Positions 1 through 37,627 of a DNA stretch of 37,627 bases are shown here, in pieces. Positions within the stretch are counted from its first letter, which is position 1. The number at the start of each line of letters is the position of its first letter. Source of the stretch: a virus (taxonomy: Duplodnaviria > Heunggongvirae > Uroviricota > Caudoviricetes); the IMG/VR virus record IMGVR_UViG_2778261216_000004; one strand, 5' to 3'. Below the pieces are notes generated by a model. It did not search any database, was not told the DNA's origin, and saw only the letters and a list, made by a program, of their open reading frames with translations. The position numbers and the translations under genes were made by a program.

Positions 1-996
1 TTAACGAACCAGCCAGACCAGCATCAGGATAATCGCGACTAACAGTATCCACAGCGCGGGACGCGTTGCCATATTTTGCAACGTGTCCATCATCGGTGGA
101 AAAGGATTAAGCAGCGGTTGCATAACACGCGGATCAATCCCTTTAACCCGCCGTTGATAAAGCTGATTAAGAATATCCTCGGCCTGGGCAGAAGAAAGCG
201 ATGATTGCGCAGAAAGACCATATTTTTGCTGGATATATGCCGATAACGCCGCCAGTTCACTGGCATCTAAAGGTTGTTTTAGCGTCATCTGTAGTGATTC
301 CAGCGTCGGCGTATTTTGCTGGCTTAGCGTCTGACGCGCCTGTAGCCAGGTCACCAGATGGTTAAACAGTTTCGCTGGAATTAACTCGCCATCTTTCACC
401 CCGGAAAGTTCCAGCATCGATTGCCAGATCTGTTTGCTGGGTTCCCCCGTTGCCGCCGCAAGTTTGGTCACCAGCTGTTTTAGCGCATTGTGCTCCGCCG
501 GTAATAAAGGACGGTCGGTCGCCTCGCGCTGCTGTGGTTGCGGAATAACCATCTTCCCTTCCTGCAACAGGGTGAGAATGGTTTTTAATTGCTCCGGTGA
601 GAGCTGATTCAGCGGCGTCTGACCAAAGTTATGACGGATATAATCCGTGACCGCCTGACGATTATTCCCCAGACGTAAATACTCCCCTAATTGCGCTAAA
701 AGCTGGCGGGCAGAATGGCTTTTTTGCGCGGCCAGCAGACGTTGCGCCAGGTTATGCTCAGCGGCAGGGAAGTGACGCGAAAGCAGCGGTGAATCTCCCG
801 ACAGACCAATATCGTGCCTGATACCCGCCCACAGTTCTGCTCTTTGCTGTTGCGTCAGTGAGGTCACTTTCGTCATTAAGCTTTCCAGCGAAGTACGTTG
901 CTGACTGGATAAAGGCTGATTGCCCGCGCCAGACGGCAGGTTATCTCCCTGACCTGGTGGTTGCCCAGGAGGAGGGCCGGAAATAGGTTGTATCAT
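1..996 (-). CDS. flk: Flagellar regulator Flk (host gene)
   Basis: Full-length 331-aa ORF, Gln/Leu/Ser-rich with a C-terminal hydrophobic anchor (ALWILLVAIILMLVWLV), matching Flk as I recall it. It lies 99 bp from a divergent MKILVDE start typical of pdxB, the arrangement I recall for E. coli. Confidence 0.75.
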   Translation of the reverse strand: MIQPISGPPPGQPPGQGDNLPSGAGNQPLSSQQRTSLESLMTKVTSLTQQQRAELWAGIRHDIGLSGDSPLLSRHFPAAEHNLAQRLLAAQKSHSARQLLAQLGEYLRLGNNRQAVTDYIRHNFGQTPLNQLSPEQLKTILTLLQEGKMVIPQPQQREATDRPLLPAEHNALKQLVTKLAAATGEPSKQIWQSMLELSGVKDGELIPAKLFNHLVTWLQARQTLSQQNTPTLESLQMTLKQPLDASELAALSAYIQQKYGLSAQSSLSSAQAEDILNQLYQRRVKGIDPRVMQPLLNPFPPMMDTLQNMATRPALWILLVAIILMLVWLVR

Positions 997-1094
997 TACG
1001 TATCCTTATACCTGAAATCTTCGCAAGTATGCCTGGCCGCGAGATTATGGCACACTTGTCCGGTTAACTCTCGTCTCATACAGGTAACACAAAC

Positions 1095-1117
1095 GTGAAA
1101 ATCCTTGTTGATGAAAA
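1095..1117 (+). pseudogene. pdxB: 5' fragment of pdxB (about 7 codons, VKILVDE) left at the prophage junction; candidate att core
   Basis: GTGAAAATCCTTGTTGATGAAAA encodes the PdxB N-terminus and then diverges into a short out-of-context ORF that stops after 7 more codons. Everything to the right is phage-like. Confidence 0.45.
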
Positions 1118-1198
1118 AAACAAAGATTTAATTTCTTGATATAAAAGGATTTGTATCAGCGCATGTCCACGCAGTGACCACATTTTCGAGAGGTAGAG

Positions 1199-1228
1199 TA
1201 AGCCCGCAACATTGCGGGCTTTGTCTTA
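1199..1228. terminator. GC hairpin with T-rich tail at the prophage edge
   Basis: AGCCCGCAAcatTGCGGGCT followed by TTGTCTT on the plus strand, immediately after the methyltransferase stop. It would stop read-through from the host pdxB promoter into the prophage and may also end the com/methyltransferase transcript. Confidence 0.45.
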
Positions 1229-2017
1229 TGGTTCGATCGCCGTTTTGAGCCGTTGTGTTGCTACATCAAAATAATGATCACTGGTTTCTATACCAATAAA
1301 TTTGCGTCCTGCTTTCAGTGCTGCAACACCCGTTGTTCCCGATCCCATAAAAGGATCAAGGACTGTTCCACCACTATTCGCAGTCCTGACCAGTTCTGCC
1401 ATAAGTTCTTCTGGTTTTCCGGTCGGGTGCATTTTCTTTGATGGGATAACCGGGAACGTCATGCAGCCGTCGAACGGTCCCGAAGGCGATTTACCTAAAT
1501 GGCCTTTACTGCCCCAGACGATGTATTCGCACTGATGCCGGAAATACCCCGTATGGGGTGTTCGTGACCCCCTTCCTTTGTTCCACGCAATGATTCCACG
1601 CCATGTAAAACCGCTGGCCTGAAACGCATCGGTTAAAGCTGGCAGTTGTCGCCAGTCAGTAAATACCAGGGCATAACCGCCCGGCCTGACTGCGCGGTGT
1701 GCCTGTGCCATCCATAATTGTGTCCAGTAAGCCCACGAACGGGCATCCATGTTTTCACCCGCAAACCCATCAAAGCGATGAAGGTTCTCGCCGTTCAGAT
1801 ATTTTGCGTGGCTGCCCTGGTTGGTGCGTCCGGCCTTGTGTGTCGCGCCCGAACTGTAAGGCGGGTCAGTGATTAAGGCATCAATACTTTCTGGCTCAAT
1901 CAGCGGCAATATTTCCAGCGCATTCCCACGACAGAGCGTGGCATTGTCAGTCTGATAAACCTTAGTGTGTTCCGGTGTATGTGCTGGTTGGTGCTGGATT
2001 GCGATCCCCACGGTCAT
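1226..2017 (-). CDS. DNA N6-adenine (or N4-cytosine) methyltransferase, beta-class
   Basis: 263 aa with DPPY (motif IV) near the N-terminus and a DPFMGSGTTG (motif I) near the C-terminus, the order typical of N4/N6 MTase family proteins. Its 5' end overlaps the com-like ORF. Confidence 0.85.
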   Translation of the reverse strand: MTVGIAIQHQPAHTPEHTKVYQTDNATLCRGNALEILPLIEPESIDALITDPPYSSGATHKAGRTNQGSHAKYLNGENLHRFDGFAGENMDARSWAYWTQLWMAQAHRAVRPGGYALVFTDWRQLPALTDAFQASGFTWRGIIAWNKGRGSRTPHTGYFRHQCEYIVWGSKGHLGKSPSGPFDGCMTFPVIPSKKMHPTGKPEELMAELVRTANSGGTVLDPFMGSGTTGVAALKAGRKFIGIETSDHYFDVATQRLKTAIEP

Positions 2018-2159
2018 AACTCCTCATGTGTGTGGGGTGCTCAATGGCTCTCGTTATCTGGTTAAGTGTTTTGCAGCGCGGACATTTTATTTCAATGTAG
2101 TGAAATGAGGCGCGGGCAAGTAGTTTGTTGCAATTTTTGCATCGTACATTTTGCGTCAT
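1962..2159 (-). CDS. com: Com-like zinc-finger translational regulator
   Basis: 65 aa from an ATG with a GAGGTG ribosome-binding site. MTQNVRCKNCNKLL...IEIKCPRCK matches the Mu Com CxxC...CxxC motif (Mu Com: MKSIRCKNCNKLLF...IEIRCPRCK). It overlaps the downstream methyltransferase start as com overlaps mom in Mu. Confidence 0.75.
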   Translation of the reverse strand: MTQNVRCKNCNKLLARASFHYIEIKCPRCKTLNQITRAIEHPTHMRSYDRGDRNPAPTSTYTGTH

Positions 2160-2203
2160 TTGCGGCACCTCTTGTGTGGTTACTGCTGCCGATATGATAA
2201 CAA

Positions 2204-2241
2204 ATCGATCGTTTTTATCGATCGGATTTATTGCATCGATC
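2204..2241. promoter_or_regulatory. Three ATCGATC (GATC-containing) repeats upstream of com
   Basis: ATCGATC at 2204-2210, 2217-2223 and 2235-2241, 45-80 bp upstream of the com start. This resembles the Dam-methylation-sensitive GATC cluster upstream of the Mu mom operon. Confidence 0.4.
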
Positions 2242-2271
2242 TGTTATGCCTATTGCTTATGGATGGGGATA

Positions 2272-2308
2272 CCAAAAAGAAAACCCGCAGTTTTTACGCT
2301 GCGGGCTT
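2272..2308 (-). terminator. Rho-independent terminator (hok-like transcript)
   Basis: On the minus strand, AGCCCGCAG-cgtaaaaa-CTGCGGGTT followed by TTCTTTTT, about 85 nt downstream of the hok-like stop. Confidence 0.5.
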
Positions 2309-2394
2309 GTTGTTCATGTCTGTGAGATAGGGTGCCTTATCGACCTTACCCTGGCAACCGATTGACGGGGGATTACTCCCCCGTCGCGGTTTCC

Positions 2395-2535
2395 TTACTG
2401 CTTACACTGTAAGAACGCCGCAAACTCCGCTCCCCAGAAGCTCATCCGTATTTCACACAGCGAACCGTGCAGCATCCAGATGATGAGGATTACCGTCACG
2501 CAGAATGTGATGGCCGTAAGCGATTTTTGCGACAT
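2395..2535 (-). CDS. hok: Hok/Gef-family type I toxin (small membrane peptide), not in the ORF track
   Basis: 46-aa ORF MSQKSLTAITFCVTVILIIWMLHGSLCEIRMSFWGAEFAAFLQCKQ with an AAAGGAG ribosome-binding site. It has a hydrophobic N-terminus, the conserved SLCEIR motif and an AAF motif as in Hok/HokA. The flanking UTRs are rich in hairpins. Confidence 0.7.
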   Translation of the reverse strand: MSQKSLTAITFCVTVILIIWMLHGSLCEIRMSFWGAEFAAFLQCKQ

Positions 2536-2726
2536 GGCGCTTGCTCCTTTGTTGGAGAGGCGCTAACCTATCACTTGCTTAAGGTAGATATGTTAGGGCC
2601 TCGGTTAAACAGAAATGTTTTCCGGGGCCTTTCCACATCTGGCCTTCGGGTATTCCCTCCGACCATCAGTCGAAAGGCACCCGCGCGTAATCTATCGCTT
2701 TTTTGTTGCTCCGGCAATTCTGCCCA

Positions 2727-2987
2727 TTAATTCTGAGGTAAAGGCAAACTCATCTGATTGTTTCCCCTGTGTGAAGCTGGCAGCTCATGCCACGGGATAC
2801 CTTCTGAAGAGAGAGCGCCGGAGGCGTGTTTTGATGTGAATTTATGGAAAGCTTCCAGTGTTGAGAAGCATACGCCGCATTCCAGATTGTTACACTGGTA
2901 ATACTTTTGCCGCACGGTGTTTGAATCATTTTCAGGACGACTGGTGCGGATACGGGCAGATGCGCCACAAAGCGGACAACGAAACAT
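2727..2987 (-). CDS. ogr: Ogr/Delta-type zinc-finger late transcription activator
   Basis: MFRCPLCGASARIRTSR...YYQCNNLECGVCF matches P2 Ogr (MFHCPLC...RTSR...YHQCQNVNC). Strong AGGGAGG ribosome-binding site. Confidence 0.85.
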   Translation of the reverse strand: MFRCPLCGASARIRTSRPENDSNTVRQKYYQCNNLECGVCFSTLEAFHKFTSKHASGALSSEGIPWHELPASHRGNNQMSLPLPQN

Positions 2988-3245
2988 AGCGACCTCCCTT
3001 AACGTGGTGCTGCCACCATTCTAAGTTGCCCCAACTCAGATTCCAACAGCAACTCCGCTTTGAGCAAGTCACTGAAGTAGGCTTTGTCGTGGCGAATAAA
3101 TTACATGAGTATCTCAATGATGTCATTTGAGTAGGATTTTAATGTATAACAATAAGGCTTGTGTTAATCTTAAAGTTGAATTGTGGTTTATGAAAAAAAC
3201 AAATGCTGATTCTCAACGAAAATTTCACTGAAATAAGGGTTGTAA

Positions 3246-4304
3246 ATGACAAAAACTATATCGATTTTTAATAACAAAGGTGGTGTTGGTAAAACAACTA
3301 TAATTTGGAATCTTGCAGTATCGCTAGCAGATAAAGGAAAAAGTGTTTTATTAATAGACTTTGATCCCCAGTGTAATCTCTCAATTGCATGTATTGGTGA
3401 TGAGGAATTTTCAGAGTTATTGGAACCTTCAGATGATTTCCCTTTTGGAAAAACGGTTAAAGCATTTGCATTGCCTTACATACAACAAAATACTATAGGT
3501 GAAGTTTATACAACAGAACCTAAGACTAAGACAGATGCAGGCGTTTTGCATATTGTTCCTGGAGACTTTTGGCTTAATACATTTTCAGATATTTTAAATG
3601 TCGGCACTGATGTTATAAGTGGCGCAGGGTTATATCGTTTTATTTTGCCAGATTTGATAACAAAAAAAGCATCAGAGAAAAATGATGTTATTTATGATTA
3701 TGTCCTAATAGATTTACCTCCCTCATTCAATACGCTTGTTAGATCGTCATTGTACTGCTCGGACTATTTTTTAGTTCCTTGCACACCTGATTTATTCTCT
3801 TCATATTGTGTAGGGCTGATTGGTGAGATGTTGCCATCATTTATACGTGATTGGGAGCAGGGCAAGGAAAGATATCTATCAGGTAACCCACGAGATAATA
3901 TTATATCTCAGAAAGGGATGCCTAAATTTGGCGGTTGGATATTCAATGGTTTTGATACGAGAAAGCAAAATGATGTTAAACAAGAGGTTGGTGCAGATGC
4001 AGTTCATCACCGTTCAATAAGAAAAGCGATAGAGGAAAAAATGCTTCCTCAGCTTTCACAGATTTCATCTTACAACGCGGTTCCTAATTTTACTGATTAT
4101 GAACCAGTTGGAAAGATTGAGGACCTCAACGTTATGGCTCCTGATAGTATTATTCAAAATATACCTATTCGCTATTTGTCTCGAGTTAGGCCAACGAATG
4201 CTCTTCGTGGGCGGGGGCAATGGGCAGTTAATCAGGTAGAACTAATGAATGAGATGGCTGGTGAGTATGATCATTTAGCTGAACACATAATAAATAATTT
4301 TTAA
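3246..4304 (+). CDS. Orphan ParA/MinD-family ATPase with an uncharacterised ~150-aa C-terminal extension
   Basis: Deviant Walker A NNKGGVGKTT, the DFDPQCN motif and a Walker B-like YDYVLIDLPP. The gene and its flanks are visibly AT-rich compared with the prophage. No parB-like partner is adjacent. Confidence 0.8.
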   Translation: MTKTISIFNNKGGVGKTTIIWNLAVSLADKGKSVLLIDFDPQCNLSIACIGDEEFSELLEPSDDFPFGKTVKAFALPYIQQNTIGEVYTTEPKTKTDAGVLHIVPGDFWLNTFSDILNVGTDVISGAGLYRFILPDLITKKASEKNDVIYDYVLIDLPPSFNTLVRSSLYCSDYFLVPCTPDLFSSYCVGLIGEMLPSFIRDWEQGKERYLSGNPRDNIISQKGMPKFGGWIFNGFDTRKQNDVKQEVGADAVHHRSIRKAIEEKMLPQLSQISSYNAVPNFTDYEPVGKIEDLNVMAPDSIIQNIPIRYLSRVRPTNALRGRGQWAVNQVELMNEMAGEYDHLAEHIINNF

Positions 4305-4452
4305 CATGCAAAACAAAGTGTGCGCCTTTATAAGGTGCACATTGAGTTAATTTTCTTAATTTCTCCTAAAAAATGAAAGAACTATACATCCAATAAGTAC
4401 ACTCTGTTATTGGTAATATTTACTCATTTTTGATTTAATATCTACAAATCGC

Positions 4453-5553
4453 TCACTCTGTTTCCGCTATCCATTCCGGGATTTTTGCCTCAAGCTCAAG
4501 CTGCGTGGTAAAGCCGCTGTTATCAATGGTGTGCTCGGCTTTTGCAATGATCCAGTCCTGATTGTCGATGTCACTTTTGAAGCCTGTCACCGTGCCATGC
4601 ATTTCGGGGTAGAGTTCTGCGCGTCCACGTGCCAGCGTGATGGAGAATGATGCGGCTCTGCGTTGTAGCTGCTGCCACTTTGCCGCCGCTGCGCGTCTTG
4701 CTGCCTGTTCGTTCTGATAAGTTTTGCGTAACACAAACACGTTGCCTTCCGAACCTTCCATATAGTCACCTTCACGGCTGCTGCTTTTCTCTTTTTTCGG
4801 TTTGCGGCGTTTCACGCTGACTTTTTTCTTTTTCCCGTAATTAAGATCAAGCCAGTAAGCGCGTACCCCCGTATACGCTTCGCGGTCAGCAATGCGGAAC
4901 TGATGGCGATCGCCACTGCTGCGAGTGATGGCGAACGATGGCAACGGCTGGCCCTGTGCGTTCACGCCACCGCCTGGCATGATGAATAACAGATTACCGC
5001 TTTTTACTGTGGTGATTGCGCCCAGCATTTCCGCCATGCGCGTAAGGAAGGATATGTCGCTTTCTTCAGTCTGGTCAGCGTGGTCGATTTCAATATCCAT
5101 CAGCATTTCGCTGATTTGCGGTTTCAGACCATACCGATGAGCGATGGCGGATACCACACGCTCAACGGTCACATCATGCCAGGACACCTCACGTTTAACG
5201 TTAAATTCATCCCGAAAATCTGCGCTTCTGGCTGAAACAGTCAGCCTGTCCGGCGGTCCTTCGTGAGCGATTTCATCAACAATGTAAGTGCCTTTTTCTG
5301 TCAGCGGTTCTCCTTTCCAGCCCATGAGAACCGTCAGGCGCGCGCCCCGTGGCGGTAGCTGCAACTGACCATCCACATCATCCAGCGTGATGGTGAGCTG
5401 GTCCGCCTCAAATCCCCGGTTGTCGGTCAGTGACAGGCTCATCAGGCGCTCTGCCACGCCGGACAGCGTTTTCCCCTCCGCGAGAATATCAAAATCCGGC
5501 ATTTTTACGGGGTCTGTGCTCTGACTGAGCAATTGCATGGTGGTGTCGGTCAT
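4453..5553 (-). CDS. D: Tail protein D (late control gene D family)
   Basis: Matches P2 gpD motifs (LSLTDNRGFEADQL, REGDYMEGSEGNVF). Start set at the internal ATG with an AGGGAGGGA ribosome-binding site rather than the ORF-track start. Confidence 0.85.
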   Translation of the reverse strand: MTDTTMQLLSQSTDPVKMPDFDILAEGKTLSGVAERLMSLSLTDNRGFEADQLTITLDDVDGQLQLPPRGARLTVLMGWKGEPLTEKGTYIVDEIAHEGPPDRLTVSARSADFRDEFNVKREVSWHDVTVERVVSAIAHRYGLKPQISEMLMDIEIDHADQTEESDISFLTRMAEMLGAITTVKSGNLLFIMPGGGVNAQGQPLPSFAITRSSGDRHQFRIADREAYTGVRAYWLDLNYGKKKKVSVKRRKPKKEKSSSREGDYMEGSEGNVFVLRKTYQNEQAARRAAAAKWQQLQRRAASFSITLARGRAELYPEMHGTVTGFKSDIDNQDWIIAKAEHTIDNSGFTTQLELEAKIPEWIAETE

Positions 5554-5710
5554 CTGTTCCCTCCCTGTGCGGCATGGTCGCATGTGCGTGCGGAGTGGGT
5601 TACTGCTTTTTGTTGTCGCCGTGGCGGGAGAATAGCGCAGGGGTGAGATTACGCGCGTGGTGGGTGATGATTGTTGCTGAATCATTTAACGGATACAAGG
5701 GGCTGAAGCT

Positions 5711-6895
5711 ATGAGTGAAACTCGTTTTCATGGTGCCCGTGTTACGGAAAGTACCGACCTGGTAACAGCGATTAATGATGTTGATTCCAGTGTTATCGGT
5801 ATCGTGGCAACGGCGGATGATGCGGATGCGGAGCTGTTCCCGCTGAACAAGCCCACACTGCTGACCCGCGTCAATGACGTGCTGGGAAAATGCGGAACAA
5901 CGGGGACGCTTTATCGTGCGCTTAAGGCCATCGCAGACCAGGTGAGCACAAAGGTGATCGTCGTTCGCGTGGCTGAACACAAAGAAGAAGACGGAAAAAC
6001 GCAGGATCAACTGGTTATCGGTGGTTCTGAGAATGACGGCAGCTATACGGGGATGTATGCGCTGCTTGTTGCAGAGCAGGATGAAAGCATCGGATACCGT
6101 CCGCGTATTCTGGCCGCGCCGGAGCTGGACACGGAGGCGGTGACAAAATCCCTGTGCGTGATTGCGGGTAAACTGCGCGCGTTTGTCTATGCCTCATGTC
6201 ATGGCTGTGACACGATGGCTGATGCGATTACCTACCGCCAGAAATTCAACGAACGTGAGGTGATGCTCTTATGGCCGGACTTCATCGCCTACAACCCGAA
6301 AAGTGGCAAAAACGAAACGTTCCCCGCGCCTGCCTATGCGTGCGGCCTTCGTGCGTACATTGACCATGAGCAGGGATGGCACAAATCACTCTCCAACGTT
6401 CCGGTTAAGAATGTGCTGGGGATGTCGAGGCATGTGTTCTGGTCGTTGCAGGCCGAAGACAGTGATGCCAACAGCCTCAACAACAAAGAAATCACGACCA
6501 TTATTCGTCGCAACGGGTTCCGCTTCTGGGGCAACCGCACACCGGAAACGAACGCCTACATCTTTGAGGTGTACACCCGAACCGCACAGGTGCTGGCTGA
6601 TTCAATTGCGGAAGCGCAGTTTGAAACCATCGACAGTCCACTGACGCCTGCGAACGTGAAGGATGTTATCAGTGCCATCAGGGCAAAACTGGATTCGCTG
6701 GTTACTGCCGGGAAACTGATTGGCGCGGAGTGCTGGTATGACGTGGTGGATAACAGCACCACGAATTTACGTCAGGGGCGCGTGCGTATTCGCTACAAAT
6801 ATACGCCTGTTCCCCCGCTGGAAGACATGGAGCTTTACCAGTCGTTTACTGATGAATTCTTTGGTCCCGCATTTGCGGTGCTGGGAGGTGCCTGA
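5711..6895 (+). CDS. FI: Tail sheath protein FI
   Basis: 394 aa; N-terminal region (IGIVATADDADAELFPLNKP) resembles P2 FI. Confidence 0.9.
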   Translation: MSETRFHGARVTESTDLVTAINDVDSSVIGIVATADDADAELFPLNKPTLLTRVNDVLGKCGTTGTLYRALKAIADQVSTKVIVVRVAEHKEEDGKTQDQLVIGGSENDGSYTGMYALLVAEQDESIGYRPRILAAPELDTEAVTKSLCVIAGKLRAFVYASCHGCDTMADAITYRQKFNEREVMLLWPDFIAYNPKSGKNETFPAPAYACGLRAYIDHEQGWHKSLSNVPVKNVLGMSRHVFWSLQAEDSDANSLNNKEITTIIRRNGFRFWGNRTPETNAYIFEVYTRTAQVLADSIAEAQFETIDSPLTPANVKDVISAIRAKLDSLVTAGKLIGAECWYDVVDNSTTNLRQGRVRIRYKYTPVPPLEDMELYQSFTDEFFGPAFAVLGGA

Positions 6896-7407
6896 TGGCT
6901 GTACCAAAACATCTTCGCTTTTTTACGCTGTTTGTGGATGGTGAAAACGAAGTGGGTAAGGTGACGTCCGTCACTCTACCTAAGCTGACGCGCAAAACCG
7001 ACAGCTACCGGGGTGGTGGCATGATGGGTGCGGTAAGTATTGATCTCGGTCTGGACGACTCCGCGCTTGATGCGAGCTTTGTCATGGGGGGCGCAGTTCG
7101 TGAGCTGTTCCTTAAGTATGGCGGCACGATTGACGGCACGCTGCTGCGTTTTGCGGGTGAATACTACACCGATGCAGAAAGCGACCTGTATGAAGTCGAA
7201 ATGCGCGGACGTGTGACGGAAATTGATATGGGGGAAGCCAAACAGGGCGAAGCCACATCACACACTTACGCCATTAAAAACACCTACTACAAGCTGAGTG
7301 TTAACGATCGCCCGTTGTGGGAGATTGACCTGCTGAACTTCATTTACCGGAAGGACGGCAAGGACATTGTGCCCGATCGCATCCGTTCCGCGCTCGGGCT
7401 TGGCTGA
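6895..7407 (+). CDS. FII: Tail tube protein FII
   Basis: 170 aa, start overlaps the FI stop; P2 FII-like. Confidence 0.9.
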   Translation: MAVPKHLRFFTLFVDGENEVGKVTSVTLPKLTRKTDSYRGGGMMGAVSIDLGLDDSALDASFVMGGAVRELFLKYGGTIDGTLLRFAGEYYTDAESDLYEVEMRGRVTEIDMGEAKQGEATSHTYAIKNTYYKLSVNDRPLWEIDLLNFIYRKDGKDIVPDRIRSALGLG

Positions 7408-7461
7408 TAAGTAATATGCAGGCGGCGCAGTGCGTCGCCTCTGACTGAAAGGAATTTCCTG

Positions 7462-7827
7462 ATGAAAGAGACGAAAAACATCGATACCGAAAACACGGTA
7501 GTTGCTGACACTGTGAAAGAAACCAGTGAACGTGGTGTAAAACTTACCCAACCAATTGAGCGAGGCGGCGAAAAAATCACGTATGTGGAGATCACCGGGG
7601 CTATTGAGCAGGCTGGATCTCTGCGAGATTTGTCGCTGTCTGATGTGCTGAATCTGAAAGCGGAATCCATGTTTACGCTGCTGTCACGCGTGACATCACC
7701 GCGACTGGATGAAGTGACGATCAAAAAAATGGCATCCCGTGACTTTATTCAGTTATGTGTGGTTGCCGTAAATTTTTTGAGCGGTGCGGACTCTGGCGGG
7801 AAGAACGAACAGGCGACGGAAGCCTGA
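7462..7827 (+). CDS. E: Tail assembly chaperone E
   Basis: ORF between FII and T with an AAAGGAA ribosome-binding site. It contains the slippery site used to make E+E'. Confidence 0.8.
   Translation: MKETKNIDTENTVVADTVKETSERGVKLTQPIERGGEKITYVEITGAIEQAGSLRDLSLSDVLNLKAESMFTLLSRVTSPRLDEVTIKKMASRDFIQLCVVAVNFLSGADSGGKNEQATEA
7773..7779 (+). other. Programmed -1 ribosomal frameshift site T TTT TTG giving the E+E' fusion (7462..7991)
   Basis: The heptamer TTTTTTG lies in the E frame; the -1 frame continues as the overlapping 7755..7991 ORF. Same slippery sequence and arrangement as P2 E/E'. Confidence 0.7.
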
Positions 7828-7941
7828 TCACGGTTGTGTGCTTTGAGCACATAGAAGACTTTGTGGCAGATATTGCCGTTATTTTTAACTGGTCGCCCGC
7901 CGAAATCTTCATGATGACGCCCGGCGAAGTGGTTAGCTGGC

Positions 7942-10785
7942 GTGAGCGGGCGGCACTTCGCAGCGGGAATGCAGACAATGAAGACTCTTGATATCCGGGT
8001 CGCTTTCAGCGCCGTTGACAGGCTGACCCGACCTGCCGAAAACGCACGCCGCCTGATGGGGCAGTTTGGTGACTCCATCCAGCGAACGCAGGGGGCGATC
8101 AAAAATCTCGAGCGTCAGGCGCGATCATTTGAGCGCGCCCGCGACGCTGTCAGTAAAGCGGATGCGGGTATCGTGAAAGCACGACGCCAGCTTAACGCCC
8201 TTAATCAGTTACAACGCACGGGTACAGTGCTCAGCGAAAAACAACAAAAGCTGATGCAGCAGTTAAGCACCCGGCTTGAACGCCTGAATGAATCGCGCAC
8301 ACGGGAAATTCAGAAAATGCGGGAGCTTGGCGGAGAGCTGAAACGCCACGGCATTTCCCTGACAGGCAGCGATAACACCATCCAGCAGGCCATCAGACGC
8401 ACCGAACAGTACAACAACCAGCTTGAACGCGAACGGCAGGCGCTTGCGCGTGTAACGCGGGCGCGTGAGCGGTATTCGCGCGCGCAGGAAACCGCGGGAA
8501 AACTGAAAACAGGTGGTGCGCTGGCAACTGGTGCTGCAGCGGCGGGCGGCTATGCTGCCGGGCGTTTTTTGCAGCCTGCGATCGGGTTCGGCAAAGAGAT
8601 GTCCCGCGTTCAGGCACTGACGCGAATCGACAAAAACAGCCCGCAGTTTAAGGCGCTGCGTGAGCAGGCGTTAAAACTTGGTTCTGAAACACAGTTTACT
8701 GCGAGTGATGCCGCCAGTGGGCAGAGCTTTCTGGCAATGGCTGGTTTTACTCCGCAGGCCATTCAGGCCGCATTGCCCGGTGTTCTTAATATGGCGCTGG
8801 CAGGTGGCGTCGAACTCGGCGAGACGGCTGATATAGGCTCCAATATCCTCACACAGTTCAACCTGACAGCCGATCAAATGGACCGGGTTGGCGATACGCT
8901 GACAGCGGCATTCACCCGGACCAATACTGATTTACGCGCGCTGGGCGAAACCATGAAGTATACCGGTCCGGTTGCCGCAAAACTTGGTATCAGTCTTGAA
9001 GAAGCGGCAGCCATGGCCGGGATGCTTGCCAATAATGGTCTTCGTGGAAGCGATGCTGGTACGGCCATGCGCGCAAGTCTGTCCCGCCTTGCATCACCGC
9101 CAAAAGCTGCGGCTGATGCGCTGAAAGAGCTGGGGGTGTCAGTTGCTGACGCCAGAGGCAAAATGCGCCCGATGGAGGATGTGCTGCTTGATCTCTATAA
9201 GGCGACACAAAAATACGGACAGGTGGACCAGGTTTCCTTCTTCAAGGACATCGCCGGAGAAGAGGCGTTCGTTGGTTTGCAGACGCTTGTTGCGGCGGCT
9301 GGTTCAGGAGAGCTGCAAAAACTGACCAGAGAATTGCAGGGGGCAAGGGGAGAGGCCGATCGCGTTGCAAAAGTAATGGCCGATAATCTTGATGGGGACC
9401 TGAAAAATCTCGACAGCGCATGGGAAGGTCTTCGTATTCGCATCAGTGATCTGGTTGACGGTCCGCTGCGTTCTGTCACGCAGTGGCTCACGCGGGTGCT
9501 TGAAAAAATCACCTCGCTGGCGCAGGCCCATCCGGTACTGACGCGCCAGCTACTGATAGCAGGCGGTGCGTTGCTGGCAATGACTGCAACGGTTGGCTCG
9601 TTGTCGCTGGCTATTGGTGTGCTTGCTGGCCCGCTGGCAAAACTGCGTCTTGGTTTTTCTCTCCTGACCGGATCAATGAATGCTGTCAGGGTCCTGCCAG
9701 CACTATGGGGAATGGTGACGGGTTCCGTTTCTTTGCTGGGAGGTGCTATCGGGGCGCTGTTCAGTCCGGTCGGATTGATTGCTGCTGCGTTTGTGGCTGC
9801 GGCGGTTCTCATCTGGAAATACTGGGAACCCATTAAGGCGTTTTATGCCGGGGTGTTCAACGGGATTATGGAACGGCTGGCTCCGTTGCGCGAAACCTTT
9901 GAACGGTTTGGCCCTGTTTTTGACGCAATCGGAAGCGGGATCAGTCAGGTGTTTAACTGGTTTAAATCGCTGCTGTCACCGATGGAGTCCAGCAAGGAAA
10001 CGCTGGATAAATGTACCAGTGCTGGCGAGATATTCGGTAACGTTCTTGGCGGTGCGTTACAGCTTGTTCTGACACCTGCAAAAATGCTACTGGATACGCT
10101 GGCGTGGATACTTGAAAAACTTGGCGTCCTTCCGGATGAAGCGGAAAGGGCGCGCAAGAAAATCGAAGACGCACAGCGTGCGGCCATTCTTCAGGACAAG
10201 GTTGCCTTGCTTCAGGGGGACCTTGCGAAAATCAATCCGCCGAAGCCTGTGGAAAATGGCAATGGCACCGGGGGTGATAAACCCAAAGACAACAAACCAT
10301 TCACAGACAGCAATACCGGGACGCTACGCAGACTCAGCAAAATTGCTGATAACACAGGTAAGCTGGTTGATGAGACGAAAAAACGTATTGGCCCCGGCGA
10401 TATTGTCTTTAAGAACCTGCCCCGCGCACTTGCCGTTCGTGGGGAGTGGCAGGAGCGGAAGAGTGCGCAGGTCAGTAAGCCTGCTTCCGCAATCAACATC
10501 ACACCCGTGGTCCCGACTCCTCTGCCTCCGGCGCTGGTCCCTGTTGTTGCGGCCAGCTCCCGCCCGGTGGCGGAGGCCATACGATCGCCAGTGGCATCAG
10601 TTCCTGCAACTTCCCGTAACCGGGAGCCTGTTGTCTCCGGATTTGGCGGTGAAATTCATGTTCATCTGCATAACGTTGTTACGCAGAATCCCCGCGAACT
10701 GGCGAAACTGGTCGGTGAAATGGTCAGGGCAGAAATGGAACGGCGCGCCCGTGCCGGGCGTGGCAGTTTTTGCGATAAAGATTGA
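7942..10785 (+). CDS. T: Tail tape-measure protein T
   Basis: 947 aa, coiled-coil N-terminus, Gly/Ala-rich hydrophobic middle, position after E/E'. The exact start is uncertain (alternative ATGs at 7969 and 7978). Confidence 0.85.
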   Translation: MSGRHFAAGMQTMKTLDIRVAFSAVDRLTRPAENARRLMGQFGDSIQRTQGAIKNLERQARSFERARDAVSKADAGIVKARRQLNALNQLQRTGTVLSEKQQKLMQQLSTRLERLNESRTREIQKMRELGGELKRHGISLTGSDNTIQQAIRRTEQYNNQLERERQALARVTRARERYSRAQETAGKLKTGGALATGAAAAGGYAAGRFLQPAIGFGKEMSRVQALTRIDKNSPQFKALREQALKLGSETQFTASDAASGQSFLAMAGFTPQAIQAALPGVLNMALAGGVELGETADIGSNILTQFNLTADQMDRVGDTLTAAFTRTNTDLRALGETMKYTGPVAAKLGISLEEAAAMAGMLANNGLRGSDAGTAMRASLSRLASPPKAAADALKELGVSVADARGKMRPMEDVLLDLYKATQKYGQVDQVSFFKDIAGEEAFVGLQTLVAAAGSGELQKLTRELQGARGEADRVAKVMADNLDGDLKNLDSAWEGLRIRISDLVDGPLRSVTQWLTRVLEKITSLAQAHPVLTRQLLIAGGALLAMTATVGSLSLAIGVLAGPLAKLRLGFSLLTGSMNAVRVLPALWGMVTGSVSLLGGAIGALFSPVGLIAAAFVAAAVLIWKYWEPIKAFYAGVFNGIMERLAPLRETFERFGPVFDAIGSGISQVFNWFKSLLSPMESSKETLDKCTSAGEIFGNVLGGALQLVLTPAKMLLDTLAWILEKLGVLPDEAERARKKIEDAQRAAILQDKVALLQGDLAKINPPKPVENGNGTGGDKPKDNKPFTDSNTGTLRRLSKIADNTGKLVDETKKRIGPGDIVFKNLPRALAVRGEWQERKSAQVSKPASAINITPVVPTPLPPALVPVVAASSRPVAEAIRSPVASVPATSRNREPVVSGFGGEIHVHLHNVVTQNPRELAKLVGEMVRAEMERRARAGRGSFCDKD

Positions 10786-10791
10786 GGAGTC

Positions 10792-11286
10792 ATGGCCATG
10801 ATGATGATCTACGGCATGTTTGTTTTTGAGCTGCGCACATTGCCGCATCAGCAGTTACAGCAAAACAAAAGCTGGCGGCATGTGAAAAATGAACGCGTTA
10901 ACCGTTCAGCAAGCTGGCAGTATATCGGTGCAGGTGATGATCGCATTGTGCTTTCCGGCGTGCTTTATCCTGAAATTACAGGTGGCGAAGTGTCGCTTTC
11001 GTTGCTGACCACGCAGGCATATACAGGACGCCCCTGGCCTCTGATTGATGGTGTCGGGCAGATTTACGGCATGTATGTACTGACTGAAACGAATACGACC
11101 CGTTCCGAGTTTGATCGCTACGGTAAGGCGAAAAAGATAGAATTTTCACTGACTCTTGAACGCTGTGATGAGGATTTGCGGGAGCGCCTGCAATCCTCAT
11201 CGTTCAGCGATATGTTGTCCGGCTTCAAAGATAAGGTGACATCATCCCTTAATAGCGCGGCCAGCTCAGTTAAGGGGCTGCTCTGA
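10792..11286 (+). CDS. U: Tail protein U
   Basis: Matches P2 gpU (MMMVLGLFVF...WQYIG.GDD...LSGVLYPE). Confidence 0.85.
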   Translation: MAMMMIYGMFVFELRTLPHQQLQQNKSWRHVKNERVNRSASWQYIGAGDDRIVLSGVLYPEITGGEVSLSLLTTQAYTGRPWPLIDGVGQIYGMYVLTETNTTRSEFDRYGKAKKIEFSLTLERCDEDLRERLQSSSFSDMLSGFKDKVTSSLNSAASSVKGLL

Positions 11287-11442
11287 TTTAACGTATGTCG
11301 CCAATTTCCTGATGAAGGTGACTGGCGACTTGCTGTTGTATGTCCTTCTCAGAAAATTGTTTTTGAATAACAAATAACAGGATTTTATAATCTCTTAACC
11401 TTATAACATGTGTGGTCTGAAATAATAATTAAGGAGATTATC

Positions 11443-12015
11443 GTGCTGTCTTACTTAATGGCAATTCACTTTGTTTTATTTGGGGACTCTACTAATTTAA
11501 AAAACTTCTGGAAATATGAAGTAATTCGGCGGAAACGTATGGATATCTGGAGGCTTTTAAGAGAGAAAAAACAGCGTAACCGGAATTTCCTTTTCTGGTG
11601 GCGGTTGGCTAACGAAATGTATATTAATGGTAATAAATTACATAAGAAAGCAGCCAAAAAGTTAAACAGTAAAATAATTAACAAATTTGGTTGTGAAATT
11701 GGATTGGGCGCAAATATTGGAAAAGGGTTAACAATTCCCCATCATGCTGGAATTGTTGTTCATTTTGCTGTTGATGCTGGTGAAAATCTGGTGTTACGAC
11801 AGAATACTACCATTGGACAGATAGATGGTGACATGCCTGGTTCAAGAGTAAAAATTGGTAGTAACGTTGATATCGGAGCTAATTGTTGCATCATTGGATT
11901 ATCACGTAAAATTGGGGATAATGTAAAAATAGGTGCAATGTCTTTTATAAATAAAGATATACCATCGAACTGCACATATATAACTAAAAAGAGCGGTGTT
12001 GTATTGTATAAATAG
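11443..12015 (+). CDS. Hexapeptide-repeat (left-handed beta-helix) acyltransferase, accessory gene
   Basis: Repeats of the IG.N..IG type resembling WcaB/CysE-like acetyltransferases. GTG start with an AAGGAG ribosome-binding site. Visibly AT-rich. Sits at the position of P2 Z/fun. Confidence 0.7.
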   Translation: MLSYLMAIHFVLFGDSTNLKNFWKYEVIRRKRMDIWRLLREKKQRNRNFLFWWRLANEMYINGNKLHKKAAKKLNSKIINKFGCEIGLGANIGKGLTIPHHAGIVVHFAVDAGENLVLRQNTTIGQIDGDMPGSRVKIGSNVDIGANCCIIGLSRKIGDNVKIGAMSFINKDIPSNCTYITKKSGVVLYK

Positions 12016-12022
12016 AGTACAT

Positions 12023-12058
12023 AAAGCCATCTATATTTCAATCGATGGCTTTTTCTCT
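12023..12058 (+). terminator. Hairpin terminator between the convergent acyltransferase and tfa genes
   Basis: AAAGCCATC-(12 nt loop)-GATGGCTTT followed by TTTCTCTTT. Confidence 0.5.
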
Positions 12059-12637
12059 TTATTGTGGGGCGACTGGCCACTCAACATCCGCTGCTACCGC
12101 TGTATTAACACGATTCAACAATACCCGGTATGTCTTCCATGCAGCCAGTAACGATGCCTCTTCCTCCGTTGCAATATCCAAATCTACGGCATCCTGAAGT
12201 GGCGCAATATGCTCGCTGGCTACCTGCATCAGGCTGTTTTTTGTTTCTTCCGCCTCCCTTATCCGAAACAGTTTTTCTGCTTCTGCATCTTTCACCCAGG
12301 ATGTGCCGTTCCACTTCTGATACTCTCCATACGGCGACAACCAGGTAACATTTTCCGGTAATGGACCGAGTTCAGAAATAAATAACGAGTCCCCTGATGC
12401 CACGTCATAAACCGTTTTACCCCGATGGTCTTCAACGAGATGCCACGATGCCTCATCACTGTTGAAAACGGCCACGAAGCCAGCCGGAATATCTGGCGGG
12501 GCAATATCGGTACTGTTTGCAGGCAGACCTGTATGAGGCGGAATGTATGCGTCACCTTCACCAATAAATTCATTAGTTCCGGCCAGCAGATTATAAATTT
12601 TTATGGTCCGTGGTTGTTCACTCATTCTGAAATCCAT
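12059..12637 (-). CDS. G: Tail fibre assembly protein (G-like chaperone)
   Basis: Tfa-like N-terminus ([24 protein letters not shown]). Start set at an internal ATG 3 codons into the ORF. Confidence 0.8.
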
Positions 12638-12645
12638 GTTCACCT

Positions 12646-13548
12646 CTACTTAATATCAGAGACAGAATATTGTTTATTGAGCGTATGGGTGTGAGCACCA
12701 ATAACGATGCTACTTCTGTGGCTATGTGCGCCAGAGGTGACATTACCTACGGGATTTTCTGGATTAATCCGGTGTATATGCGAATCAGGGCGAAACCGGT
12801 TATTAGCCTGATGTTGTATCAGTACATCATCAGCCTGATGTTCAGGGTTAATACAGACCTGCCCGGAACGTGAGCAATACGTCCGATAATCGCCGCATCC
12901 AATATATTTAGCATCCGCATAACGGCAAACAGAATTACCCGGACAGTATGCATATGTGCCAAATACTGCCGACTGGCGGGATTGTGCGTATTCCCAGTTA
13001 ATTGATTCTGTTTTTTTATTAAAGTTATCCCAGGCCTGCTTCATCTGGCGGGCAACACTTTCAAACGGTACCTGACCACATCCAGCCCCCATCGCAGGGA
13101 ATACCACCGTCTTTATTTTCCTGTCTGTCGTTGCGTTTTTATTGTGCTGAAAGATGGCAAGCAGAGCGGCCCAGGTTGCGTTATATACAGCGTCTGTTCC
13201 GTCAATTGTCAGCGGAACACGCATTGTTGGCGCATGTACCAGCCAGGGGTGATGATTATGCCCCGTTTCAATAACAAACGCAGATCCTACAGGCTGCTCG
13301 CCTAGATATTCACGAAGAATATGATTCTGAACGCGGGACTGTAACTGAGTACCGAAGAATGCGGTAATGGCGGCATCAACACCGCCATCCATCAGGCCGA
13401 AACTATTTGCCGCACTTACCATACAGTCAAATTCTCTGATTGTTTCAAATGGCTTTCCGACAATATTCACATTATCTGCGTTTGCAAATACCCGCTTAAA
13501 TGCTTCAGCCATTTCTGTTACTGGTGCAGAAAGAATGAGCGTAATCAT
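12646..13548 (-). CDS. Macro-domain protein with a Cys-rich, His-x-His C-terminal tail
   Basis: [19 protein letters not shown] and [10 protein letters not shown] fit the macrodomain NAAN...GGGV.GAI signature. Its ATG overlaps the H stop (ATGA) and has a GAGG ribosome-binding site. C-terminal [18 protein letters not shown] resembles the H tip repeats. Confidence 0.7.
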
Positions 13549-15341
13549 GCAAGCCTCACAATATAGTTAAATGCGATGTTTTTGACGGTGTTTTCCGCGT
13601 TACCAGCAGCGTTAACGGTGATGGTGTGTCCATGTGAGCCAATCGCAACCGAGTGCGTGTGTGCACCAATACCGACAGTGTGCTGATGAGAACCAATACC
13701 TACAGTATGAGAATGTGAGCCAGAGGAACCTGTTGTTGCTGATGTATATTGAGTTGCCAGACGCCCAGATGTCAGTGGAATTTTCCCCCCCTGGTTTGCA
13801 CCATCTGATGTTGGTATTGAATGCGTGTGACTCCCGGCGTTACTGGTAGTTTTGGTCCCATAGTCAAATAGTGAGGTTGTTTTCGTCCCGTAATCAAACG
13901 ACGATGTGGTTTTCGTACCCAAATCCGTACTGGATACGCTGGCGCTGTGGGTGTGCGATTTAATGCCGTCCTGTTCCTGAGACAATACGGCACGACCACT
14001 GGCGGGCTTGCCCTTAATCGTCCAGCCACGCATATCAGGGATCACGCCTGACGGATAAGCGGCTGCAAGTTTCGGGTATGCAGATTTGTCAAAAGTCTGC
14101 CCCACCATGATAGCGTAACCGTCAGGCGGCGTATCTGACGGCCACGGCAGAGGTATTCCCGGTGGTAATGCTTCAATTCCCTTTGTGCCATCAAAAGCAA
14201 CACCACTGATGGGGTGTGCTGTTTCCAGTTTACTTGCAGATACTGCGTTACCTGTTGCGGATAATGCGCCAATATCCTGCACTGTGGGCTTGTTTTTATC
14301 CGTGTAAGTGCGGTACCAGATGGTTTTTTTTCCCTTGTCCAGTATCACCCCGGTAAATTGCGCCCGGTGTTCTTTTGTGGTCGGATCTGAATCTTCCAGC
14401 CCTGTGGTGATCCTGACTATTCCGCCGATGATTTCGCCAAACACTTCAATCAGGCAGCCGCCCAGGCCGATATCACCGTACCCCGTGTCAGTAAGCACGC
14501 AGTGCTGTGACAGCGAAATATTAGCCCTGAATATCCAGCTCCCTGTTCTGAAGGCGCCACGCTCATTCAGCCACTCCACGAATTGTTCCGTTGTCCAGCG
14601 TTGTCCTGCTTTACCTATGTACCCGTTTTTTGCATAAACGCGTGGTGTGCCCACGTTGATCAGGAACAGCTCCTTGTTGGGGATGTCCTCACCATTGCGG
14701 TTTTTCGCAAGCCGACCATCAGCGTTGTCCATGGCGATCTTTATGGCCTTTGGCGTGGCTGCCCGGGTCTCTGATGTACTGGTGGTGTCGCTGCTTAACT
14801 GAGTAAAACCTTTTGTGGTCAGCGAGGCATCCGGGTGACGTCGTGACTGTTCATGCTCTTTCAGTTTGTCATCCACGTAATCCACTGTGGCCATCACCAT
14901 GGTGTTATCCACGGTAAGCGCCACGGTGGCAGTGCTGGATACGGTCAGAATGGTGCGAAATGTTTGTGCACGTCCGGACCCTTCGGCAACGGTTGGTTTG
15001 TAACTTTCGGCAGTATTGCCCACCGCGATTAAATCGCCGTGCTCATCAAACACACCAATTTCCCGGATCCAGAATCCGCCCGTTTCAGGAGGAATAACCA
15101 GCTCCGCAATAATGCGGTTCTGATGTGTTGCGTCCAGGATGACGCGATTAACAGTGTGTCGCCACACCTCATGCACCAGACGGATCTGCTTACTGTCTGG
15201 TGTGGGCAACGTGCCGCCACCGTCGCCCACGGCCATATGAGTCAGGCGGACAGGCTTACCATCTGGCGCGGCTGCCTGAGCTAATTTTTTTGCACCCGTA
15301 TCGGTGATAACGGTTTTAAATTTTCGTGTTGTGGTACTCAT
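13545..15341 (-). CDS. H: Tail fibre protein H
   Basis: N-terminal 150 aa match P2 gpH ([26 protein letters not shown]); C-terminus has His-x-His repeats and ends [15 protein letters not shown]. Confidence 0.85.
13845..13935 (-). repeat. Three imperfect 30-bp tandem repeats inside H (encoding DYGTKTTS(S/L)F)
   Basis: Protein-level repeat [28 protein letters not shown] and the corresponding DNA periodicity. Confidence 0.5.
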
Positions 15342-15343
15342 GC

Positions 15344-15874
15344 TTAATCGCCTGGATAAATGGTAATAACTTCACCGTCATAAGTTGCCGCCGCTGCGAA
15401 AATATCCCCCGGAATTTCCTGAATGATATTCAGCCCTGTCATGTGGCGGCTGACCGGACGGGCATCAGCAATCAACCGCTCCATTTCCAGATACATTTCC
15501 TCCGTCACGCCACTGTCCAGTGTGCCGACTTCAACGGTAAATGTTCCCGGTTCTCCGCCGAACTCCCACCACTCAGACACGCGAATGAGGTATCCCAGCG
15601 GTTCAATGGCCCTGCGCAGTGCGCTGATGGTCCCTTTGTGTCGGTGTATCAGCCATGCATCACGAATAACCTGTCGCTTTGTCTCTTCCGGCCAGTTGCG
15701 ATCCCAGCGGTCAACGGAAAATGCCCAGGCGAGATAAGGCAGCAGATGCACCGGGCAGGTGTCCGGCGACCACAGCGTGTTGAGGTCTACCGGGATGTCT
15801 GTAATGCGCGCTCCGACAGCTTCGGCACAACGCATGAAATTGCTGGCTGATGGCGGTAACAGTGAATTACTCAT
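15344..15874 (-). CDS. I: Baseplate protein I
   Basis: Matches P2 gpI ([28 protein letters not shown]). Start set at the internal ATG overlapping the J stop. Confidence 0.85.
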
Positions 15875-16763
15875 TACGCCCACCTTCGCTGATGGTGAAT
15901 GACTCACAGCGCGCCGCCTGTATGTCGCTGATGGCCATATTCTGTGTAGGTTCGATTATCTCCACGCGTTGCACACCGTGCACATGCAGTGCGGCAGCAA
16001 TGGCGGACAACGCCACGTCCTGACCGATAAGCCCCTGCTCAGCCAGCCACTTCCTGAACGACGATTCAGCCGCAGCCAGAATAGGTTCGGATTCCGGACC
16101 GGGGTAAAAGTACAGTTTTGCATTCAGCCGCCATGTCACGATGCTGGCGCTCTGTACGGTCAGGCGGTCGGCCACCGGGCGGGTATCCTCTGCATTCAGA
16201 ACGGCGCGAACGGTATTAAGCAACGCCTCCGTTGCTGTGCCGTCGCCTTTAGTGGACAGAATGGAAACCGTCACATTTGCCGGAGACGGACTGATAGCCC
16301 GCGCATCACGCACCAGACCGCTGGCGCTGCGGGCAAAATACTCGTATGCACCTGACGGGCCAGCAACACTCAGGCCGTCGTACGCCCGCTGCGCCCGCAG
16401 TCTCAGCGAGGTGTCGCTCTCCATCACCGCGTCGGTGGTATCCGTTGCCGGAGTGATAACCAGGCGCTTTGTGTTCATATTGCCCGCGAGGTTGTCCAGG
16501 TCTGTCCCGGCGCTGTGGCTTAACATGCAGGCGCGTGCACCCTCATTGACCCGCTGGCGTAACAGCATTTCACGAAACGCTGTTGTCTGGGCGATAACGT
16601 TCAGTGGTTCCGATTCCAGCTCCAGCGCGGCGGAGACGGCTTCACGCTGTTCGGCGGGATAAGCCGCAATCATCATGGCCTTTGTGTCAGCCAGAATTGC
16701 TTCAAAGTCAGGCTCCGCGATGATGGCGGGTTCCGGTAACTGGGAAAGGTCAACGGCGGGCAT
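15867..16763 (-). CDS. J: Baseplate assembly protein J
   Basis: 298 aa, P2 gpJ-like, in the conserved W-J-I order. Confidence 0.9.
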   Translation of the reverse strand: MPAVDLSQLPEPAIIAEPDFEAILADTKAMMIAAYPAEQREAVSAALELESEPLNVIAQTTAFREMLLRQRVNEGARACMLSHSAGTDLDNLAGNMNTKRLVITPATDTTDAVMESDTSLRLRAQRAYDGLSVAGPSGAYEYFARSASGLVRDARAISPSPANVTVSILSTKGDGTATEALLNTVRAVLNAEDTRPVADRLTVQSASIVTWRLNAKLYFYPGPESEPILAAAESSFRKWLAEQGLIGQDVALSAIAAALHVHGVQRVEIIEPTQNMAISDIQAARCESFTISEGGRNE

Positions 16764-16766
16764 GAT

Positions 16767-17117
16767 TTACTCCCTCAGCGTGATGGTTAACTCAACATTC
16801 TGCATGGTCTGCATGACAGTGCCCGACAGCGTCACCCCGGCGCGGCCTCCCGCTTTCCAGACAACGTCGATGGCATCCAGGGCAATGCGGGGTTCCCATC
16901 GTGTCAGCGCAATCACGGCAGCACTCATGCATTGCAGACGCGTGGTGTTATTCATGGGTTCGTCAATCAAATCAGGCACAAGGCTGCCATATTCCCGTCG
17001 CATAACCCGGCTGGCCAGCGGGGTGGTCAGGATGTCCCTGACTGACTGTTTCAGGTGCTCCATATCGTTCAGGTTTCCCGTTCCGTCCGGGTTCATTCCT
17101 GTGTAGCGGGTTGTCAC
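16767..17117 (-). CDS. W: Baseplate wedge protein W (gp25-like)
   Basis: 116 aa, GPW/gp25 family features, conserved position. Confidence 0.85.
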   Translation of the reverse strand: MTTRYTGMNPDGTGNLNDMEHLKQSVRDILTTPLASRVMRREYGSLVPDLIDEPMNNTTRLQCMSAAVIALTRWEPRIALDAIDVVWKAGGRAGVTLSGTVMQTMQNVELTITLRE

Positions 17118-17695
17118 TGCGGGCCTCCTGTCGAATCGCTGCCACCTTTAACGCCACCGTGCTTATGCGTATGCACTGTGATGCCGTTTGAGGTGAAATC
17201 GCCGCCGCTGTGCGTGATATTGCCGCTCATCTTTCCCCCTTTTGTGACGTCAAGCGTCGCTGTTCTCAGAAGGTCTGTGCATTCCACGACGGGCGTATCC
17301 AGTGTCACGCTGACGGATGCCTGCAGGGTGGCTGTTTTCATGCCGCTGGCGCTCAGTGCGCCAGCGTCTGCGTCGTAGCGGAACACCGCGCCATCCGGCG
17401 CGCTGACCACGATTTCTTTCAGGCTTTTGCCGGGGGCCGGACTGGCATCACTCCACAGGCTGCCAATTATCATGGCGGTTTCCGGGTTGCCGCCAATGCA
17501 GGCAATTACCACCTGTTCGCCCACTGATGGCGGCAGCCACACATTGAAGGCCCCCGCGCGCGTGGTGTTCCAGCGCAACCAGCCTGTTTCCAGTTCGCCG
17601 CTGCGAACGCGCACGCGCCAGGACTTCTCATCAACTTCAGAGATGATCCCGGTGCGGATGATATTGCTCAGCAGTCGCATGAGTTCTGCGCTCAC
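17114..17695 (-). CDS. V: Baseplate spike protein V
   Basis: 193 aa, P2 gpV-like, conserved position. Confidence 0.85.
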   Translation of the reverse strand: MSAELMRLLSNIIRTGIISEVDEKSWRVRVRSGELETGWLRWNTTRAGAFNVWLPPSVGEQVVIACIGGNPETAMIIGSLWSDASPAPGKSLKEIVVSAPDGAVFRYDADAGALSASGMKTATLQASVSVTLDTPVVECTDLLRTATLDVTKGGKMSGNITHSGGDFTSNGITVHTHKHGGVKGGSDSTGGPQ

Positions 17696-18336
17696 CGTAC
17701 AGCCTCCGCAATCCGGCCCAGCACCGTGTTATAAATCAGGCGCTCATCTGCCTGGCTGATACCCAGCAGCTCACGTACCGGGTAATCGGTGAAAATGCCC
17801 GGCGCAACCTGATCGCGCTCACCGAACTGATGAACGCGTGCAATACGTGCGGCCACGCCGCTGTAACCCACCGTCACACCGGAAGCATCTGCACGGGCTT
17901 TCAGGTAGCGGGCGGTGCGCAGTTTTACGAACATGGGGACGCGCTTTGTGCTGTCCTGGTTGATGCGCCTGGTGCGTATTTCCAGAAAACGGTTGATGTC
18001 ATCCCGGTAAAACGTGCGGATATTGTTTTTATCCTCATCCCACCCGGTAATGGTTCGCCCGTATTTCCCCGTGTCGTGATGCCAGTTTTTCAGCGTGCGT
18101 GCTTCGTTATTCCAGATAAAGCGAATGCGTTCCTGTATCCTGGTTACGCGGCGTCTGCGTGGTGTCCACGCGGTCCCGTCCGGCGCTTTCTGTGACCGGA
18201 TACGCGCCTGCTGGGCGCGGCGTAAATCCTGTGCCAGCTTTCTGGCGATGTTATTGATGGCCTGCTGATTCAGGCTGTCGCGGATGGCCTCAAGGGTTTC
18301 ATCCACGCGGGTGAATGCCTTATCCATCGCTTTCAC
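17692..18336 (-). CDS. S: Tail completion / virion morphogenesis protein S (long form)
   Basis: Position between R and V; longer than P2 S (about 150 aa by memory). Confidence 0.7.
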   Translation of the reverse strand: MKAMDKAFTRVDETLEAIRDSLNQQAINNIARKLAQDLRRAQQARIRSQKAPDGTAWTPRRRRVTRIQERIRFIWNNEARTLKNWHHDTGKYGRTITGWDEDKNNIRTFYRDDINRFLEIRTRRINQDSTKRVPMFVKLRTARYLKARADASGVTVGYSGVAARIARVHQFGERDQVAPGIFTDYPVRELLGISQADERLIYNTVLGRIAEAVR

Positions 18337-18787
18337 CCCACGTCACATCCTGGAATACATGCGACCAGTCGCCTTCGGAAGATGGCAGGCGGGGTTTTGG
18401 CTCCGGCAGGTGTTCTGCCTGCGGGGTGCCCTGACTGATGCGCGTGATGCGAACGCGTTCCCGCAGGGGGAGCGTAAACAGGAGATCGGCGCTGTCATCG
18501 TCATTGATAACGGCGGAGAATTTGATGTCCTGATTACGCTCAGGGTTGAGCAACAACTGTGGCTGATTTTCGGATAACCACGCCAGCAGCGGCAGCGTGA
18601 GGTCGTCCAGCTCCCCGGCGTAATCCATGACAAACATCACCATCTGATAGCGGTAAACAAACGATGGGGTTTCTCCTGTCGTTTCAATGTTGCCGCTCTC
18701 CACGAAAATGGTGAATTTTTCCGGGTTAGCCTGACACCATCGGCATGAACGGGTCATGGCTTCACGCAGGGAATCAGTTTTCAGCAT
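18320..18787 (-). CDS. R: Tail completion protein R
   Basis: MLKTDSLR...LPLLAWLSENQP resembles P2 gpR. Confidence 0.8.
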   Translation of the reverse strand: MLKTDSLREAMTRSCRWCQANPEKFTIFVESGNIETTGETPSFVYRYQMVMFVMDYAGELDDLTLPLLAWLSENQPQLLLNPERNQDIKFSAVINDDDSADLLFTLPLRERVRITRISQGTPQAEHLPEPKPRLPSSEGDWSHVFQDVTWGESDG

Positions 18788-19064
18788 GGTTGTTATCCTC
18801 GTTGTTCAGTCGTTGCAGCCTGCGCTGTTCCAGTAATTCAATGGCCCGTTTATCCGCGTTACAGGTTTCCAGTGCATCCAGAAGGCGGTCGCCCCATATA
18901 CCGAGATTTCCCCATGTGGGAGTGTCAGGGAAGGGGGGAGGCATTACCGGTATGGTCAGCGTCTGCGGTATAAGCCGGACTGACGGCGCTGGCAGTGGCG
19001 CGTTCTGCGTGCCTGCGCAACCTGTCAGTAAAACGAGCGTCAGGCAAAGCGAGGGCGCATTCAT
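18774..19064 (-). CDS. Outer-membrane lipoprotein spanin (LysC/Rz1-like)
   Basis: Lipobox LLTGC signal and Pro-rich body. It overlaps the 3' end of the LysB-like gene in another frame. Confidence 0.55.
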   Translation of the reverse strand: MNAPSLCLTLVLLTGCAGTQNAPLPAPSVRLIPQTLTIPVMPPPFPDTPTWGNLGIWGDRLLDALETCNADKRAIELLEQRRLQRLNNEDNNHAEN

Positions 19065-19332
19065 CTTTTGCAATATCGTTGCGTAGCTGTTCACGTCTGG
19101 CCTCTCCGTCCTGATTTCGCTGTTGATTTTCCACGCGGAGTTGCGCCAGCACCTGCTGCATATCCTGTACCCCGGTGCTGATGATATTCAGTGTGTCGAC
19201 GGTACTTTTCAGGGCGCTGGCCTGCGCTTCGTTTCTGGCGTTCTCCCGGCCCAGCGACCACGACAGACGCATGGATGTTCCCCATGCGGCAATCAGAAGG
19301 AAAGCGACGCCCAGCGTGGGCCAGAGCTTCAT
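18925..19332 (-). CDS. Inner-membrane spanin (LysB/Rz-like)
   Basis: N-terminal transmembrane segment (MKLWPTLGVAFLLIAAWG) followed by a coiled-coil. Start ATG overlaps the endolysin stop. Confidence 0.6.
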   Translation of the reverse strand: MKLWPTLGVAFLLIAAWGTSMRLSWSLGRENARNEAQASALKSTVDTLNIISTGVQDMQQVLAQLRVENQQRNQDGEARREQLRNDIAKDECALALPDARFTDRLRRHAERATASAVSPAYTADADHTGNASPLP

Positions 19333-19721
19333 GTCGGATAGGCTCCGTGTGGTAACTGAAAATGCGGTCCGTCTTTCAGGGTCTTCCAGTCGCCGCCCCA
19401 TTCCACCGGAATATTCAGTTCCCGGCTGGCCTGTCTGAATGCTGCTGCGATTTTTTCGTACAGCGGCCATTCCCATGACACCTGACTGCCGATATAAGCC
19501 ACAACATCCACGGCATGCCCCGTAAGGTGGCGGCTGTTCATGGTCTGGCTCTTACCCGTGGCCACCAGTTGCTTCTGGCGGTAACGGCTGCGCACCCCTT
19601 CGGTGATACCAAAATCCACTTCCGAGATTTCCAGTGCCCGTCGGGTCACTTTCACCAGATCAGGATTTACGCCCTGCAAATTCTTTTCGCTCCGGCTGCT
19701 GAATTTAAATGTGTTGCTCAT
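19329..19721 (-). CDS. Endolysin, M15-type peptidase
   Basis: SRHLTGHAVDV...WGGDW...DGPHFQL resembles the His/Asp zinc-peptidase motifs of M15 endolysins. Confidence 0.7.
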   Translation of the reverse strand: MSNTFKFSSRSEKNLQGVNPDLVKVTRRALEISEVDFGITEGVRSRYRQKQLVATGKSQTMNSRHLTGHAVDVVAYIGSQVSWEWPLYEKIAAAFRQASRELNIPVEWGGDWKTLKDGPHFQLPHGAYPT

Positions 19722-20041
19722 TCGTCCTTCTCCTTCACCCTGCGATTAAAGGCCGCAATAACCTTGTCGCGTGCTTTCTCTGCCCCCATAAAACCGATTG
19801 ATGCGCCGATAAACGTCACGGCATCTTCAGGAAAACCGAAGAAGCGCAACGACCCGGCCACGGCCATGGCAAGAACGCCGCACGCCAGCGATCCCGTTAC
19901 TGTCTGAACCAGTGTTCGTCCGTCATAAAGACTCATCAGCGCGGAAATGCTGACTGCCGCGCCTACTGCATACACCGTTGGCAGGTGGTCAAAGAGCCAC
20001 GCAATAACCTGCTCTGTGATCCCTGTTTGAATGGTGCTCAC
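19718..20041 (-). CDS. Putative holin
   Basis: About 107 aa with three predicted transmembrane segments, between X and the endolysin. Putative GTG start with a GGGGGGAG ribosome-binding site just after the X stop. Confidence 0.45.
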   Translation of the reverse strand: MSTIQTGITEQVIAWLFDHLPTVYAVGAAVSISALMSLYDGRTLVQTVTGSLACGVLAMAVAGSLRFFGFPEDAVTFIGASIGFMGAEKARDKVIAAFNRRVKEKDE

Positions 20042-20043
20042 TG

Positions 20044-20250
20044 CTACTCCCCCCACAACTGAATCATTTCTCGTTTCTTCTTCTCCGGCTCCGGCATCTC
20101 CACGTCCTGCCCGGCGTCCAGAAATACCTGCTGACAGAGTCCGGGGTTGGCATCCAGCACCTTTTCGGTGACGCCCTGCGTCGTGCCGTAGTACCGGAAA
20201 CAGAGCGAATCCACGGTGTCGCCTTCCAGTGCCTTCACTTTCATCAGCAC
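20044..20250 (-). CDS. X: Tail protein X (LysM-like)
   Basis: LEGDTVDSLCFRYYGTTQGVTEKVLDANPGL resembles P2 gpX. Confidence 0.8.
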   Translation of the reverse strand: MLMKVKALEGDTVDSLCFRYYGTTQGVTEKVLDANPGLCQQVFLDAGQDVEMPEPEKKKREMIQLWGE

Positions 20251-20747
20251 AGCTCCGCAAAAATTCGCGGGCGGCGCAGAATGTCAGAGATGGCCCAGCT
20301 CACATCGCGCCACAAATCCGATGTCTGTATATCCAGTGCGTCCGCCCGGCGGTCGCCCTTATCCGTTGTGTCCGCATCGCGGTAACGCTCCAGAATCAGG
20401 GCGCGTGTGGCGGTATAAACGGCATTGCGCCAGTGCCAGAGATTGACGCTTTCTCCGTTAATTACGGGTGCCGGAACATCGGCCAGCGTCTGATGGCCAG
20501 CCGCCTGCTGTTCCTGCTGCCACGCTTCCAGCTCGCGGGTAACGTGTGCCACGGCCCCGGTGGCGGTATGCAGCAGGCGGGAGGTGGTCACACGGCCCGG
20601 CAGTCGTATCGCCAGACGCAGCTCACGCAGCACAATATCCGGCCAGAATGCGCCTGCTGAAATACGGGTATCACCATCATCGGTATCGGTGATGTCGTCC
20701 TCTGCAGGGCCGGGGTTGGTTCTGGCAACCATACTCATGGGGTTCAC
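20244..20747 (-). CDS. L: Head completion protein L
   Basis: 167 aa, conserved position. Confidence 0.8.
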   Translation of the reverse strand: MNPMSMVARTNPGPAEDDITDTDDGDTRISAGAFWPDIVLRELRLAIRLPGRVTTSRLLHTATGAVAHVTRELEAWQQEQQAAGHQTLADVPAPVINGESVNLWHWRNAVYTATRALILERYRDADTTDKGDRRADALDIQTSDLWRDVSWAISDILRRPRIFAELC

Positions 20748-20839
20748 TCCTGAAAAAATCGGGCGGTGGGTGCGCGGTGTAAACGGTCACGGAGTCAAAC
20801 CGGAACACCGCGCACGCCGCCCGCTGACGGGGTCAGTCG

Positions 20840-21640
20840 TTAACCGCGCTTCGCCTTCTGCGTCGCGGTGGTTTTTCGTGTTGCAGGCTTCCGCGTTGTC
20901 TTTTTACTTTTGCTGCTTTCGTCCTGCGCCTGCGGTGTGCTGGCATCTTCTGGTGCGGCTGCGGAATCGGCTTTTTTCAGGGCGCGGGAAAGGGTTGCAA
21001 TCTCGCGTTTCACACCTGCGTTCGGGTTCAGGTGCATCGCTTCGCGCAGCAGCTTCAGTGATGAGGCCATGCTGTCCGCATCGGTCAGGCCACGACGGGC
21101 AAAGGCGCACGCCTTGCATAATTTGGCGCGCACTTCGTCCGGCATGTCCTGGTCGGTGACAATCTCCCGGAGGGTGTCCAGTGGTTCGATAAAGGCGGAC
21201 AAATCCGCGTCGGCATCCGTCCCGGCCTGCGTCAGTACCGGATTACAGATTTCTTCGGTCAGTACCGTGGCAGCAGTACGGCCAAAGTTATCCGGCATGA
21301 TGAGGTTGTGACGGACCACATACGTACCAATACGCAGCGCCAGCGGAAGATCGCCGCAGTCAATTGCCCACACCATCAGCGTGGCAATCACTTCATCCTG
21401 CTGCCCGCCGTCAGCCTCCAGCGTTCCCTCAATCCAGCCGGAAAAGTCCGGCAACAACTCTTTTTTGATGGCGGCTTTCGCGCTTCTGGCCTGTACGCCC
21501 TTAAGCCGGGCCTGTGCCAGACGCAGACGATACAGCACCTCTTCATGCGCGGTACGCGCGGCGTGGTCCACGCCTTCATTCGCCCGGCCTGCGCGCTGTG
21601 CCATCACGTTCTGCCAGTGTTGCTGTGCAGGAGTAATCAT
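20840..21640 (-). CDS. M: Terminase small (endonuclease) subunit M
   Basis: Matches P2 gpM (DMPDEVRAKL, NPNAGVKREI), with a basic C-terminal tail. Confidence 0.85.
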   Translation of the reverse strand: MITPAQQHWQNVMAQRAGRANEGVDHAARTAHEEVLYRLRLAQARLKGVQARSAKAAIKKELLPDFSGWIEGTLEADGGQQDEVIATLMVWAIDCGDLPLALRIGTYVVRHNLIMPDNFGRTAATVLTEEICNPVLTQAGTDADADLSAFIEPLDTLREIVTDQDMPDEVRAKLCKACAFARRGLTDADSMASSLKLLREAMHLNPNAGVKREIATLSRALKKADSAAAPEDASTPQAQDESSKSKKTTRKPATRKTTATQKAKRG

Positions 21641-21685
21641 TTGTTCTCTCCGTTACTGGCGGGCATGATGCCCGCCGTGAGTTGA

Positions 21686-22738
21686 TTAGCTGTCGGCGAA
21701 CTTCAGGCCAGTGACCATCGCGCACTTGCCATAGTCTTCAACGACATAAGCGTCATTGATGGACTGGTAGGTGGCGATGCGGTTGTATTCCGGCTCGTCT
21801 TTCATCAGGCGACGCATTGAACCTTTCTGCCAGTAAATCGACAGGTTGTTGAACGAGGTGATCAGCATCGTTGCATCCGGGAAGAACGGCGCAAGGAACA
21901 CGCCCAGCCCGCCAATGGTGCGCGATGACAGGATGAGCTGCCCGGCAAGTAATTCCGCATTGGGATTCTGGCCGCTGATGCTGTTCAGCACGGGCAGACG
22001 CAGCGAGTTAAACAGGTTGCGCCCCATAATCACCACAAGGTCGTCAGCTTCCTTGTGCCATTCATCCAGCAGGGATGAGCGTGCGTCCTGTACCAGTGCA
22101 TCAGCGTTCGCATACTTACCCGCGTGCGCCACGGTGTTGTCCATGTTGCGGGAGGTCAGCGTCACGTCATTCATAACGCGTTCTCTGGCGTCGGTTCTGA
22201 TGTGCTCCAGCCATCCCACGTTAACGTCCTGAAGCAGCTTGTTGGTGCTGAAGTTGGACTCATCCGCGTGAGACGTGCCGTTGAAACCGATCATGATGCG
22301 GTCAAGCGCCACCTGTCGGGCAATCTGTGCGCTGATGCGGGACTGAAAATCAGGATGTGCCGCCCAGGCATCAAGCTGCGGATATGAAATAAACGTGTCG
22401 TAGTTCACCTGTTCGCACTGGTATTTGCGGTTTTTCAGATCAACCACGTTATTCGGGTTACGGCGTTTTGTGCCGTCATAACTGGTATTCGTGCGTGCAA
22501 TTGGCCCGGTGGTGTCCAGGAGGATTTTTTCGCCTTTCTGGTCGGTCACGCCGATCACGTTAATTCTTTTTGTAAATTCGGTGCTTTCCTTTGAGGCGTT
22601 TTCAAAACGCTGCTGCACCGAGGGTTCCACGGTAAATCGCGATACCAGTGCGGAAACCGGGATATTGTTAAGCGACGCCTGCTGCGCCATATAGCAACCC
22701 AGCTTGTTGCGGGTAATATCTGACATCACCAGATTCAT
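21686..22738 (-). CDS. N: Major capsid protein N
   Basis: Matches P2 gpN (FTVEPSV, YDTFISYPQLDAWA, MIGFNG, DVNVGWL). Confidence 0.9.
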   Translation of the reverse strand: MNLVMSDITRNKLGCYMAQQASLNNIPVSALVSRFTVEPSVQQRFENASKESTEFTKRINVIGVTDQKGEKILLDTTGPIARTNTSYDGTKRRNPNNVVDLKNRKYQCEQVNYDTFISYPQLDAWAAHPDFQSRISAQIARQVALDRIMIGFNGTSHADESNFSTNKLLQDVNVGWLEHIRTDARERVMNDVTLTSRNMDNTVAHAGKYANADALVQDARSSLLDEWHKEADDLVVIMGRNLFNSLRLPVLNSISGQNPNAELLAGQLILSSRTIGGLGVFLAPFFPDATMLITSFNNLSIYWQKGSMRRLMKDEPEYNRIATYQSINDAYVVEDYGKCAMVTGLKFADS

Positions 22739-22761
22739 AAAAAATTTGCTCCTTTGTCTTA

Positions 22762-23598
22762 TCAGAAGTCAGCCAGCTGGTCGGAGGCTGCGCCCGTTGC
22801 GGTGAAGCGGTTCTGCGGATCGCCGTCCTGCGTGCGCAGTTTTTCCTTCAGTGCTGTCAGCTCTGTGGTCAGTGACGTGATTTTCTGGCGGTCCTGCTGA
22901 TGGCGGGTTTCCAGCACATTAAAACGGTCGATAATGTCGGCCTGTGACGTTGCGACGCCTTCCACCGCTTCCTGAATACGGGAAAAACTGGCGTCATCCG
23001 CTTTGCGGCCACGGCCAATAATCCCCATTACGCGGTTAAACCACTGGGTGCCTTCTTCCTGGCGTTGTTCTGCCATTTCGATGATTTCAGACTCGATGGC
23101 TTCGGAGATAAGCGGCGCTTCACCCTGGACACTGTTGAACGTCATTACCGCCTGACGTTGCTGTGCCGTGAATTTCAGGCGCTCAGTGCCCAGGCTTGCC
23201 GGGGTGTCGGTCATCGCCAGCCCGACCAGATAGGCGCGCCCGTTAACGGAGAACTGCGGGTGCAGTTCGATACTGGAATAGATTTTCTTGCCGTCCGCGA
23301 CAAGCTGCTTCATGCGCTCGGTCGGTTCGATTTCTGCATACAGCGCAGTACGTCCGGCCAGCGGACCTTCCGTAATGTCTTCCGTACTCAGTGCGGTGAC
23401 ATCGCCCATTGCGGAAAATTCGCTTGACGGGCATGGCGAGAGATAGTGCTCAACGTTCACGCGGGCAGCGTAAACATCCGGGTTGAAGTTCTCGGCGGCT
23501 TCACGCAGATGCACCGGACTGATTTCACGGCCATCAACAGTTGATCCGGAGACAGCCACGCGAAACTTTTTGCGGGATGTCTTTTTTTCATTAGCCAT
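22762..23598 (-). CDS. O: Capsid scaffolding protein O
   Basis: Matches P2 gpO (YLVGLAMTDTPASLGTE). Start set at the internal ATG (MANEKKTSRKKFRVAV). Confidence 0.85.
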   Translation of the reverse strand: MANEKKTSRKKFRVAVSGSTVDGREISPVHLREAAENFNPDVYAARVNVEHYLSPCPSSEFSAMGDVTALSTEDITEGPLAGRTALYAEIEPTERMKQLVADGKKIYSSIELHPQFSVNGRAYLVGLAMTDTPASLGTERLKFTAQQRQAVMTFNSVQGEAPLISEAIESEIIEMAEQRQEEGTQWFNRVMGIIGRGRKADDASFSRIQEAVEGVATSQADIIDRFNVLETRHQQDRQKITSLTTELTALKEKLRTQDGDPQNRFTATGAASDQLADF

Positions 23599-23752
23599 AG
23601 TTTTTGCCCCTCTGACTGGTTCTTCAGTCATGATGGCAAAGCGTAACAGGCTGATACAAAGGGCTTTTGTTGTAAGAAAACGGCCAGAACAGGGGGTTAA
23701 GGAGAACAGTTTCGCGCGCGGGTAATCTTCCTGTAATTACTCAGGGGGAGCA

Positions 23753-25504
23753 ATGATTCAGGACGCTTTTGTGCGCCAGCGTGCGCGGCAACTTTACTGG
23801 CAGGGTTATCCGCCCGCAGAAATATCACGTCTGATGGGAATAAACCCGAACACGATTTATGCGTGGAAAAAACGCGACCAGTGGGATGAAACGCCACCCG
23901 TGCAGCGTGTCACGCAGTCCATCGATGCGCGCCTCATCCAGCTTACTGAAAAACAGAATAAAACAGGCGGTGACTTTAAGGAAATAGACCTGCTGACCCG
24001 GCAGCTTAAAAAACTGCATGATGGCCAGCCGGATGCGACGGTCACAGGAAAGAAAGGCCGGGCGAAAAAACTCAAAAATCATTTCACGCCGGAACAGATT
24101 GCCGCACTGCGGGAAAAAATCATCAGCAGGCTGGAGTGGCATCAGCGGGGCTGGTTTGACTCCCTGACCCTTTGCAGGGAAGCCGGGATACGTAACAGGA
24201 TGATCCTGAAATCCCGACAGATTGGGGCGACCTGGTATTTTGCACAGGAAGCTCTGCTGATGGCGCTGCGTGACGATGTGGCGCAACCTTACCAGCGTAA
24301 CCAGATTTTTTTGTCTGCGTCGCGTCGTCAGGCGTTCCAGTTTAAAAGCATTATTCAGAAGGCCGCGGCTGAAGTTGATGTGGAGCTGAAAGGGGGCGAT
24401 AAAATCATCCTCTCCAACGGCGCAGAGCTGCATTTTCTCGGCACTTCTGCTGCGTCGGCACAGTCCTATACGGGCAATTTTTATTTTGATGAATTTTTCT
24501 GGGTCAGTCGCTTTGCTGAACTGCGCAAGGTAGCTGGCGCTATGGCAACCCTCAGCGGACTGCGGCGCACCTACTTCTCCACGCCATCCACCGAAACGCA
24601 CGAGGCATACGCCTACTGGAACGGCGACCGCTGGAACGAGAAAAAGGCCTCGCATAAACGCCAGCGTTTTTCTGTGGACTGGAAAACGCTGCATAACGGG
24701 CTTATCTGCCCTGACCGGACGTGGCGGCAAATTGTCACGCTGGAAGATGTGGTTAATCACGGCTGGAAACACACCGATATTGACGAAATCCGTGATGAAA
24801 ACACCGAAGACGAGTTCCTCAATCTCTATATGTGTGAGTTTGTTCGCGAAGGGGAATCGGCATTTAACCTGAATATCCTGATTGGCTGCGGTGTTGACGG
24901 ATACGACGACTGGAAAGACTGGAAACCTTTTGCTCCCCGCCCGATGGGGAATCGTCCGGTATGGATTGGGTATGACGCAAACGGCAGCAGTGGCAACGGC
25001 GACAGCGGCGCTGTGTCCGTGGTGGTTCCTCCGGCTGTTCCTGGTGGCCGTTTTCGAACGGTGGAGACGCGACGCGTTCAGGGGCTGGAGTTTGAAGAAC
25101 AGGCCAGAGTCATTGAAGAGTTCACGTATCGCTACAACGTGGAACACATCGGCATTGATGTGACGGGCGGGAACGGGGAGGCTGTTTATCAGATAGTGAA
25201 ACGGTTTTTCCCTGCTGCTATTCCGTACACCTTCACGCTGTCATCAAAACGGTCGCTGGTACTGAAAATGCTGCAAATAATGCGTGCCGGGCGGTGGGAA
25301 TACGATCGCGCCGAACGCGAGCTGGTCGCGGCCTTTAACGCCGTGCGTAAGGTGAAAACACCGGGCGGCTTTATCACTTACGAAACGGACCGCGCGAGGG
25401 GGATCAGCCACGGCGACCTTGCGTGGGCAACCATGCTTGCTGTCATTAACGAACCGATTGGCGGCGAAGGAGAAAACGAGCGTTTCACGGTTATGGAGTT
25501 CTGA
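23753..25504 (+). CDS. P: Terminase large (ATPase) subunit P
   Basis: 583 aa, divergent from O as in P2. Confidence 0.9.
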   Translation: MIQDAFVRQRARQLYWQGYPPAEISRLMGINPNTIYAWKKRDQWDETPPVQRVTQSIDARLIQLTEKQNKTGGDFKEIDLLTRQLKKLHDGQPDATVTGKKGRAKKLKNHFTPEQIAALREKIISRLEWHQRGWFDSLTLCREAGIRNRMILKSRQIGATWYFAQEALLMALRDDVAQPYQRNQIFLSASRRQAFQFKSIIQKAAAEVDVELKGGDKIILSNGAELHFLGTSAASAQSYTGNFYFDEFFWVSRFAELRKVAGAMATLSGLRRTYFSTPSTETHEAYAYWNGDRWNEKKASHKRQRFSVDWKTLHNGLICPDRTWRQIVTLEDVVNHGWKHTDIDEIRDENTEDEFLNLYMCEFVREGESAFNLNILIGCGVDGYDDWKDWKPFAPRPMGNRPVWIGYDANGSSGNGDSGAVSVVVPPAVPGGRFRTVETRRVQGLEFEEQARVIEEFTYRYNVEHIGIDVTGGNGEAVYQIVKRFFPAAIPYTFTLSSKRSLVLKMLQIMRAGRWEYDRAERELVAAFNAVRKVKTPGGFITYETDRARGISHGDLAWATMLAVINEPIGGEGENERFTVMEF

Positions 25505-26550
25505 TGAGCAGAAAAAATAAAAAAGTGCGCATGAGTTCACGCATTGATCTCGCTGATGCGCTCAGGAAAGAATCATCGCTCAGTGCATTCACATTTGATG
25601 GTCCTTATCGCCTGACCGGGCATGACCTGCTGGACAATATGTACTGTGCTGATAACGGGCGGTGGTATGAAACCCCGGTGGACTGGTACGGTCTGGCAAG
25701 AGCAGCCCGGCAAACGTCCTGGCATCAGTCTGCGCTTTACTTTAAGCGCAATGTATTACTCGGTTGCTACATCCCGCACCCGCTGCTTTCCCGGCAGGAT
25801 TTCTCGGCGCTGGCGCTGGACTGGTTTGTGTTCGGTAACGCATTCCTTGAGCTTCGAAGCAATATGCTCGGCGAACCGCTTAAATTACGGCACGCCCTGG
25901 CGAAATACATGCGACGCGGAAGCGATCTTGAATCATGGTGGTATGTGCAGGATGGCAAGGACGCGTTCCAGTTTCGCCCTGGCAAAGTGTGCCACCTGAT
26001 GAATCCGGACATTAACCAGGAAATTTACGGCATGCCGGAATATCTTGGCGCATTACTCTCGGCCAGCCTGTCTCATTCGGCGGACATGTTCAGAAAACTG
26101 TATTACGACAATGGATCCCACGCCGGGTGCATCATCTACATCGGTGCAGCGCAGGTAAACCGCGAAAGCATGGACTCCCTGAAAGAAACGTTACAGGGTG
26201 CGCGTGGTGGTGGTGCATTTAAAAACGTGCTCATTCATGCGCCCAACGGGGGCAGAGAGGGGGTGCAAATTTTGCCGTTCCAGCAGATCACCGCAAAGGA
26301 TGAGTTCATGAATGTTAAGGCGGCATCCCGTGATGATGTGCTGGCTGCGCACCGCGTTCCGCCGCAACTGATGGGGGCGATGCCGGGCGAAAAAAGTGCG
26401 TTTGGTGATGTGGAGAAGGCTGCGCGGGTTTACGCAATTAACGAGCTGATGCCCGTCATGGAGGCCATGAAGCACATCAATGACTGGCTTGGCGAAGAGG
26501 TGATCAGCTTTAACCCTTACGCACTGTTAGACACCCAGCCCACATCCTGA
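25504..26550 (+). CDS. Q: Portal protein Q
   Basis: 348 aa, start overlaps the P stop. Confidence 0.9.
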   Translation: MSRKNKKVRMSSRIDLADALRKESSLSAFTFDGPYRLTGHDLLDNMYCADNGRWYETPVDWYGLARAARQTSWHQSALYFKRNVLLGCYIPHPLLSRQDFSALALDWFVFGNAFLELRSNMLGEPLKLRHALAKYMRRGSDLESWWYVQDGKDAFQFRPGKVCHLMNPDINQEIYGMPEYLGALLSASLSHSADMFRKLYYDNGSHAGCIIYIGAAQVNRESMDSLKETLQGARGGGAFKNVLIHAPNGGREGVQILPFQQITAKDEFMNVKAASRDDVLAAHRVPPQLMGAMPGEKSAFGDVEKAARVYAINELMPVMEAMKHINDWLGEEVISFNPYALLDTQPTS

Positions 26551-26576
26551 CGCGCTTCGCTTGTCTGCTGCTTCGC

Positions 26577-26601
26577 CGGGGCATAAAAAATTTATGCCCC
26601 G
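26577..26601. terminator. Strong hairpin after Q
   Basis: CGGGGCAT-aaaaaattt-ATGCCCCG. No clear U-tract. Confidence 0.35.
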
Positions 26602-26878
26602 ACTCTCCAGCTCCTGTATCAGTCAGATAATTTCACGACGCCTTCCAGTTTATCGCCACCATCGACGGTCAGACTCTTACGCAATCCCACCGCGTTGACT
26701 GTATGTTCTCGCCGCCTCAGTGCGATTTTGACGGCCTTACCTTTCAACCCATCAAATCAAAAACCCTTACGTCTTTTTCACGCTCAGCGTGAGAAATACA
26801 GCCATTCTGTTGTGTCGCTGCGACATCGCTCAGGGAATGCTATTTACCCCCTGAAACGCGGGCTGTTCCCCCGTCACC

Positions 26879-26904
26879 TGCGCGCAGAAAAAGCGCGTTT
26901 TTTT
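26879..26904 (+). terminator. Rho-independent terminator in the cos-proximal non-coding region
   Basis: CGCGC-agaaaaa-GCGCG followed by TTTTTTT. Confidence 0.45.
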
Positions 26905-26973
26905 GTGCACGCACGGATCCTTGACGGATCCAGCCGCCACGCGGGCTGGAAGGGCAAAAATTCGTTCAAAAAA

Positions 26974-27001
26974 ATTGTGCAAATTTGTGCACTATTGTGC
27001 A
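26974..27001. repeat. Three TTGTGC(A) direct repeats phased at exactly 10 bp
   Basis: aTTGTGCaaa/TTTGTGCact/ATTGTGCagc, followed by the hairpin AGGGCGAT-N8-ATCGCCCT at 27003-27026. Confidence 0.5.
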
Positions 27002-27294
27002 GCAGGGCGATGTGCGATTATCGCCCTGGTTTGAGGGGGATCAGGTGTTATTTTTATCTGTCGTCAGTGGGCTAAACCATCCACAATTTACATCGCATGA
27101 CTGATGCGTTCTGTCCTCGTGTTTCTCCTGCCACAATGCTTTTCCGCCAGCCTTTATGATGGCTCTTTCAACATCCCGCTCGTATCGCAAGGGCTGAAAT
27201 ACGTCATTAATGAAATATTCGCTTATGTCCGGAAGCGATACTGCAAAATTATTTGTTTGTTGCGCCGTCCTGCTATGCAGCAAAGCGGCATGCT

Positions 27295-27630
27295 TTAATG
27301 CGTCCTGTGCTTTCTGGAATTTAAGTGCATAGTCAGTGGCGATTTTTCCAGTTCAGCGATTCGGTTGTCTTTGGTTTCCAGCCAATCAAGTAGCGCCAAT
27401 ACTTCAGGATCCCCGACATCCAACACTGTTACGCGTGATTTTTCATAATGTTCGTCAGCAAGAGTTCGGCCAATTTTGAAATCTCCATCATCACCATAAC
27501 CGGAGCAGGCATAAACAACCTGTGCTCCAGATATTCGCTGAATTGACATTTCCTCGCCGCAAATAGGGCATTTCGGTACTGGCACAGGTGAATAACGTTC
27601 ACGTAATGCCTGATAGTTGATTTCGCTCAT
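27295..27630 (-). CDS. Hypothetical protein with a CxxC motif, third gene of the parM/parR-like operon
   Basis: 111 aa, AAGGAG ribosome-binding site, CPICGEEM motif. No family assigned. Confidence 0.5.
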   Translation of the reverse strand: MSEINYQALRERYSPVPVPKCPICGEEMSIQRISGAQVVYACSGYGDDGDFKIGRTLADEHYEKSRVTVLDVGDPEVLALLDWLETKDNRIAELEKSPLTMHLNSRKHRTH

Positions 27631-27693
27631 TAAGTCGTTCTCCTTGTTTATGTTCTGAGGTGGAGAGCAGGGCGAACTCGCCCTGATGTTGTG

Positions 27694-28005
27694 TTATTCA
27701 GGAAATAACGCCCGGATATTTCCGGCCATCTGACTGGTTATCTGTGCGGTTGATACTGGCTGTGATGCGGGGCGTTCTGTCCTGGTTTGTGTCACTGATA
27801 ACGCTTCATCACCAGCCCATGCAGCCAGTCGATAAGCCTCTGCCGGATTCATTTTCAGAAGTGCCAGCCCGGCCAGAAAAGCCACGCGTTGGCCGCTTTT
27901 GCGGGCTTCTGGTGTAAGGCTGTCCAGCCAGGCGCATGCTTCTCCTTCGTTCTTGACGGCGGTGGGCTTCAGATAGAAACTTATCCGTCTGGTTGGAGTC
28001 GTCAT
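27694..28005 (-). CDS. parR: ParR-like DNA-binding adaptor
   Basis: RRISFYLKP...ARKSGQRVAFLAGLALL resembles R1 ParR (RRTIAFKLNP...RAALTAGLAL). AGGAG ribosome-binding site; the ATG lies 4 nt after the parM-like stop. Confidence 0.55.
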   Translation of the reverse strand: MTTPTRRISFYLKPTAVKNEGEACAWLDSLTPEARKSGQRVAFLAGLALLKMNPAEAYRLAAWAGDEALSVTQTRTERPASQPVSTAQITSQMAGNIRALFPE

Positions 28006-28009
28006 TGGT

Positions 28010-28969
28010 TTACTCCTTGTCCATTGCGTACAGCCCATTAACTAGAGCAAACTGTGGCACCCCGTCCGCGATGAAAGTCGCATTAACTCCGCAGGCTTCG
28101 CGGATAGCGGGTGCCACAATCTCCGCCCCTCCACCGACAACCATCACCCGCCCGTAACCCGAAAAACCCGCCAGCGCGCGGATCACGCGTTGTTTCAGTG
28201 TTTCTTCCTTTTCACGAATTACCGCCATCAGGCTGGCGTAATGCGCGTCATTGTGGATGTGCTGGCGCAGCCAGGCTTCATCATGGCGATGTTCGATAAT
28301 GGTATTGGCGATGTGGTGACTGGTGCGCATACCGTTAGTGGCCATCACCGACAGTACGGCATCGGCCATCAGAGAAACGCCCACGTGTGGATCGCAAAAC
28401 ACCTGGCTGATACCTGCCAGTTGCCCCTGAACCTTTGCCACATCCAGCGTGGTTCCGCCCAAATCCACAATCAGCAGGGATTCAAACGGACTCATGTCAG
28501 CCAGTGCCTTAAAGCCAGCCGGAATGGATTCAGGCATAACCCGTACGTTACGGATAGTGAATGCTTCGCCGTTCTGGTACTCCACCGGGCGCATGACGTT
28601 CGCTTTTTTGCGGTTGATGTTGGCCATGTCCGGCTGTGCGTTTGTATCGAAATACTCGCTTAGTGGCAGGGTGACAACCACATCCACTTCCTGTGGTGTG
28701 ATGCCTGATTTGACCAGCGCGTGATGAATGGCAATTATATTCACATCGCTGTACTGGTATTGCGTGTCGGTCGTCTGGACAAAGCGATCGCTGACCGGAT
28801 CAAAACCATAGCGCACGCCATCAAGCATGTAGTTCGCGGGCTGCGTGCCACCGAACGGCGCAGACCATTCCGACTTGAAGCTGTTCGGGCTGATGGCGTT
28901 GCGGCGTTCGCCGTTCTCAGTCCATGCCAGCTTGATGTTGGTGGAGCCGTCGTCGATACAAATTTTCAT
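28010..28969 (-). CDS. parM: ParM/StbA-like actin-like ATPase
   Basis: MKICIDDGSTNIKLAW...ISPNSFK...YQYSDVNIIAIHHAL...LIVDLGGTTLD...VGGGAE closely follows R1 ParM motifs (MLVFIDDGSTNIKLQW..., IIDLGGTTLD, VIGGGAE). Confidence 0.8.
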   Translation of the reverse strand: MKICIDDGSTNIKLAWTENGERRNAISPNSFKSEWSAPFGGTQPANYMLDGVRYGFDPVSDRFVQTTDTQYQYSDVNIIAIHHALVKSGITPQEVDVVVTLPLSEYFDTNAQPDMANINRKKANVMRPVEYQNGEAFTIRNVRVMPESIPAGFKALADMSPFESLLIVDLGGTTLDVAKVQGQLAGISQVFCDPHVGVSLMADAVLSVMATNGMRTSHHIANTIIEHRHDEAWLRQHIHNDAHYASLMAVIREKEETLKQRVIRALAGFSGYGRVMVVGGGAEIVAPAIREACGVNATFIADGVPQFALVNGLYAMDKE

Positions 28970-29006
28970 GTCGCTTTTCCTTATGTTGATTAATTAATCG
29001 GTTACA

Positions 29007-29112
29007 GGATTTTTAAATCCCGCTTTTGCCTGTTTTGTGCGCGCTTCATATATCGCGGCACGTTTTTTGCTCATTTACGGGATTTGTGAATCCCGTTTCT
29101 GTCTGTTTTTTG
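29007..29112. repeat. Two ~33-bp direct repeats, each a hairpin with a T-rich tail, spanning the A stop and the parM-like upstream region
   Basis: GGATTTTTAAATCCCGCTTTTGCCTGTTTTGTG (29007-29039) and GGGATTTGTGAATCCCGTTTCTGTCTGTTTTTTG (29079-29112). Confidence 0.45.
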
Positions 29113-31869
29113 TTCCCAACGGGTCAGGCCACCCCGCAGCAGGTCTGCTTTGCGGTGGGCGCGTTCAGTGGTTTCACTGATTCTCTGTGCGTGCTCTGCG
29201 TCACGGATGGCGCGCAGCATGTCAGAAAGCACGGTAACGGGTGTCTTCATGGTGTTCTGGTCTTGCTGAAGTGTGGATGCCAGGCGTGCGGCGGCTTCGG
29301 GGTCTGATGCCCCCAGCTGTTCCAGATAGCTGGCGACCGGGTTATGGCGGATCTCCGTGCTGCTTACGCCGTGATTACGGCTCAGGCGCTGCCAGAGCTG
29401 CGTGATTCGGCTGTCCGGGCGGGGATCCGGTTTGCGTACAATTTCAAATCCCTGCGGTGCAATGATGCTGCCGTCAACGTACAGACTGCCGCCCCGTAAC
29501 AGGTGCTGCATCTGTTGTTCACCGATATGCAGGCCGAGAGATTCAGCAGACTCCCGCCATTCTTTAGCGAGTAATTCGTGGTTATCAGGCAAAGGCCGCT
29601 GCTGTTTGCGGCTCTGTGTCCAGCCCTGCATTTCATCACTGCTATTTTTTGCCTGTTTGTCACGAAGCGAACGCATCAGCGCCCGGCGTTCGTGCCGTTT
29701 CAGTGAGCGCATCCATTCGTTCACTTCAACGCCGTCAGGGAGCTGCGGCCACGGTGCTGGCCGTTCTTCCGGCTGTTCTGTCCCGTTGTTGTCCGTTTCC
29801 TGTACACGGGGACAGTTATTGCCACGAGTCCAAGGGGCGGCAGGGCCGCCCTGAAGGTCAAAACCATTTTCGTGGGCGCTGTCTTCCGGTTCTGGTTTAC
29901 GTCTTACCAGCTTCCAGTTATCCGGATGCGTGCACACACGGGAGGATTCCCCGATGAGTGGTGACCAGATCCCGTAAATCTGTACGCTCTGTTCGCCGTA
30001 ATCGTTCAGCTCATCTGCGAGGTCGTAGGCGGTGCGAATCAGGTAGTCTTTGCGTGGAACAAGCACGCCGCCCTGTTTCTCTATGTAGGTGGCAAAACAT
30101 CCGGCATCAGCGGCAGCAAGAACCGCATCCATTGCGTCATTTTCCAGACGTTGCGGTCCCTGTGGGTTACGTGCCATCTGACAGGCAAGGCGGCGCAGTT
30201 CACGCCACACCTGACGGGAAGGGATGCCAAAGAACTGGAACTGGCGGACCCGGTGAAGGCGCGCCCAGCCGATGGCGCGTTCCACGCTTTCTGCCATCGT
30301 CTTTCCTGATTCGTCGTCGATGCGCGGTTTGCCTGTTTTCGGGTCAATGCCATCCACGGCGCGGCTGTCCAGGTTCTTTCCGATGTAGGTGGCGATGTAG
30401 CTGGTTGGTGTGCCTTTTGAGCCGTCGACGTACTCTGCCTTAAAGCGCGGAGTTATGTCATTGCCCAGCTCGTGGCGGTCTTCGCGAATGGCAATATCAC
30501 GGGTGATGTCCACGATGCTGTCGATTTCTTCAGGATGTGCAAAGACCATCATGTGCCAGTGCACGGTGCCGTCATGGTGAGGCTCCACCGTGCGAATGCC
30601 ATACCAGCGCAGGCCGTCGCGGTTCAGTTTTTTGCGGACCGCCTTAAAAAACGTGTTAACCAGGTAATCGCTGGAATCGCGCATGGTGGCCCCGTTCCAT
30701 TTGGGGTTCGGATGACCGTTCTCCGTTGTTGCGTGGTACTTCGAAGGGGTAGTGACAGTCAGAAACACCGCTTTGTCGCCACGGGCTTCGGCCAGAAGTT
30801 CCAGCCCCTTCATGGTGGCCATCATTTCTGCCTTACGGTGAACCGGGTTACTTACTCCCGCGTAATACACCGTCTCGAGATCAATCGTGAACCCGTCTTC
30901 ATTTTCCAGCATGAAACTTTTCAGGAAATCGCGTGTTTTCTCGCGCTGTGCGCGAAACTCGCTTAACGCGTCCTGGCTCAGATAGGGTGATGTTTTTCTG
31001 GAAACCAGACAGGCGGCGCGGAGTTGTTCTTCCCGCCACTCGCAACGTAACAGCCACAGTTTGCGTTTCCACCATTCTGCACAGGTCAGGCGAAGGATTG
31101 CGCCCGGCAGCAGCTCCGTGTCCGGTTCGTTCCTCCGGTCTTTGTCTGTTGTCAGTGCGTCATAATGTGGAGGCATGGCGTGCAGGTGTAACGCCATGCG
31201 GGCCAGCATCTGATACGCCTTCAGCGTTACATCCATGGTCAGTTCGCCATCGGTCGCGCCAAAGCCATCGCAGAGTTTTTCGAAGGTGCTGCTGAACATC
31301 GCCGCCGTCATGGTGGCCAGTGTCTGTATCTGGTGTTTGTTGAGCTGCGGCAGGTAAAGCAAATCGTCCAGGCGTTCGCGTCCGGCAAGGGAGCGATAAC
31401 CCTGTGTCAGCCAGCGGTGATCGGTGCGCTCCAGACGTTCGAATATTTTGCGCAGGTTTCCGCGCGCGTAGCGTTCAGCCTGCCAGCTCTTTTTGCCTTT
31501 CTGACGATCGGCTTCCTGTTTTTTGCGCAGGAAGGAGAGGTGGCGAATAAGCGGATCGCGCAGATAGGACGGCAGCAGGCGCAGCGAGGCCATGGCTTCA
31601 TCCACCGCGCCGCGTGCCTGTTTTCTGGCATCTCCTGCCAGTGTGATGGTTTTGTCCTGTTTTTCCTGTGCGTCCAAGCTTTTATTAATCAGGTTGCCCA
31701 GCGGCGTTGCGGAGAACGCCGCATCAGCCATTTCCTGGCGGCGCTCGTTCTCTACCCGGTAGGCATCCAGCCAGGAGGAAAGCGCGGATTCAGGAGCGGG
31801 GATCCCCGTTCCTTCACGCCCCACTGCGTGGCGCGGTTGTTGCCAGTCCCTGATGTACTCTGCCGTCAT
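29071..31869 (-). CDS. A: Replication initiation protein A (rolling-circle nickase family)
   Basis: 932 aa, large early protein in the P2 gene A position. Confidence 0.8.
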   Translation of the reverse strand: MTAEYIRDWQQPRHAVGREGTGIPAPESALSSWLDAYRVENERRQEMADAAFSATPLGNLINKSLDAQEKQDKTITLAGDARKQARGAVDEAMASLRLLPSYLRDPLIRHLSFLRKKQEADRQKGKKSWQAERYARGNLRKIFERLERTDHRWLTQGYRSLAGRERLDDLLYLPQLNKHQIQTLATMTAAMFSSTFEKLCDGFGATDGELTMDVTLKAYQMLARMALHLHAMPPHYDALTTDKDRRNEPDTELLPGAILRLTCAEWWKRKLWLLRCEWREEQLRAACLVSRKTSPYLSQDALSEFRAQREKTRDFLKSFMLENEDGFTIDLETVYYAGVSNPVHRKAEMMATMKGLELLAEARGDKAVFLTVTTPSKYHATTENGHPNPKWNGATMRDSSDYLVNTFFKAVRKKLNRDGLRWYGIRTVEPHHDGTVHWHMMVFAHPEEIDSIVDITRDIAIREDRHELGNDITPRFKAEYVDGSKGTPTSYIATYIGKNLDSRAVDGIDPKTGKPRIDDESGKTMAESVERAIGWARLHRVRQFQFFGIPSRQVWRELRRLACQMARNPQGPQRLENDAMDAVLAAADAGCFATYIEKQGGVLVPRKDYLIRTAYDLADELNDYGEQSVQIYGIWSPLIGESSRVCTHPDNWKLVRRKPEPEDSAHENGFDLQGGPAAPWTRGNNCPRVQETDNNGTEQPEERPAPWPQLPDGVEVNEWMRSLKRHERRALMRSLRDKQAKNSSDEMQGWTQSRKQQRPLPDNHELLAKEWRESAESLGLHIGEQQMQHLLRGGSLYVDGSIIAPQGFEIVRKPDPRPDSRITQLWQRLSRNHGVSSTEIRHNPVASYLEQLGASDPEAAARLASTLQQDQNTMKTPVTVLSDMLRAIRDAEHAQRISETTERAHRKADLLRGGLTRWEQKTDRNGIHKSRK

Positions 31870-31875
31870 AGTGAT

Positions 31876-32241
31876 TTACTTCGTCATGCCATTCAGGGTG
31901 TCGCGGCAGACTGTAGCCAGCCGCTGAATTTCCAGCACGGTGTCTTCTGTGTCGGCATGGCGATGTGTGATGCGGATGCTGTCGGCAATCACATCGACGA
32001 TTGCAGAGGATGGGCGCTGGTAAATGCCAATAACGGACGGGGTGCCACCTTCAATGCGGTAAAGCCTGTAATTTCCCTCGTGGCTGTCAATCATGTAGCG
32101 ACCATCAATAACAATATTTCCGTCAGCGAGCTGCGGTACAGGCAGGGATTTCAGGTACATGTCATAACGATCACGCACGCGAGCGGCAAGATCACGTTCT
32201 GTGTTGAGCAGGTATTCAAGAAAGTCGTTGGCGAGAATCAT
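31876..32241 (-). CDS. Hypothetical early protein
   Basis: 121 aa, AGAGGA ribosome-binding site, immediately upstream of A. Confidence 0.55.
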   Translation of the reverse strand: MILANDFLEYLLNTERDLAARVRDRYDMYLKSLPVPQLADGNIVIDGRYMIDSHEGNYRLYRIEGGTPSVIGIYQRPSSAIVDVIADSIRITHRHADTEDTVLEIQRLATVCRDTLNGMTK

Positions 32242-32313
32242 TGCGGCAATCCTCTTGTTACAGATGTGCGAAGGCCTCCCGCCGCAAGGTGCAGGAAAGG
32301 CCCGGAACAGGAG

Positions 32314-32544
32314 TTAATGGAGTTTGTTTTGCTGCTGGATGAGCTGTTGAAGCTCGTGCAGATCATCCGCCAGATAGCTGAAAACAGAGGCGGAATAAAT
32401 GTTTGATAGTGCGTGGCTGCGCTCATGCAGCATATTGATGTGCATGATTTGCGCGACGCGTGATGCGCGGGAAAGTCTGCGGTTGATTTCAGTCTGGATG
32501 TGACGACGCTCCGCGATAGCGCGGTGTGGTTTGCGGTTTGCCAT
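32314..32544 (-). CDS. Hypothetical small early protein
   Basis: 76 aa, weak ribosome-binding site. Confidence 0.4.
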   Translation of the reverse strand: MANRKPHRAIAERRHIQTEINRRLSRASRVAQIMHINMLHERSHALSNIYSASVFSYLADDLHELQQLIQQQNKLH

Positions 32545-32723
32545 GGTGTGGCCCCTTGTGTAGTAAGTTGTGAAAACTCACCATCCAGAGCTGCGAAACT
32601 GTGGGTGGCGAGACGTACGAGGTTCGCAGTACCGGCTACACAAGAACCCGGCCCGACCGAAGTCGGCCCCGTACGCCCCGCCATAATTCTGACGCGAAAA
32701 AGACGTGGCAATACAGTACGCAC

Positions 32724-32744
32724 AAAAAAACCGCTGGCGCGGTT
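32724..32744 (-). terminator. Rho-independent terminator on the minus strand inside the early region
   Basis: On the minus strand, AACCGC-gcca-GCGGTT followed by TTTTTTT. Confidence 0.55.
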
Positions 32745-32930
32745 GTGCGCTTGTGTAGTCAGCAGGCTGCGAAACCCGGCACCCGTTTTATGAGATGCAG
32801 CGGAAATGTAACCTGACTGATTGCGGCATGGCAAGCGGTTTTTGTGTTGCGTACAGTGGTGTGTATAATCGCGGCACAAAAATAGAACGTGCCGAAGGAT
32901 ACTGGCATTTATTGACAATGGAGGTCGCTT

Positions 32931-33398
32931 ATGTCTGTTGCTATGGAGCATGCAGATCAAGAATTCGTTTTCCATCTGTGGTACAGCTACTGGCTGGAAG
33001 AGATGGTTTTCATACTCAACAACAAGGCCGCTTTTGTGCTGCGCTCTGGAGCCTTGATTGCTGCGGTGTTGTCTTTTCTTCTGATTGAGTTCCCTGCCCT
33101 GATGAGTCTTTGCGGACTGGTGTTTTTTGGTTTTTCCTGGTTTTGCAGCAAGTGTGAATTCGTCGCCGAACTGGCGTGCTGGCAGAAACAGAGCTATCTG
33201 CGTCTGATTACGCAAAGGGATTTTATGACCACTGAACGCCTCACTGAGCGCATTCTGCATCTGGAAGAAACGAACAGCGCATACATGAAAGCGATTGTCA
33301 GGCCCGCAAAAAACAAAGCGAGTGCATCTGTTGGGTTGTCTGCCAGCGAACATTTGCGTTACTCCGAAAGGTTAATTTGCTGGTTGTGCAGTTTCTGA
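32931..33398 (+). CDS. Membrane protein with its own promoter, opposite in orientation to the early operon
   Basis: 155 aa with 2-3 hydrophobic segments and a coiled-coil C-terminus. GGAGG ribosome-binding site and a TATAAT -10 box at 32866-32871. Confidence 0.55.
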   Translation: MSVAMEHADQEFVFHLWYSYWLEEMVFILNNKAAFVLRSGALIAAVLSFLLIEFPALMSLCGLVFFGFSWFCSKCEFVAELACWQKQSYLRLITQRDFMTTERLTERILHLEETNSAYMKAIVRPAKNKASASVGLSASEHLRYSERLICWLCSF

Positions 33399-33463
33399 AC
33401 TGTGAAGAGCCTGTTGGCATCTCGGAAATGATGATGGATGTAATTCCTGGTGGTTGATGGTGC

Positions 33464-33730
33464 TCATGCTCTGGCTTCCTTCAGTAGCTGGTTAAACATG
33501 TGAGTAAGTGGATTGCTACACCCGAACGGCATCGGGTTTACGTGGTAAGAAGCCTGGCCTCCTGTTTTGCGAGCGCGACCACCTGTGCTGCGGTTTGTTC
33601 TGATGACTAAGCCGCCGCGCCAAAGTTGGCGTAACTCAGCATTAATGGCTGTGGTTGGAGTATTCAGTGCTGCGGCGATCTCTCCGCCGCTACACCCCGG
33701 ATGAGTAGCGATGTAGTCCAGAATGGTCAT
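33464..33730 (-). CDS. Small winged-helix-like DNA-binding protein
   Basis: 88 aa; GGEIAAALNTPTTAINAELRQLWRGGLV looks like a helix-turn-helix. Confidence 0.45.
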   Translation of the reverse strand: MTILDYIATHPGCSGGEIAAALNTPTTAINAELRQLWRGGLVIRTNRSTGGRARKTGGQASYHVNPMPFGCSNPLTHMFNQLLKEARA

Positions 33731-33930
33731 CTACGTGGCTCCTGTACTTGTCGGATAAGATTCACCCGCGCCACGTTGGTGGCGCAGAAATAAGTGCCGT
33801 CAGTGAGGTAGATGTGGTGTGCATCCTTTTCCGAACGATGTTTGTCGATAGTGGTAATCAGGCGTTCCTCGACCTCGTATTCGCGCCCTCTGGAGGTAAA
33901 GCGAACGACGGAAAAATGCTTAATTGCCAT
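33727..33930 (-). CDS. Hypothetical early protein
   Basis: 67 aa, stop overlaps the next gene's start. Confidence 0.4.
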   Translation of the reverse strand: MAIKHFSVVRFTSRGREYEVEERLITTIDKHRSEKDAHHIYLTDGTYFCATNVARVNLIRQVQEPRR

Positions 33931-33953
33931 TGCGCCCCTTTTGTCCAGTAACC

Positions 33954-34364
33954 CTATGCGTTAAATACGGCACGTTGCGCGTCATCAATGAATACAGCTT
34001 GAGAGCGTTCTATCAGGCGGAGATTTGTCAGAAGCGCTGATTCCCTTATGGGGTGAGGAGTGATCAGGTATTTGTTCTGTAATCCGGCGATAATGGTGTA
34101 TCGCTGTGGCTCCGAGCCAATAGTGTAAATAAGGCGTCCGGTGTCAGATAAATCCAGTCCGGTGACTGGTTTAGTTTTGAGAAGCGCAAGTTCCACACCC
34201 TGTTCTTCGATGATTTTGGCAGCTTCTGCCGTGACTTTTGCGACTATCATTGTGTGGGTTGCGACGTCCATGTGAGCATTGGCCACGGCTTTTTTCGCTA
34301 CTTCGCTTTCCATCTTTGAAATTTCTTTCAGTGCTCTGATGATACCTTCTTCTTTTGCGTGCAT
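33954..34364 (-). CDS. Hypothetical early protein
   Basis: 136 aa in the early operon orientation. Confidence 0.5.
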   Translation of the reverse strand: MHAKEEGIIRALKEISKMESEVAKKAVANAHMDVATHTMIVAKVTAEAAKIIEEQGVELALLKTKPVTGLDLSDTGRLIYTIGSEPQRYTIIAGLQNKYLITPHPIRESALLTNLRLIERSQAVFIDDAQRAVFNA

Positions 34365-34567
34365 TTTTGTATCTCCGTTATTTGCGTGTGCGAATACCTC
34401 CGTTAATACGGATGGTTTTCACGTTTTCTTATTTAATTTGATGTTTTATTTGTATCGTTATTCATCAGAGAAAAAACGCTCGATCTTTTTCACTGAATTA
34501 ATAATTCGCATAATCCCAATGGCGCAGGCCACCGAAATAATCAGAACAAGCCATGAGATAAATATAC

Positions 34568-34810
34568 TCATGCGATATTCCCCAGCTTATACGGTTCAAT
34601 ATGTTCTCCGCATTCTGCGGCACAGATCAGCTCGGAAAGTTCGTTAAGTGCATCCAGATCATCAGCGTAAAAAGCCACGTCATACAGACTCCGGATTGCC
34701 CTGGTCAATGAGTCACGGGCTGCACGTTCAGCATGAACGCCTGATGCACTTAAGCGAAAATAAAAACGCTCAAGTGCTTTGTTGATGAGTGTTTTATATT
34801 CTTTGTCCAT
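34568..34810 (-). CDS. Hypothetical early protein
   Basis: 80 aa in the early operon orientation. Confidence 0.45.
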   Translation of the reverse strand: MDKEYKTLINKALERFYFRLSASGVHAERAARDSLTRAIRSLYDVAFYADDLDALNELSELICAAECGEHIEPYKLGNIA

Positions 34811-34821
34811 TGTAACACCCT

Positions 34822-35109
34822 TTAATCTGCTTTCTGTATTTCAGCTTCTGAATCCATACAAATAATTTCGATATAGGGTTCATCGCCATTAACTTGGCGT
34901 GCCTTTTCAGCTTCGCTAATGATTTCTCGTACGGTCTGGTACGGAAGTTCCACAAGCAGTCGCGTGCCGTTCAGATAAACGTAAGTGGCTTCGTCGGCTC
35001 CGTTTTTACCTGCCGGAGTCACTCCGTCAATAGCGGATGCACGTAATAACAGTTCACCGCGAAAATCAATAAAACGGATAAATACACCTTGTGCATGGTC
35101 TTTGGTCAT
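34822..35109 (-). CDS. Hypothetical early protein
   Basis: About 95 aa from an internal ATG. Confidence 0.4.
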   Translation of the reverse strand: MTKDHAQGVFIRFIDFRGELLLRASAIDGVTPAGKNGADEATYVYLNGTRLLVELPYQTVREIISEAEKARQVNGDEPYIEIICMDSEAEIQKAD

Positions 35110-35119
35110 AAAGCACCCG

Positions 35120-35578
35120 TTATAAATCAGCCTGTTTAATAAAACTTTGCCCGCGAAGCAGACGATCAACCGTGCGAAGTGCTTCGTATAATGTGAAATC
35201 CTGCCCGAACTGATTGTCGCCACAGCTCAATGCAAAAATGCGGTTTCCGGTAAACGGATTGCGTGGGCATTTGTGGATCACGATTCCAGCTTTCTCAATC
35301 AGCCAGGCGTGCTCGCCGATTTGTTTTACAGCGTGGCCATCCGGTGTTGCGTGTGTTTCGCTCAGGCTGTAGCGAGAGTTGCTACGCGATGCACTGGTAG
35401 CGAAACGGTTAGCGTGGCGTTCCGCCCCGTTGCGGAAGCGTTGCTGTGAAGAATTGCGCTGTTGCTTCATGTCAAAAACTCCGTGCCGATTTACTTCCCC
35501 GGCATAACACCCATTTTCAAAGTAATTGCGACGAAATCCCGTGTTATGGGGCTTGCCATTTCGCTGTTGCTTATTCAT
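35120..35578 (-). CDS. Hypothetical early protein
   Basis: About 152 aa from an internal ATG (MNKQQRNG...). Confidence 0.4.
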   Translation of the reverse strand: MNKQQRNGKPHNTGFRRNYFENGCYAGEVNRHGVFDMKQQRNSSQQRFRNGAERHANRFATSASRSNSRYSLSETHATPDGHAVKQIGEHAWLIEKAGIVIHKCPRNPFTGNRIFALSCGDNQFGQDFTLYEALRTVDRLLRGQSFIKQADL

Positions 35579-35589
35579 TTTTCGTGCCT

Positions 35590-35796
35590 CTACCCGATGA
35601 GCCAAATAACAAACGCCATGAGCAGCGCACCAATGGTGATCGGAAAAAGACCTCTGGCATAAGCGGCGAGGTAATGAACGTTGAGAACAATAAAGCGTTC
35701 TTTTTGTCCTGTTAGCTTGCTAAGCAGATAAATCGCTATTACACCCACTTCTAGGAATACAAGGTCCAAAATGGCGCTGGTGATATTGCTGGTCAT
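35590..35796 (-). CDS. Small hydrophobic protein downstream of cox
   Basis: 68 aa with two predicted transmembrane segments. Confidence 0.4.
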   Translation of the reverse strand: MTSNITSAILDLVFLEVGVIAIYLLSKLTGQKERFIVLNVHYLAAYARGLFPITIGALLMAFVIWLIG

Positions 35797-35802
35797 TTAT
35801 GA

Positions 35803-36090
35803 TTAAAGCCCCAGCCACAACAACCATGCATCGCGGCGTTCTTTCGGCTGATCAAAAAACGCTTTGCGCATACCTGCGTTAAATGCTGGCAGATATACCC
35901 AGTTTTCTGATGCTCGCGTCTTCACTGAACCTGGTTTCACAAAGTCAATCGTTGGTAACTTTGCAGCGTCAATCATGGTTCTGACGGTTGATTCTTTGCG
36001 ACCAATCATCTTGGCAAATAGTTGATATGGCACCGCTTCAAGTGGATATGGTGCTACCTGAATGAACCCCTCAAGCTCTGATTCGCTCAT
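35803..36090 (-). CDS. cox: Cox-like excisionase and lysis-lysogeny regulator
   Basis: PYQLFAKMIG...WVYLPAFNAG...WLLWLGL matches P2 Cox (IPYQEFAKLIG...YWVYLPAWNNG...WLMWLGL). AGGAG ribosome-binding site. Confidence 0.8.
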   Translation of the reverse strand: MSESELEGFIQVAPYPLEAVPYQLFAKMIGRKESTVRTMIDAAKLPTIDFVKPGSVKTRASENWVYLPAFNAGMRKAFFDQPKERRDAWLLWLGL

Positions 36091-36205
36091 TGTGGTAATC
36101 TCCTTAATTCGTCCAAATGGCCCAAAATGGCTTATATAGGCTTATTTTGGCTATTTGAATGTTTTGTATTACATGTAACCCAATAGCGTGGAGTTTAGAT
36201 CACAT
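36091..36205. promoter_or_regulatory. Divergent C/cox switch region with direct-repeat operators
   Basis: Repeats AAATGGCccaAAATGGCttat and GGCTTATTTTGGCTATTT between the divergent cox and C starts. Confidence 0.45.
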
Positions 36206-36526
36206 ATGATCCATAAATCAAGCCTTGGAGAAAAACTTCGCCTGATTCGAGAGGCAGAGGGATTGTCACGTAGAGAGATGGAAGAGGTGACAGGGGTATC
36301 TCAAAACAATCTCAAAAATTATGAAATATTGGGAAGAATGATACCTGGAGAAACGCTACTCCTGATTTTGAATCATCCTCGTTTTCGGAAGTATTCGGAT
36401 TGGGTGATGTTTAATCAAACTAATGCTGCGACGGGGCAGATTGCTCCGCCTCTCTCTCTTGATGGCTTCTTCGATTCGGAGGGCGATCAGGTTTCAACCG
36501 AAACAAACCAAAAATCACCCCGCTAA
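36206..36526 (+). CDS. C: Immunity repressor C (helix-turn-helix)
   Basis: EKLRLIREAEGLSRREMEEVTGVSQNNLKNYE; overall layout like P2 C, upstream of int. Confidence 0.75.
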   Translation: MIHKSSLGEKLRLIREAEGLSRREMEEVTGVSQNNLKNYEILGRMIPGETLLLILNHPRFRKYSDWVMFNQTNAATGQIAPPLSLDGFFDSEGDQVSTETNQKSPR

Positions 36527-36607
36527 GGCCAGAAAACTGGTTAGACCTGCTCTTTGTCTGGTCTGATTATTGCTGGAAAGAGGCTGGAGAAATTGTAGAG
36601 CGGTTCA

Positions 36608-37627
36608 TTGGAGGGCTTCGCAATGTCAATTAAGAAGCTCGAAGATGGTCGTTATTTGCTGGACATCAGGCCGAACGGACGCAAGGGAAAGCGCGTGCGT
36701 AAGGTATTTGACAAAAAATCGGTAGCGGTGGCCACTGAACGCTACATCATGGCGAACGCTGAAAAGCGGGAATATATACAGGGCTACCGTGATCGCCGAA
36801 CGCTAAATGATTTGCTTGAGTTGTGGTGGATGTATCACGGTCAACACAGGCGTAAGGCGGAAGAAGACCGAAAACAACTGCGCAACATAATCAATGAGCT
36901 TGGCGCTGATATGCAGGCTGTGGATCTTGATAAGCTGAAAATTATCGCGTGGCGTTCTCAAAAGATAGCTGATGGATTGAAACCGTCATCTGCTAACAGG
37001 TACATGAATCGGTTATCCGGAATGTTTACCGTGCTGAAAAAAATAGGTCTTTGGGATGCAGAACATCCGGTAAGGGGAATTTCTATTCTTTATGTATCTC
37101 CACGAGAAATGGCGTTCCTGTCACAGAAGGAAGTTGCGTTATTGCTCGATACATTGGAGGGCGATTACTGGCGTGTTGCTCTTTTGTGTTTAAGCACAGG
37201 AGCGCGCTGGAGTGAAGCCTGTAAGCTCCGTGGTGAACAGATAGTTCATAACCGAGTGACGTTTCTTGAAACCAAAAATGGCCGAAAGAGAACAGTGCCA
37301 ATTTCGCAGGCAGTTTGTGAGGCGATCAAAACCAGAGAAACAGGCGGCTTGTTTGAGGTGAAGTACCGGGAATTCTGCTTGGCGCTGAAAAGAGTTAAGC
37401 CCGATTTACCAAAAGGCCAGGCTGCACATGTGCTGCGGCATACGTTCGCCAGCCATTTTGTGATGAACGGAGGAAACATTATTGCGCTTCAGAAGATTCT
37501 TGGCCACGCAACCATTCAGCAAACAATGGCATATGCACATTTTGCACCGGATTACCTGCAGGATGCGGTGGCCCTTAATCCGTTGAAAGGTGGCGTGAGT
37601 GTCCACGCAGTGTCCACGGGGGATTAA
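36608..37627 (+). CDS. int: Tyrosine integrase, P2 family
   Basis: Matches P2 Int (SIKKLEDGRY, IKPSSINR, LCLSTGARW, HVLRHTFASH, YAHFAPDYLQDA). The stop codon is at the window edge. Confidence 0.9.
   Translation: MEGFAMSIKKLEDGRYLLDIRPNGRKGKRVRKVFDKKSVAVATERYIMANAEKREYIQGYRDRRTLNDLLELWWMYHGQHRRKAEEDRKQLRNIINELGADMQAVDLDKLKIIAWRSQKIADGLKPSSANRYMNRLSGMFTVLKKIGLWDAEHPVRGISILYVSPREMAFLSQKEVALLLDTLEGDYWRVALLCLSTGARWSEACKLRGEQIVHNRVTFLETKNGRKRTVPISQAVCEAIKTRETGGLFEVKYREFCLALKRVKPDLPKGQAAHVLRHTFASHFVMNGGNIIALQKILGHATIQQTMAYAHFAPDYLQDAVALNPLKGGVSVHAVSTGD

Follow-up and report, generated by a model that had tools for sequence, protein, structure and literature searches.

A P2-like prophage junction in pdxB, with a predicted phage-supplied translation start and a probable phage terminator

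Introduction

How does a lysogen continue to make an enzyme of an essential pathway when a prophage has separated the start of the gene from the rest of it, and what is the role of a hairpin with a T-tract that lies inside the prophage and faces the orphaned host promoter? Both questions are raised by the left end of a 37,627-nt stretch of viral DNA (IMGVR_UViG_2778261216_000004), which we refer to as the window. According to a preliminary description, a prophage is joined to host DNA within the 5' end of pdxB, a gene required for vitamin-B6 synthesis.

Part of the answer is already known. For the Citrobacter rodentium phage ΦSM, Magaziner et al. 2019 (J Bacteriol 201:e00638-18, PMC6456863) reported an attB, ATCCTTGTTGATGAAAA, located 6 bp into the E. 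coli K-12 pdxB gene, and described the loss of the native pdxB start codon and a phage TTG with AAGGAG; a promoter (TTGCAA/TAAAGG) was proposed, and MG1655(ΦSM) grew on M9 like the wild type. The literature thus already covers integration at pdxB, the substitute start codon, and the lysogen's prototrophy, for a phage whose integrase is 98.5% identical to the present one; the word "terminator" does not occur in the paper. A further mention of pdxB, in PMC7518454, proved to be an unrelated point mutation. The present finding confirms the published case and slightly sharpens it, as one in which a P2-like phage supplies an essential-pathway gene with a ribosome-binding site and a start codon of phage origin.

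Results and discussion

The left junction lies within pdxB

The host gene flk, annotated as such in matching genomes, occupies positions 1-996 on the minus strand and is divergent from pdxB. The 98-nt spacer between the two genes (997-1094) is identical to the empty site; it contains the promoter and leader that normally serve pdxB and from which the gene is now severed. The best sigma-70-like match of the region, TTCGCA-17-GATTAT at 1020-1048, comes from a crude matrix and is a candidate promoter only. A GTG at 1095, 99 nt from the flk start, opens the reading frame VKILVDE, which had been taken for the N-terminus of PdxB. This identification holds: in the prophage-free strain FORC_069 (L003), the annotated pdxB starts from the same GTG and reads VKILVDENMPYARD, and window positions 1095-1117 are the first 23 nt of the gene. 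A three-way alignment of attB, attL, and attR places the end of identity with prophage-free E. coli at 1117, where the window turns from pdxB to phage-side sequence as had been described. A chance match to VKILVDE was rejected because the identity extends 418 nt to the left: positions 700-1117 were matched in 5426/5426 complete E. coli genomes, in most of these the match extends into pdxB, and in empty-site genomes it runs on into the annotated pdxB.

What is left of pdxB at this junction is a 14-codon remnant ORF (1095-1139, plus strand), in which the GTG and 7 native codons are fused to phage DNA to read VKILVDEKNKDLIS before a stop codon, where the native protein continues ...ENMPYA. The junction in the pdxB 5' end that was originally proposed is borne out by the comparison with empty sites and lysogens alike, and 996-1228 is the attL junction of a temperate P2-like phage of about 36.7 kb, of the ΦSM/P88 type (Peduoviridae); the relative P88 is classified in Xuanwuvirus. 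A decayed prophage remnant was rejected since an intact attP is present in isolated phages. An Rfam search of 996-1228 returned no family match at the junction.

The att core and the right junction

The att core at attL, defined by the same alignment, is the 20-bp sequence AAAATCCTTGTTGATGAAAA at 1098-1117. It contains the published ΦSM site, which corresponds to 1101-1117; the reported core is 17 bp in ΦSM versus 20 bp here. The core spans codons 2-8 of pdxB and does not include the native GTG immediately before it. The earlier proposal that the core overlaps the start codon region therefore stands as to the 5' end of pdxB and needs correction as to the start codon itself. An imperfect inverted repeat extends across the core and the neighboring IHF region (1099-1152) and contains the perfect 8-mers AAATCCTT and AAGGATTT, separated by about 38 bp.

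Since the window ends at the int stop codon (37625-37627), attR was read in two near-identical lysogens, 02E060 and JNE151685. The locus of 02E060 (L001; window coordinate = L001 coordinate + 32599) has the same left junction at 99.4% identity and an integrase of 99.9% identity, and in JNE151685 (L010) the left end of the window is matched at 100%, with the same arrangement at attR. With these two strains as stand-ins, the sequence to the right of int proved to contain the rest of pdxB after the core. In 02E060, the int stop is followed by 182 bp of phage DNA ending ...AATAAAGGAGCCTTAGATTGTCAGAGACTGAAAAAGGGTTA, the core AAAATCCTTGTTGATGAAAA, and then TATGCCTTATGCC..., which is pdxB; pdxB, usg, truA, and dedA all follow int on the same strand. 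An intact pdxB had been predicted just beyond the int stop. The remainder of the gene is indeed downstream of int and outside the window, but the gene is not intact and the core lies 182 bp past the stop. The position of the native GTG reads TTA (Leu) at attR and, as the GTG itself is outside the core, the downstream pdxB has no start codon of its own.

A replacement start is carried by the phage arm at attR, where in both lysogens AAGGAG is followed after 7 nt by an in-frame TTG, 24 nt before the core. The in-frame fusion, LSETEKGLKILVDENMPYARD, translates as L(M)SETEKGL-KILVDENMPYARD. An AAGGAG-TTG start reading in frame into pdxB is thus present at attR in lysogens that share the left junction and the integrase of the window at 99.4% identity or more. 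It had been suggested that pdxB would depend on phage-derived upstream DNA, in the form of the int 3' end (GGGGGATTAA); the dependence on phage DNA is upheld, with AAGGAG-7 nt-TTG and not the int 3' end as the signal. From this arrangement we infer that the phage TTG serves as the pdxB start in lysogens, and PdxB would then probably carry a 7-residue N-terminal extension. The Salmonella PdxB crystal construct has two extra residues ahead of the native Met, and for this reason there is a slight hint that a short N-terminal extension may be tolerated by the enzyme.

The same integrase and arm are found at a different position in EC190759 (L016 1480-1640), joined at ...AAAAATCCTTG to a 5'-truncated yicJ-like transporter gene beside yicI. 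This is a secondary integration site, and the position of the joint hints at strand exchange in the left part of the core. Here the phage arm is out of frame with the yicJ-like gene, which is annotated as a pseudogene, and the frame match of the arm is for this reason considered specific to pdxB.

Integrase and attP architecture

The integrase gene (36623-37627, plus strand) encodes a P2-family tyrosine integrase and is transcribed towards attR and pdxB. At the amino acid level its product is 99.7% identical to the integrases of P88-4B11 and PhiR44_2, 98.5% to that of ΦSM, 97.6% to that of Chuche, and 53.7% to those of P2 and WΦ. A helix-turn-helix repressor gene (36206-36526, plus strand) lies upstream of int in the position of P2 gene C, in a layout like that of the P2 C-int operon, and a cox-like gene for excision directionality and the switch, annotated as "Cox family DNA-binding protein" (35803-36090, minus strand; L001 3204-3491), is divergent from them. 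The P2-type order, in which int is transcribed towards attP behind the repressor gene with cox divergent, is therefore present.

The sites around the core follow the same plan. A repeat scan found two Int arm-type direct repeats with an 11-bp period on the cargo side (1163-1182, minus strand; reverse complement TGTGGTCACTGCGTGGACAT) and two more in the int 3' end (37599-37618, minus strand), where GTGTCCACG occurs twice, again with an 11-bp period. They fit the published P2-type Int arm consensus tgTGGaCa, and the whole window has 6 matches to RTGWCCACR, of which these two repeat pairs account for 4. Between the core and the cargo-side repeats lies TATCAAGAAATTA (1129-1141, minus strand), a perfect match to the IHF consensus WATCAANNNNTTR. 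It is one of 3 such perfect matches in the 37.6-kb window and, as a consensus match only, is a candidate site; the columns flanking it are invariant in relatives. The P2 cox-box TTAAASNCM was not enriched in L001 (24 matches versus 24.9 expected), nor in the int-side arm; the Cox of the present phage may bind a different sequence.

In P2 (NC_001895), the annotated order at attP is ogr, a rho-independent terminator, an Int arm, IHF, the core, the Cox sites, and an Int arm overlapping the int 3' end. The window has the hairpin, arm repeats, IHF consensus, core, and int-side arm repeats of this layout in mirror image, with C-int directed towards attP and cox divergent in both phages, and the P2 arm ATGTGGTCAATGTGTGGAC is nearly the same as TGTGGTCACTGCGTGGACAT. 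P2 differs in its integrase, in its core and host site, and in the absence of the extra cargo that is found here between ogr and att. The int-side arm is also longer, at 182 bp with a host-gene translation start, versus 78 bp in P2. ΦSM is much closer, with an int-side arm that is 100% identical over 277 nt, the same pdxB attB, and the same TTG and AAGGAG; in its native host it is inserted in a traF-like gene. The dusA-specific integrases and their islands (Farrugia et al. 2015, PMC4482086) are alike in that a tyrosine integrase recognizes one site, located in the 5' end of a housekeeping protein gene, but differ in the integrase family, which is unrelated, and in the gene and the hosts.

A 13-bp hairpin, GGGUGAUACUGAA-N9-UUCAGUAUUGCCC, is located 27 nt past the int stop (L001 5055-5089) and lacks a U-tract. 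In Chuche, P88, and JNE151685, a U is replaced by C with the pair preserved. This element at the int 3' end may be an inverted repeat bound by a protein, or may act as RNA, and it might limit or damp read-through from int.

The hairpin at 1200-1229

A G+C-rich hairpin with a T-tract had been noted at 1199-1228, oriented so as to stop transcripts from the pdxB promoter. The hairpin is real. A terminator scan of the plus strand reported 1200-1221, where a stem of 9 pairs (6 G-C) encloses a 4-nt loop and is followed by the tail TGTCTTATGG; the feature with its T-tract covers 1200-1229. The fold of 1185-1235 has an energy of -21.3 kcal/mol (z = -4.4), and 0/200 shuffled sequences folded as well. 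The proposed orientation also holds, because the U-tract is better on the plus strand (UUUGUCUU, 6/8) than on the minus strand (UUACUCUA, 4/8). A G+C-rich stem-loop directly before a U-tract, as expected of an intrinsic terminator, is thus found on the plus strand, and the minus-strand tail is weaker. We predict terminator activity and its direction from these features.

The hairpin begins 4 nt past the methylase stop codon of the opposite strand and lies directly outside the arm repeats at 1163-1182, the same place in which the P2 terminator is annotated. In relatives with TagO-type cargo, homology to the window is lost exactly after ...CACATTTTCGAG, yet a different T-tract hairpin occurs at the same place. 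That hairpin is a 23-bp perfect palindrome, fully symmetric and hence bidirectional. Because both P2 and the TagO-type relatives have such an element in this position, we regard the hairpin as a standard boundary element, best read as a phage terminator between the convergent cargo genes and a C-int transcript crossing attP. It may primarily be the terminator of the cargo gene, as it travels with the cargo module, but its minus-strand tail is weak here.

In lambda, the RNA element sib/tI lies downstream of int across att, and integration parts sib from int; sib acts via RNase III processing. The likeness is that of an att-spanning element split from int by integration, and RNase III processing is not indicated here.

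Could the hairpin instead be an adaptation to the integration site, one that insulates the prophage from the orphaned pdxB promoter and blocks antisense transcription into com and the methyltransferase gene? The better U-tract is on the strand that faces this promoter, the bias in polarity is opposite to that of the P2 ogr terminator, and the hairpin is the first terminator-like element that transcripts from the pdxB promoter would meet. P2, however, does not integrate at pdxB and has a terminator in the same place, while the TagO-type relatives carry a symmetric, bidirectional hairpin there; moreover, in the circular phage this plus-strand element sits downstream of C-int, and no host promoter is needed to account for it. 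We consider such an adaptation quite unlikely. The hairpin is probably not adapted to the host promoter, and that it should stop the orphan pdxB transcript, with its 14-codon ORF, is plausible as an incidental consequence of integration.

Start and transcription of pdxB in lysogens

A different view of the start would dispense with the phage signals, with PdxB starting at the native Met8 (370 aa) from a transcript initiated at TTGTCA-17-AAAAAT (L001 5187-5215) and the TTG and Shine-Dalgarno being irrelevant. This is the strongest sigma-70-like match at attR (score 11.2, top 3% of background), transcription from it would start downstream of the TTG, and PGAP chose Met8 in JNE151685 (370 aa, L010 479-1591). 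The same pipeline chose the TTG in 02E060 (385 aa, L001 5187-6344), and the annotation of pdxB in lysogenic strains is thus inconsistent even though both genomes carry the same TTG, Shine-Dalgarno, and core. Against Met8 stands the lack of a Shine-Dalgarno ahead of it, as well as the conservation of the KILVDEN residues, which we take to be the first beta-strand of the PdxB enzyme fold, in Salmonella and in the next-best solved PdxB sequences. A perfectly spaced, in-frame AAGGAG-TTG would also have to be a coincidence, for which we estimate a chance of roughly 1% (the probability that a strong, well-spaced Shine-Dalgarno and an in-frame start arise no further than about 60 nt from the core). 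A start at Met8 is accordingly very improbable, and we retain the phage TTG as the predicted start.

In lysogens, pdxB is no longer connected to its native promoter, which is regulated by growth rate, and an interesting question is which promoter takes its place. Our home-made sigma-70 matrix is non-discriminating, as it gives the best match upstream of native pdxB a score of only 5.7, when the best background match per 340 nt averages 6.5. A dedicated promoter in the int-side arm, with a -35 of TTGCAA and a -10 of TAAAGG just upstream of the TTG, is what was proposed for ΦSM (PMC6456863). The arm, at more than twice the length of that of P2, has room for extra signals and contains weak matches such as TTGCCC-16-TGTTAT, which scores about the same as the native upstream best with the same crude matrix. 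The proposed pair itself looks implausible from its sequence: TTGCAA-15-TAAAGG scores 1.9 with this matrix, far below the background mean best, and went unreported by a consensus scan; TAAAGG is without the key final T of the -10 hexamer; and the -10 (L001 5172-5177) overlaps the Shine-Dalgarno (5174-5179), so that the transcript would lack the Shine-Dalgarno. Transcription from a dedicated arm promoter is therefore doubtful. Read-through from the lysogenic operon of C and int, by which vitamin-B6 synthesis would be tied to the regulatory state of the prophage, is a somewhat better prospect, which we put forward tentatively and at a little less than even odds. The C-like repressor gene, int, and pdxB are all encoded on the same strand, and a terminator scan of the 02E060 locus found no canonical plus-strand terminator between them; in P2 the Pc promoter drives an operon of repressor and integrase; and the only canonical plus-strand terminator of the attP region is beyond the core and is removed by integration. 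Weighing against read-through are the stable 13-bp hairpin after the int stop, although it has no U-tract, and the failure of the crude matrix scan to find a convincing Pc promoter.

A full rewiring, in which integration would place pdxB, and maybe also part of usg-truA-dedA, under C-int read-through with translation from the phage TTG, is unlikely when taken as a whole. If it were true, about 5-6% of E. coli strains would have their vitamin-B6 synthesis governed by the lysogenic switch and not by host growth-rate control, and this synthesis would drop on induction, with Cox either silencing the lysogenic promoter or covering the arm. The replacement pdxB promoter is a small testable question and not a new kind of system.

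Proposed scheme

Taken together, we assign a probability of about 0.8 to the reading that this is a P2-like attL at pdxB, that a phage-supplied Shine-Dalgarno and TTG restore PdxB, and that the hairpin is a phage terminator at a convergent junction. In this scheme, the integrase recombines the 20-bp core at pdxB codons 2-8. The pdxB promoter, the GTG, and 7 codons stay at attL, where the codons open a dead-end ORF of 14 codons, any transcript of which would meet the hairpin at 1200-1229. The rest of pdxB comes to lie a short way beyond the end of the window, 182 bp past the int stop. AAGGAG, 7 nt, and the in-frame TTG are provided by the int-side attP arm. Because the arm carries these signals, PdxB could be made from the fusion, with MSETEKGL replacing the initiator Met, and the lysogen would keep its vitamin-B6 synthesis. 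In the unintegrated phage, the hairpin would close the junction between the convergent cargo genes (com and methyltransferase, minus strand) and C-int (plus strand); integration parts it from int and sets it opposite the orphaned host promoter.

Distribution and free phages

Integration at the 5' end of an essential-pathway gene had been called unusual. The site is not rare: the 83-nt stretch comprising Shine-Dalgarno, TTG, and core occurs in 304/5426 complete E. coli genomes (97.6% was the minimum identity in the matches sampled), and the site is the one published for ΦSM. The int-to-pdxB junction was found in 303/5426 of these genomes, and the methyltransferase-type left junction of the window in 62 of 5426. 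Junction-bearing E. coli include STEC lineages.

An attP rebuilt from the left part of attR and the right part of attL matches Chuche end to end at 97%, and P88-4B11 at 95% up to the arm repeats. An intact attP is thus present in free phages, namely Chuche, P88-4B11, and ΦSM. The 20-mer GGGTTAAAAATCCTTGTTGA, specific to attR and attP, is carried by 3 contigs in IMG/VR and has only 2 matches in species-representative genomes, one in Thermacetogeniaceae and one in Mucilaginibacter; these are unrelated taxa and the matches are presumably due to chance. The record of Escherichia phage 500465-2 (CP025901; L008 1480-1600), deposited as a "complete phage genome", contains, left of the core, the host sequence CATACAGGTAACACAAACGTG from between flk and pdxB. 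For this reason it appears to be an excised prophage region including host flank.

Cargo and other prophage genes

The cargo adjacent to att is modular (window 1184-2200; L006 and L007 about 2985-4300; L005 1860-3150). It consists of Com and a DNA methyltransferase here and in Chuche, and of a TagO-like gene and a zinc-ribbon gene in P88-4B11 and other lysogens. Homology between the two types breaks exactly after the Int arm repeats, and each module has its own hairpin terminator. In the window, the first cargo gene is annotated as a DNA methyltransferase (1226-2017, minus strand), and its start is overlapped by a gene of the Com zinc-finger family (1962-2168, minus strand; annotated "Com family" and "gpCom"). 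This overlap of a Mu Com-like gene with the methyltransferase start (1226-2168) suggests Com-type translational control of a methylase, not of Mom.

Between the tail genes and att lie a toxin gene of the Hok/Gef family (2395-2535, minus strand), an ogr/Delta-like zinc-finger gene (2727-2987, minus strand), and a ParA-family gene of 352 aa (3246-4304, plus strand), the last of which is missing at this position in Chuche and E1624. Rfam matches above the gathering score in the prophage were the IS009 sRNA (12096-12294, 192 bits), the C4 antisense RNA (32601-32688, 83 bits), and isrK (32724-32798, 63 bits), all on the minus strand.

Follow-up and report, generated by a model that had tools for sequence, protein, structure and literature searches.

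A com cassette at the att-proximal end of an E. coli P2-like prophage appears, with a probability that we put at roughly three in four, to be a portable Mu com-mom-type unit, a self-contained piece of cargo that was taken over from Mu-like phages and keeps a DNA methyltransferase under two locks. The first lock would act on transcription, since a predicted sigma-70 extended -10 promoter is overlapped by a putative OxyR operator with three Dam sites. OxyR would bind when these sites are unmethylated, and possibly when they are hemimethylated, occluding the -35 element and the spacer; full Dam methylation would exclude OxyR and allow transcription. The second lock would act on translation: com would be translated freely from a bicistronic mRNA in which the Shine-Dalgarno (SD) sequence, AUG 2017 and GUG 2011 of the methyltransferase are buried in a predicted CCCCAC/GUGGGG hairpin. 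Com would bind an adjacent CC-N3-GAG hairpin, which has one base in common with the inhibition stem, and open that stem for initiation. The enzyme would then methylate adenines of phage and host DNA.

Com-methyltransferase operons have been described previously, and the genes of this cassette had already been annotated. What the two-lock reading implies is that com does not travel alone. The complete Mu mom control region, made up of Dam/OxyR operator, Com, Com hairpin and start-occluding hairpin, would move together, and would here have been joined to another enzyme in another family of phages. The features are listed in Table 1; "window" denotes the whole 37.6-kb stretch of DNA that was analysed.

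Table 1. Features of the com cassette and its borders, in window positions.
Feature	Position	Strand	Details
com, 65 aa	1962..2159	-	ATG at 2159, stop 1964-1962; protein MTQNVRCKNCNKLL...IEIKCPRCK
com Shine-Dalgarno AAGAGG	2168..2173	-	read from sequence
Orphan beta-class N6-adenine DNA methyltransferase (predicted)	1226..2017	-	263 aa from AUG 2017; 261 aa from GUG 2011
Predicted Dam-sensitive OxyR operator	2204..2253	.	GATC 2207-2210, 2220-2223, 2238-2241, each inside ATCGATC
Predicted sigma-70 extended -10 promoter	2194..2221	-	-35 TCGATA 2221-2216, 16-bp spacer, TG 2202-2201, -10 TATCAT 2199-2194
Com-binding RNA motif GAGAGCCAUUGAGCACC (predicted)	2036..2052	-	matches GAG-N2-CC-N3-GAG-N2-CC
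Translation-inhibition hairpin (predicted)	2006..2037	-	CCCCAC 2037-2032 paired with GUGGGG 2011-2006; inner stem CAUGA/UUAUG
Intrinsic terminator, closes upstream ogr/hok unit	2281..2308	-	10-bp stem, 6 GC pairs, then TCTTTTTGGT
GC-rich hairpin directly after methyltransferase stop, prophage/att end by host flk	1200..1221	.	fold

The com and methyltransferase genes and their carrier

Judged by its sequence, the product of com is a CCCC zinc-ribbon homologue of the translational activator of Mu. It matches Pfam PF10122 (Zn_ribbon_Com; E=9.5e-12, 44.6 bits against a cutoff of 22.9) and PHROG 13819 ('gpCom control of modification'; E=2e-17), NCBIfam having no Com model, and in BLASTP it is 60% identical to Mu Com over 42 residues of the zinc finger (E=1e-15). 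The zinc cysteines, arranged as CxxC-N16-CxxC near the N-terminus, are C7, C10, C27 and C30, equivalent to C6, C9, C26 and C29 of Mu. By homology the protein would bind RNA and act in trans.

The gene that follows com encodes a protein matching PF01555 (N6_N4_Mtase; E=3.5e-33), with the beta-class order of motifs: DPPY at residues 51-54, then FxGxG (FMGSGTTG) near residue 223, towards the C-terminus. Its closest solved relative is a DpnA-type beta-class enzyme of H. pylori, 5HEK (E=1e-20), to which residues 45-261 align. By rule of thumb, DPPY instead of SPPY suggests N6-adenine as the target. The searches gave no close homologue that has been named or characterised, the protein scores under every curated NCBIfam cutoff, and sequence comparison yielded no close relation to the characterised non-specific adenine methyltransferases (M.EcoGII; Hia5/Hin1523). 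The literature held nothing specific on the specificity of this methyltransferase, on a P2-like com cassette or on phase-variable prophage methyltransferases, and for the cassette itself neither transcription-start nor methylome nor expression data turned up. The role of the enzyme is most plausibly anti-restriction, with methylation protecting progeny genomes. Homologues at 54-62% identity occur without com, so Com gating is not intrinsic to the methyltransferase clade, and the idea that the clade is always Com-linked was rejected.

A first-pass annotation of this DNA had com overlapping the first ~56 nt of a beta-class methyltransferase gene. On the minus strand the overlap is indeed 56 nt from ATG 2017, and 50 nt when counted from the in-frame GTG 2011. 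The open reading frame of that annotation stands and its start probably does not: GUG 2011 is the likelier start codon, as the Mom and C5 genes of sister cassettes begin with GUG and one cassette variant (L041) is without the AUG. The annotated start of the methyltransferase could be reset to GUG on these grounds.

The carrier is an E. coli P2-like prophage (Xuanwuvirus/P88-like) and not a Mu-like phage; the Mu com/mom-like arrangement first read at this locus holds. Host flk adjoins the cassette, and hok/sok is a neighbouring cargo gene at the att end. The terminator that closes the upstream ogr/hok unit makes the cassette an independent transcription unit. On the other side, a role of the GC-rich hairpin as terminator of the cassette is uncertain, because its T-run lies on the plus strand only. 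A cassette 98.9% identical to this one adjoins attP/int in the isolated phage Chuche. Carriage extends to 157 of 5426 complete E. coli genomes (~3%), O145 and other STEC among them, and the methyltransferase may thus add unexplained or condition-dependent m6A signals. It may also influence phage host range across restriction barriers.

A putative Dam-sensitive OxyR operator over a predicted promoter

Three ATCGATC repeats had been placed 45-80 bp upstream of com at first pass; they are found at 2204, 2217 and 2235, 45-82 bp from the ATG. These are the only three copies in the window and all lie inside 38 bp, the chance of three randomly placed ATCGATC sites falling within 31 bp being P=3.5e-6. 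Their GATC spacing of 18/13 bp is that of Mu Pmom, the 13-bp pair is arranged like an OxyR half-site that has been validated in P22 gtr (PMC2909390), and across the region the bases line up one to one with the OxyR operators known from Mu Pmom and from E. coli agn43. GATCG-N7-CGATC occurs once in the window against 0.05 expected. Scored on the 37-bp OxyR consensus, the predicted operator reaches 15/20, the top score in the window (Mu 13, agn43 14). All 4 window positions at or above 15/20 fall at 2208-2253, where shuffles expect 0.07; the four represent two overlapping registers, each counted on both strands. OxyR may therefore bind here, and the spacing, the alignments and the consensus scores together favour the Dam-sensitive, Mu-like transcription proposed earlier. 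Terminator-like matches at 2205-2225 on both strands were rejected, being the palindromic GATC pair itself.

RefSeq names the com product 'Com family DNA-binding transcriptional regulator'. Taken literally, this would make the GATC repeats an operator of Com, or leave them as a cluster that arose by chance or is of SeqA type and has no relation to OxyR, and the bare GATC triple is in fact statistically ordinary (P=0.27, with 103 sites in the window, where 139 are expected and GATC is under-represented). Such an account is nevertheless highly implausible. Where Com has been characterised, it binds RNA (PMC6483171). The repeats can be aligned with OxyR operators defined by experiment at two loci and hold the top OxyR-consensus scores in the window, and Com loci beyond the enterobacterial lineages are without the repeats. 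The RefSeq name could be corrected to RNA-binding translational activator. GATC clusters accompany com in the Mu-type, SP18-type and present cassette types, and are absent beside com from Acinetobacter, Neisseria, Haemophilus and similar loci. Natural variants that lack the GATC operator persist (L038, L039 and L088), which counts against the two-lock reading.

In the predicted promoter the middle GATC lies over the -35 element and the proximal GATC within the spacer; transcription would start near 2187, as judged from the consensus match. The promoter scan of positions 1150-2450 on both strands returned this one promoter-like match, which is no excess over the 1.7 seen in shuffles. Its TGnTATCAT is kept in all cassette variants, operator-deletion variants included. 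Activator sites were sought by two criteria, the C box TTAT-N6-ATAA at about -35 to -55 for the Mu mom late promoter and TGT-N12-ACA at about -55 from the start site for P2 late genes. There is no C box upstream of com, where the interval is 27 bp shorter than in Mu and without the aligned C-box segment. No Ogr box matches at 2190-2330, the nearest one lying inside com, and Ogr-dependent late expression was rejected on this basis. The proposal that the enzyme acts late in infection is thus unsupported, because neither a C nor an Ogr site is present and the only promoter-like site, of sigma-70 extended -10 type, overlaps the operator. No phage-borne Dam that could open the operator was found in the early region.

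The enzyme may also be expressed in the lysogen, possibly in a switchable way. The cassette might be a lysogenic-conversion unit whose operator over the promoter acts as an epigenetic ON/OFF switch of the agn43/gtr type, dividing lysogens into subpopulations, instead of serving a late lytic function. A stand-alone predicted sigma-70 extended -10 promoter with the three GATC of the putative OxyR site over it, an operator near-identical to that of agn43, the missing C and Ogr sites and the position of a terminator-bounded unit at the att end beside hok/sok cargo are all consistent with such a switch, and whether mom expression phase-varies has been stated as unknown (PMC2909390). However, the agn43 operator lies downstream of the start site and the present one is predicted at about -54 to -20, the published E. 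coli methylomes examined report no extra motif that could be tied to the methyltransferase gene, and the prophage methyltransferases M.EcoGI and M.EcoGII are silent in lysogens (PMC5778455). A switch is therefore unlikely. It is likewise doubtful, and on our assessment unlikely, that an operator over a constitutive-type promoter with no phage activator renders the methyltransferase epigenetically bistable in lysogens. Were it so, host Dam methylation would switch a second methylome ON and OFF in subpopulations, with the Com/hairpin gate damping leaky expression, and part of the lysogens' phage progeny, or host DNA, would be pre-armed against restriction.

Two predicted RNA hairpins at the methyltransferase start

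The second lock of the two-lock reading would lie around the methyltransferase start. The RNA motif bound by Com has been defined by SELEX and SHAPE (PMC6483171), and its pattern matches the window once, where 0.04 matches are expected; the match lies 25 nt ahead of the start of the methyltransferase. A Com target is recognised by CC-N2-3-GAG in the loop of a hairpin closed by C-G. The predicted Com hairpin has a stem of GAGC 2050-2047 and GCAC 2040-2037 around the loop CAUUGA 2046-2041, with one A.A mismatch that is common to all E. coli cassettes of the present type and to the SP18 type. Across 55 distinct Com loci this stem covaries strongly: 146 of 165 stem cells are paired against 98.5+-4.1 after shuffling, a value reached in 0 of 2000 shuffles. 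Pair counting was scripted with the motif as its anchor, because MAFFT, in aligning hairpins of 19-20 nt, opened the loop-length gap at the 5' end.

This hairpin directly abuts, on the 5' side, the predicted CCCCAC/GUGGGG hairpin, which holds the SD GGAG (2023-2020) in a 4-nt apical loop and has both AUG 2017-2015 and GUG 2011-2009 paired. Folding of the overlap had been proposed as a check for a start-occluding hairpin, and one is present in the RNAfold minimum-energy and centroid structures (-18 kcal/mol; z=-1.85, a modest value). RNAalifold shows it kept in 15 enterobacterial sequences, in front of three kinds of gene (Mom, C5 and beta-class methyltransferase), and one of its pairs has changed in a compensatory way, C-G to U-A; it is homologous to the translation-inhibition structure of Mu. 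When other lineages are folded one by one, analogous start-sequestering hairpins follow their Com motifs. A general test for extra structure in a 60-nt window behind the motif was not significant over 40 non-redundant lineages with internal windows as controls (mean z -0.49 vs -0.32, p=0.24). Many lineages use the Com hairpin itself for the start-sequestering stem, so a fixed 60-nt window misses it, and the support for the hairpin comes from the per-lineage folds and the enterobacterial alignment. The likeness to Mu Com, the sole Com motif of the window and the adjoining hairpin argue for the Com-gated translation suggested at first pass.

Besides the stem mismatch and the modest z-score, the course of the com frame weighs against Com gating. 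As the com reading frame extends 50 nt beyond GUG 2011, straight through the hairpin, ribosomes translating the tail of com could melt the structure in cis, and Com would then be dispensable or otherwise employed; the imperfect stem of the Com hairpin would fit such coupling. Mu has an equal overlap, yet Com is reported to be required for mom translation in work cited by PMC3299994 and PMC6483171. The Com motif is moreover conserved and covarying, and in Haemophilus-type loci com stops before the hairpin with no overlap of the downstream gene, yet motif and hairpin are still present. Coupling without Com is accordingly quite improbable.

Relation to other com-linked and OxyR-controlled systems

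Both cis-elements are conserved, and linkage to com is found in many phages. In about 160 Com loci the hairpin pair precedes five unrelated modification enzymes, namely Mom, C5, alpha-D12, Hin1523-type and beta-class; the Hin1523-type enzymes form a separate cluster without a PF01555 match. Five enzyme classes and a covarying Com hairpin provide a basis for an RNA family model, Rfam having no family for the Com target, and they support taking a com gene, as a rule of thumb, for the sign of a tightly gated DNA-modifying cargo.

The closest parallel is Mu com-mom itself. The two share a homologous Com, a GATC triad of 18/13 spacing with alignable flanks, a com gene overlapping the downstream gene, and a CC-N3-GAG Com hairpin immediately next to a second hairpin, of CCCAC/GUGGG type, whose 3' arm contains a GUG start. 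They differ in the downstream enzyme, a beta-class SAM methyltransferase (PF01555) here and Mom (PF25680) in Mu and in sister cassettes. The distance from the third GATC to the com ATG is 48 nt here and 75 nt in Mu, and the segment with the C-protein box and weak promoter of Mu is missing here, where the predicted sigma-70 extended -10 promoter overlaps the operator. The loop of the inhibition hairpin measures 20 nt and has an inner stem, whereas that of Mu measures 11 nt, and the present phage is P2-like.

Com-methyltransferase operons are known from FluMu (Hin1523), Pnm1 (Nma1821), H. influenzae biotype aegyptius (Hia5) and Pseudomonas phage B3 (ORF47/48); Com-binding elements were noted at the 5' end of the methyltransferase genes in these Mu-like prophage loci and an anti-restriction role was proposed (PMC3299994). 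There too the position of mom is taken by a DNA adenine methyltransferase, with a Com homologue immediately before it. Their enzymes, however, are Dam-related and nearly non-specific, with FxGxG before DPPY, whereas the present one is of the PF01555 beta class. The loci also belong to transposable Mu-like phages and are without a GATC/OxyR operator, and both points set them apart from the present cassette. Nearer in phage type is Stenotrophomonas phage Smp131, of the P2 family, in which com ('translational regulator') overlaps a beta-class site-specific methyltransferase that is 48% identical. Its Com hairpin has a perfect stem and the start-sequestering fold is present, but the cassette follows the portal gene instead of lying at the att end and is without a GATC triad of the present type.

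On the side of transcription, agn43 (flu) has three GATC in one OxyR site with 19/13 spacing, and ATCGATCG-TTTNTAT-CGATCG is almost exactly common to both. The gtr operons of Salmonella and P22 use a 13-bp GATC pair as an OxyR half-site (PMC2909390). Phase variation has been demonstrated for these systems, which govern surface proteins or O-antigen, whereas the position of the present operator relative to the start site is predicted. Another comparison is offered by M.EcoGII and M.EcoGI, which are likewise beta-class, prophage-borne, orphan and silent or tightly controlled (PMC5778455). The M.EcoGII-like gene of phage 1720a-02, the one compared, shows 22-28% similarity confined to the catalytic and SAM motifs. 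The middle of the present enzyme (residues ~151-170) matches nothing in residues ~111-255 of the 1720a-02 protein, the present enzyme is ~90 aa shorter, and M.EcoGII-type genes reside in lambdoid prophages near Q/stx, without com.

A final parallel comes from Pseudomonas tailocin and prophage clusters with com-linked llpA bacteriocins and levansucrase (PMC6240691). As here, a P2-related element has a short PF10122 gene in front of its cargo; the likeness is one of com-cargo gene order, cis-elements aside, and the cargo is no DNA-modification enzyme. Since a PF10122 gene precedes cargo in these elements too, Com may be regarded as a portable gating module.

Gene content and prophage setting

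The stretch is a segment of an E. coli chromosome in which the host flk gene is followed by a P2-like prophage. At the flk end lie com and an overlapping methyltransferase gene, both already named by annotation pipelines (see table). A CKNC...CPRC ORF overlapping a DPPY-type beta-class methyltransferase had been noticed in the first-pass annotation, and both assignments are borne out. The 65-aa Com matches PF10122 (E = 9.5e-12) and shares 60% identity with its Mu counterpart across 42 residues. The methyltransferase, which com overlaps by 56 nt, matches PF01555 (E = 3.5e-33) and carries DPPY near its N-terminus and FxGxG near its C-terminus, the motif order of the beta class; its closest solved relative is 5HEK, a small DpnA-type enzyme of H. 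pylori. It falls in a very large phage and prophage clade of PF01555 (5922 proteins at E ≤ 1e-20), and a search for close relatives that have been characterised turned up none. Stenotrophomonas phage Smp131, itself P2-like, has a Com-linked methyltransferase with 48% identity to it; for the M.EcoGII-like gene carried by phage 1720a-02 the figure is only 22-28%, within motif regions. Homologues with 54-62% identity occur in other phages that lack com. By analogy with Mom, the Mu modification enzyme, and Hia5 (PMC3299994), relaxed specificity can be hypothesized.

Features of the com-methyltransferase cassette and its prophage
Feature	Position	Strand
Host flk	1-996	-
GC-rich 9-bp hairpin	1200-1221	
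Methyltransferase ORF	2017-1226	-
com	2159-1962	-
GUGGGG arm	2011-2006	-
CCCCAC arm	2037-2032	-
Com motif	2052-2036	-
Predicted promoter	2221-2194	-
ATCGATC heptamers	2204, 2217, 2235	
Best OxyR consensus scores	2208-2253	
Terminator	2308-2281	
Hok/Gef-type toxin ORF and sok-like region	2395-2535, 2547-2682	-
ogr	2727-2987	-
ParA-like AAA_31 ATPase	3246-4304	+
gpD tail protein	4453-5685	-
ParM/StbA actin-like protein	28010-28969	-
gpA replication protein	29071-31869	-
Integrase	36608-37627	+

RefSeq E. coli chromosomes match 1.4 kb around the cassette at 99.9% identity, adjoining a Hok/Gef gene and ogr, with the labels 'Com family DNA-binding transcriptional regulator' and 'DNA-methyltransferase'. 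The former name (e.g. WP_042094562) is at odds with the characterised role of Com as an RNA-binding translational activator. The isolated phage Chuche is 98.9% identical over this region and carries the pair, labelled 'gpCom control of modification' and 'DNA methyltransferase', between hok/ogr and attP/integrase. At least 80% of the segment is present in 157 of 5426 complete E. coli genomes.

A DNA methyltransferase following com at the mom position has been described in FluMu, Pnm1, H. influenzae biotype aegyptius and B3, where the 5′ end of the methyltransferase gene was also noted to bear Com sites (PMC3299994), and com-linked cargo has been noted in Pseudomonas P2-type tailocin clusters (PMC6240691). 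The present cassette extends this to a beta-class methyltransferase of a P2-like phage of E. coli and retains the complete Mu-type control region.

Com hairpins and the methyltransferase start

The published Com motif (PMC6483171), GAG-N2-CC-N3-GAG-N2-CC, has one match in the window, against 0.04 expected. It abuts CCCCAC, which pairs with GUGGGG; the corresponding Mu segment reads GCCUGCGAGCAU-CCCAC...GUGGG. An inner CAUGA/UUAUG stem also appears in the minimum-energy and centroid folds. Folding of the overlap, proposed earlier as a check for a start-occluding hairpin, indeed predicts one (-18 kcal/mol, z = -1.85), in which the Shine-Dalgarno GGAG is held in a 4-nt loop and both AUG 2017 and GUG 2011 are paired. 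Translation probably begins at GUG 2011, because this codon lies 8 nt from GGAG, as opposed to 2 nt for the AUG, because in sister cassettes (com loci with other downstream genes) the Mom and C5 genes begin at that GUG, and because one variant lacks the AUG.

Across 160 Com loci fetched from viral and genome collections, com is followed by five unrelated groups of modification enzymes: D12 alpha-class methyltransferases (47 loci), beta-class PF01555 methyltransferases (44, including the present cassette, Smp131, Salmonella and Pseudoalteromonas), Mom (38), C5-cytosine methyltransferases (13) and Hin1523-type enzymes (7). The pattern G-A-(4-nt stem)-C-N2-3-GA-(stem)-C is present in nearly all of the loci. 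Over the three variable stem pairs of 55 distinct hairpins, 146 of 165 cells are paired, a count that none of 2000 arm shuffles reached (98.5 ± 4.1), and the pairs vary in type (AUGC/GCAU, GUGC/GCAC, ACGC/GCGU, AGGC/GCCU, GCAC/GUGC). An internal mismatch (GAGC/GCAC), common to the present cassette and the SP18 type, is a weak point of the Com-hairpin argument. On the 3′ side of the motif, the Shine-Dalgarno sequence or start is covered in each lineage by a hairpin of its own; one of its arms is often the 3′ half of the Com hairpin, in which case only one of the two folds can form at a time. In enterobacteria, RNAalifold recovers the 6-bp stem (CCCCAC/GUGGGG in the present cassette) before three different genes, and one of its pairs has changed in a compensatory way, being C-G in the present cassette and U-A in Mu; a fixed-window z-score test for structure after the Com motif was not significant. 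Past the zinc finger, Com tails have only E-H-P-T in common, and since this is the translation of GAGCAYCCCAC, its sharing points to an RNA-level constraint on the sequence.

A Mu-like phage inserted in an Stx2c phage (LC727881; locus L006, 2456-3707) has a com 65% identical to the present one, followed by a C5-cytosine methyltransferase (PF00145) that starts at GUG within the same CCCCAC/GUGGGG hairpin, the junction occupied by Mom in sister loci. Methylophaga thiooxydans DMS010 has at least 12 near-identical com and D12-methyltransferase loci (L096, L103, L108-L117) on different scaffolds, many at scaffold ends, which reflect either redundancy in the assembly or a Mu-like transposable element present in many copies.

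A predicted OxyR/Dam-type operator over a predicted promoter

The three ATCGATC repeats noted upstream of com proved to be the sole copies in 37.6 kb, and three random sites would lie as close with P = 3.5e-6; an equally close triple of bare GATC is not unusual given 103 sites in the window (P = 0.27). In the direction of com, GATC spacing is 18 then 13 bp, identical to the region upstream of Mu com, with near-identity across the triad. The E. coli K-12 agn43 operator has a spacing of 19/13 and shares ATCGATCG-TTTnTAT-CGATCG. In P22 gtr, a 13-bp GATC pair has the geometry of one OxyR half-site, and methylation there abolishes OxyR binding (PMC2909390). When both strands of the window were scored against the 37-bp OxyR consensus, 15/20 was reached at four positions, all of them on the cluster, against 0.07 in shuffled sequence; on this scale Mu and agn43, whose sites are validated, score 13 and 14. 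Judged by sequence, the cluster is homologous to known OxyR/Dam operators. Among the fetched loci, GATC clusters lie beside com in the enterobacterial Mu type, the SP18 type and the present type, and are absent near com in Acinetobacter, Neisseria, Haemophilus, Methylophaga and similar loci.

Immediately 3′ of a terminator, the control region contains a sigma-70-like site (TCGATA-16-TATCAT, preceded by TG) on the com strand, the sole such site in 1150-2450. This promoter is only a consensus prediction; TGnTATCAT is kept in every cassette variant. The middle GATC overlaps the predicted -35 and the proximal one lies within the spacer. The earlier proposal of methylation-sensitive transcription is thus well supported by homology of the operator region to the Mu and agn43 OxyR/Dam operators. 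Its companion, late timing, is not supported: the Mu segment with the C-activator box and weak promoter is missing, the third GATC lying 48 nt from the com ATG compared with 75 nt in Mu, and no P2 Ogr box was found upstream of com. What is added here is an operator-over-promoter layout (the promoter being predicted) without an activator site, which raises the question of whether agn43-like bistability might be produced in lysogens.

Natural variants L038, L039 (about 1420-1500) and L088 have lost the operator through a deletion between GATCGAT repeats and are left with one GATC or none. TGnTATCAT is retained in them, and the deletion places TAGGCA at -35 with a 16-bp spacer; they are possible 'unlocked' alleles. 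L088 lies on a 226-kb contig of a Firmicute assembly (NZ_JBQPOM010000071, 'Vagococcus sp. WN89Y'), and its Com shares 92% identity with that of E. coli; the cassette is probably enterobacterial contamination of that assembly.

Other possible cargo in the prophage

Between ogr and the cassette lie a Hok/Gef-type toxin ORF (46 aa) and a sok-like antisense RNA region, the latter scoring below the gathering threshold of Rfam RF01794 (49.7 bits vs 59), which together resemble a second item of cargo at the att end. Between ogr and tail gene D, on the opposite strand, is a ParA-like ATPase with a weak PADLOC match (PDC-M28B, P-loop only). O145 strain RM8988 carries a PIN-domain protein there instead, and this position may be a hotspot for variable cargo or defence genes. 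A full-length ParM/StbA plasmid-segregation protein adjoins gpA, an unusual cargo for an integrated P2-like prophage. Finally, the GC-rich hairpin 5 nt past the methyltransferase stop has a T-run on the plus strand only; it could stop transcription that arrives from flk, or it could belong to the att region.

Follow-up and report, generated by a model that had tools for sequence, protein, structure and literature searches.

The stretch of viral DNA analysed here (the window, 37,627 nucleotides) very probably carries, at about 2272-2717, a complete type I toxin-antitoxin cassette of the hok/sok type, which forms a self-contained piece of prophage cargo. Its minus strand encodes a Hok/Gef membrane peptide of 46 amino acids, preceded by a leader of 147 nt. 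The original prediction of a hok/sok-like locus is borne out by a Pfam HOK_GEF match, by the tac-fbi closure of the messenger and by a predicted convergent Sok gene. The cassette is real and already known, so the finding is correct but ordinary. It has little weight as a discovery: RefSeq already annotates the gene, no type I toxin-antitoxin family has been studied better, hok is reported to be enriched in prophages, and a near-identical peptide has been found toxic.

The hok coding sequence (2395-2535, minus strand) comprises 46 codons and a TAA stop, and its product is MSQKSLTAITFCVTVILIIWMLHGSLCEIRMSFWGAEFAAFLQCKQ. The good ribosome-binding site that had been claimed for it is AAGGAG at 2549-2544, with the ATG 8 nt downstream. 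Searching the Hok-family profile, as had been advised, gave 30.1 bits for Pfam HOK_GEF (PF01848) against a gathering score of 22 (E = 3.7e-7), peptide residues 7-44 being aligned with profile positions 5-42 of 42. The single N-terminal hydrophobic segment characteristic of Hok/Gef proteins, also foreseen, lies at residues 6-22 (LTAITFCVTVILIIWML); it contains zero charged residues and its mean Kyte-Doolittle value is 2.58, compared with 2.66 in R1 Hok. Both motifs named earlier are present, SLCEIR at residues 25-30 and AAF at residues 39-41. Six residues (C12, T14, L26, C27, E28 and E37) are invariant in an alignment with R1 Hok, HokA and members of clusters 72 and 73; they are the counterparts of C16, T18, L30, C31, E32 and E41, which the logo of a recent Hok survey shows as conserved throughout the family (bioRxiv 10.1101/2025.08.07.668861). 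Among 71 unique homologues with nucleotide identities of 60-97%, 68 have the ORF unbroken, and its variability by codon position (0.108/0.055/0.163) reveals codon periodicity, the leader being flat. That the gene had been missed by the ORF track is true for the track of the first stage only; RefSeq annotates exactly this ORF, and WP_000078920.1 ("Hok/Gef family protein") is identical to the peptide.

The closest characterized relative is 72_1621 from cluster 72, a cluster classed as high-abundance in the 2026 survey by Escalera-Maurer et al. (bioRxiv 10.1101/2025.08.07.668861). It is one residue apart from the window peptide (V15 versus A15). Cluster 72 shares the length of 46 amino acids and the tail WGAEFAAFLQCKQ with our peptide, and at the protein level nothing of substance differs; another member, 72_1589, is 76% identical to it. 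Toxicity was recorded in the same survey for 42 of 45 Hok peptides, and the only peptides named as non-toxic (19_179, 60_1482 and 69_1540) do not include any from cluster 72. Both 72_1621 and 72_1589, the Stx-phage variant, were cloned for toxicity assays, and 72_1621 is among the toxic peptides (bioRxiv 10.1101/2025.08.07.668861). The expression experiment that had been called for was thus in effect done on a peptide with 45/46 identical residues, and by this literature the window peptide is probably toxic as well. The survey took in coding sequences only, leaving out mok, Sok and mRNA ends (bioRxiv 10.1101/2025.08.07.668861).

Two better-known names were considered for the gene and set aside. 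HokA (NCBIfam NF007290) is the best NCBIfam match, and the W-M...SLCE...AAFL-CK pattern occurs in both proteins; since the match reaches 35.8 bits against an equivalog cutoff of 89 and identity is 37%, the window protein is not a HokA orthologue. In phage annotation pipelines, the protein goes under the name "MokW-like host killing". The hokW-sokW system of Stx2 prophage Sp5/933W is a different locus from a different cluster: HokW has 51 amino acids, begins with MKQQKAM and belongs to the HokD cluster (35_712). The counterpart of the window gene in 933W/Sp5 is a second, separate 46-amino-acid gene downstream of lom, which is unannotated.

The putative hok promoter is situated on the minus strand, with its -10 box TAGATT at 2689-2694 and its -35 box TTGCCG at 2712-2717, 17 bp further upstream. 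All 73 unique homologues have a TA..(A/T)T hexamer at constant spacing from GGGTGCC, and the box does not vary between P2-type and Stx-phage copies. The TTGCC of the -35 box occurs in 56 of the 73 and is kept despite differing DNA further upstream (33 distinct contexts). A sigma-70 consensus scan flagged neither this promoter nor that of Sok, both being weak compared to the consensus, and the hok -35 box was missed because it scores 8/12; both calls are based on sequence conservation and on where the corresponding R1 promoters lie. The predicted full-length mRNA (2275-2682, minus strand) starts at about G2682, which is where the match to Rfam family RF01794 begins at model position 1, and ends past the T-run of the terminator.

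Its leader spans 147 nt (2682-2536). It is structured, as had been proposed, and shorter than the suggested length of about 190 bp, because the rest of that interval is promoter. The recommended covariance-model search gave a divided answer: in a local search with the full RF01794 model, 2547-2682 matches model positions 1-157 (E = 5e-10) with 49.7 bits, which is below the gathering score of 59, and there are zero matches at the default threshold. Homology of the leader to RF01794 is clear from this alignment even with the curated cutoff unreached.

The 406-nt transcript folds with a minimum free energy of -170.5 kcal/mol (z = -7.27 against shuffles). When the full-length fold was applied to 52 diverse homologues, compensatory double changes occurred at 31 pairs, compared with 3-11 in slid controls, and covariation scored 0.160 (0.034-0.055 in controls); the percentage of paired cells, 92.7% versus 39-44%, is inflated relative to the controls because the tested structure was derived from the window sequence itself. 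The molecule is closed over its whole length by pairing of the tac element GGGUGCCUUUCGACU at the 5´ end (2668-2682, minus strand) with the complementary 3´ element fbi, GGUCGAUAAGGCACCC (2330-2345, minus strand). This long-range helix (2682-2668 with 2345-2330 in the minimum free energy fold) has 15 pairs, of which 4 are compensatory, and 94.6% of cells are paired in the 52 homologues. As an alternative partner of tac we recognize a ucb-like box, GGAAAGGCCCC (2624-2634, minus strand), part of which pairs with the GAGG region in the closed form (helix 4). In the RNAalifold consensus, columns 1-11 pair with columns 52-61, corresponding to tac/ucb, with double changes from UA to CG and from CG to GC. 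The tac/ucb stem is thus present as a predicted second conformation; the minimum free energy fold of the 3´-trimmed transcript did not adopt it.

Further elements of the fold have counterparts in R1. GAGG at 2599-2602 (minus strand) corresponds to the Shine-Dalgarno sequence of R1 mok; G81, G83 and G84 are invariant and A82 is present in at least 90% of sequences. The Sok target region (2571-2595, minus strand) is the most variable part of the leader (0.31 at 2592-2578 versus 0.02-0.15 in flanking blocks) and coincides with the predicted 5´ tail of Sok. In the full-length fold it pairs with 3´ UTR positions 2359-2343 (helix 6, 6 compensatory pairs). A hairpin at 2537-2563 (minus strand; GCGCCUCUCC / GGAGCAAGCGC) sequesters the hok Shine-Dalgarno; it belongs to the minimum free energy fold as helix 8, with 9 pairs and 95.7% of cells paired, and the Shine-Dalgarno is paired in every predicted fold. 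The perfect stem originally placed at about 2363-2384 is indeed a hairpin, with corrected coordinates: the core arms GACGGGGG/CCCCCGTC occupy 2364-2371 and 2378-2385, and the whole stem-loop GACGGGGGA-GUAA-UCCCCCGUC extends over 2363-2386 (minus strand) with 10 pairs, helices 16 and 17 being 100% paired with 5 compensatory pairs. By analogy with R1, for which both the end-protecting 3´ hairpin and the mok positions are taken from PMC9841398, this stem-loop likely protects the 3´ end of the processed mRNA. The transcript ends at the rho-independent terminator noticed earlier (2272-2308, minus strand), in which a 10-pair stem (2308-2281) with 6 G-C pairs is followed by TCTTTTTGGT, the stem being trailed directly by TCTTTTT. 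This terminator is common to P2-type copies and absent from Stx-phage copies; a scan of 751 nt (2150-2900) found 6 terminator-like sites versus 1.0 expected.

A convergent Sok gene is predicted in the leader, where its promoter boxes are conserved. This putative promoter (2541-2569, plus strand) consists of a -35 box TTGCTC (2541-2546), a 17-bp spacer and a -10 box TAACCT (2564-2569); it faces into the leader, and its -35 box sits opposite the hok Shine-Dalgarno. TAACCT is found in all unique homologues except one (TATCCT). The -35 box reads TTGCTC, TTGACT or TTGCCT in most of them and TTGTCT or TTTACT in a few. The predicted antisense RNA of about 60 nt (about 2576-2635, plus strand) is fully complementary to 2576-2635 of the hok leader and folds (-26 kcal/mol, z = -4.1) into a free 5´ end of 10 nt and a long hairpin at 2595-2631. 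The stem is followed only by UUU and lacks a proper U-tract, hence the 3´ end of Sok is uncertain.

In its overall plan, the cassette closely resembles hok/mok/sok of plasmid R1. The two toxins belong to the same Pfam family, their leaders are of similar length, and the distance from GAGG to the hok AUG is 67 nt in the window versus 70 nt in R1. The tac-fbi closure, the tac/ucb alternative, the sequestered hok Shine-Dalgarno, the (in the window, likely) protective 3´ hairpin and a convergent Sok promoter, predicted in the window, with its -35 box overlapping the hok Shine-Dalgarno are found in both. R1 Hok, on the other hand, is 52 amino acids long compared with 46 and shares 28% amino-acid identity with the window peptide; one cassette is carried by a plasmid and the other by a prophage, and the window's Rfam score stays under the gathering threshold. 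The main difference concerns mok, as only R1 has an AUG after GAGG and a leader ORF overlapping hok.

The overlapping mok frame, cited as general background of hok in the original prediction, is absent from the window copy: inspection of the R1 position, of non-canonical starts and of the ATGs at 2666 and 2638 gave none. Stop codons close all three leader frames (TAA 2581-2579 and TGA 2573-2571 within the Sok target region, TAG 2565-2563 immediately past it), there is no ATG, GTG or TTG between them and the hok start, and codon periodicity is missing from the leader in every frame. Where R1 mok has AUG after GAGG, the window has AUA/AUC, and an ATG, GTG or TTG 3-11 nt past GAGG is found in only one of 71 unique mRNAs of the cluster. 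The leader does contain two upstream ORFs on the minus strand, from ATG 2666 to TGA 2571 (31 amino acids) and from ATG 2638 to TAA 2579 (19 amino acids), both of which end before the hok Shine-Dalgarno. Indels in the hypervariable Sok-target segment reshuffle the frames and end points of such ORFs from copy to copy. Counted from the hok ATG, the ends lie between -69 and +137. The layout in the window, with ends at -35 and -43, is the most frequent class (20 of 68), and 23 of 68 copies, the window copy not among them, have an upstream ORF that overlaps hok.

R1 loses its toxicity when mok contains stop codons ahead of the hok start (PMC9841398), and if the rule holds here, translation of the window copy might be impossible. 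An R1-type mok start is lacking in 70 of 71 copies, which makes its absence a property of a successful lineage and not a recent lesion. Tentatively, we consider it possible that the whole Hok cluster to which the window copy belongs has dispensed with R1-type mok and, if active, represents a distinct regulatory variant. What its mRNAs retain is tac, fbi, ucb, the GAGG box, the Sok target and the Sok promoter. Activity of such loci would require Sok to control hok without the help of a leader ORF that overlaps it. It could act via the short upstream ORFs from AUG 2638 and AUG 2666, whose start codons are covered by the 3´ portion of the Sok duplex and which end 35-43 nt before hok; alternatively, control might be achieved by a standby-site type of block or by mRNA decay alone. 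Were this true, a variant of textbook type I regulation would be at work in a lineage carried by about 28% of complete E. coli genomes. This abundant, prophage-borne lineage lacks a coupling frame considered essential in the R1 model, and it offers a natural way to learn whether the need for mok is general or peculiar to R1; this is the one point that could repay work.

For the remaining steps, we suggest a model that follows the R1 paradigm and hokW-sokW. In the predicted fold, tac-fbi closes the transcript of roughly 400 nt, the 3´ UTR occupies the Sok target and a hairpin contains the hok ribosome-binding site. This full-length mRNA would be stable, inert and blind to Sok. Slow trimming from the 3´ end would remove fbi and allow the 5´ end to refold onto ucb. 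Short-lived Sok RNA would then capture the processed mRNA and bring about its destruction, in part by RNase III. Once Sok has decayed, the processed mRNA could be translated; Hok would enter the inner membrane, the membrane potential would collapse, and growth would stop or the cell would die. The step that differs from R1 is the mok coupling, as no leader ORF of the window reaches the hok start; the Sok block of hok translation may run via the upstream ORFs stopping at -35 and -43, or decay of the mRNA may suffice.

The cassette belongs to a P88-like E. coli prophage (Xuanwuvirus, P2-family) and sits 1.4-1.7 kb in from its flk-proximal end, in agreement with the prophage-end position assumed at the outset. 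It lies between the ogr and com-methyltransferase genes, within a variable cargo region and beside the methyltransferase and a lone ParA-like ATPase. Of 5426 complete E. coli genomes, 1544 contain the 396-nt module, which RefSeq annotates there as Hok/Gef. It is plasmid-borne in 17 of 1976 places, and a separate count gives 34 plasmid records that carry the cassette. Homology to Stx phages covers exactly the segment from the hok promoter to fbi (2330-2703) and stops at the fbi end, 2330; these phages carry their copy of cluster 72 downstream of lom, besides hokW. We found nothing specific in the literature about hok/sok in P2-like prophages.

Our best guess is that the cassette would serve as a selfish stabilising module, which makes losing the prophage costly and perhaps also hastens lysis once it is induced. 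The same device might primarily help the phage instead of providing addiction or defence: Sok would be lost on induction, and early membrane damage by Hok would advance lysis and release. We regard this as a rather unlikely alternative. The only prophage hok/sok tested experimentally is hokW-sokW of Sp5, in which sokW RNA vanished after mitomycin C, HokW appeared in a RecA-dependent manner and deletion halved phage release (PMC8621323), and the Stx phages carry a copy of the window's own cluster in addition to hokW. This result is, however, not simply transferable, since hokW belongs to another, HokD-like cluster; moreover, the window cassette has its own promoter and terminator with no sequence tie to late-gene control, and it occurs also on plasmids, where timing of lysis is irrelevant. 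A defensive job appears less probable still. In that case, infection by another phage would stop transcription in the host; with Sok decaying, Hok would kill the cell ahead of the invader's maturation, resulting in abortive infection or exclusion. The variable cargo region with its adjoining methyltransferase and ParA-like ATPase would suit such a task, and according to PMC8621323, which cites the result, R1 hok/sok on a high-copy plasmid cut T4 plating by 42%; the effect is modest and needs high copy number. No PADLOC model matches the window protein, and the Hok survey reports no enrichment of hok near defence systems (bioRxiv 10.1101/2025.08.07.668861).

The cassette could also be a regulatory relic, with an intact toxin ORF, lost mok coupling and Hok never translated, which sits silent in the genome and drifts. 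Pedersen and Gerdes reportedly found in 1999 that the E. coli K-12 chromosome carries several inactivated hok loci, and pseudogene copies exist within the cluster itself (L013, L015 and L016). With no upstream ORF reaching the hok ribosome-binding site in the window copy, the R1 experiments with premature mok stops (PMC9841398) and the Shine-Dalgarno paired in all folds point in this direction too. Drift is nevertheless difficult to reconcile with a hok ORF that stays intact, with codon periodicity, in all but three of the 71 unique copies, or with promoters, tac, fbi, ucb and a 3´ hairpin that are conserved and covary over at least 33 insertion contexts. The upstream-ORF arrangement of the window is the commonest one and no one-off, and the R1-type start is lacking in nearly every copy, so we hold the relic to be improbable. 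Finally, the notion of a chance small ORF in an untranslated ogr-com spacer, with no gene at all, is already refuted by our results and deserves practically no credence. It could draw on the shortness of the ORF (46 codons) and on the many similar ORFs nearby in a mechanical list, but it is contradicted by the Pfam match above threshold, by identity to an annotated RefSeq protein, by persistence of the reading frame with codon periodicity across homologues of 60-97% identity and by toxicity of a near-identical peptide.

Two observations concern the detection of such genes. A profile search with a three-member Hok alignment retrieved only 7 loci, some of them in assemblies of unrelated taxa, which look like E. 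coli contamination. The cassette is also an annotation reminder, in that small toxin ORFs and antisense RNAs fall under ORF-length cutoffs; the homologous gene is still unannotated in several phage records, including those of 933W and VT2-Sakai.

The 46-aa toxin ORF (2535-2395, minus strand; MSQKSLTAITFCVTVILIIWMLHGSLCEIRMSFWGAEFAAFLQCKQ) follows a ribosome-binding site, AAGGAG, placed 8 nt before its ATG. Its original assignment to the Hok/Gef family is borne out by Pfam, where the peptide scores 30.1 bits (E = 3.7e-7) and passes the curated threshold of 22; the best NCBIfam match is HokA, at 35.8 bits far under the equivalog cutoff of 89. Residues 6-22 form a single uncharged hydrophobic stretch with a mean Kyte-Doolittle value of 2.58, compared to 2.66 in Hok of plasmid R1, the paradigm of these systems. 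According to the alignment and the logo of a published survey, all of the family-conserved residues C12, T14, L26, C27, E28 and E37 are kept. Among 71 unique copies, 68 have an intact ORF (46 or 47 aa), and the variability at codon positions 1, 2 and 3 (0.108, 0.055 and 0.163) is a coding signature. Variability of the leader is 0.114-0.117 whichever frame is read, hence no such signature is present there.

The cassette is already known. Exactly this ORF is deposited in RefSeq as WP_000078920.1, "Hok/Gef family protein", and among the records listed the module carries the RefSeq Hok/Gef annotation. Of 5426 complete E. coli genomes, 1544 contain its 396 nt (2325-2720), with up to 7 copies each; of the 1976 places, 17 are plasmid-borne. 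According to a 2026 survey (bioRxiv 10.1101/2025.08.07.668861), almost 80% of Enterobacteriaceae genomes contain hok, which is enriched in prophages. Table S2 of the survey lists cluster 72, to which the window peptide belongs, as a high-abundance cluster. Survey member 72_1621 (MSQKSLTAITFCVTAILIIWMLHGSLCEIRMSFWGAEFAAFLQCKQ) differs from the window peptide solely at residue 15, while 72_1589 is the variant of the same cluster from Stx phages. The authors cloned both behind an arabinose promoter, and state that 42 of the 45 peptides they tested proved toxic; the three non-toxic ones are named, and none belongs to cluster 72. The killing assay proposed with the original prediction has thus in effect been done, on a peptide one residue away. 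The Hok cluster of this cassette has been catalogued, annotated and sampled by experiment; the initial observation is confirmed and its hok/sok interpretation supported. Identical or near-identical cassettes also occur in assemblies labelled Planococcaceae MAG, Vagococcus sp. and Xanthomonas pisi (our loci L006, L007 and L010), most likely as contaminating E. coli or phage DNA.

The hok/sok leader model RF01794, searched locally, matches over its whole length (2547-2682, hok strand; E = 5e-10), but its 49.7 bits lie under the gathering score of 59, which is why the default Rfam scan missed the leader. The match places the predicted +1 at G2682. Upstream, on the minus strand, TAGATT (2694-2689) and TTGCCG (2717-2712) are the putative -10 and -35 boxes of the hok promoter, separated by 17 bp. 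They are weak relative to consensus, and a consensus promoter scan called neither. All 73 unique homologues examined have a TA..(A/T)T hexamer at one fixed distance from GGGTGCC, although their DNA further upstream represents 33 different contexts. The predicted transcript of 406 nt folds at -170.5 kcal/mol (z = -7.27). Scanning recovered the 3´ hairpin (2363-2386, 10 pairs) and the terminator (stem 2308-2281, then TCTTTTT), both on the minus strand, as anticipated. On the plus strand, TTGCTC (2541-2546), which lies opposite the hok ribosome-binding site, and TAACCT (2564-2569), with a 17-bp spacer, would make up the Sok promoter; a single unique homologue deviates from this -10 box. The predicted Sok RNA, starting near 2576, has a free 5´ tail of 10 nt and a long hairpin (2595-2631; -26 kcal/mol, z = -4.1), an arrangement that matches the design of Sok RNAs. 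Where it ends on the 3´ side is uncertain, the stem being followed by no more than UUU.

Homologues were gathered from one-genome-per-species contigs, plasmids, phages and IMG/VR, and 52 mRNAs, mutually less than 97.5% identical and 60-97% identical to the window, were used for comparison. When the full-length fold of the window is imposed on them, 92.7% of cells are in standard pairs versus 39-44% in slid controls, 31 versus 3-11 pairs are changed on both sides, and the covariation score is 0.160 versus 0.034-0.055, the test somewhat favouring this fold since it was derived from the window sequence itself. The first 15 nt (tac, 2682-2668, minus strand) pair with their 3´ partner fbi (2345-2330) in 94.6% of cells, 4 of the pairs being compensatory; for the 3´ hairpin the figures are 100% and 5. 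The segment targeted by Sok is paired to 3´ UTR positions 2359-2343 (6 compensatory pairs) and would thereby be masked in full-length mRNA. An independent RNAalifold run on this alignment yields an alternative stem of tac with GGAAAGGCCCC (ucb, 2634-2624), in which two pairs show double changes. The mRNA thus encodes both conformations of the R1 switch. Variability is minimal at tac, ucb, the hok ribosome-binding site and the hok 3´ end, and peaks (0.31) at 2592-2578, complementary to the Sok 5´ tail, a pattern expected if recognition specificity diversifies.

One component cited in the original prediction, the overlapping mok frame, is absent. In R1, the mok Shine-Dalgarno sequence GAGG (104-107) is followed by AUG (116-118), and ribosomes have to translate mok as far as the hok ribosome-binding site or beyond; toxicity is lost when mok carries stop codons ahead of the hok start (PMC9841398). 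The window keeps GAGG at 2602-2599, 67 nt from the hok AUG compared to 70 nt in R1, but has AUA/AUC in place of the mok AUG. All three frames are closed by TAA 2581-2579, TGA 2573-2571 and TAG 2565-2563, and no ATG, GTG or TTG lies between these stops and the hok ATG. The two ORFs within the leader (minus strand; ATG 2666 to 2571, 31 aa, and ATG 2638 to 2579, 19 aa) end 35-43 nt short of hok. Judged by the homologues, this is not a private lesion of the window: across 71 unique cluster mRNAs (drawn from our loci L001-L137) the GAGG box is conserved, and a canonical start 3-11 nt after it exists in just one. Frames and end points of upstream ORFs differ from copy to copy, and the end of the furthest-reaching one ranges from -69 to +137, counted from the hok ATG; among 68 copies, 23 overlap hok, 12 end at -30 to +3 and 32 further upstream, the class of the window (end at -35) being the commonest with 20 copies. 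The survey authors left mok unanalysed because, as they state, it is hard to call (bioRxiv 10.1101/2025.08.07.668861). The cluster-wide lack of mok is the sole aspect of the cassette that might be new.

While the parts and their conservation come from our analysis, we infer their operation from R1 and hokW. The full-length mRNA would be stable, untranslatable and unbound by Sok. Trimming at its 3´ end would remove fbi, upon which the 5´ end would refold onto ucb and expose the Sok target. Abundant but short-lived Sok would then pair with it, and the duplex would be degraded, partly by RNase III. Should Sok transcription cease, processed mRNA would be translated and Hok would depolarise the inner membrane. 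With no overlapping mok, Sok might block hok through coupling to the short upstream ORFs, but a ribosome terminating at UGA 2573-2571 would reach only the foot of the hok Shine-Dalgarno hairpin (2563-2537), so that such coupling is possible but not compelling; control by decay only, or a standby-type block, are the alternatives.

Three roles are candidates. Addiction to the prophage follows the classical logic of the Hok family. Help with lysis on induction may be considered as well, as it is reported for hokW-sokW (PMC8621323), and so may exclusion of other phages, given the modest effect of R1 hok/sok against T4 that is cited in the same article. With low confidence, we lean towards a selfish stabilising module.

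Phage records label the window protein "MokW-like host killing", which would imply that the gene is hokW. We reject this and consider the name misleading: HokW of the experimentally studied hokW-sokW locus in prophage Sp5 has 51 aa and begins MKQQKAM, and the survey (bioRxiv 10.1101/2025.08.07.668861) assigns it, under 35_712, to the HokD cluster. The true counterpart of the window gene in 933W and VT2-Sakai, just downstream of lom, is a second ORF of 46 aa (76% identical) that is unannotated in both records. This second hok (2501-2638 in phage 933W, NC_000924.1, our locus L004; 44701-44838 in VT2-Sakai, Sp5, AP000363.1) belongs to cluster 72 and is distinct from published hokW. The Stx-phage copies are homologous only over 2330-2703, from promoter to fbi; the local context provides the terminator.

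The window starts in host gene flk (1-996, minus strand), followed by a complete P2-family prophage with integrase at the far end. This gene order puts the cassette 1.4-1.7 kb in from one prophage end, in agreement with its predicted placement. The nearest phages are P88-like (Xuanwuvirus, Peduoviridae; 95-97% identity). E. coli JNE151685 carries a near-identical prophage between flk and pdxB (99.9% over 851 nt), in the order flk, DNA methyltransferase, Com, Hok/Gef, Ogr/Delta, ParA-like, gpD-like and tail genes, ending with Cox, repressor and integrase.

Several other features of the window deserve mention. At the extreme prophage end, beside flk, a gene for a Com-type zinc ribbon (Pfam Zn_ribbon_Com, 44.5 bits) extends over the start of the gene for an N6/N4 DNA methyltransferase (PADLOC MTase_II, 211 bits) within 1226-2168 (minus strand). 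The layout resembles Mu com-mom with the methyltransferase replacing Mom, and a hairpin (2205-2225) and a promoter-like site (2221-2194) lie upstream. A lone ParA/MinD-type ATPase (3246-4304, plus strand; Pfam AAA_31, 104 bits) sits between ogr and the gpD-like tail gene, where phage P88 has no gene; its sole PADLOC match is weak (PDC-M28B, 30 bits, P-loop only), and it may be cargo of a variable region. A full-length match to Rfam IS009 RNA (12096-12294, minus strand; 192 bits) lies beside a 201-aa ORF (11410-12015), whose JNE151685 counterpart is annotated as a recombinase with tail-fibre assembly genes on both flanks; this is probably an invertible tail-fibre segment. In the early region, C4 antisense RNA (32601-32688, 83.2 bits) and isrK (32724-32798, 63 bits) adjoin on the minus strand as gathering-level Rfam matches. 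Finally, the counterparts of 27694-28969 (minus strand) in the JNE151685 prophage bear the annotations ParM and plasmid partitioning/stability protein; a segregation pair of this plasmid type is unusual for an integrated P2-family prophage.

What the first reader, a model, noticed from the sequence alone, without database searches (positions are those of the whole stretch)
2988..4452. AT-rich orphan ParA-like ATPase with an unknown C-terminal domain between D and ogr
Seen in sequence: a single plus-strand gene in a visibly AT-rich island, opposite in orientation to D and ogr, with the ParA/MinD deviant Walker A (KGGVGKTT), the DPQ motif and a Walker B-like motif, then about 150 residues with no recognisable signature. 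No ParB-like partner or centromere-like repeats are adjacent. Inference: the composition suggests recent horizontal acquisition; a ParA-fold NTPase without a partner could be a single-gene exclusion or defence factor, or a regulator. D and ogr are adjacent in P2, so this is not a classical cargo site.
Basis: partly seen in the sequence, partly recalled or inferred. Interest (0 to 1): 0.6.

Follow-up and report, generated by a model that had tools for sequence, protein, structure and literature searches.

The report
Solo ParA-like ATPase prophage cargo gene
A P2-like prophage of E. coli carries, in a swap-in slot between two of its core genes, a self-contained foreign gene for a partner-less ParA-type ATPase that also rides on other phages and plasmids and most likely protects its carrier against rival phages or plasmids, although this has not been tested.

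Summary
One + strand gene (3246-4304, 352 aa) sits in a 36% GC island (~3030-4450) between ogr and D. It has an intact deviant Walker A, DFDPQ and Walker B, and no ParB or centromere repeats.

Two points need correcting:
- The ogr-D junction is a recurrent single-gene cargo slot in this lineage, with at least 9 alternative cargos (PIN, HEPN-like, SEC-C, DUF3800, unknowns) or none.

The gene travels as a cassette with its own leader and terminator. Homologues 60-93% identical occur singly in the classic P2 gpA-gpQ hotspot, in Mu-like, siphoviral and PM2-like prophages, and in integrative elements. Plasmid copies are 57-59% identical; on IncX1 plasmids they lie beside a genuine parFG. No neighbour is conserved.

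The closest functional precedent is GiPD474, a solo prophage ParA-like ATPase that blocks T4 and FelixO1. It is a full-length remote homologue (hhalign 98.7%, about 26% identity) but a different family.

Best reading: an untested anti-phage or anti-element exclusion ATPase, a new variant of a recently recognised kind. Mechanism unknown.

The parts
2727..2987 (-). ogr (Ogr/Delta zinc-finger late activator); conserved left flank of the cargo slot
   Evidence: Pfam Ogr_Delta 5.1e-14; RefSeq annotation of an identical record
3018..3046 (-). sigma-70-like promoter match (TTGGAA-17-TAGAAT) upstream of ogr. It lies in the conserved left flank; cargo junctions fall just beyond it, at 3011-3065 depending on the variant.
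   Evidence: consensus scan; flank boundaries. The promoter role is inferred.
3030..4450 (.). AT-rich inserted cassette relative to an empty ogr-D site
   Evidence: blastn against empty locus L031: homology ends at 3029 and resumes at 4451; GC profile
3101..3245 (+). Upstream leader and presumed promoter region that travels with the gene, including the Shine-Dalgarno AAGGG at 3235-3239. No canonical + strand sigma-70 match was found.
   Evidence: DNA homology to the Erwinia locus starts at 3101; alignment; promoter scan
3246..4304 (+). Solo ParA/MinD-class ATPase gene, 352 aa, pI 5.0
3276..3299 (+). Deviant Walker A KGGVGKTT (signature Lys11, catalytic Lys16)
   Evidence: translation; invariant in 46 homologues
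3357..3371 (+). DFDPQ (Walker A'/switch I aspartates D38 and D40)
3702..3725 (+). Walker B region VLIDLPPS (D156)
3951..3962 (+). FDTR (F236, D237, R239 invariant). From memory it resembles the D-x-R motif of Soj/ParA whose arginine is needed for non-specific DNA binding.
   Evidence: invariant columns; the equivalence to Soj R189 is recalled knowledge, not tested here
4116..4181 (+). Family-specific C-terminal motif IEDLNVMAPDSIIQNIPIRYLS, counterpart of the ParA 'IP..v.l.EA...G.P' strand-helix
   Evidence: alignments A1 and A3; the C-terminal half alone finds only 35 representative clusters in 1.84 billion proteins
4317..4343 (+). Terminator-like hairpin followed by a T-rich tail; it travels with the gene
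   Evidence: scan; conserved position with a differently paired stem in Erwinia
4453..5553 (-). Gene D (tail/baseplate hub); conserved right flank of the cargo slot
   Evidence: Pfam Phage_GPD 7.8e-18; RefSeq annotation

Best explanation
The island is a self-contained, horizontally mobile one-gene cassette (leader, gene, terminator). It sits in a recurrent cargo slot between gene D and the ogr promoter of an E. coli P2-like prophage. The product is a catalytically intact ParA/MinD-class ATPase built as one extended ParA fold.

The family has no ParB-type partner anywhere. It is carried singly by at least four unrelated kinds of prophage, by integrative elements and by plasmids.

The most likely role is accessory rather than partitioning. 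I read it as a stand-alone exclusion or defence protein that protects the carrier element and its host against competing phages, and possibly plasmids. This follows the example of the solo prophage ParA-like ATPase GiPD474.

Inferred mechanism, not shown: ATP-driven sandwich dimerisation through the signature lysine. The dimer would then engage DNA non-specifically (invariant D-x-R motif), or a conserved phage or host protein, through the family-specific and highly conserved C-terminal surface. This would block the invader's DNA replication, positioning or packaging. No nuclease or other effector domain is present.
For: What it is (shown):
- ORF, motifs and AT-rich composition.
- Insert boundaries against an empty site.
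- A cassette with its own leader and terminator, shared with Erwinia and Providencia.

Cargo slot:
- ParA cargo is in 15 genomes.
- The same flanks elsewhere hold PIN_12, PIN_4, SEC-C, DUF3800, a weak HEPN-like protein, three unknowns, or nothing. In a spread sample, 26 of 42 sites were empty and 15 of 42 occupied.

Solo status:
- No conserved neighbour in 17 loci and no recurrent Pfam family in 66 neighbours.
- No repeat arrays.
- On IncX1 plasmids the 57% homologue lies beside a genuine parF/parG pair, so it is not their partition ATPase (PMC3332091 lists it as orf15, a conserved hypothetical).

Defence-type contexts:
- Classic P2 gpA-gpQ hotspot in Providencia.
- Between gemA and mor in V. 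cholerae Mu-like prophages.
- Beside the integrase in a Clostridium prophage.
- Next to type I hsdR in Erwinia.
- Next to a retron-type RT, AbiEii, an SNF2/ZorD-like protein and hok on an Aeromonas plasmid.
- Cargo of a 4.9-kb mobilisable plasmid.
- About 9 of 113 neighbours hit PADLOC models strongly, including type IIG R-M, LmuA, PD-T4-6, AbiEii, RT_VI and ZorD/DpdE.

Precedent:
- GiPD474 is a solo AAA_31 ParA-like protein in the Gifsy-1 immunity region. It gives about 5-log protection against T4 and Alf5 and restricts FelixO1 (PMC12724215).
- RemA is the ATPase of the RemAIN anticodon-nuclease defence system (PMC13043305) and is only weakly similar to plasmid ParA (PMC9879122).
- The A1 profile aligns to GiPD474 over 298 columns (hhalign 98.7%, E 3.8e-16).
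Against: - No experiment exists on this family.
- Identity to GiPD474 is only 22-26%. The BLAST score of 57.8 bits is similar to the scores against ordinary Soj/ParA. The analogy therefore rests on architecture and lifestyle, not on family membership.
- PADLOC 2.0 has no model for the family; only residues 3-40 match PDC-M28B.
- None of the alternative ogr-D cargos is a known defence gene either.
- Conservation is unusually strong: 60-64% identity between the E. coli, Clostridium and Nostoc copies, and about 105 invariant columns. This is atypical of fast-evolving immune sensors and could point to a housekeeping-like role for mobile elements.
- Near-fixed presence in one IncX1 plasmid sublineage, 161 versus 179 records, next to oriT/ddp3, would also fit a plasmid-benefit or anti-defence role.
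- No + strand promoter was identified.
- No close homologue exists in 50,697 sequenced phage records.
- The neighbour enrichment has no matched control.
Confidence: 0.5

Rival explanations
1. A maintenance or positioning factor for the mobile element itself. The ParA-like ATPase would tether or distribute the excised or replicating element, or its replication or transfer machinery, on the nucleoid without a dedicated ParB.
For: - The ParA fold is complete, with intact ATPase motifs and the D-x-R motif.
- The family is restricted to mobile elements, including plasmids and an ICE-like element with T4SS genes.
- It is nearly fixed in one IncX1 sublineage, beside the rep/oriT region.
- Purifying selection is very strong.
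- Some cyanobacterial members carry an N-terminal HTH, as type Ia ParAs do.
Against: - It is present in only 15 of roughly 1200-1500 otherwise similar prophages and is replaceable by PIN, HEPN-like and other cargo, so it is not needed by the phage.
- It occurs in Mu-like prophages, which do not exist as plasmids (the Mu biology is prior knowledge).
- IncX1 plasmids already carry parFG.
- It is carried by a 4.9-kb mobilisable plasmid; such small plasmids are normally multicopy and need no active partition (the copy-number point is prior knowledge).
- There is no centromere-like repeat and no partner.
Confidence: 0.17
2. An anti-defence or establishment factor. It would be expressed early after entry of the plasmid or phage and neutralise a host function, for example a host ParA/SMC-type or DNA-targeting immunity system, or replication control via DnaA as Soj does.
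For: - The IncX1 copy lies next to ddp3 and the replicon-associated oriT (PMC3402527 places ddp3 by the second oriT). That this is a possible leading region is my inference.
- In Mu-like prophages it sits within, and is co-oriented with, the early region between gemA and mor.
- High conservation would fit a conserved host target.
Against: - In the E. coli and Clostridium prophages the gene opposes its flanking phage genes. In the E. coli cassette it also has its own terminator, a pattern typical of morons expressed in lysogeny.
- The alternative cargos at the same slot are nuclease-like (PIN, HEPN-like), which look like defence effectors.
- The only functional data on solo ParA-like prophage proteins show defence (PMC12724215).
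Confidence: 0.1
3. A lysogenic-conversion or regulatory factor acting on a host process. Examples would be cell division (MinD/MipZ-like), flagellar or cellulose machinery (FlhG/FleN- or BcsQ-like), or transcription.
For: - Related phage ORFs (SE1 gp23, a Pf1 ORF) were annotated long ago as 'putative regulatory protein'.
- The gene is solo, as many positioning ATPases are.
Against: - All specific NCBIfam models score far below cut-off, for example minD_bact 37 versus 212.9 bits and BcsQ 46.9 versus 157.85.
- No MinD-type basic amphipathic C-terminal helix is visible; the tail is acidic (...GEYDHLAEHIINNF).
- The host range spans Firmicutes, Cyanobacteria and Proteobacteria, which share few such machineries.
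- The old annotations are untested.
Confidence: 0.1
4. An inert passenger or decaying remnant with no current function.
For: The carrying prophage has a frameshifted gpA in RefSeq, so it may be defective. The gene is rare in E. coli.
Against: The ORF is full length and intact. Every catalytic residue is retained, and identity is 60-93% across phyla over the whole length. The same allele is seen on hundreds of contigs.
Confidence: 0.03

Closest known systems
GiPD474 (STM474_RS13505, WP_000368620.1), Gifsy-1 prophage of S. Typhimurium 4/74 (PMC12724215)
   Same: - Solo ParA-like protein of about 355 aa with an AAA_31 domain and an NNKGGVGKT Walker A.
- Encoded alone in a prophage accessory region.
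- Colinear over nearly the full length (hhalign 98.7%, 298 columns).
- Shares the PGD, D..PSF, PCT.D and D.N motifs.
- Shown experimentally to block T4, Alf5 and FelixO1.
   Different: - Only 22-26% identical, far below the 70% used by its authors.
- It lies in the lambdoid immunity region rather than a P2 late-gene junction.
- It has a 17-residue N-terminal extension.
- Its best structural matches are ordinary ParA/Soj rather than 3pg5 (paper Table S3).
- Its mechanism is also unknown.
RemA of the RemAIN system (Gifsy-1, S. Typhimurium 14028; PMC13043305, PMC9879122)
   Same: An ATPase only weakly similar to plasmid ParA, encoded in a prophage accessory (immunity) region, with no ParB, and involved in anti-phage defence.
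   Different: RemA works with a HEPN anticodon nuclease (RemN) and an immunity protein (RemI) encoded beside it. The window gene has no neighbouring effector in any of 17 loci.
IncX1 plasmid 'orf15' / WP_012291478-type 354-aa ParA family protein (pECTm80, pE001; PMC3332091)
   Same: Same family: 57-59% identity over 99% of the length. It is also solo, and uncharacterised in the literature read.
   Different: It is carried on plasmids beside parFG, a resolvase and ddp3/rep. It is nearly fixed in one clonal plasmid sublineage.
DIP2308 of Corynebacterium diphtheriae (PDB 3pg5) and pNOB8 ParA (5k5z, 5u1j)
   Different: About 23% identity. DIP2308 has no known function. pNOB8 ParA works with ParB and AspA in a three-component partition system (prior knowledge, not tested here).
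Salmonella P22-like phage SE1/ST160 gp23 and the Pf1/Pf4 prophage ParA-like ORF
   Same: Nearest relatives in sequenced phages: 28% identity over 84% of the length and 25.6% over 88%. SE1 gp23 is 357 aa and is encoded with no ParB in the immunity region, downstream of the CI repressor.
   Different: Different families with no functional data. The old label 'regulatory protein' is untested.
Canonical type I ParA / Soj / MinD
   Same: Same fold, deviant Walker A, and Walker A' and B residues.
   Different: - No ParB, parS, MinC or MinE.
- About 100 extra residues as insertions and a family-specific C-terminal half.
- Scores far below every NCBIfam cut-off.

Membership tests
ParA/MinD (deviant Walker A, SIMIBI-class) ATPase superfamily | Deviant Walker A KGGxGK[ST] with the signature N-terminal lysine | tested here: met
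   KGGVGKTT at residues 11-18; K11, G12, G13, V14, G15, K16 and T17 are invariant in 46 homologues
ParA/MinD (deviant Walker A, SIMIBI-class) ATPase superfamily | Walker A'/switch I aspartates and Walker B aspartate | tested here: met
   D38, D40 and D156 are invariant
ParA/MinD (deviant Walker A, SIMIBI-class) ATPase superfamily | ParA-type alpha/beta fold over the whole chain | tested here: met
Type I (ParABS) partition ATPase | Adjacent gene for a centromere-binding partner (ParB, ParG or similar) | tested here: not met
   No such gene in the island or its flanks; no conserved neighbour in 17 family loci; no ParB_N among 66 neighbours
Type I (ParABS) partition ATPase | Centromere-like repeat array next to the operon | tested here: not met
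   Only short two-copy matches at chance level in 2950-4480
Type I (ParABS) partition ATPase | Curated family score (NCBIfam ParA_partition NF041546) | tested here: not met
   72.7 bits against a cut-off of 180
Type I (ParABS) partition ATPase | Non-specific DNA binding and partner-stimulated ATPase activity | not testable with these tools
   Only the invariant D237-x-R239 motif is seen; biochemistry is needed
MinD | Curated family score, a C-terminal amphipathic membrane-targeting helix, and minC/minE neighbours | tested here: not met
   minD_bact 37 bits against 212.9; acidic C-terminus ...EYDHLAEHIINNF; no min genes nearby
GiPD474-type solo prophage defence ATPase | Single ParA-like gene in a prophage accessory locus with no partner | tested here: met
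GiPD474-type solo prophage defence ATPase | Sequence membership (the authors used at least 70% identity and 70% coverage) | tested here: not met
   26% identity over 255 aa by BLASTP. Only remote full-length homology is found (hhalign 98.7%). The GiPD474 sequence was recovered from IMG/VR using the paper's primer arms.
GiPD474-type solo prophage defence ATPase | Reduces plating of phages when expressed alone | not testable with these tools
   Requires cloning and plaque assays
RemAIN | ParA-like RemA encoded with the RemI immunity protein and the RemN HEPN nuclease | tested here: not met
   The island holds no other gene, and no conserved neighbour exists
PADLOC candidate system PDC-M28 (component B) | Full-length match to the PDC-M28B model | tested here: not met
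   Only residues 3-40 (the P-loop) match, E 6.6e-08
P2-like prophage accessory-gene hotspot | Conserved core genes flanking variable, mutually exclusive cargo across many genomes | tested here: met
   Flanks are 93-97% identical while the interior is ParA, PIN_12, PIN_4, SEC-C, DUF3800, HEPN-like, unknowns or empty

The most novel reading that the evidence does not exclude
This would be a pan-element, single-protein immune or exclusion system in which a ParA-fold positioning ATPase is itself both sensor and effector, with no nuclease, toxin or partner. It would stop invading phages or plasmids by mis-positioning, sequestering or blocking replication or segregation of their DNA, for instance by engaging the invader's ParB-like or replication proteins. 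If so, 'positioning-ATPase-based exclusion' would be a mechanistic class of defence shared by P2-like, Mu-like, siphoviral and PM2-like prophages, integrative elements and IncX1 plasmids. The ogr-D slot would then be an unexplored reservoir of at least eight further single-gene systems.
Probability: 0.2. Interest if true: 0.8.

Novelty: new variant of a known kind. Interest (0 to 1): 0.55.

Why it matters
Solo ParA-like ATPases were shown to be prophage defence genes only in 2025 (GiPD474), and how they work is unknown. This family is distinct from GiPD474. It is unusually conserved, at 60-64% identity between E. coli, Clostridium and cyanobacterial copies. It is also spread over very different mobile elements, which makes it a good second handle on the mechanism.

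It includes an uncharacterised gene of a clinically widespread IncX1 resistance-plasmid sublineage, so any phenotype would also bear on plasmid biology.

The work further shows that the ogr-D junction of a P2-like lineage found in roughly a quarter of complete E. coli genomes is a one-gene cargo slot. None of its contents (PIN, HEPN-like, SEC-C, DUF3800, unknowns) is in PADLOC 2.0. That gives a short, directly testable list of candidate new defence genes.

Tried and rejected
- **Partition system: rejected.** No ParB, no repeats and no conserved neighbour. ParM/ParR elsewhere in the prophage is lineage backbone and independent of this cargo.
- **Known defence family: no real match.** PADLOC gave only a P-loop hit. 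A text search of the metagenomic-selection paper found no ParA/MinD mention. A literature search for 'ParA-like ATPase' plus 'phage defen' found nothing. One literature search ('RemAIN') was wasted on the English word.
- **Close homologue in sequenced phages: none** above 60% identity in 50,697 records.
- **Ogr-dependent late promoter (TGT-N12-ACA) in the island: none**. A + strand sigma-70 promoter upstream was also not found by the consensus scan.
- **Structured RNA in the island: none.** Only a sok-like RNA lies outside it.
- **SE1 gp23 as a possible GiPD474: rejected.** Its Walker A sits at residues 11-17, not 29-34. The true GiPD474 sequence was then recovered through the paper's knockout primer arms.
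- **Metal cluster via invariant C43, C179 and C188: considered unlikely.** These cysteines are not kept in 3pg5, SE1 gp23 or GiPD474.
Full report
**Setting**

The window begins in the E. coli chromosomal gene flk and runs through a P2-like prophage inserted between flk and pdxB. It is 100% identical over the stretches compared (window 2560-5700 and 27650-29000) to strains from bovine faeces, such as OkiPb01714.

From the flk end the order is:
- a DNA methyltransferase with a Com-like zinc ribbon
- hok/sok
- ogr (2727-2987, -)
- the finding
- D (4453-5553, -)
- an FI-FII-E-T-U tail block on the + strand, then the remaining late genes

**Observation**

The ogr-D interval contains one substantial ORF, 3246-4304 on the + strand. 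It encodes 352 aa and is preceded by AAGGG six bases before the ATG.

GC falls to 0.31-0.39 between 3000 and 4500, against about 0.53 on both sides. The gene has GC 0.364 and GC3 0.256, versus 0.534 and 0.586 for D.

KGGVGKTT (residues 11-18), DFDPQ (38-42) and VLIDLPPS (D156) are present and invariant in 46 homologues. Pfam AAA_31 covers residues 2-189 (8.7e-30), and nothing in Pfam covers the rest. Every NCBIfam model scores far below its cut-off; ParA_partition gives 72.7 bits against 180. PHROG_164 'ParA-like partition protein' matches residues 1-350.

No repeat array, tRNA-like feature or Rfam hit lies in the island. A terminator-like hairpin follows the stop codon at 4317-4343. The description is therefore correct.

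**The C-terminal 'domain'**

An AlphaFold2 model built on 46 homologues has pTM 0.86 and mean pLDDT 79. It shows one continuous alpha/beta fold.

- McdA, pNOB8 ParA, MinD and FleN follow

The extra ~100 residues are insertions and a long helix (183-213). The conserved stretch IEDLNVMAPDSIIQNIPIRYL occupies the place of the usual C-terminal ParA strand-helix motif.

Searched alone against 1.84 billion representatives, residues 190-352 find only 35 clusters. All are family members or fragments, and none shows a different architecture. So there is no separate C-terminal domain. It is the family-specific second half of the ParA fold.

**The site is a cargo slot**

Among 5426 complete E. coli genomes, about 1200-1500 carry the same ogr and D flanks. 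Only 15 carry this gene.

The same junction elsewhere holds one of several alternatives:
- a PIN_12 protein
- a PIN_4 protein
- a SEC-C/YecA-family protein
- a DUF3800 protein
- a protein with a weak HEPN_RiboL-PSP match
- three proteins with no Pfam hit
- an IS element
- nothing, in which case ogr and D are 42 bp apart

In an evenly spread sample, 26 of 42 two-flank sites were empty and 15 were occupied. None of the alternative cargos matches PADLOC 2.0 beyond a trivial SEC-C hit.

Against the empty site, the insert here is about 3030-4450. Junctions in other variants fall at 3011-3065 and 4432-4455, between the D stop codon and a promoter-like element for ogr at 3046-3018.

[quoted passage not shown] The last probably includes this slot. 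None of the papers read mentions ogr or ParA.

**The gene is a mobile, solo cassette**

DNA homology to the Erwinia copy (93% protein identity) starts 145 bp upstream of the ATG and ends 67 bp downstream. It includes the hairpin, which keeps its pairing with different stem bases. Homology to the Providencia copy (88%) covers 15 bp upstream and the same 67 bp downstream.

The gene's GC is below that of its flanks in seven of the eight hosts examined; the exception is the already AT-rich Clostridium.

Homologues 60-93% identical and of the same length occur in Enterobacterales, Vibrio, Pseudomonas, Hahella, Desulfocicer, Clostridium and cyanobacteria. Within 90% identity they occur in Yersinia, Klebsiella, Pectobacterium, Pantoea and Xenorhabdus, always annotated only as ParA/AAA/CobQ.

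Their contexts are:
- a Providencia P2-like prophage at the classic gpA-gpQ (old/tin) hotspot
- V. cholerae Mu-like prophages between gemA and mor
- a Clostridium pasteurianum siphoviral prophage beside the integrase
- the end of a PM2-like element in V. alginolyticus
- a Pseudomonas integrative element with T4SS genes
- next to type I hsdR in Erwinia
- near an integrase in Nostoc

Only about nine true members (at least 43% identity) appear among the genome scan's kept hits.

All-against-all comparison of 331 ORFs within 3.5 kb of 17 family members found no neighbour shared by more than two loci. No Pfam family recurs in more than 2 of 66 neighbours, and ParB_N is absent.

**Plasmid relatives**

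188 plasmid records encode a full-length homologue at 57-59% identity.
- In IncX1 plasmids it lies immediately beside a genuine ParF-type ParA plus ParG and a resolvase, close to ddp3 and rep. The plasmid's partition function is thus already provided. The literature lists the gene only as 'orf15, conserved hypothetical' (PMC3332091).
- It is nearly fixed in one clonal IncX1 sublineage: 161 records carry it, against 179 with that rep/ddp3 backbone.
- It is also the main cargo of a 4.9-kb mobilisable plasmid.
- On an Aeromonas salmonicida conjugative plasmid it sits among a reverse transcriptase, AbiEii, an SNF2 protein and hok.

Of 113 neighbours from 14 loci outside recognisable prophages, about nine match PADLOC models strongly. 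These include type IIG R-M, LmuA, PD-T4-6, AbiEii, RT_VI, ZorD/DpdE, PDC-S02 and mad3. This fits a defence-island association, but there is no matched control.

**Functional precedent**

Two Salmonella Gifsy-1 systems use ATPases related to ParA:
- RemAIN combines the RemA ATPase with the RemI immunity protein and the RemN HEPN anticodon nuclease (PMC13043305, PMC9879122). RemA is only weakly similar to plasmid ParA (PMC9879122).
- GiPD474 is a single 361-aa AAA_31 protein. Alone, in E. coli, it lowers T4 and Alf5 plating by about 5 logs, and it restricts FelixO1 (PMC12724215).

I recovered the GiPD474 sequence from IMG/VR with the paper's knockout primer arm. The ORF has the reported length of 361 aa (1086 bp with its stop codon, as in the paper's coordinates), Walker A at residues 29-34, and termini matching both primer arms.

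The window protein is 26% identical to it over 255 residues. The family profile aligns to it colinearly over 298 columns (hhalign 98.7%, E 3.8e-16). Shared motifs extend to the C-terminal D.N...P. The raw score is no higher than against ordinary Soj, so this is not the same family. It is a second, distinct lineage of solo ParA-like proteins on mobile elements.

The nearest relatives in sequenced phages are P22-like SE1/ST160 gp23, which lies in the immunity region (28% identity), and a Pf1 ORF (25.6%). No phage record holds a homologue above 60% identity.

**Interpretation**

Shown:
- It is an intact, strongly constrained ParA-class ATPase.
- It is carried as a one-gene cassette.
- It is horizontally mobile among very different elements.
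- It never has a partner.
- It sits in a slot whose alternative occupants look like solo nuclease-type defence genes.

Inferred: it is an exclusion or defence factor. It would work through ATP-dependent dimerisation and binding to DNA (invariant D237-x-R239, recalled to correspond to the DNA-binding arginine of Soj) or to a conserved target through its family-specific surface.

Points that temper this:
- No experiment exists on the family.
- Conservation is unusually high for an immune protein.
- Fixation in an IncX1 sublineage near oriT would also fit a plasmid-benefit or anti-defence role.
- No identifiable + strand promoter or Ogr-type late promoter element was found.

I put defence or exclusion at about 0.5, an element maintenance or positioning role at about 0.17, anti-defence or establishment at about 0.1, host modulation at about 0.1, and inert at about 0.03.

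**Verdict**

The finding is real and correctly described, apart from the supposed extra domain and the status of the site. It is a new variant of a kind recognised only recently, the solo ParA-like ATPases of prophages. Its function is untested and its mechanism unknown. Interest is moderate, raised somewhat by the breadth and conservation of the family and by the set of uncharacterised cargos at the same slot.

Noticed in passing
window 2988-4452 equivalent in loci L002, L024-L030: The ogr-D junction of this P2-like lineage holds at least eight other mutually exclusive single-gene cargos: PIN_12 356 aa, PIN_4 500 aa, SEC-C/YecA 379 aa, DUF3800 389 aa, weak HEPN_RiboL-PSP 340 aa, and unknowns of 221, 355 and 465 aa. 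Apart from a marginal SEC-C-motif hit (E about 3e-05), none matches PADLOC 2.0. They are candidate new solo defence genes.
   Followed up: partly
window 27295-28969 (-): A type II partition module, ParM (StbA_N/ParM_N, 319 aa) plus a ParR-like Plasmid_stab_B protein (114 aa), with an Ead/Ea22-like ORF, sits in the classic gpA-gpQ hotspot of an integrated P2-like prophage. It is present in 1307 of 5426 E. coli genomes, so it is a backbone feature of the lineage. Its purpose in an integrated prophage is unexplained.
   Followed up: partly
window 5711-11286 (+) versus 4453-5553 (-) and 12059 onward (-): The FI-FII-E-E'-T-U tail block is inverted relative to D, ogr and the other late genes. P2 has them all in one direction (prior knowledge). 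The same arrangement is seen in L002, so it is lineage-wide.
   Followed up: no
window 2395-2682 (-): A hok/gef-family toxin ORF (46 aa, 2395-2535) with a sok-like antisense RNA (2547-2682; Rfam RF01794, 49.7 bits, below the gathering score of 59, E 1.5e-9) lies between ogr and the prophage end.
   Followed up: no
window 1226-2168 (-): A Com-like zinc-ribbon protein (Zn_ribbon_Com) overlaps the start of an N6/N4 DNA methyltransferase at the extreme prophage end next to flk. This is a Mu com/mom-like layout, but with a methylase.
   Followed up: no
window 11410-13548: At the Z/fun-equivalent position there is a hexapeptide-repeat (serine O-acetyltransferase-like) gene (11410-12015, +). A 300-aa macro-domain protein (12646-13548, -) lies between the tail-fibre gene and the tail-fibre assembly gene.
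   Followed up: no
window about 29071-31869 (-): The gpA replication endonuclease is annotated as frameshifted in the RefSeq record that matches this window, so the prophage may be replication-defective.
   Followed up: no
homologues P0085, P0088, P0100, P0118 (alignment A1): Several cyanobacterial and metagenomic family members (410-466 aa) carry an N-terminal extension of about 60 residues that looks like an excisionase/MerR-type helix-turn-helix (…IAKLAGVS.AAVGNWR.R…FP.P…). This recalls the N-terminal HTH of type Ia ParA proteins.
   Followed up: no
L114, L116 (IncX1 plasmids); L113; L115: A 57-59% identical homologue is the uncharacterised 'orf15' of one IncX1 resistance-plasmid sublineage, beside parFG and ddp3. 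It is also carried by a 4.9-kb mobilisable plasmid, and by Aeromonas plasmids next to an RT, AbiEii, an SNF2 protein and hok.
   Followed up: partly
protein P0124 (6458 aa, metagenomic): A giant repetitive protein gave 26 weak matches to residues 285-340 of the query (21% identity). Inspection shows a K/L/E/S-rich repeat, and I judged it a statistical artefact.
   Followed up: yes

Follow-up and report, generated by a model that had tools for sequence, protein, structure and literature searches.

Inverted tail module of P88-type, P2-like prophages and a candidate activator dyad between its divergent late genes

In phages P2 and 186, the tail genes FI, FII, E/E' (with a TTTTTTG -1 frameshift), T, U and D form a single operon, FETUD. 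The P2 record bears out the initial annotation of the present DNA on this point: FETUD is co-directional with H-G, D is part of the operon, and ogr lies downstream in the same direction. TGT-N12-ACA is the consensus for P2 late promoters (PMC3931495). One P2 activator site serves two of these promoters, pP and pO: the P2 record places the site at 3057-3087 and the transcription starts at 3016 and 3127, ~55-56 nt to either side. Closer to the DNA studied here are the inducible, lytic phage P88 and the active temperate Citrobacter phage PhiSM (PMC5285337; PMC6456863). We found no explicit description of the inversion reported below, or of its promoter, in the papers searched on P88, Xuanwuvirus, SEN4/5, P2-like phages and the Xenorhabdus tailocin.

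The window, by which we mean the whole stretch of 37,627 nucleotides analysed, contains a P88-type, P2-like prophage of E. coli whose integration site adjoins flk. Pfam and PHROGs identify a complete P2-like (Peduoviridae) contractile tail set, comprising sheath, tube, E/E' with a -1 frameshift, tape measure, and gpU and gpD homologues. The prophage also encodes an Ogr/Delta-family zinc-finger activator.

Gene order in and around the tail block

The features that define the locus are as follows.

2727-2987, minus strand: ogr-like late activator gene (Ogr/Delta zinc finger; PF04606, E=5e-14; phrog_603)
3246-4304, plus strand: ParA-like ATPase cargo gene of low GC (0.36), between D and ogr (Pfam AAA_31/CbiA)
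4453-5553, minus strand: D, tail baseplate hub / late control D, 366 aa (PF05954; phrog_52, E=1e-163)
5711-6895, plus strand: FI, tail sheath (PF04984, PF22671, PF17482)
6895-7407, plus strand: FII, tail tube (PF04985, E=7.5e-47)
7462-7827, plus strand: E (phrog_103; ORF frames)
-1 frame, open to 7991, plus strand: E', with slippery TTTTTTG at 7774-7780 (sequence, ORF frames)
7978-10785, plus strand: T, tape measure protein, in an ORF open from 7942 (PF10145); the start was chosen by homology with the P88 annotation
10792-11286, plus strand: U, tail protein, final gene of the inverted block (PF06995, E=5.5e-39)
~11443-12015, plus strand: hexapeptide O-acetyltransferase cargo gene of low GC (0.39), between U and tfa (phrog_2154)
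12059-12643, minus strand: tfa/G, tail fibre assembly gene (PF02413, E=1e-39)
12646-13548, minus strand: macro-domain ORF, between H and tfa (PF01661, E=8e-19; phrog_2613)
13545-15341, minus strand: H, tail fibre (PF12571, PF03406, PF07484)

Relative to P2 and 186, the window carries in inverted orientation a 5.7-kb block that extends from the F promoter to U and includes FI, FII, E/E' and T. The gene set and its internal order are those of P2 and 186, and the P2 record annotates a frameshift of the same kind in E/E'. Unlike P2, however, the window lacks a single co-directional FI-FII-E-T-U-D operon after H-G: FI through U lie on the plus strand, D, tfa and H on the minus strand, and D is split off from the block. 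D and ogr still point the same way as the head and baseplate genes' operon. ORFs, Pfam and PHROGs agree with the strand assignments of the initial annotation and with its intact frameshift site. Its statement that U converges directly on tfa needs correction, as the plus-strand O-acetyltransferase gene intervenes.

D begins at the ATG at 5553, just 3' of a GGGAGGG Shine-Dalgarno sequence, and alignment with three D homologues agrees. A longer D ORF (410 aa, start 5685) was rejected; it has no Shine-Dalgarno sequence and the same alignment gives the extension no support. The divergent D-FI spacer at 5554-5710 is therefore 157 bp long, as originally described. Most relatives with confidently placed start codons have a spacer of 145-162 bp.

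A layout shared across Enterobacterales phages

A whole branch of P2-like phages, the P88 group, has the inverted block as its regular and fixed arrangement; this branch is large and has been sequenced before, and the window's layout is not a novel rearrangement. In P88-type phages (Xuanwuvirus/Gemsvirus), D diverges from FI over a spacer of ~150 bp and U lies at the far end toward the fibre genes, as in the window. P88, 500465-2 and PhiSM are 92-97% identical to the window in nucleotides across D through U (4452-11292); they share its 157-bp spacer and have an identical dyad. A longer query, 4400-12700, matches P88 or 500465-2 at 92-97% over 82-83% of its length; P88 homology begins only at 4452, and homology with P88-type phages stops at 11292. 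Beyond these limits the genomes differ. In P88 and 500465-2, the place of the window's acetyltransferase after U is taken by a DNA invertase and an invertible fibre segment. In P88, D is directly followed by ogr-homologous DNA, where the window and 500465-2 have a ParA-like gene.

Phages of five genera have this layout: P88 (Xuanwuvirus), 500465-2 (Gemsvirus), phiT5282H (Novemvirus), 3LV2017 (Reginaelenavirus) and SEN4/5 (Senquatrovirus), the annotation in the last case being that of SEN5. phiT5282H, 3LV2017 and SEN4/5, from Enterobacter, Klebsiella and Salmonella respectively, are 66-72% identical to the window in nucleotides at the junction. Among complete E. coli genomes, 1358 of 5426, about a quarter, contain the D-FI junction at no less than 95% identity. 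What looked like an inverted tail module is thus how the genomes of a very common prophage group of E. coli and other Enterobacterales are normally organised.

We compared layouts at 80 D-anchored loci taken from species-representative genomes. All 56 loci with D at least 60% identical to the window's D are inverted, and every locus with informative flanks and D at most 53% identical keeps the P2 order. This 60%/53% split in D identity coincided with the inverted/canonical split in the sample, and neighbour-joining trees of D and of FI each recover the inverted set as monophyletic. Together, the split and the monophyly favour, as the simplest explanation, a single inversion long ago that has since become fixed throughout Enterobacterales. 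The trees were midpoint-rooted on a sample bounded by similarity, so the direction of change rests on the wide spread of the canonical order, which occurs in P2, RE-2010 and Burkholderia KS5. P2 itself is distant from the window, with proteins only 32-51% identical (gpD 51%). The P2/186 order is accordingly not universal for P2-like phages, a caution for annotators and prophage-calling tools.

The initial annotation had offered three readings: a real inversion of the ~5.7-kb block, a lineage-specific architecture, or an assembly artefact. The second is correct, and it is the product of the first, in that the inversion is real but ancient. A recent or strain-specific origin is refuted by loci that share the arrangement with D proteins merely 57-65% identical. 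The comparison with related prophages that had been proposed as a check found the arrangement to be common in a described phage lineage, which clears it of suspicion as an artefact or a novel rearrangement.

A candidate Ogr dyad between divergent late genes

The D-FI spacer contains a candidate Ogr dyad. The initial annotation reported no Ogr-type motif, and an exact TGT-N12-ACA is indeed absent from the late intergenic regions; the window's six exact matches, fewer than expected by chance, all lie elsewhere. We dropped the exact consensus as a test and used comparison with relatives instead. The original statement is nevertheless misleading, as a one-mismatch TGT-N12-AGA stands at 5614-5631, the position of the canonical dyad of relatives. 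It forms part of TTTGTTGT-N12-AGAA at 5609-5632 (TGT at 5614-5616, AGA at 5629-5631), centred at 5622.5 in the middle of the 157-bp spacer. The site departs from the consensus in having AGA instead of ACA. Across the whole window, TTTGTTGT-N12-AGAA has two exact matches, each central in a divergent late spacer (D-FI, O-P). The second lies at 23666-23689 between O and P, with TGT-N12-AGA at 23671-23688 and its centre at 23679.5. For O, ATG 23598 was preferred and a longer ORF (start 23631) rejected.

Relatives conserve this site. TGT-N12-A[C/G][A/G] occurs at the homologous position in 59 of 61 inverted loci, with freely varying N12, against a background rate for the motif of 0.034 per 100 bp per strand; two Providencia loci have a different palindrome at the dyad position. 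The exact TGT-N12-ACA occupies the position homologous to the window's D-FI site in 34 of 57 relatives. Within each of four phages, the type of right half-site (ACA or AGA) covaries between the O-P and D-FI sites.

Two putative -10 elements flank the dyad at mirror positions.

5666-5671, plus strand: predicted -10 hexamer of the FI promoter, GATGAT (nAnnAT, 44 nt from the dyad centre)
5574-5582, minus strand: predicted extended -10 of the D promoter, TGcGACCAT (mirror nAnnnT, 44 nt from the dyad centre)

These mirror positions would place the candidate dyad at about -55 for both predicted promoters, with predicted transcription starts at ~5678 (plus strand, FI through U) and ~5568 (minus strand, D). 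D would have a leader of only ~15 nt. On the FI side, 54 of 57 non-identical relatives have nAnnAT at a distance of exactly 44 nt from the dyad centre, while leader lengths vary; on the D side, the mirror nAnnnT lies at 44 nt in 51 of 57 inverted-clade sequences, again despite drifting leader lengths. The dyad and the FI-side hexamer are also present in canonical-clade loci, but only 2 of 19 match the D-side mirror hexamer. phiT5282H, 3LV2017 and SEN4/5 agree with the window in their inverted layout, in the length of the spacer and in having a central dyad with mirrored -10 elements, and two of the three have the canonical ACA half-site.

The promoter model draws on this conservation and on analogy with P2. 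The F promoter of P2 and 186 has the same geometry as the window's, its dyad centre lying ~80-88 nt upstream of the FI start codon. At P2 pP/pO, as at the window's O/P and D/FI pairs, divergent late genes are separated by a spacer of ~150-170 bp with one dyad at its middle. The window's O-P spacer also has -10-like hexamers, TAATCT (23723-23728, plus strand) and CATCAT (23630-23635, minus strand), 44-45 nt from its dyad centre. The P2 positions are annotated transcription starts, whereas the window's D/FI pair is predicted and its right half-site is AGA, not ACA. GATGAT and GACCAT are both weak matches to TATAAT, which lowers certainty, though weak matches are expected of activator-dependent promoters. 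A scan of 4300-12800 for the sigma-70 consensus found nothing in the D-FI spacer, and such a scan is uninformative for promoters of this kind.

D might alternatively have a promoter of its own, constitutive or dependent on another factor, or an unrecognised second site in place of the shared Ogr dyad; the architecture would be unchanged. The empty sigma-70 scan implies that any promoter in the spacer is non-canonical, the CGCGCGCG run conserved between the dyad and the D-side -10 might be an element in its own right, and the predicted D leader is very short. Against this stand the single conserved dyad in the spacer, the exact mirror distance held while leader lengths drift, the same geometry at the O/P pair, and the two promoters that the P2 record documents on one site. 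We consider an independent D promoter unlikely.

Origin of the inversion and its alternatives

A fixed, inherited architecture together with a single dyad driving two divergent late promoters is, in our judgement, probably the joint explanation of the locus. The initial annotation reasoned that an inversion would require a new divergent late promoter, and we judge that inference sound. The inversion would have moved the F promoter, including its dyad-symmetric Ogr site, beside the start of D. One central dyad (TGT-N12-ACA in most relatives, TGT-N12-AGA here) could then serve two divergent late promoters, so that a single Ogr site would drive D and FI divergently, a design like the P/O promoter pair of P2 and of the prophage itself. 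We lean toward the further view that the dyad symmetry of the Ogr operator is what made the ancient inversion tolerable: flipped with its promoter, the operator would have come to lie by the orphaned D, which would have needed only a mirror -10. The outcome would be a second bidirectional late promoter and, in P88-type genomes with ogr directly after D, an Ogr-D-ogr positive feedback unit. The comparative footprint thereby offers a testable model in which an operon inversion was accommodated by two-way re-use of a symmetric activator site.

Recombination could have produced the same layout as an in-situ inversion, had a P2-like ancestor gained a foreign FI-U block in the opposite orientation. 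Both block ends border cargo hot spots, and alignment with P2 fails at the N-terminus of D and at the C-terminus of U. However, the D and FI trees show the same inverted/canonical split, and the F-promoter dyad and -10 geometry are as in canonical relatives. Identity to P2 is also similar for D (49-51%) and for FI, FII and U (42-46%), and hence gives no sign of a different origin for the block. Such a replacement is improbable.

A recent or a programmed, reversible inversion, such as a Gin/Cin-type invertase switch, is very improbable. It is suggested by the DNA invertase gene right after U in P88 and 500465-2, but in P88 the invertase lies next to a duplicated tail-fibre/tfa segment, the kind of DNA on which such enzymes usually act, and the flanks of the window's block contain no invertase ORF. 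All 61 inverted-clade loci have the same orientation, and both orientations are not seen among close relatives. The conserved, specialised D-side -10 element implies that the orientation has long been fixed. Comparison of 5554-5710 with 11287-12058 yielded no significant inverted repeats, in keeping with the original observation of no flanking ones. A wider search of 4300-12700 returned 33 weak pairs of chance quality, which we rejected as breakpoint scars; one pair, 5612-5633 and 12320-12341 (77%), touches the dyad but lies inside tfa coding sequence and was likewise rejected.

Mis-orientation of the 5.7-kb block during contig building is suggested by the departure from P2 order and by nothing further, and it is refuted, with next to no probability left to it, by an identical junction in the 1358 complete E. 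coli genomes and in independently sequenced phage genomes of five genera, by its presence in the inducible or particle-producing phages P88, PhiSM and SEN4/5, and by block ends without repeats able to mislead an assembler.

Following the inversion, the convergent U/tfa gap and the D/ogr gap would have been free to take in cargo genes. The O-acetyltransferase ORF in the former has EpsC/CysE/WcaB-like NCBIfam matches, every one under its curated cut-off. For this gene, the scan of 4300-12800 gives a sigma-70-like promoter, TTGAAT-17-TATAAT, at 11363-11391.

Organisation of the tail block

Gene identities were assigned from the ORF list together with Pfam and PHROG scans of the window. They bear out the initial annotation in placing FI through U on the plus strand and ogr, D, tfa and H on the minus strand.

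Tail-region genes
2727-2987, minus, ogr, Ogr/Delta zinc-finger gene
4453-5553, minus, D
5711-6895, plus, FI, sheath
6895-7407, plus, FII, tube
7462-7827, plus, E
7978-10785, plus, T, tape measure
10792-11286, plus, U
12059-12643, minus, tail-fibre assembly gene (tfa)
13545-15341, minus, tail fibre H

In the P2 GenBank record, H-G is followed by FI-FII-E/E'-T-U-D-ogr on a single strand throughout, in agreement with the co-directional order initially given for P2. The TTTTTTG slippery heptamer was rightly described as intact (7774-7780); its -1 frame stays open up to 7991 and overlaps the T start, as in P2. D begins at ATG 5553, with GGGAGGG upstream. The 410-aa mechanical ORF starting at 5685 was rejected, as alignment with three homologues gives it no support, so the 157-bp divergent D-FI spacer originally described (5554-5710) stands.

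Distribution and origin of the inverted layout

Megablast of window positions 4400-12700 against phage records recovered D through U at 92-97% identity in Escherichia phages 500465-2, PhiR44_2, P88, 520873 and 503458, among others, and in Citrobacter phage PhiSM. The records of P88 (Xuanwuvirus) and 500465-2 (Gemsvirus) share the window's strand pattern: D minus, sheath to U plus, fibre and baseplate genes minus. P88 can be induced and is lytic for a range of E. coli strains; PhiSM is temperate and active (PMC5285337; PMC6456863). More sensitive blastn extended the junction-spanning layout, at 66-72% identity, to phiT5282H (Enterobacter, Novemvirus) and to Klebsiella phages such as 3LV2017 (Reginaelenavirus). 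Salmonella phage SEN5 (Senquatrovirus) is likewise inverted, whereas Salmonella phage RE-2010 (Felsduovirus) is ordered as in P2 and Burkholderia phage KS5 is canonical, with D adjoining U on a single strand.

Complete E. coli genomes carry the D|FI junction (801-bp query, at least 80% of its length covered) in 1358 of 5426 cases, nearly all copies being 95-99% identical; the U/acetyltransferase/tfa/macro junction occurs in 495. We then surveyed one genome per bacterial species with gene D as anchor, using tblastn to place FI, FII, E, T, U, I, J and V. FI-U is inverted relative to D in every one of the 56 loci with a D of 60% or higher identity to the window's, and in these I or J lies on D's strand wherever it falls within the fetched flank. 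Where D is at most 53% identical, every locus with informative flanks has the P2 order. Inverted loci come from genera including Salmonella, Citrobacter, Klebsiella, Enterobacter, Kosakonia, Pantoea, Erwinia, Brenneria, Pectobacterium, Symbiopectobacterium, Serratia, Edwardsiella, Providencia, Morganella, Xenorhabdus, Photorhabdus, Yersinia, Hafnia and Rouxiella. Neighbour-joining trees of D and of FI each separate the loci into two clades, the 61 inverted and the 26 canonical.

The simplest reading of the survey and trees is one old inversion, since fixed. A lineage-specific architecture, one of the options first proposed, is correct on the evidence of the phage records, the genome survey and both trees; the arrangement is common in a described lineage, the outcome named beforehand as a possible refutation. 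That lineage is a recognised distinct subcluster of P2-like phages (PMC5261728), and the literature searched yielded no comment on the inversion itself. A recent inversion is refuted by the sharing of the layout among loci with D proteins only 57-65% identical. A programmed orientation switch is excluded because all relatives show a single orientation, and an assembly artefact, raised initially, is refuted by the same layout in phage records and complete genomes.

P88-type homology covers 4452 (the D stop codon) to 11292 (slightly beyond the U stop codon), and both flanks are variable. The search for inverted repeats at the block ends returned chance-quality pairs only, in line with the initial annotation, which reported none; the absence of better repeats is expected of an old event. 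Public phage genomes with a taxonomic classification already show the inverted architecture, so it is an ordinary finding, and the only modestly new element would be the predicted shared-operator D/FI promoter.

One 226-kb contig titled Vagococcus sp. WN89Y (Firmicutes; NZ_JBQPOM010000071.1) holds a P88-type prophage of the same layout, with D 98% identical to the window's E. coli D; it probably reflects contamination or mislabelling of the assembly.

A predicted shared operator for D and FI

TGT-N12-ACA is the consensus of P2 late promoters (PMC3931495). The initial report that no Ogr-type motif exists holds for the exact consensus, which is missing from the window's late intergenic regions, but not for a one-mismatch variant in the D-FI spacer. 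TTTGTTGT-N12-AGAA has exactly two perfect matches in the window.

Matches to the candidate Ogr site
5609-5632, centre of the D-FI spacer
23666-23689, centre of the O-P spacer

The two spacers measure 157 and 154 bp, the latter with O, the minus-strand scaffold gene, starting at ATG 23598. This is probably the true start: the mechanical ORF begins at 23631, but its alignment to PHROG profiles sets in only at residue 13-15, and ATG 23598 has a good Shine-Dalgarno sequence (GAGGGG) ahead of it. The ATG farther upstream overlaps the -10 element predicted for the O promoter. The P2 record annotates a single activator-binding site (3057-3087) for both the P and O promoters, whose transcription starts flank it at 56 and 55 nt.

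Among inverted-clade loci, TGT-N12-A[C/G][A/G] occupies the homologous position in 59 of 61, against a background of 0.034 per 100 bp per strand; N12 varies freely, and the dyad is frequently longer (GTTGT...ACAAC). Its right half-site, in 57 non-identical sequences, is the canonical ACA in 34 and AGA in 22. Four phages each carry the same half-site type at O-P and D-FI (AGA in the window and phiT5282H, ACA in 3LV2017 and SEN5), as expected if each phage's activator reads both.

Two Providencia loci of the inverted clade (L038 and L043) have a D-FI spacer without the TGT-N12-ACA dyad. Centred at its position is the palindrome GGTTCTC-N10-GAGAACC, whose midpoint lies 78.5 nt away from the start of D and 80.5 nt away from that of FI, suggesting that activator specificity changed and promoter geometry was kept.

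On the FI side, a -10-like nAnnAT begins precisely 44 nt from the centre of the dyad in 54 of the 57 sequences; on the D side, a mirror hexamer nAnnnT, mostly with TG before it, is likewise 44 nt away in 51, while leader lengths shift by 10-15 nt across the set. This geometry would put the dyad at about -55 in both directions.

Predicted -10 elements in the window
5666-5671, plus, FI side, GATGAT, predicted start ~5678
5582-5574, minus, D side, TGcGACCAT, predicted start ~5568

In nineteen canonical-clade control loci the dyad and the FI-side hexamer recur with identical spacing, which argues that the F promoter is homologous and moved with the block; the mirror hexamer occurs in only two of them. 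The inversion would thus have set a symmetric F-promoter operator beside D, D would afterwards have gained a -10 element at the mirror position, and the D-FI spacer would now act as a second bidirectional late promoter. Judged from these sequence patterns, we regard this model as reasonably likely.

Accessory genes and prophage boundaries

Additional genes around the tail block
3246-4304, plus, ParA-like ATPase gene (AAA_31) between D and ogr, low GC (0.36)
~11443-12015, plus, hexapeptide O-acetyltransferase cargo gene in the U-tfa gap (11287-12058), low GC (0.39)
12646-13548, minus, 300-aa macro-domain ORF (PF01661) between H and tfa

P88 lacks the ParA-like gene and has ogr-homologous DNA directly after D, so this insertion parts D from ogr in the window. 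That P88 stretch (NC_026014, 1105-1320) carries no annotated CDS; the P88 annotation also places a small separate 'hypothetical protein' within the D-FI spacer. The ParA-like gene adjoins a strong hairpin (4317-4343) and weakly matches the candidate defence family PDC-M28B in PADLOC.

Contrary to the first description, U does not converge directly on tfa; the acetyltransferase gene intervenes and faces tfa instead. Its EpsC/CysE/WcaB-like matches fall under curated cut-offs, and it comes with a sigma-70-like promoter of its own (TTGAAT-17-TATAAT, 11363-11391) and a hairpin followed by a T-run (12023-12058). P88 and 500465-2 instead hold a DNA invertase and an invertible fibre segment in this slot. 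The gene may serve lysogenic conversion. The macro-domain ORF overlaps the H stop with its start and has matches to phrog_2613 and to a 'tail' PHROG; its DarG match in PADLOC is only faint. Lying in the fibre locus beside the O-acetyltransferase cargo gene, it might target an acetylated or ADP-ribosylated receptor.

The early region encodes, on the minus strand, a ParM/StbA actin-like segregation protein (28010-28969, E=4e-82) and a 932-aa gpA-family replication protein (29071-31869), larger than the P2 A protein (~761 aa from record coordinates). A partition-type ATPase is unusual in an integrating P2-like prophage. Positions 1-2017 (minus) hold first the host gene flk (NCBIfam equivalog, E=1e-151) and then a type II-like DNA methyltransferase (1226-2017). 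With flk at the left and an integrase truncated by the right end (36608-37627), the prophage adjoins flk, its left boundary lying between ~1000 and 2700.

Follow-up and report, generated by a model that had tools for sequence, protein, structure and literature searches.

A left-handed beta-helix acetyltransferase gene beside the tail-fibre genes of a P88-like phage, with an envelope glycan as possible target

Between the last gene of a tail operon and its tail-fibre assembly gene, a P2-family E. coli prophage of the P88-like type (Xuanwuvirus) carries a gene for a small left-handed beta-helix (LbH) acetyltransferase, whose database name, "serine (O-)acetyltransferase", appears from its sequence to be a misleading metabolic label. 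The gene lies in the window analysed here (the whole stretch of DNA, 37,627 nt), and profile comparisons assign its product to PHROG 2154, a small LbH family that groups with SAT, WcaB and EpsC. Prophage-borne acetyltransferases beside tail-fibre genes are an already familiar type of element; for this one we consider it an evenly balanced question whether the gene is a moron whose product would O-acetylate an envelope glycan, possibly LPS. The features of the locus are collected in Table 1.

Table 1. Features of the acetyltransferase locus in the window
Feature	Position	Strand	Basis and remarks
gpU tail protein	10792-11286	+	Pfam Phage_P2_GpU, E 5.5e-39; final gene of the FI-FII-E-T-U operon
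Hairpin (GUCGCCA...UGGCGAC, then UUGCUGUUGU)	11297-11329	+	Directly past the gpU stop; folding
Sigma-70-like promoter candidate, TTGAAT-17-TATAAT	11363-11391	+	10/12 matches; 52 nt 5' of the start codon
Ribosome-binding site AAGGAG	11432-11437	+	5 nt ahead of the GTG start; direct sequence reading
Acetyltransferase gene	11443-12015	+	190 aa plus stop; RefSeq CDS of equal extent
Hairpin (AAAGCCAUC...GAUGGCUUU)	12023-12052	both	Common to the convergent acetyltransferase and tfa genes; U-rich runs on either strand
Tail-fibre assembly protein, TfaR/TfaQ type (tfa)	12059-12643	-	Pfam Caudo_TAP, E 1.3e-39

The program-made reading frame spans 11410-12015 (+); the actual start was placed at GTG 11443, a call whose length and position are matched exactly by WP_000954196.1, the RefSeq CDS in an E. 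coli locus of 100% identity. Homology shared with several copies of non-P88 type starts about 20 nt 5' of the start codon, so that the ribosome-binding site is included in the conserved stretch. GC content is 0.345 over 11400-11999, compared with 0.46-0.59 for the flanking tail genes. An earlier note on this DNA had described an AT-rich plus-strand gene of cargo type with a ribosome-binding site and flanking hairpins, and each of these points is borne out: the gene is a separate transcription unit of deviating composition beside the tail-fibre assembly gene, the site precedes its start, and stems more stable than shuffled sequence stand on either side.

The same note had located the gene between the tail-fibre genes and the sheath gene, in the Z/fun position, and here the map reads differently. 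Its left neighbour is gpU, which the annotation of the identical E. coli locus gives as "phage tail protein"; on the right, 43 nt away and convergent, is tfa, with tail fibre gene H two genes beyond. The sheath gene (5711-6895) is about 4.4 kb upstream and does not adjoin the acetyltransferase gene. Because the FI-FII-E-T-U operon converges on H-G in P88-like phages, the slot is U|G, and in the two reference phages examined (P88 and 520873) it is filled by an invertible fibre/tfa cassette plus a DNA invertase, with no Z/fun. The Z/fun position does hold for relatives of the gene: in P2-like prophages of Buttiauxella (L097 and L101) the true G|FI slot is where homologues with 49-51% identity are found, so the analogy is valid for these and not for the window. 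What the window has in common with P2 Z/fun and other P2-family hotspots is an AT-rich, non-essential gene right after the tail-fibre assembly gene G; what sets it apart is a slot bounded by gpU, the FI-U operon being convergent. A macro-domain protein is another unusual cargo among the neighbours of the acetyltransferase gene.

Both flanking hairpins were established through folding; neither was detected by a consensus terminator scan, which misses the downstream one because its loop exceeds the permitted length. The upstream hairpin, folded within 11284-11345 (62 nt), reaches -22 kcal/mol (z -4.5), a stability equalled by none of 200 shuffles, and is possibly a terminator of the tail operon, probably a leaky one. 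The downstream hairpin, at -14.9 kcal/mol on the + strand and -14.3 kcal/mol on the - strand (z -5.2 and -4.0), is likely a bidirectional terminator; over the 61-nt junction between the acetyltransferase gene and tfa, conservation is 88-100% whether the context is a P88-like, a P1-like or another phage, and at one further locus (L163) a variant of the hairpin with a 13-bp stem is called as a terminator. The promoter candidate would be consistent with independent transcription of the gene, and in P1-like and Mu/e14-like contexts a + strand candidate likewise stands 5' of it. Promoter-like sites are not enriched in the region (5 found vs 4.7 expected from shuffles), nor do counts exceed shuffles in those other contexts, and the candidate is therefore not used as evidence of expression. 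An Rfam scan of 10700-12800 gave no match in or near the gene; the sole real match in that interval, IS009, falls inside tfa. A remnant of an invertase crossover site was considered for an inverted repeat (11303-11322 / 12551-12570; 20 nt, 85%) and dismissed: the repeat is at chance level, and we take it to be unlike gix/cix sites.

The fold is plain from several sources. Tandem imperfect hexapeptide repeats of the form [LIV]-G-x4, which build the beta-helix, are the hallmark of the LbH acyltransferase superfamily, and IGLGANIGKGLTI, KIGSNVDIGANCCIIG and KIGDNVKIGAMSFI are visible as such in the translation. Pfam Hexapep (E 3e-05 at 24 bits) and Hexapep_2 (E 0.003) both fall below the 27-bit gathering score; at E<=0.01 the protein matches 21 LbH acetyltransferase models of NCBIfam, led by EpsC (4.3e-21), cysE (8e-17) and WcaB (7e-15), and 37 LbH chains in the PDB, headed by serine acetyltransferases (E 1e-12). 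The phage protein family PHROG 2154 aligns with residues 13-190 over profile positions 3-181 of 185 (E 1.4e-87). These matches uphold the earlier identification of an LbH hexapeptide acyltransferase of the CysE/WcaB-like branch. An N-terminal helical domain (about residues 2-82) precedes the C-terminal beta-helix, and the motifs WWRLAN, RQNTTIG and IGAMSF are conserved in the family; the strand R119-Q120-N121 is invariant. The protein is soluble, with no predicted membrane span. In two long homologues (269-278 aa) the extensions, considered as fused domains, look like upstream gene-calling artefacts. An AlphaFold monomer model was moderate (pLDDT 73), with low-confidence values of 51-72 per 10 residues in the beta-helix blocks, and Foldseek returned only SATs (TM about 0.4-0.67), nothing beyond the sequence searches. 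LbH acyltransferases are homotrimers with active sites at the subunit interfaces.

In the PDB alignment His100 pairs with NgSAT His162, and Glu85 with the catalytic Asp147, whose roles in the NgSAT active site are described (PMC8786284). Family alignments of 25+25 members show an acidic residue (D or E) at position 85 in every case and no or almost no variation at H100; the catalytic His/acid dyad is retained. The dyad, the SATs at the head of the PDB and Foldseek matches, the name "serine (O-)acetyltransferase" in all sources, and the existence of truncated CysE isoforms that lack the first N-terminal helices (PMC13040420) would all fit a true serine O-acetyltransferase of short form, an auxiliary metabolic gene that raises cysteine production by the lysogen or while the phage is multiplying. 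We find this hardly credible in view of the scores. Class was assigned by the curated equivalog cutoffs of NCBIfam, and the protein reaches 61.7 vs 210.65 for TIGR01172 and 36.8 vs 397 for PRK11132 (cysE), 54.8 vs 196 for PRK10191 and 54 vs 194.65 for TIGR04016 (WcaB), and 75.4 vs 150 for EpsC NF041874, its best match and yet only half of the cutoff. The profile search that the earlier note had proposed for telling CysE, WcaB and xenobiotic acetyltransferases apart therefore puts the protein in none of them, with no Vat/CatB-type model among the NCBIfam matches, and the housekeeping CysE paralogue that the note had raised as a counter-explanation can be set aside, since the protein is not a CysE.

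The residues point the same way. Four NgSAT active-site residues are replaced (Asp161 by Pro99, Glu170 by Phe108, Arg196 by Ser134 and His197 by Arg135), of which three contact L-serine (PMC8786284); the four columns vary across the family, and the equivalent of Asp96 is outside the aligned region. Pfam finds no SATase_N domain in the protein, taken alone a weak point, since part of the domain is missing from truncated CysE isoforms too. The C-terminal end, ...KKSGVVLYK, reads about 10 residues beyond the last coil, which leaves no tail for CysK binding. The corresponding tail of CysE binds CysK and closes the active site. Relatives of the gene occur in LPS and phage-tail contexts, not in cys operons. 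In sum, the protein resembles CysE in its fold, its His-Asp/Glu dyad and a helical domain placed before the beta-helix, and departs from it in the serine contacts, the regulatory tail and the scores. WcaB/EpsC-type enzymes share with it the LbH branch, a similar length (about 160-190 aa) and an active-site strand, "xHHxG", that contains His; unlike theirs, its gene sits in a prophage between gpU and tfa rather than in wca/eps clusters, and WWRLAN and RQNTTIG are motifs of its own.

What suggests a glycan is the genomic company of homologues with 41-49% identity to the window protein, which occur in LPS-core-type clusters. Glycan context was scored solely on neighbours of the GT9, GT25, NeuB, Kdo-kinase, MptE-like and pyruvyl-transferase types; "MsbA" tblastn matches, to which any ABC transporter can give rise, were discarded as non-specific. 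In Pseudomonas/Halopseudomonas the genes on either side of the homologue are a kinase of the Kdo/WaaP family and NeuB, and a fully annotated Pseudomonas locus (L127) has next to them hldE-like and msbA-like genes as well as an operon for nonulosonic acid. In Zophobihabitans it has three GT9 heptosyltransferase-type genes and a pyruvyl transferase on one flank and a GT25 LPS glycosyltransferase on the opposite flank, in Orbaceae/Gilliamella it adjoins a GT9 gene, and in Photorhabdus its partner is an MptE-like (DUF115) gene, the pair lying beside tail-fibre cassettes. On a limited marker panel, 38 of 80 genomic loci have neither phage nor glycan neighbours. A surface polysaccharide, the target suggested in the earlier note, would on this context be the best-supported reading, with the caveat that the context is that of homologues 41-49% identical and that the acceptor specificity of LbH enzymes shifts easily.

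The same evidence weighs on a different proposal, namely that the enzyme acts on a non-glycan target (an antibiotic or other xenobiotic, a signalling nucleotide, or a protein) and would in this way contribute to defence against phages or to counter-defence. In its favour, a variable P2-family cargo slot houses the gene, such slots being reservoirs of defence genes (PMC9122126, PMC13586616), and the macro-domain protein nearby is unusual cargo too. We judge the proposal unlikely: no PADLOC-DB 2.0 defence family matches the acetyltransferase at E<=0.01, the NCBIfam matches contain no xenobiotic acetyltransferase model of the Vat/CatB type, the two hotspot papers make no mention of an acetyltransferase, and the homologues in glycan clusters point away from it.

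For the envelope-glycan reading, known systems offer partial parallels. NeuO, from the E. coli K1 prophage CUS-3, is likewise a prophage-encoded soluble LbH O-acetyltransferase beside receptor-binding tail genes, located in the tail-spike region of its own prophage. It alters a surface glycan, the K1 capsule, with an effect on resistance to phages (PMC3046976, PMC13001214). A sequence relationship between the two proteins is undetectable, NeuO being absent from the 37 PDB matches at E<=0.01 even though its structure is solved (PMC3046976). NeuO also has a 5' heptanucleotide repeat tract for phase variation, whereas Tandem Repeats Finder (minimum score 30) gave no repeat tract in 11200-12100, and carriers of the acetyltransferase gene extend beyond K1 strains, for example to STEC O157, O111, O26 and O103. 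Converting phages modify LPS through Sf6 Oac and GtrABC, integral membrane proteins that act after export. By analogy, the biological logic of a prophage that changes the LPS of its lysogen may be the same here; the window protein differs in belonging to the LbH family and, because it is soluble and without a membrane span, its action would need intermediates at the cytoplasmic face.

The gene is present in about 530 of 5426 complete E. coli genomes (~10%), and many STEC are among the matches listed (O157, as O157:H7; O111; O26; O103; and others). All 60 full-length close copies are intact, and dN/dS against the window allele is 0.04-0.26 except for the two or three nearest alleles, which are few substitutions apart; a chance reading frame is thus excluded, and the gene is under purifying selection. 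Acetyltransferase gene, terminator and tfa travel as one block across three lineages of prophage: P88-like, P1-like, where the block lies within the cin segment, and Mu/e14-like. The two genes are convergent and about 50 nt apart at essentially all close loci for which the flank is available, as well as in the Mu/e14-like prophage, and this layout persists at 45% identity in six loci, the Buttiauxella locus L101 among them. Mentions of the gene in P2-like or tail-fibre contexts in the literature are limited to the paper on the P1-like phage JL22, where its role is "still unknown", and to ORF4 of C. rodentium phiNP, classed as "fitness" cargo.

Movement of the block between unrelated phages might mean that the gene is a passenger with no benefit, carried along by an often-exchanged fibre-tip/tfa cassette, or else that its target is the fibre or chaperone of the phage itself. 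The fibre tips that accompany it range from 63 to 100% identity, which suits a passenger in that the gene is not bound to a single tip variant. Set against this are the purifying selection and intact copies, the convergent layout with tfa kept at 45% identity, and family members outside phages in LPS clusters, and we know of no earlier case in which an LbH enzyme acetylates a fibre protein; we regard both versions as quite improbable. The variety of tips, together with a tfa type that is far commoner than the gene (4504 of the 5426 genomes vs about 530), also leaves a linkage to one particular receptor unsupported.

Returning to acetylation of an envelope glycan, we infer the acceptor, expression in the lysogen and the effect on phage adsorption as follows. 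The enzyme would be a cytoplasmic, acetyl-CoA-dependent O-acetyltransferase, trimeric by the rule of its family, encoded by cargo of foreign base composition that has a ribosome-binding site of its own along with a candidate promoter and a terminator, and that occupies the variable slot following the tail-fibre assembly gene. It would acetylate a sugar of the glycan during assembly on the cytoplasmic side of the inner membrane; LPS core/outer core is the leading candidate for the acceptor, and the O-unit, colanic acid and ECA are also possible. The surface of the lysogen would be altered, and with it the adsorption of phages that read the glycan, possibly also antigenicity. A point against a glycan is that a porin may instead be the receptor of fibre tips whose Tfa chaperone is of the lambda type. 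A more specific version, which we regard as rather doubtful, is that the gene encodes an LPS-core/outer-core O-acetyltransferase otherwise absent from E. coli, in a portable cassette of fibre tip, tfa, terminator and acetyltransferase exchanged among P2-like, P1-like and Mu/e14-like phages. If so, a single step would give a phage a new receptor specificity together with an enzyme that edits the glycan of its lysogen and, given the many STEC carriers listed, the enzyme could define an unrecognised LPS variant in STEC.

In roughly a tenth of complete E. coli genomes (530/5426) this gene goes by a metabolic name that misleads. If it does not act on a glycan, it is one more uncharacterised moron. 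If envelope-glycan acetylation is its function, a systematic annotation error would be corrected, there would be a reason for the retention of the gene beside receptor-binding genes in three phage lineages, and these genomes would hold unrecorded surface variation with consequences for phage susceptibility, serology and possibly host recognition.

The acetyltransferase gene and its flanking signals fill the interval between two tail genes. Read from its GTG start, the gene coincides end to end with the RefSeq CDS WP_000954196.1 on a 100%-identical E. coli chromosome, and homologues can be aligned from residue 1. The AT-richness, strong ribosome-binding site, and flanking hairpins described in the earlier note were all recovered: GC content is 0.345, compared with 0.46-0.59 in the flanking tail genes, and both hairpins fold stably, the second with U-rich runs on both sides. 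The consensus promoter site is treated as a candidate, because such sites around the gene are no commoner than in shuffled sequences.

Features of the acetyltransferase gene and other loci of the prophage (window positions)
Feature	Position	Strand	Remarks
N6/N4 DNA methyltransferase	1226-2017	-	PADLOC MTase_II, 2.5e-63
Com-like zinc-finger ORF	1962-2168	-	overlaps methyltransferase start
Hydrophobic ORF	2395-2535	-	46 aa
ogr	2727-2987	-	
ParA/AAA_31-type ATPase	3246-4304	+	352 aa
Hairpin directly after gpU stop	11297-11329		-22 kcal/mol (62-nt stretch folded), z -4.5
Candidate promoter	11363-11391		TTGAAT-17-TATAAT, upstream of acetyltransferase
Mechanical ORF call	11410-12015	+	
RBS	11432-11437	+	AAGGAG, 5 nt upstream of in-frame GTG 11443
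Acetyltransferase	11443-12015	+	190 aa
Hairpin between convergent acetyltransferase/tfa stops	12023-12052		-14.9 / -14.3 kcal/mol (two strands), z -5.2 / -4.0
Rfam IS009 match	12096-12294	-	192 bits, gathering score 117
Macro-domain protein	12646-13548	-	300 aa; Pfam Macro 8e-19, PHROG 2613 7e-149
ParM and StbB-like genes	27694-28969	-	StbA_N 3.7e-82

Judged by its sequence matches, the protein is a hexapeptide-repeat, left-handed beta-helix enzyme of the serine acetyltransferase (SAT)/WcaB/EpsC branch, which agrees with the WcaB/CysE-like acyltransferase originally proposed. No curated family model accepts it, with scores of 75.4 bits for EpsC (cutoff 150), 61.7 for cysE TIGR01172 (cutoff 210.65), and 54-55 for the WcaB models (cutoffs 195-196); the Pfam Hexapep match likewise falls below its gathering score. 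The best solved relatives are the SATs 6wye and 4n69 (E ~1e-12), aligned mainly over the beta-helix, and a Foldseek search with an AlphaFold model (mean pLDDT 73; helical N-terminal domain confident, beta-helix poorly resolved) returned SATs only. We carried the 6wye alignment onto the residue roles of N. gonorrhoeae SAT, in which His162 and Asp147 form the catalytic dyad, Asp161, Arg196, and His197 bind L-serine, and Glu170 is an active-site residue (PMC8786284). The dyad is kept, as His100 and Glu85; the three L-serine-binding residues are replaced by Pro99, Ser134, and Arg135, respectively, and Glu170 by Phe108, all in columns that vary across the family. Little or no variation is seen at E/D85, H100, Q120, and T123-I124-G125, or in the WWRLAN and GAMSF motifs. 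The protein ends ~10 residues past the last coil and thus lacks a CysK-binding tail. A short N-terminus is insufficient to exclude CysE, since short CysE isoforms are known (PMC13040420); CysE identity, including the housekeeping paralogue that the earlier note had named as its refuting case, was rejected on the active-site residues and profile scores. The name “serine acetyltransferase,” universal in databases, is for these reasons very probably wrong for this gene, and that it encodes a true SAT after all seems highly improbable.

The prophage is P88-like (Xuanwuvirus, P2 family), and most of its structural region is 95-96% identical to that of phages Chuche, P88, and 520873. Its gene order is D (-); FI, FII, E, T, U (+); the acetyltransferase (+); then tfa (tail-fibre assembly), a macro-domain gene, the tail fibre gene H, I, J, W, V, and onward (all -). 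The left neighbor is therefore gpU and not the sheath gene, so that the Z/fun cargo position first suggested holds as a variable slot immediately downstream of G, and fails as to its sheath-gene boundary. The gene stands where P88 and 520873 carry, between U and G, an alternative fibre/tfa cassette and a DNA invertase. It is absent from all sequenced P88-like phages of the phage collection, in which the only carriers are three P1-like records. The classical P2 slot, from sheath FI to tfa, is filled by 49-51% homologues in Buttiauxella P2-like prophages (L097, L101).

Other features stand out elsewhere in the prophage. The ParA/AAA_31-type ATPase, with a weak, P-loop-level PADLOC match (PDC-M28B, 6.6e-08), lies between ogr and D. 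Prophage L001, nearly identical in other respects, has these two genes side by side, which makes ogr|D a second variable slot for cargo. Where the hydrophobic ORF lies here, the annotation of L001 shows a Hok/Gef-family toxin. The arrangement at the prophage end (1226-2168) is similar to Mu com/mom, but with a methylase. Adjoining replication gene A, ParM and a plasmid-stability StbB-like gene form a plasmid-type segregation module within a P2-family phage.

The acetyltransferase is a real gene under selection. It matches PHROG 2154 (function unknown; E 1.4e-87), the identical protein occurs on at least 1000 contigs, and at least 80% of the region is present at 90-100% identity in 530 of 5426 complete E. 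coli genomes, with STEC O157:H7, O111, O26, and O103 prominent among the carrying records listed. The ORF is intact in all 60 full-length close copies on viral contigs, and their Nei-Gojobori dN/dS values relative to the window allele lie between 0.04 and 0.26, except for the two or three nearest alleles, whose substitutions are too few for an estimate. Such purifying selection argues against a mere passenger, and we consider it quite unlikely that the gene is either a passenger or acts on the phage's own fibre. The family is small (18 clusters at E<=1e-30 and 357 at E<=1e-10, among 50%-identity clusters with 1.84 billion representatives).

In essentially all close viral-contig copies with the flank present, a TfaR/TfaQ-type tfa faces the acetyltransferase ~50 nt away, whether or not gpU lies upstream, and all close copies having the tfa flank retain the 61-nt junction with its shared hairpin at 88-100% conservation. 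The same block occurs inside the cin-invertible segment of the P1-like phage-plasmids JL22 and Ro157c2 and at the end of a Mu/e14-like prophage (L163). Its left edge lies just upstream of the RBS, because several copies of non-P88 type show no homology further than ~20 nt upstream of the start codon. The convergent layout recurs at ~45% identity (L065, L066, L069, L092, L101, L132, L138). The acetyltransferase is consistently beside a tfa, yet is not bound to one receptor-binding tip: its linkage to the fibre is limited, as the attached tips range from 63 to 100% in identity to H residues 390-598, and 4504 of the 5426 genomes have this tfa type versus ~530 with the acetyltransferase.

Two further features lie around tfa. 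The macro-domain gene, whose start overlaps the H stop (ATGA), occurs in no more than about one in four close loci and there keeps the order H-macro-tfa throughout, so it is uncoupled from the acetyltransferase. In its product, the last ~45 residues carry HxH repeats weakly like those of the H tip (blastp E 0.005), and a role as a module attached to the fibre or related to ADP-ribose is possible. The match to IS009, a candidate E. coli sRNA, is confined to the 3' half of the tfa reading frame, and this “RNA family” may represent no more than a conserved tfa gene end.

Homologues 40-70% identical to the acetyltransferase, surveyed at 80 loci (one genome per species), occupy three settings: prophage tail regions, LPS-type clusters, and isolated chromosomal sites (e.g., Rahnella), the last uninformative. 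In Pseudomonas/Halopseudomonas, the homologue is flanked by a Kdo/WaaP-family kinase and a NeuB gene; the fully annotated Pseudomonas locus (L127) reads hldE-like, msbA-like ABC exporter, kinase, acetyltransferase, NeuB, GNAT, GT28-C, and cytidylyltransferase-aminotransferase, the last genes constituting a nonulosonic-acid operon. In Zophobihabitans, three GT9 heptosyltransferase-type genes and a pyruvyl transferase precede the homologue and a GT25 LPS glycosyltransferase follows it, and in Orbaceae/Gilliamella it adjoins a GT9 gene. The window protein is equidistant (41-50%) from glycan-cluster and other phage-borne members, and its invariant residues are common to both. In Photorhabdus, also grouped with the LPS-type settings, the homologue has an MptE-like (DUF115) partner gene 36 nt downstream (L070 7872-9412; also L068, L072, L146). 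Both are of very low GC (0.27-0.29) and adjoin several successive tail-fibre cassettes, and the pair resembles a moron of two genes for glycan modification. E. coli virulence-type plasmids carry diverged homologues (~65-68% DNA identity) amid IS elements, one intact on an EPEC IncFII plasmid (L164 5833-6420) and the other truncated to a pseudogene on APEC plasmids of ~190 kb (L162 7001-7279).

The product would most likely be a soluble acetyl-CoA-dependent O-acetyltransferase acting on an envelope glycan intermediate at the cytoplasmic side, with LPS core or outer core as the leading acceptor candidate; as a prophage-expressed moron, it would change the lysogen surface. We give this envelope-glycan reading roughly even chances, and its acceptor, expression timing, and any effect on phage adsorption are our suppositions. 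A non-glycan target or a defence role is unlikely, and PADLOC gave no match that would speak for defence. The closest functional precedent for glycan O-acetylation is NeuO of prophage CUS-3, which differs in having no homology to the window protein and in its phase-variation repeats, absent here. Prophage-borne acetyltransferases near receptor-binding genes, such as NeuO, are a recognised kind of cargo; putative acetyltransferases occur in 5-30% of Klebsiella prophages per K-locus (PMC13123978). The present gene had drawn notice before, though just under the name “serine acetyltransferase” and with no explanation (PMC9603915), and a gene of that name is among the listed cargo of C. rodentium prophage phiNP (PMC6456863). 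It is an uncharacterised, misnamed cargo gene of a recognised sort; mildly new are the evidence that it is not CysE, its movement as a unit with a fibre chaperone across three phage lineages, and the residence of its relatives in LPS-core clusters.

Follow-up and report, generated by a model that had tools for sequence, protein, structure and literature searches.

Background

In the immunity of bacteria to phages, ADP-ribosylation and signals derived from NAD now occupy a central place (DarTG, Thoeris, CmdTAC). The Macro2-type clade of macrodomains has a single studied member, yeast Ymx7/YMR087W (PDB 1NJR), which is an Appr-1″-p phosphatase (PMC6397177). The one phage macrodomain characterized to date as a counter-defence protein, AdfM (PhiKZ gp104/PhiPA3 gp108), belongs to jumbo phages and is taken up into their phage nucleus (PMC13309987). 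Together with DarG2 it belongs to a different macro clade, which is ALC1/TARG1-like and possesses a catalytic Lys. In T-even phages gene 38 is located directly after the fiber gene and encodes a chaperone in T4 and, in the T2 type, an adhesin bound to the tip, and the HxH triplets of the T4 gp37 tip coordinate iron in the trimer.

The gene described here (the macro gene) encodes a predicted macrodomain protein and is part of a 37,627-nucleotide stretch of viral DNA (IMG/VR record IMGVR_UViG_2778261216_000004), the whole of which is referred to as the window. Ymx7 is a cellular gene, whereas the phage protein is encoded in a tail-fiber cassette and its activity is predicted only. AdfM enters the phage nucleus, whereas the gene considered here belongs to a late tail operon; its relatives in jumbo phages, e.g., PhiPA3 gp271, are genes other than AdfM. 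Like T-even gene 38, the macro gene lies immediately downstream of a fiber gene. The tip of that fiber is a close homolog of the T4 gp37 needle/tip, and the tail of the macro protein bears the same G[AS]HxH unit, but in only 1-4 copies and without the collar or head domains of gp37. The gene resembles morons (the P2 Z/fun hotspot, Gifsy effector genes) in its deviating GC3, its presence in a minority of otherwise identical cassettes and the variable moron adjoining it; unlike morons, it shows no promoter or terminator signal above background, resides inside a fiber-chaperone pair, and belongs to the one gene family found at the site.

Gene organization and expression

The window is, over its whole length, a P2-like prophage encoding gpD, sheath, tube, tape measure, gpU, gpI, gpJ, gpA, and an integrase. 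The tail-fiber gene H (13545..15341, minus strand, as are all the segments and signals given below for the fiber, macro, and tfa genes) specifies 598 amino acid residues with matches to Pfam Phage_tail_fib, Phage_fiber_2, and Collar. Its final 201 residues (13548-14150) form a receptor-binding tip of the T4 gp37 type, which contains five G[AS]HxH units and matches PDB 2XGF (T4 gp37 tip) with E=8.5e-73. The tail fiber assembly chaperone gene, tfa (12059..12637; 192 aa), is of the lambda Tfa type (Pfam Caudo_TAP, E=1e-39), and its product begins with MDFRMSEQ, similar to the lambda-type MAFRMSEQ. The Pfam fiber domains and Caudo_TAP bear out a preliminary description of this DNA, in which H was taken for a tail-fiber gene and the gene downstream for that of its chaperone; the fiber is of the P2 type. 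An acetyltransferase moron is found at 11410-12015, next to the fiber cassette; phage Chuche has a glycosyltransferase in that place.

The macro ORF (12646..13548; 300 aa) sits between H and tfa. Its ATG (13548-13546) overlaps the TGA stop codon of H (13547-13545) to give ATGA, and a GAGG (13557-13554) precedes it with a 5-nt spacer; the whole coupling signal, as read from the sequence, covers 13545..13557. Both the overlap and the ribosome-binding site had been noted in the preliminary description. At the other boundary (12635..12648) one reads the TAG of the macro gene (12648-12646), GAGGTG, and the tfa ATG (12637-12635). The gap between stop and start, GAGGTGAAC, is 8 nt in length rather than the 9 bp first given. 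The boundaries of the macro and tfa genes are identical in the RefSeq coordinates. The order fiber-ATGA-macro-tfa, with its 4-nt overlap, recurs in all 83 of the 83 related loci which cover the upstream sequence, confirming that this arrangement is more than chance.

Consensus scans for a promoter or terminator of the macro gene gave no signal above the shuffled expectation, and an Rfam scan revealed nothing relevant, its sole match ('IS009') lying within tfa. From the position of the macro gene, late expression is predicted. In Gifsy-1, STM2586-STM2587-STM2588 appears as one unit among the listed responding operons of mutagen-treated Salmonella (PMC2225428). This, together with the want of a promoter signal specific to the gene, is consistent with late co-expression. 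A programmed frameshift joining H to the macro protein is unlikely: a -1 shift at CTT GCA reaches the macro frame, but no slippery heptamer is present.

Insertion at the fiber-tfa junction and spread

Phage ev099, which has no macro gene, possesses the same fiber 3′-end (95.7% nt identity) and tfa (91% nt identity) directly abutting with a TAATG overlap. By blastn, homology to the window extends through the fiber gene to 13544 and resumes in tfa from 12637; since the two genes abut in ev099, the insertion corresponds exactly to window positions 12638..13543. It also provides the tfa ribosome-binding site, GAGGTG. The comparison shows the macro gene as a single, precise insertion at the stf/H-tfa junction, behind a fiber with a T4-gp37-type tip.

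In a sample of 77 junctions with the same fiber end from viral contigs, tfa follows directly in 74, the macro gene is found in three, and no other gene occurs; that insertions in general collect at this site is thereby ruled out. Among complete E. coli genomes, the fiber 3′-end is present at 6646 places (3898 genomes) as against 131 places for the macro gene (128 of 5426 genomes; 22 on plasmids), such that only about 2% of the E. coli fiber cassettes possess it. The fibers of ev099 and of these many other cassettes show that the macro gene is unnecessary for fiber assembly. In Salmonella the gene is plentiful, with single protein clusters containing hundreds of member sequences.

Synteny was examined in 87 related loci from Escherichia, Salmonella, Erwinia, Izhakiella, and IMG/VR. 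The macro gene always follows a fiber ending in ...NAE[NT]... and precedes tfa, while the fiber N-termini upstream vary with the phage type: P2 H-like, lambdoid StfR-like (up to 1172 aa), or that of an N15-like plasmid prophage. The prophages which carry the cassette are P2-like, lambdoid (including Gifsy-1), and N15-like, and their hosts are Escherichia, Salmonella, Citrobacter, Erwinia, and Izhakiella. The named phages with the gene are Gifsy-1, SEN4/SEN5, and the P2-like isolate Chuche. Across loci the macro gene is 97-100% identical where divergence has gone further in the fiber tips (approximately 70% amino acid identity with the window) and in Tfa (80-90%); in one locus (L088), for instance, residues 1-196 are 99% identical to those of the window, the fiber tip 73%, and Tfa 90%. 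Conservation of the macro gene thus often exceeds that of the sequences on either side, which indicates that it has spread by recombination within a mobile fiber-tip/tfa cassette.

These data bear on the idea that the gene is hitch-hiking cargo which, through defence or lysogenic conversion, helps the lysogen and not the phage, and is retained because the cassette is highly mobile. Its GC3 of 0.405 differs from that of H (0.518; tfa, 0.44), and its near identity beside diverged fiber tips and Tfa points to recombinational spread. The ends of tail-fiber modules are, moreover, classic sites for morons, as exemplified by the acetyltransferase, the Chuche glycosyltransferase, and four GC-rich loci in which macro genes lie right behind tfa. 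Against this, the scans revealed no promoter or terminator above background, the start and stop junctions tie the gene to late genes, which are generally silent in P2-type lysogens, and only the macro family occurs at the sampled junctions, which are thus no general moron hotspot. We consider a cargo role very unlikely.

The macrodomain

Residues 1-196 (12961..13548) match Pfam Macro PF01661 and score 68.1 bits where the cut-off is 22 (E=8e-19; aa 44-169, covering model positions 1-118/118). An earlier AlphaFold2 model, made on a shallow alignment, gave a pLDDT of 51; when modeling was repeated with an alignment of 70 sequences, residues 1-196 were predicted at a pLDDT of approximately 90, with the three-layer alpha/beta/alpha macro fold. 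The ADP-ribose-binding loops are present (N48-SFGLMD-G55-G56-V-D58 and G154-A-G-C-G158), and among 58 unique family members N48, D58, H105, and the loop glycines are invariant, save for G156 (57/58). The profile match and the predicted fold support the preliminary description, which had recognized a macrodomain signature in the N-terminal part; the signatures quoted there are present.

Ymx7 is the nearest solved structure, and both by sequence profile and by structure the protein is closest to the Macro2-type clade. The two proteins share the signature VS[PA][GA]NS[YF]G..GG.D, H-x-PT..P, G.G..G.VP. Ymx7 N80, D90, and H145, which we take to be its catalytic residues, align with N48, D58, and H105 of the phage protein. 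Their identity is only 21%, and the phage protein is without the insertions of Ymx7 and possesses an additional 100-residue Cys/His tail. By profile and predicted structure, then, residues 1-196 are a macrodomain of the Macro2/Ymx7 (ADP-ribose-1″-phosphatase) type, marked by N48, G55, G56, D58, H105, and G154-G158, with an intact catalytic signature. Assignment to the DarG/AdfM type was dropped, the PADLOC DarG model scoring only 14.5 bits (E=0.004) and the closest type being the ADP-ribose-1″-phosphatases. Pfam revealed no Caudo_TAP domain in the ORF, and neither Pfam nor PHROGs revealed a fiber family in the ORF or in its C-terminal 125 residues.

An enzyme of this kind in a fiber cassette had been called unexpected, a view that holds only in part: existing annotation describes the product as a macro-domain protein, both in RefSeq (“macro domain-containing protein” in 128/5426 complete genomes of E. 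coli) and in the record of Gifsy-1 ('contains pfam01661, Macro'). In PHROGs the family is phrog_2613 (PHROG 2613), 'unknown function'.

Macrodomains bind ADP-ribose, and it is by means of a macrodomain that the effector of Thoeris II detects His-ADPR. The protein might therefore be a non-catalytic binder, or sponge, which sequesters an ADP-ribose-containing immune signal (gcADPR, His-ADPR) or free ADP-ribose late in infection. A sponge that acts stoichiometrically would be well served by expression coupled to a structural protein made in abundance, and the studied Macro2-type enzyme is narrow in its activity (PMC6397177). The invariant N-x6-GG-V-D motif and His105 (Ymx7 H145) argue instead for retained catalysis, and no link of the macro family to Thoeris was found; we regard this explanation as quite unlikely.

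The C-terminal extension and selection

The remainder of the protein consists of two parts. The first (12820..12960; aa 197-243) is a Cys cluster with C202, C208, (C218), C225, and C232 followed by H237-Q-x-D-D, i.e., five cysteines and not the six reported initially. Of 58 unique family members, 54 retain four of these five. The segment is modeled with a beta-hairpin at residues 211-225 (pLDDT 54-71) and is probably a metal-binding knuckle. The second part (12649..12819; aa 244-300) is a His-x-His tail containing SHIH, GAHSH, and GAHTH, with HxH motifs at 257-259, 275-277, and 286-288; its pLDDT is below 40, and disorder is predicted for it in the monomer.

The likeness of this tail to the tip of H, which the preliminary description had pointed out, holds for the motif but hardly for an alignment. 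In a six-frame translation of the whole window G[AS]HxH occurs at seven sites, five in the H tip and two in the macro tail, and nowhere else. A profile built from fiber tips picks up Salmonella-type tails (E~5e-8), and in certain Salmonella tails IGAHxHxIx is repeated at the 9-residue period of the fiber. By BLASTP, however, the tail aligns with H at only E=0.005, and the likeness of the DNA extends over 14-16 nt at the motif and no longer. The resemblance between tail and fiber is, at the level of sequence, one of motif only. The C-terminal 125 residues have no homolog outside the family among 1.8 billion (1.8e9) representative proteins, the remote matches being unrelated repetitive proteins, and residues 197-300 have no match in the PDB. 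Residues 197-300 are a lineage-specific extension with a four-Cys cluster and 1-4 fiber-like G[AS]HxH units. With an extension that has neither outside homologs nor PDB match and a DNA likeness to the fiber of only 14-16 nt, an origin of the ORF as a displaced fragment of a fiber gene is ruled out.

The tail is variable within the family. HxH units are lost in some members (e.g., GTPTHT, GAYNHG), indels are frequent, one tail pairs with different fiber ends, and one fiber end with different tails. Tail-less proteins of 203 residues occupy the same ATGA/TAATG slot in three loci (L348, L362, L371). In Izhakiella the tail is unrelated, yet it is also rich in Cys, His, and HxH; it is not a frameshifted standard tail, as the other frames do not encode one. 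Its independent origin suggests that a property of the tail is under selection. The dN/dS values are 0.02-0.09 for the macrodomain (aa 1-196), which is below those of the neighboring fiber tip and tfa, approximately 0.17 for the Cys cluster (aa 197-243), and 0.3-1.3, with many indels, for the HxH tail (aa 244-300). Such values show the ORF, as judged from its substitutions, to be a real accessory gene of the tail-fiber cassette which is kept by selection. Taken together with the losses of HxH units, the swapped and missing tails, and the Izhakiella tail, the dN/dS pattern indicates that the enzyme is the selected core and the tail a modulating, compositionally selected appendage.

In spite of this variability, the tail raises the question of whether the enzyme is associated with the fiber or virion. 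The tail might form a metal-stapled trimeric stalk, similar to the gp37 needle and folded by Tfa, which docks the macrodomain on the fiber tip or Tfa, or elsewhere in the particle, for carriage to the next host. The universal ATGA coupling to the fiber gene favors such an arrangement, as do the confinement of G[AS]HxH in the window to the H tip and the macro tail, the 9-residue period of the Salmonella tails, the match of these tails to the fiber-tip profile, the homology of the H tip to that of T4 gp37, and the independently derived Cys/His/HxH-rich tail of Izhakiella. On the other hand, some 98% of otherwise near-identical cassettes lack the macro gene, tail-less variants hold the same slot, and tail and fiber end do not vary together; an obligatory role in the fiber is disfavored for these reasons. 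The tail, furthermore, evolves at a dN/dS of 0.3-1.3, has lost several HxH units, and is a predicted disordered segment in the monomer. Fibers remain extracellular, where NAD-derived substrates are not generally expected. Association with the fiber or virion is unlikely, but the specificity of the motif and the recurrence of the lineage in structural modules (see below) make it the leading alternative to the function proposed at the end.

Maturation of the fiber offers a further explanation, in which the Cys/His tail would be a metallochaperone giving Fe/Zn to the HxH sites of the fiber, or a co-client of Tfa, and the macrodomain would remove an adduct from fiber or chaperone proteins. The location of the gene between those for fiber and chaperone fits, as does the metal-binding composition of the tail, which evolved a second time in independent form; a distant HxH fiber (L350, see below) is followed by genes in this same order. 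But near-identical fiber tips assemble without the macro gene in most phages, tail-less versions exist, and the strong constraint is on the macro part and not on the tail. We therefore regard a helper function as highly improbable.

Relatives in other genomes

Standalone homologs of the macro part, approximately 200 residues in length and about 50% identical, are found in Chloroflexota, Cyanobacteria, Acidobacteria, and Planctomycetota. No conserved partner gene was found for these cellular homologs, and there was no ART or sirtuin partner among their neighbors. A FemAB-like gene lies downstream in 11 of their loci and nuo-subunit-like membrane proteins are encoded upstream in eight, both assigned by eye from the sequence; as pointers to function these neighbors are uninformative. 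In a rough neighbor-joining tree, which is indicative only, the phage-borne forms are apart from the cellular ones, and the tail-less proteins are nested inside the tailed enterobacterial clade.

Wider viral relatives (30-45% identity) were collected from other viral contigs. Several are neighbors of structural genes. On a low-GC contig (L350) the relative is located between a P2-like fiber of the HxH type and a 200-aa ORF; in L307, L313, L315, and L333 it is directly behind a tail-fiber assembly gene; in L293 and L297 it follows the portal gene with an ATGA overlap; in L306 and L310 it is behind head-morphogenesis or head-closure genes; and in Microcystis phage Mae-JY35 it is found amid virion and ejection proteins. 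Others have a setting in replication or in nucleotide metabolism. One lies between primase and helicase (L326) and another behind ribonucleotide reductase (L356), while jumbo-phage copies are in metabolic clusters; in jumbo phage FBKp24 the relative is five genes from an RNA 2′-phosphotransferase. The product of the latter enzyme is the precursor of Appr-1″-p.

The structural neighborhoods (the fiber-macro-200-aa ORF order of L350, the portal genes of L293 and L297, and the virion and ejection proteins of Mae-JY35) are further points in favor of a virion location. In its fullest form, this explanation holds that the macrodomain is borne by the virion, where a Tfa-folded, metal-stapled, trimeric G[AS]HxH mini-needle docks at the gp37-type tip or elsewhere in the particle, so that temperate phages of several morphotypes would carry an ADP-ribose-processing activity. 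We find this version rather unlikely; if it were true, the recurrence of the lineage beside tail-fiber, portal, and ejection-protein genes would reflect a role in the virion.

Proposed function

The explanation which we favor, tentatively and at a little short of an even chance, is that the protein is a late cytoplasmic hydrolase of 1″-substituted ADP-ribose species with a phage accessory or counter-defence function. It would be synthesized in the cytoplasm during the late lytic phase, at a level that follows fiber production, and would hydrolyze, or at least bind, NAD-derived 1″-substituted ADP-ribose species. Candidate substrates are an Appr-1″-p-like small molecule, a signaling nucleotide, or a host-made ADP-ribosyl adduct arising during infection. 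The protein would accordingly serve in counter-defence or damage reversal rather than as a fiber assembly factor. The Cys/His tail would probably bind metal and may drive oligomerization, possibly with the help of Tfa; it would modulate the enzyme without being essential, given that proteins lacking it are maintained at the same site.

Several lines of evidence point to such an enzyme. The fold and the Ymx7 type are agreed upon by several comparisons, the signature residues are invariant in 58 sequences, and the macro part is under purifying selection (dN/dS 0.02-0.09). Fibers assemble without the gene (ev099; 6646 fiber ends versus 131 macro genes; 74/77 junctions), and the tail is dispensable or variable, as seen from the tail-less forms, degenerate HxH units, indels, and free pairing with fiber ends. 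The standalone cellular homologs and the jumbo-phage copies in metabolic clusters suggest relatives that are cytoplasmic enzymes, and the clade is characterized as Appr-1″-p phosphatase (PMC6397177). The scans for promoter and terminator, which gave nothing above background, and the listing of the Gifsy-1 trio as one unit (PMC2225428) fit late expression with the fiber. A precedent exists in AdfM, a phage macrodomain which counters DarTG2 (PMC13309987).

Other observations weigh against the hydrolase. The macro gene could be linked to no candidate ADP-ribosylating or TIR system of the host. It forms part of a late structural operon, whereas genes for counter-defence are usually expressed early. 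The fiber-like HxH units are non-random, and the Izhakiella tail hints at selection on a property of the tail. Distant relatives beside tail-fiber/tfa, portal/head, and ejection-protein genes fit a virion-linked role at least equally well, and the only studied member of the Macro2 type was reported to be without protein de-MARylating activity (PMC6397177). A literature search on the function of the tail-fiber macro family, including STM2587, anti-Thoeris hydrolases, and ARTs targeting tail fibers, found no study.

Implications

New in this analysis are the Macro2 assignment, the exact anatomy of the insertion, the universality of the coupling, the pattern of selection, the fiber-mimicking and dispensable tail, and the recurrent structural-module context of the lineage. 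The family represents a macrodomain type (Macro2/Ymx7) which is different from that of AdfM, almost unstudied, and under strong purifying selection, and it has tractable carriers in Gifsy-1 of S. Typhimurium LT2, Chuche, and SEN4/SEN5. Its placement between fiber and chaperone genes, its fiber-mimicking Cys/His tail, and its horizontal transfer with a receptor-binding cassette are unusual. Should the protein be virion-associated, it would represent a new kind of tail-fiber accessory; should it be a counter-defence enzyme, host-range modules and immune evasion would be linked in one mobile unit.

Organization of the tail region

The tail block FI-FII-E-T-U (5711–11286) is located on the + strand, whereas 4453–5685 and 12059–18787 are on the − strand. 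Measured against the gene order of phage P2, the block is inverted. It and gpD are divergently transcribed, and the starts of FI and D are only ~25 nt apart. Because the same arrangement is found in the isolated and viable phage Chuche, a P2-like virus carrying the macro gene, and in an O157:H7 prophage, the inversion is a feature of the lineage and not an assembly error.

Between gpU and the chaperone gene tfa lies a gene (11410–12015, + strand) for a hexapeptide acetyltransferase resembling EpsC, CysE and WcaB, which possesses a low GC content (0.34) and a promoter-like site at 11363–11391. In Chuche its place is taken by a glycosyltransferase, while phages Ro157c2YLVW and JL22 carry the same acetyltransferase after tfa. 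The acetyltransferase gene has the look of a variable moron for surface modification, occupying a site equivalent to Z/fun of P2. Within the coding sequence of tfa itself there is a full-length match (192 bits) to the Rfam model IS009 (12096–12294, − strand); this model was probably built on prophage tfa DNA, and the match is probably not a distinct RNA gene.

Plasmid-type and possible accessory genes

The region 27694–28969 (− strand) encodes ParM, recognized by its StbA_N and ParM C-terminal domains, and plasmid-stability protein B, and is adjoined by an Ead/Ea22-like gene. The two genes represent a plasmid-type segregation module within an integrase-bearing P2-like prophage. Beyond gpD are found a ParA/AAA_31 ATPase (3246–4304), an N6/N4 DNA methylase (1226–2017) and an ORF with a weak match to GemA (1–996); this end of the prophage (1–4304) may carry cargo with an accessory or defence-related role.

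Macro gene relatives and rearranged copies

The viral contigs L348, L362 and L371 (IMG/VR; GC 0.46–0.49) carry macro genes specifying 203-residue proteins that lack the Cys/His-rich tail and are 69% identical to the window protein. These occupy the same slot, with ATGA at the fiber–macro junction and TAATG between macro and tfa.

On a Salmonella-type viral contig (L122, 3791–6825) a second, tandem and decayed copy, consisting of a fiber-end fragment, a 196-residue macro fragment and a fused macro–Tfa ORF, lies upstream of an intact fiber–macro–tfa set. The family protein P0018 (463 residues; Logan contig) is a chimera in which residues 1 to ~222 of ParM are followed by a macro protein that begins only at residue 61, and the catalytic N48–D58 loop of the macrodomain is absent. 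Since parM and the macro gene of the window are on the same strand and 15 kb apart, P0018 is probably the deletion remnant of a similar prophage; alternatively, it is an assembly artefact.

Many members of the macro family, even standalone homologues from cyanobacteria and Bacteroidota, bear the database name “phage tail protein,” a label that appears to have spread from gene position, not evidence. The Macro2-type gene of Klebsiella jumbo phage FBKp24 is annotated as “tail protein.” Five genes upstream, in identical orientation, is a Tpt1/KptA-like RNA 2′-phosphotransferase (region 2454–5513), and this pair would fit an ADP-ribose-1″-phosphate processing pathway in FBKp24.
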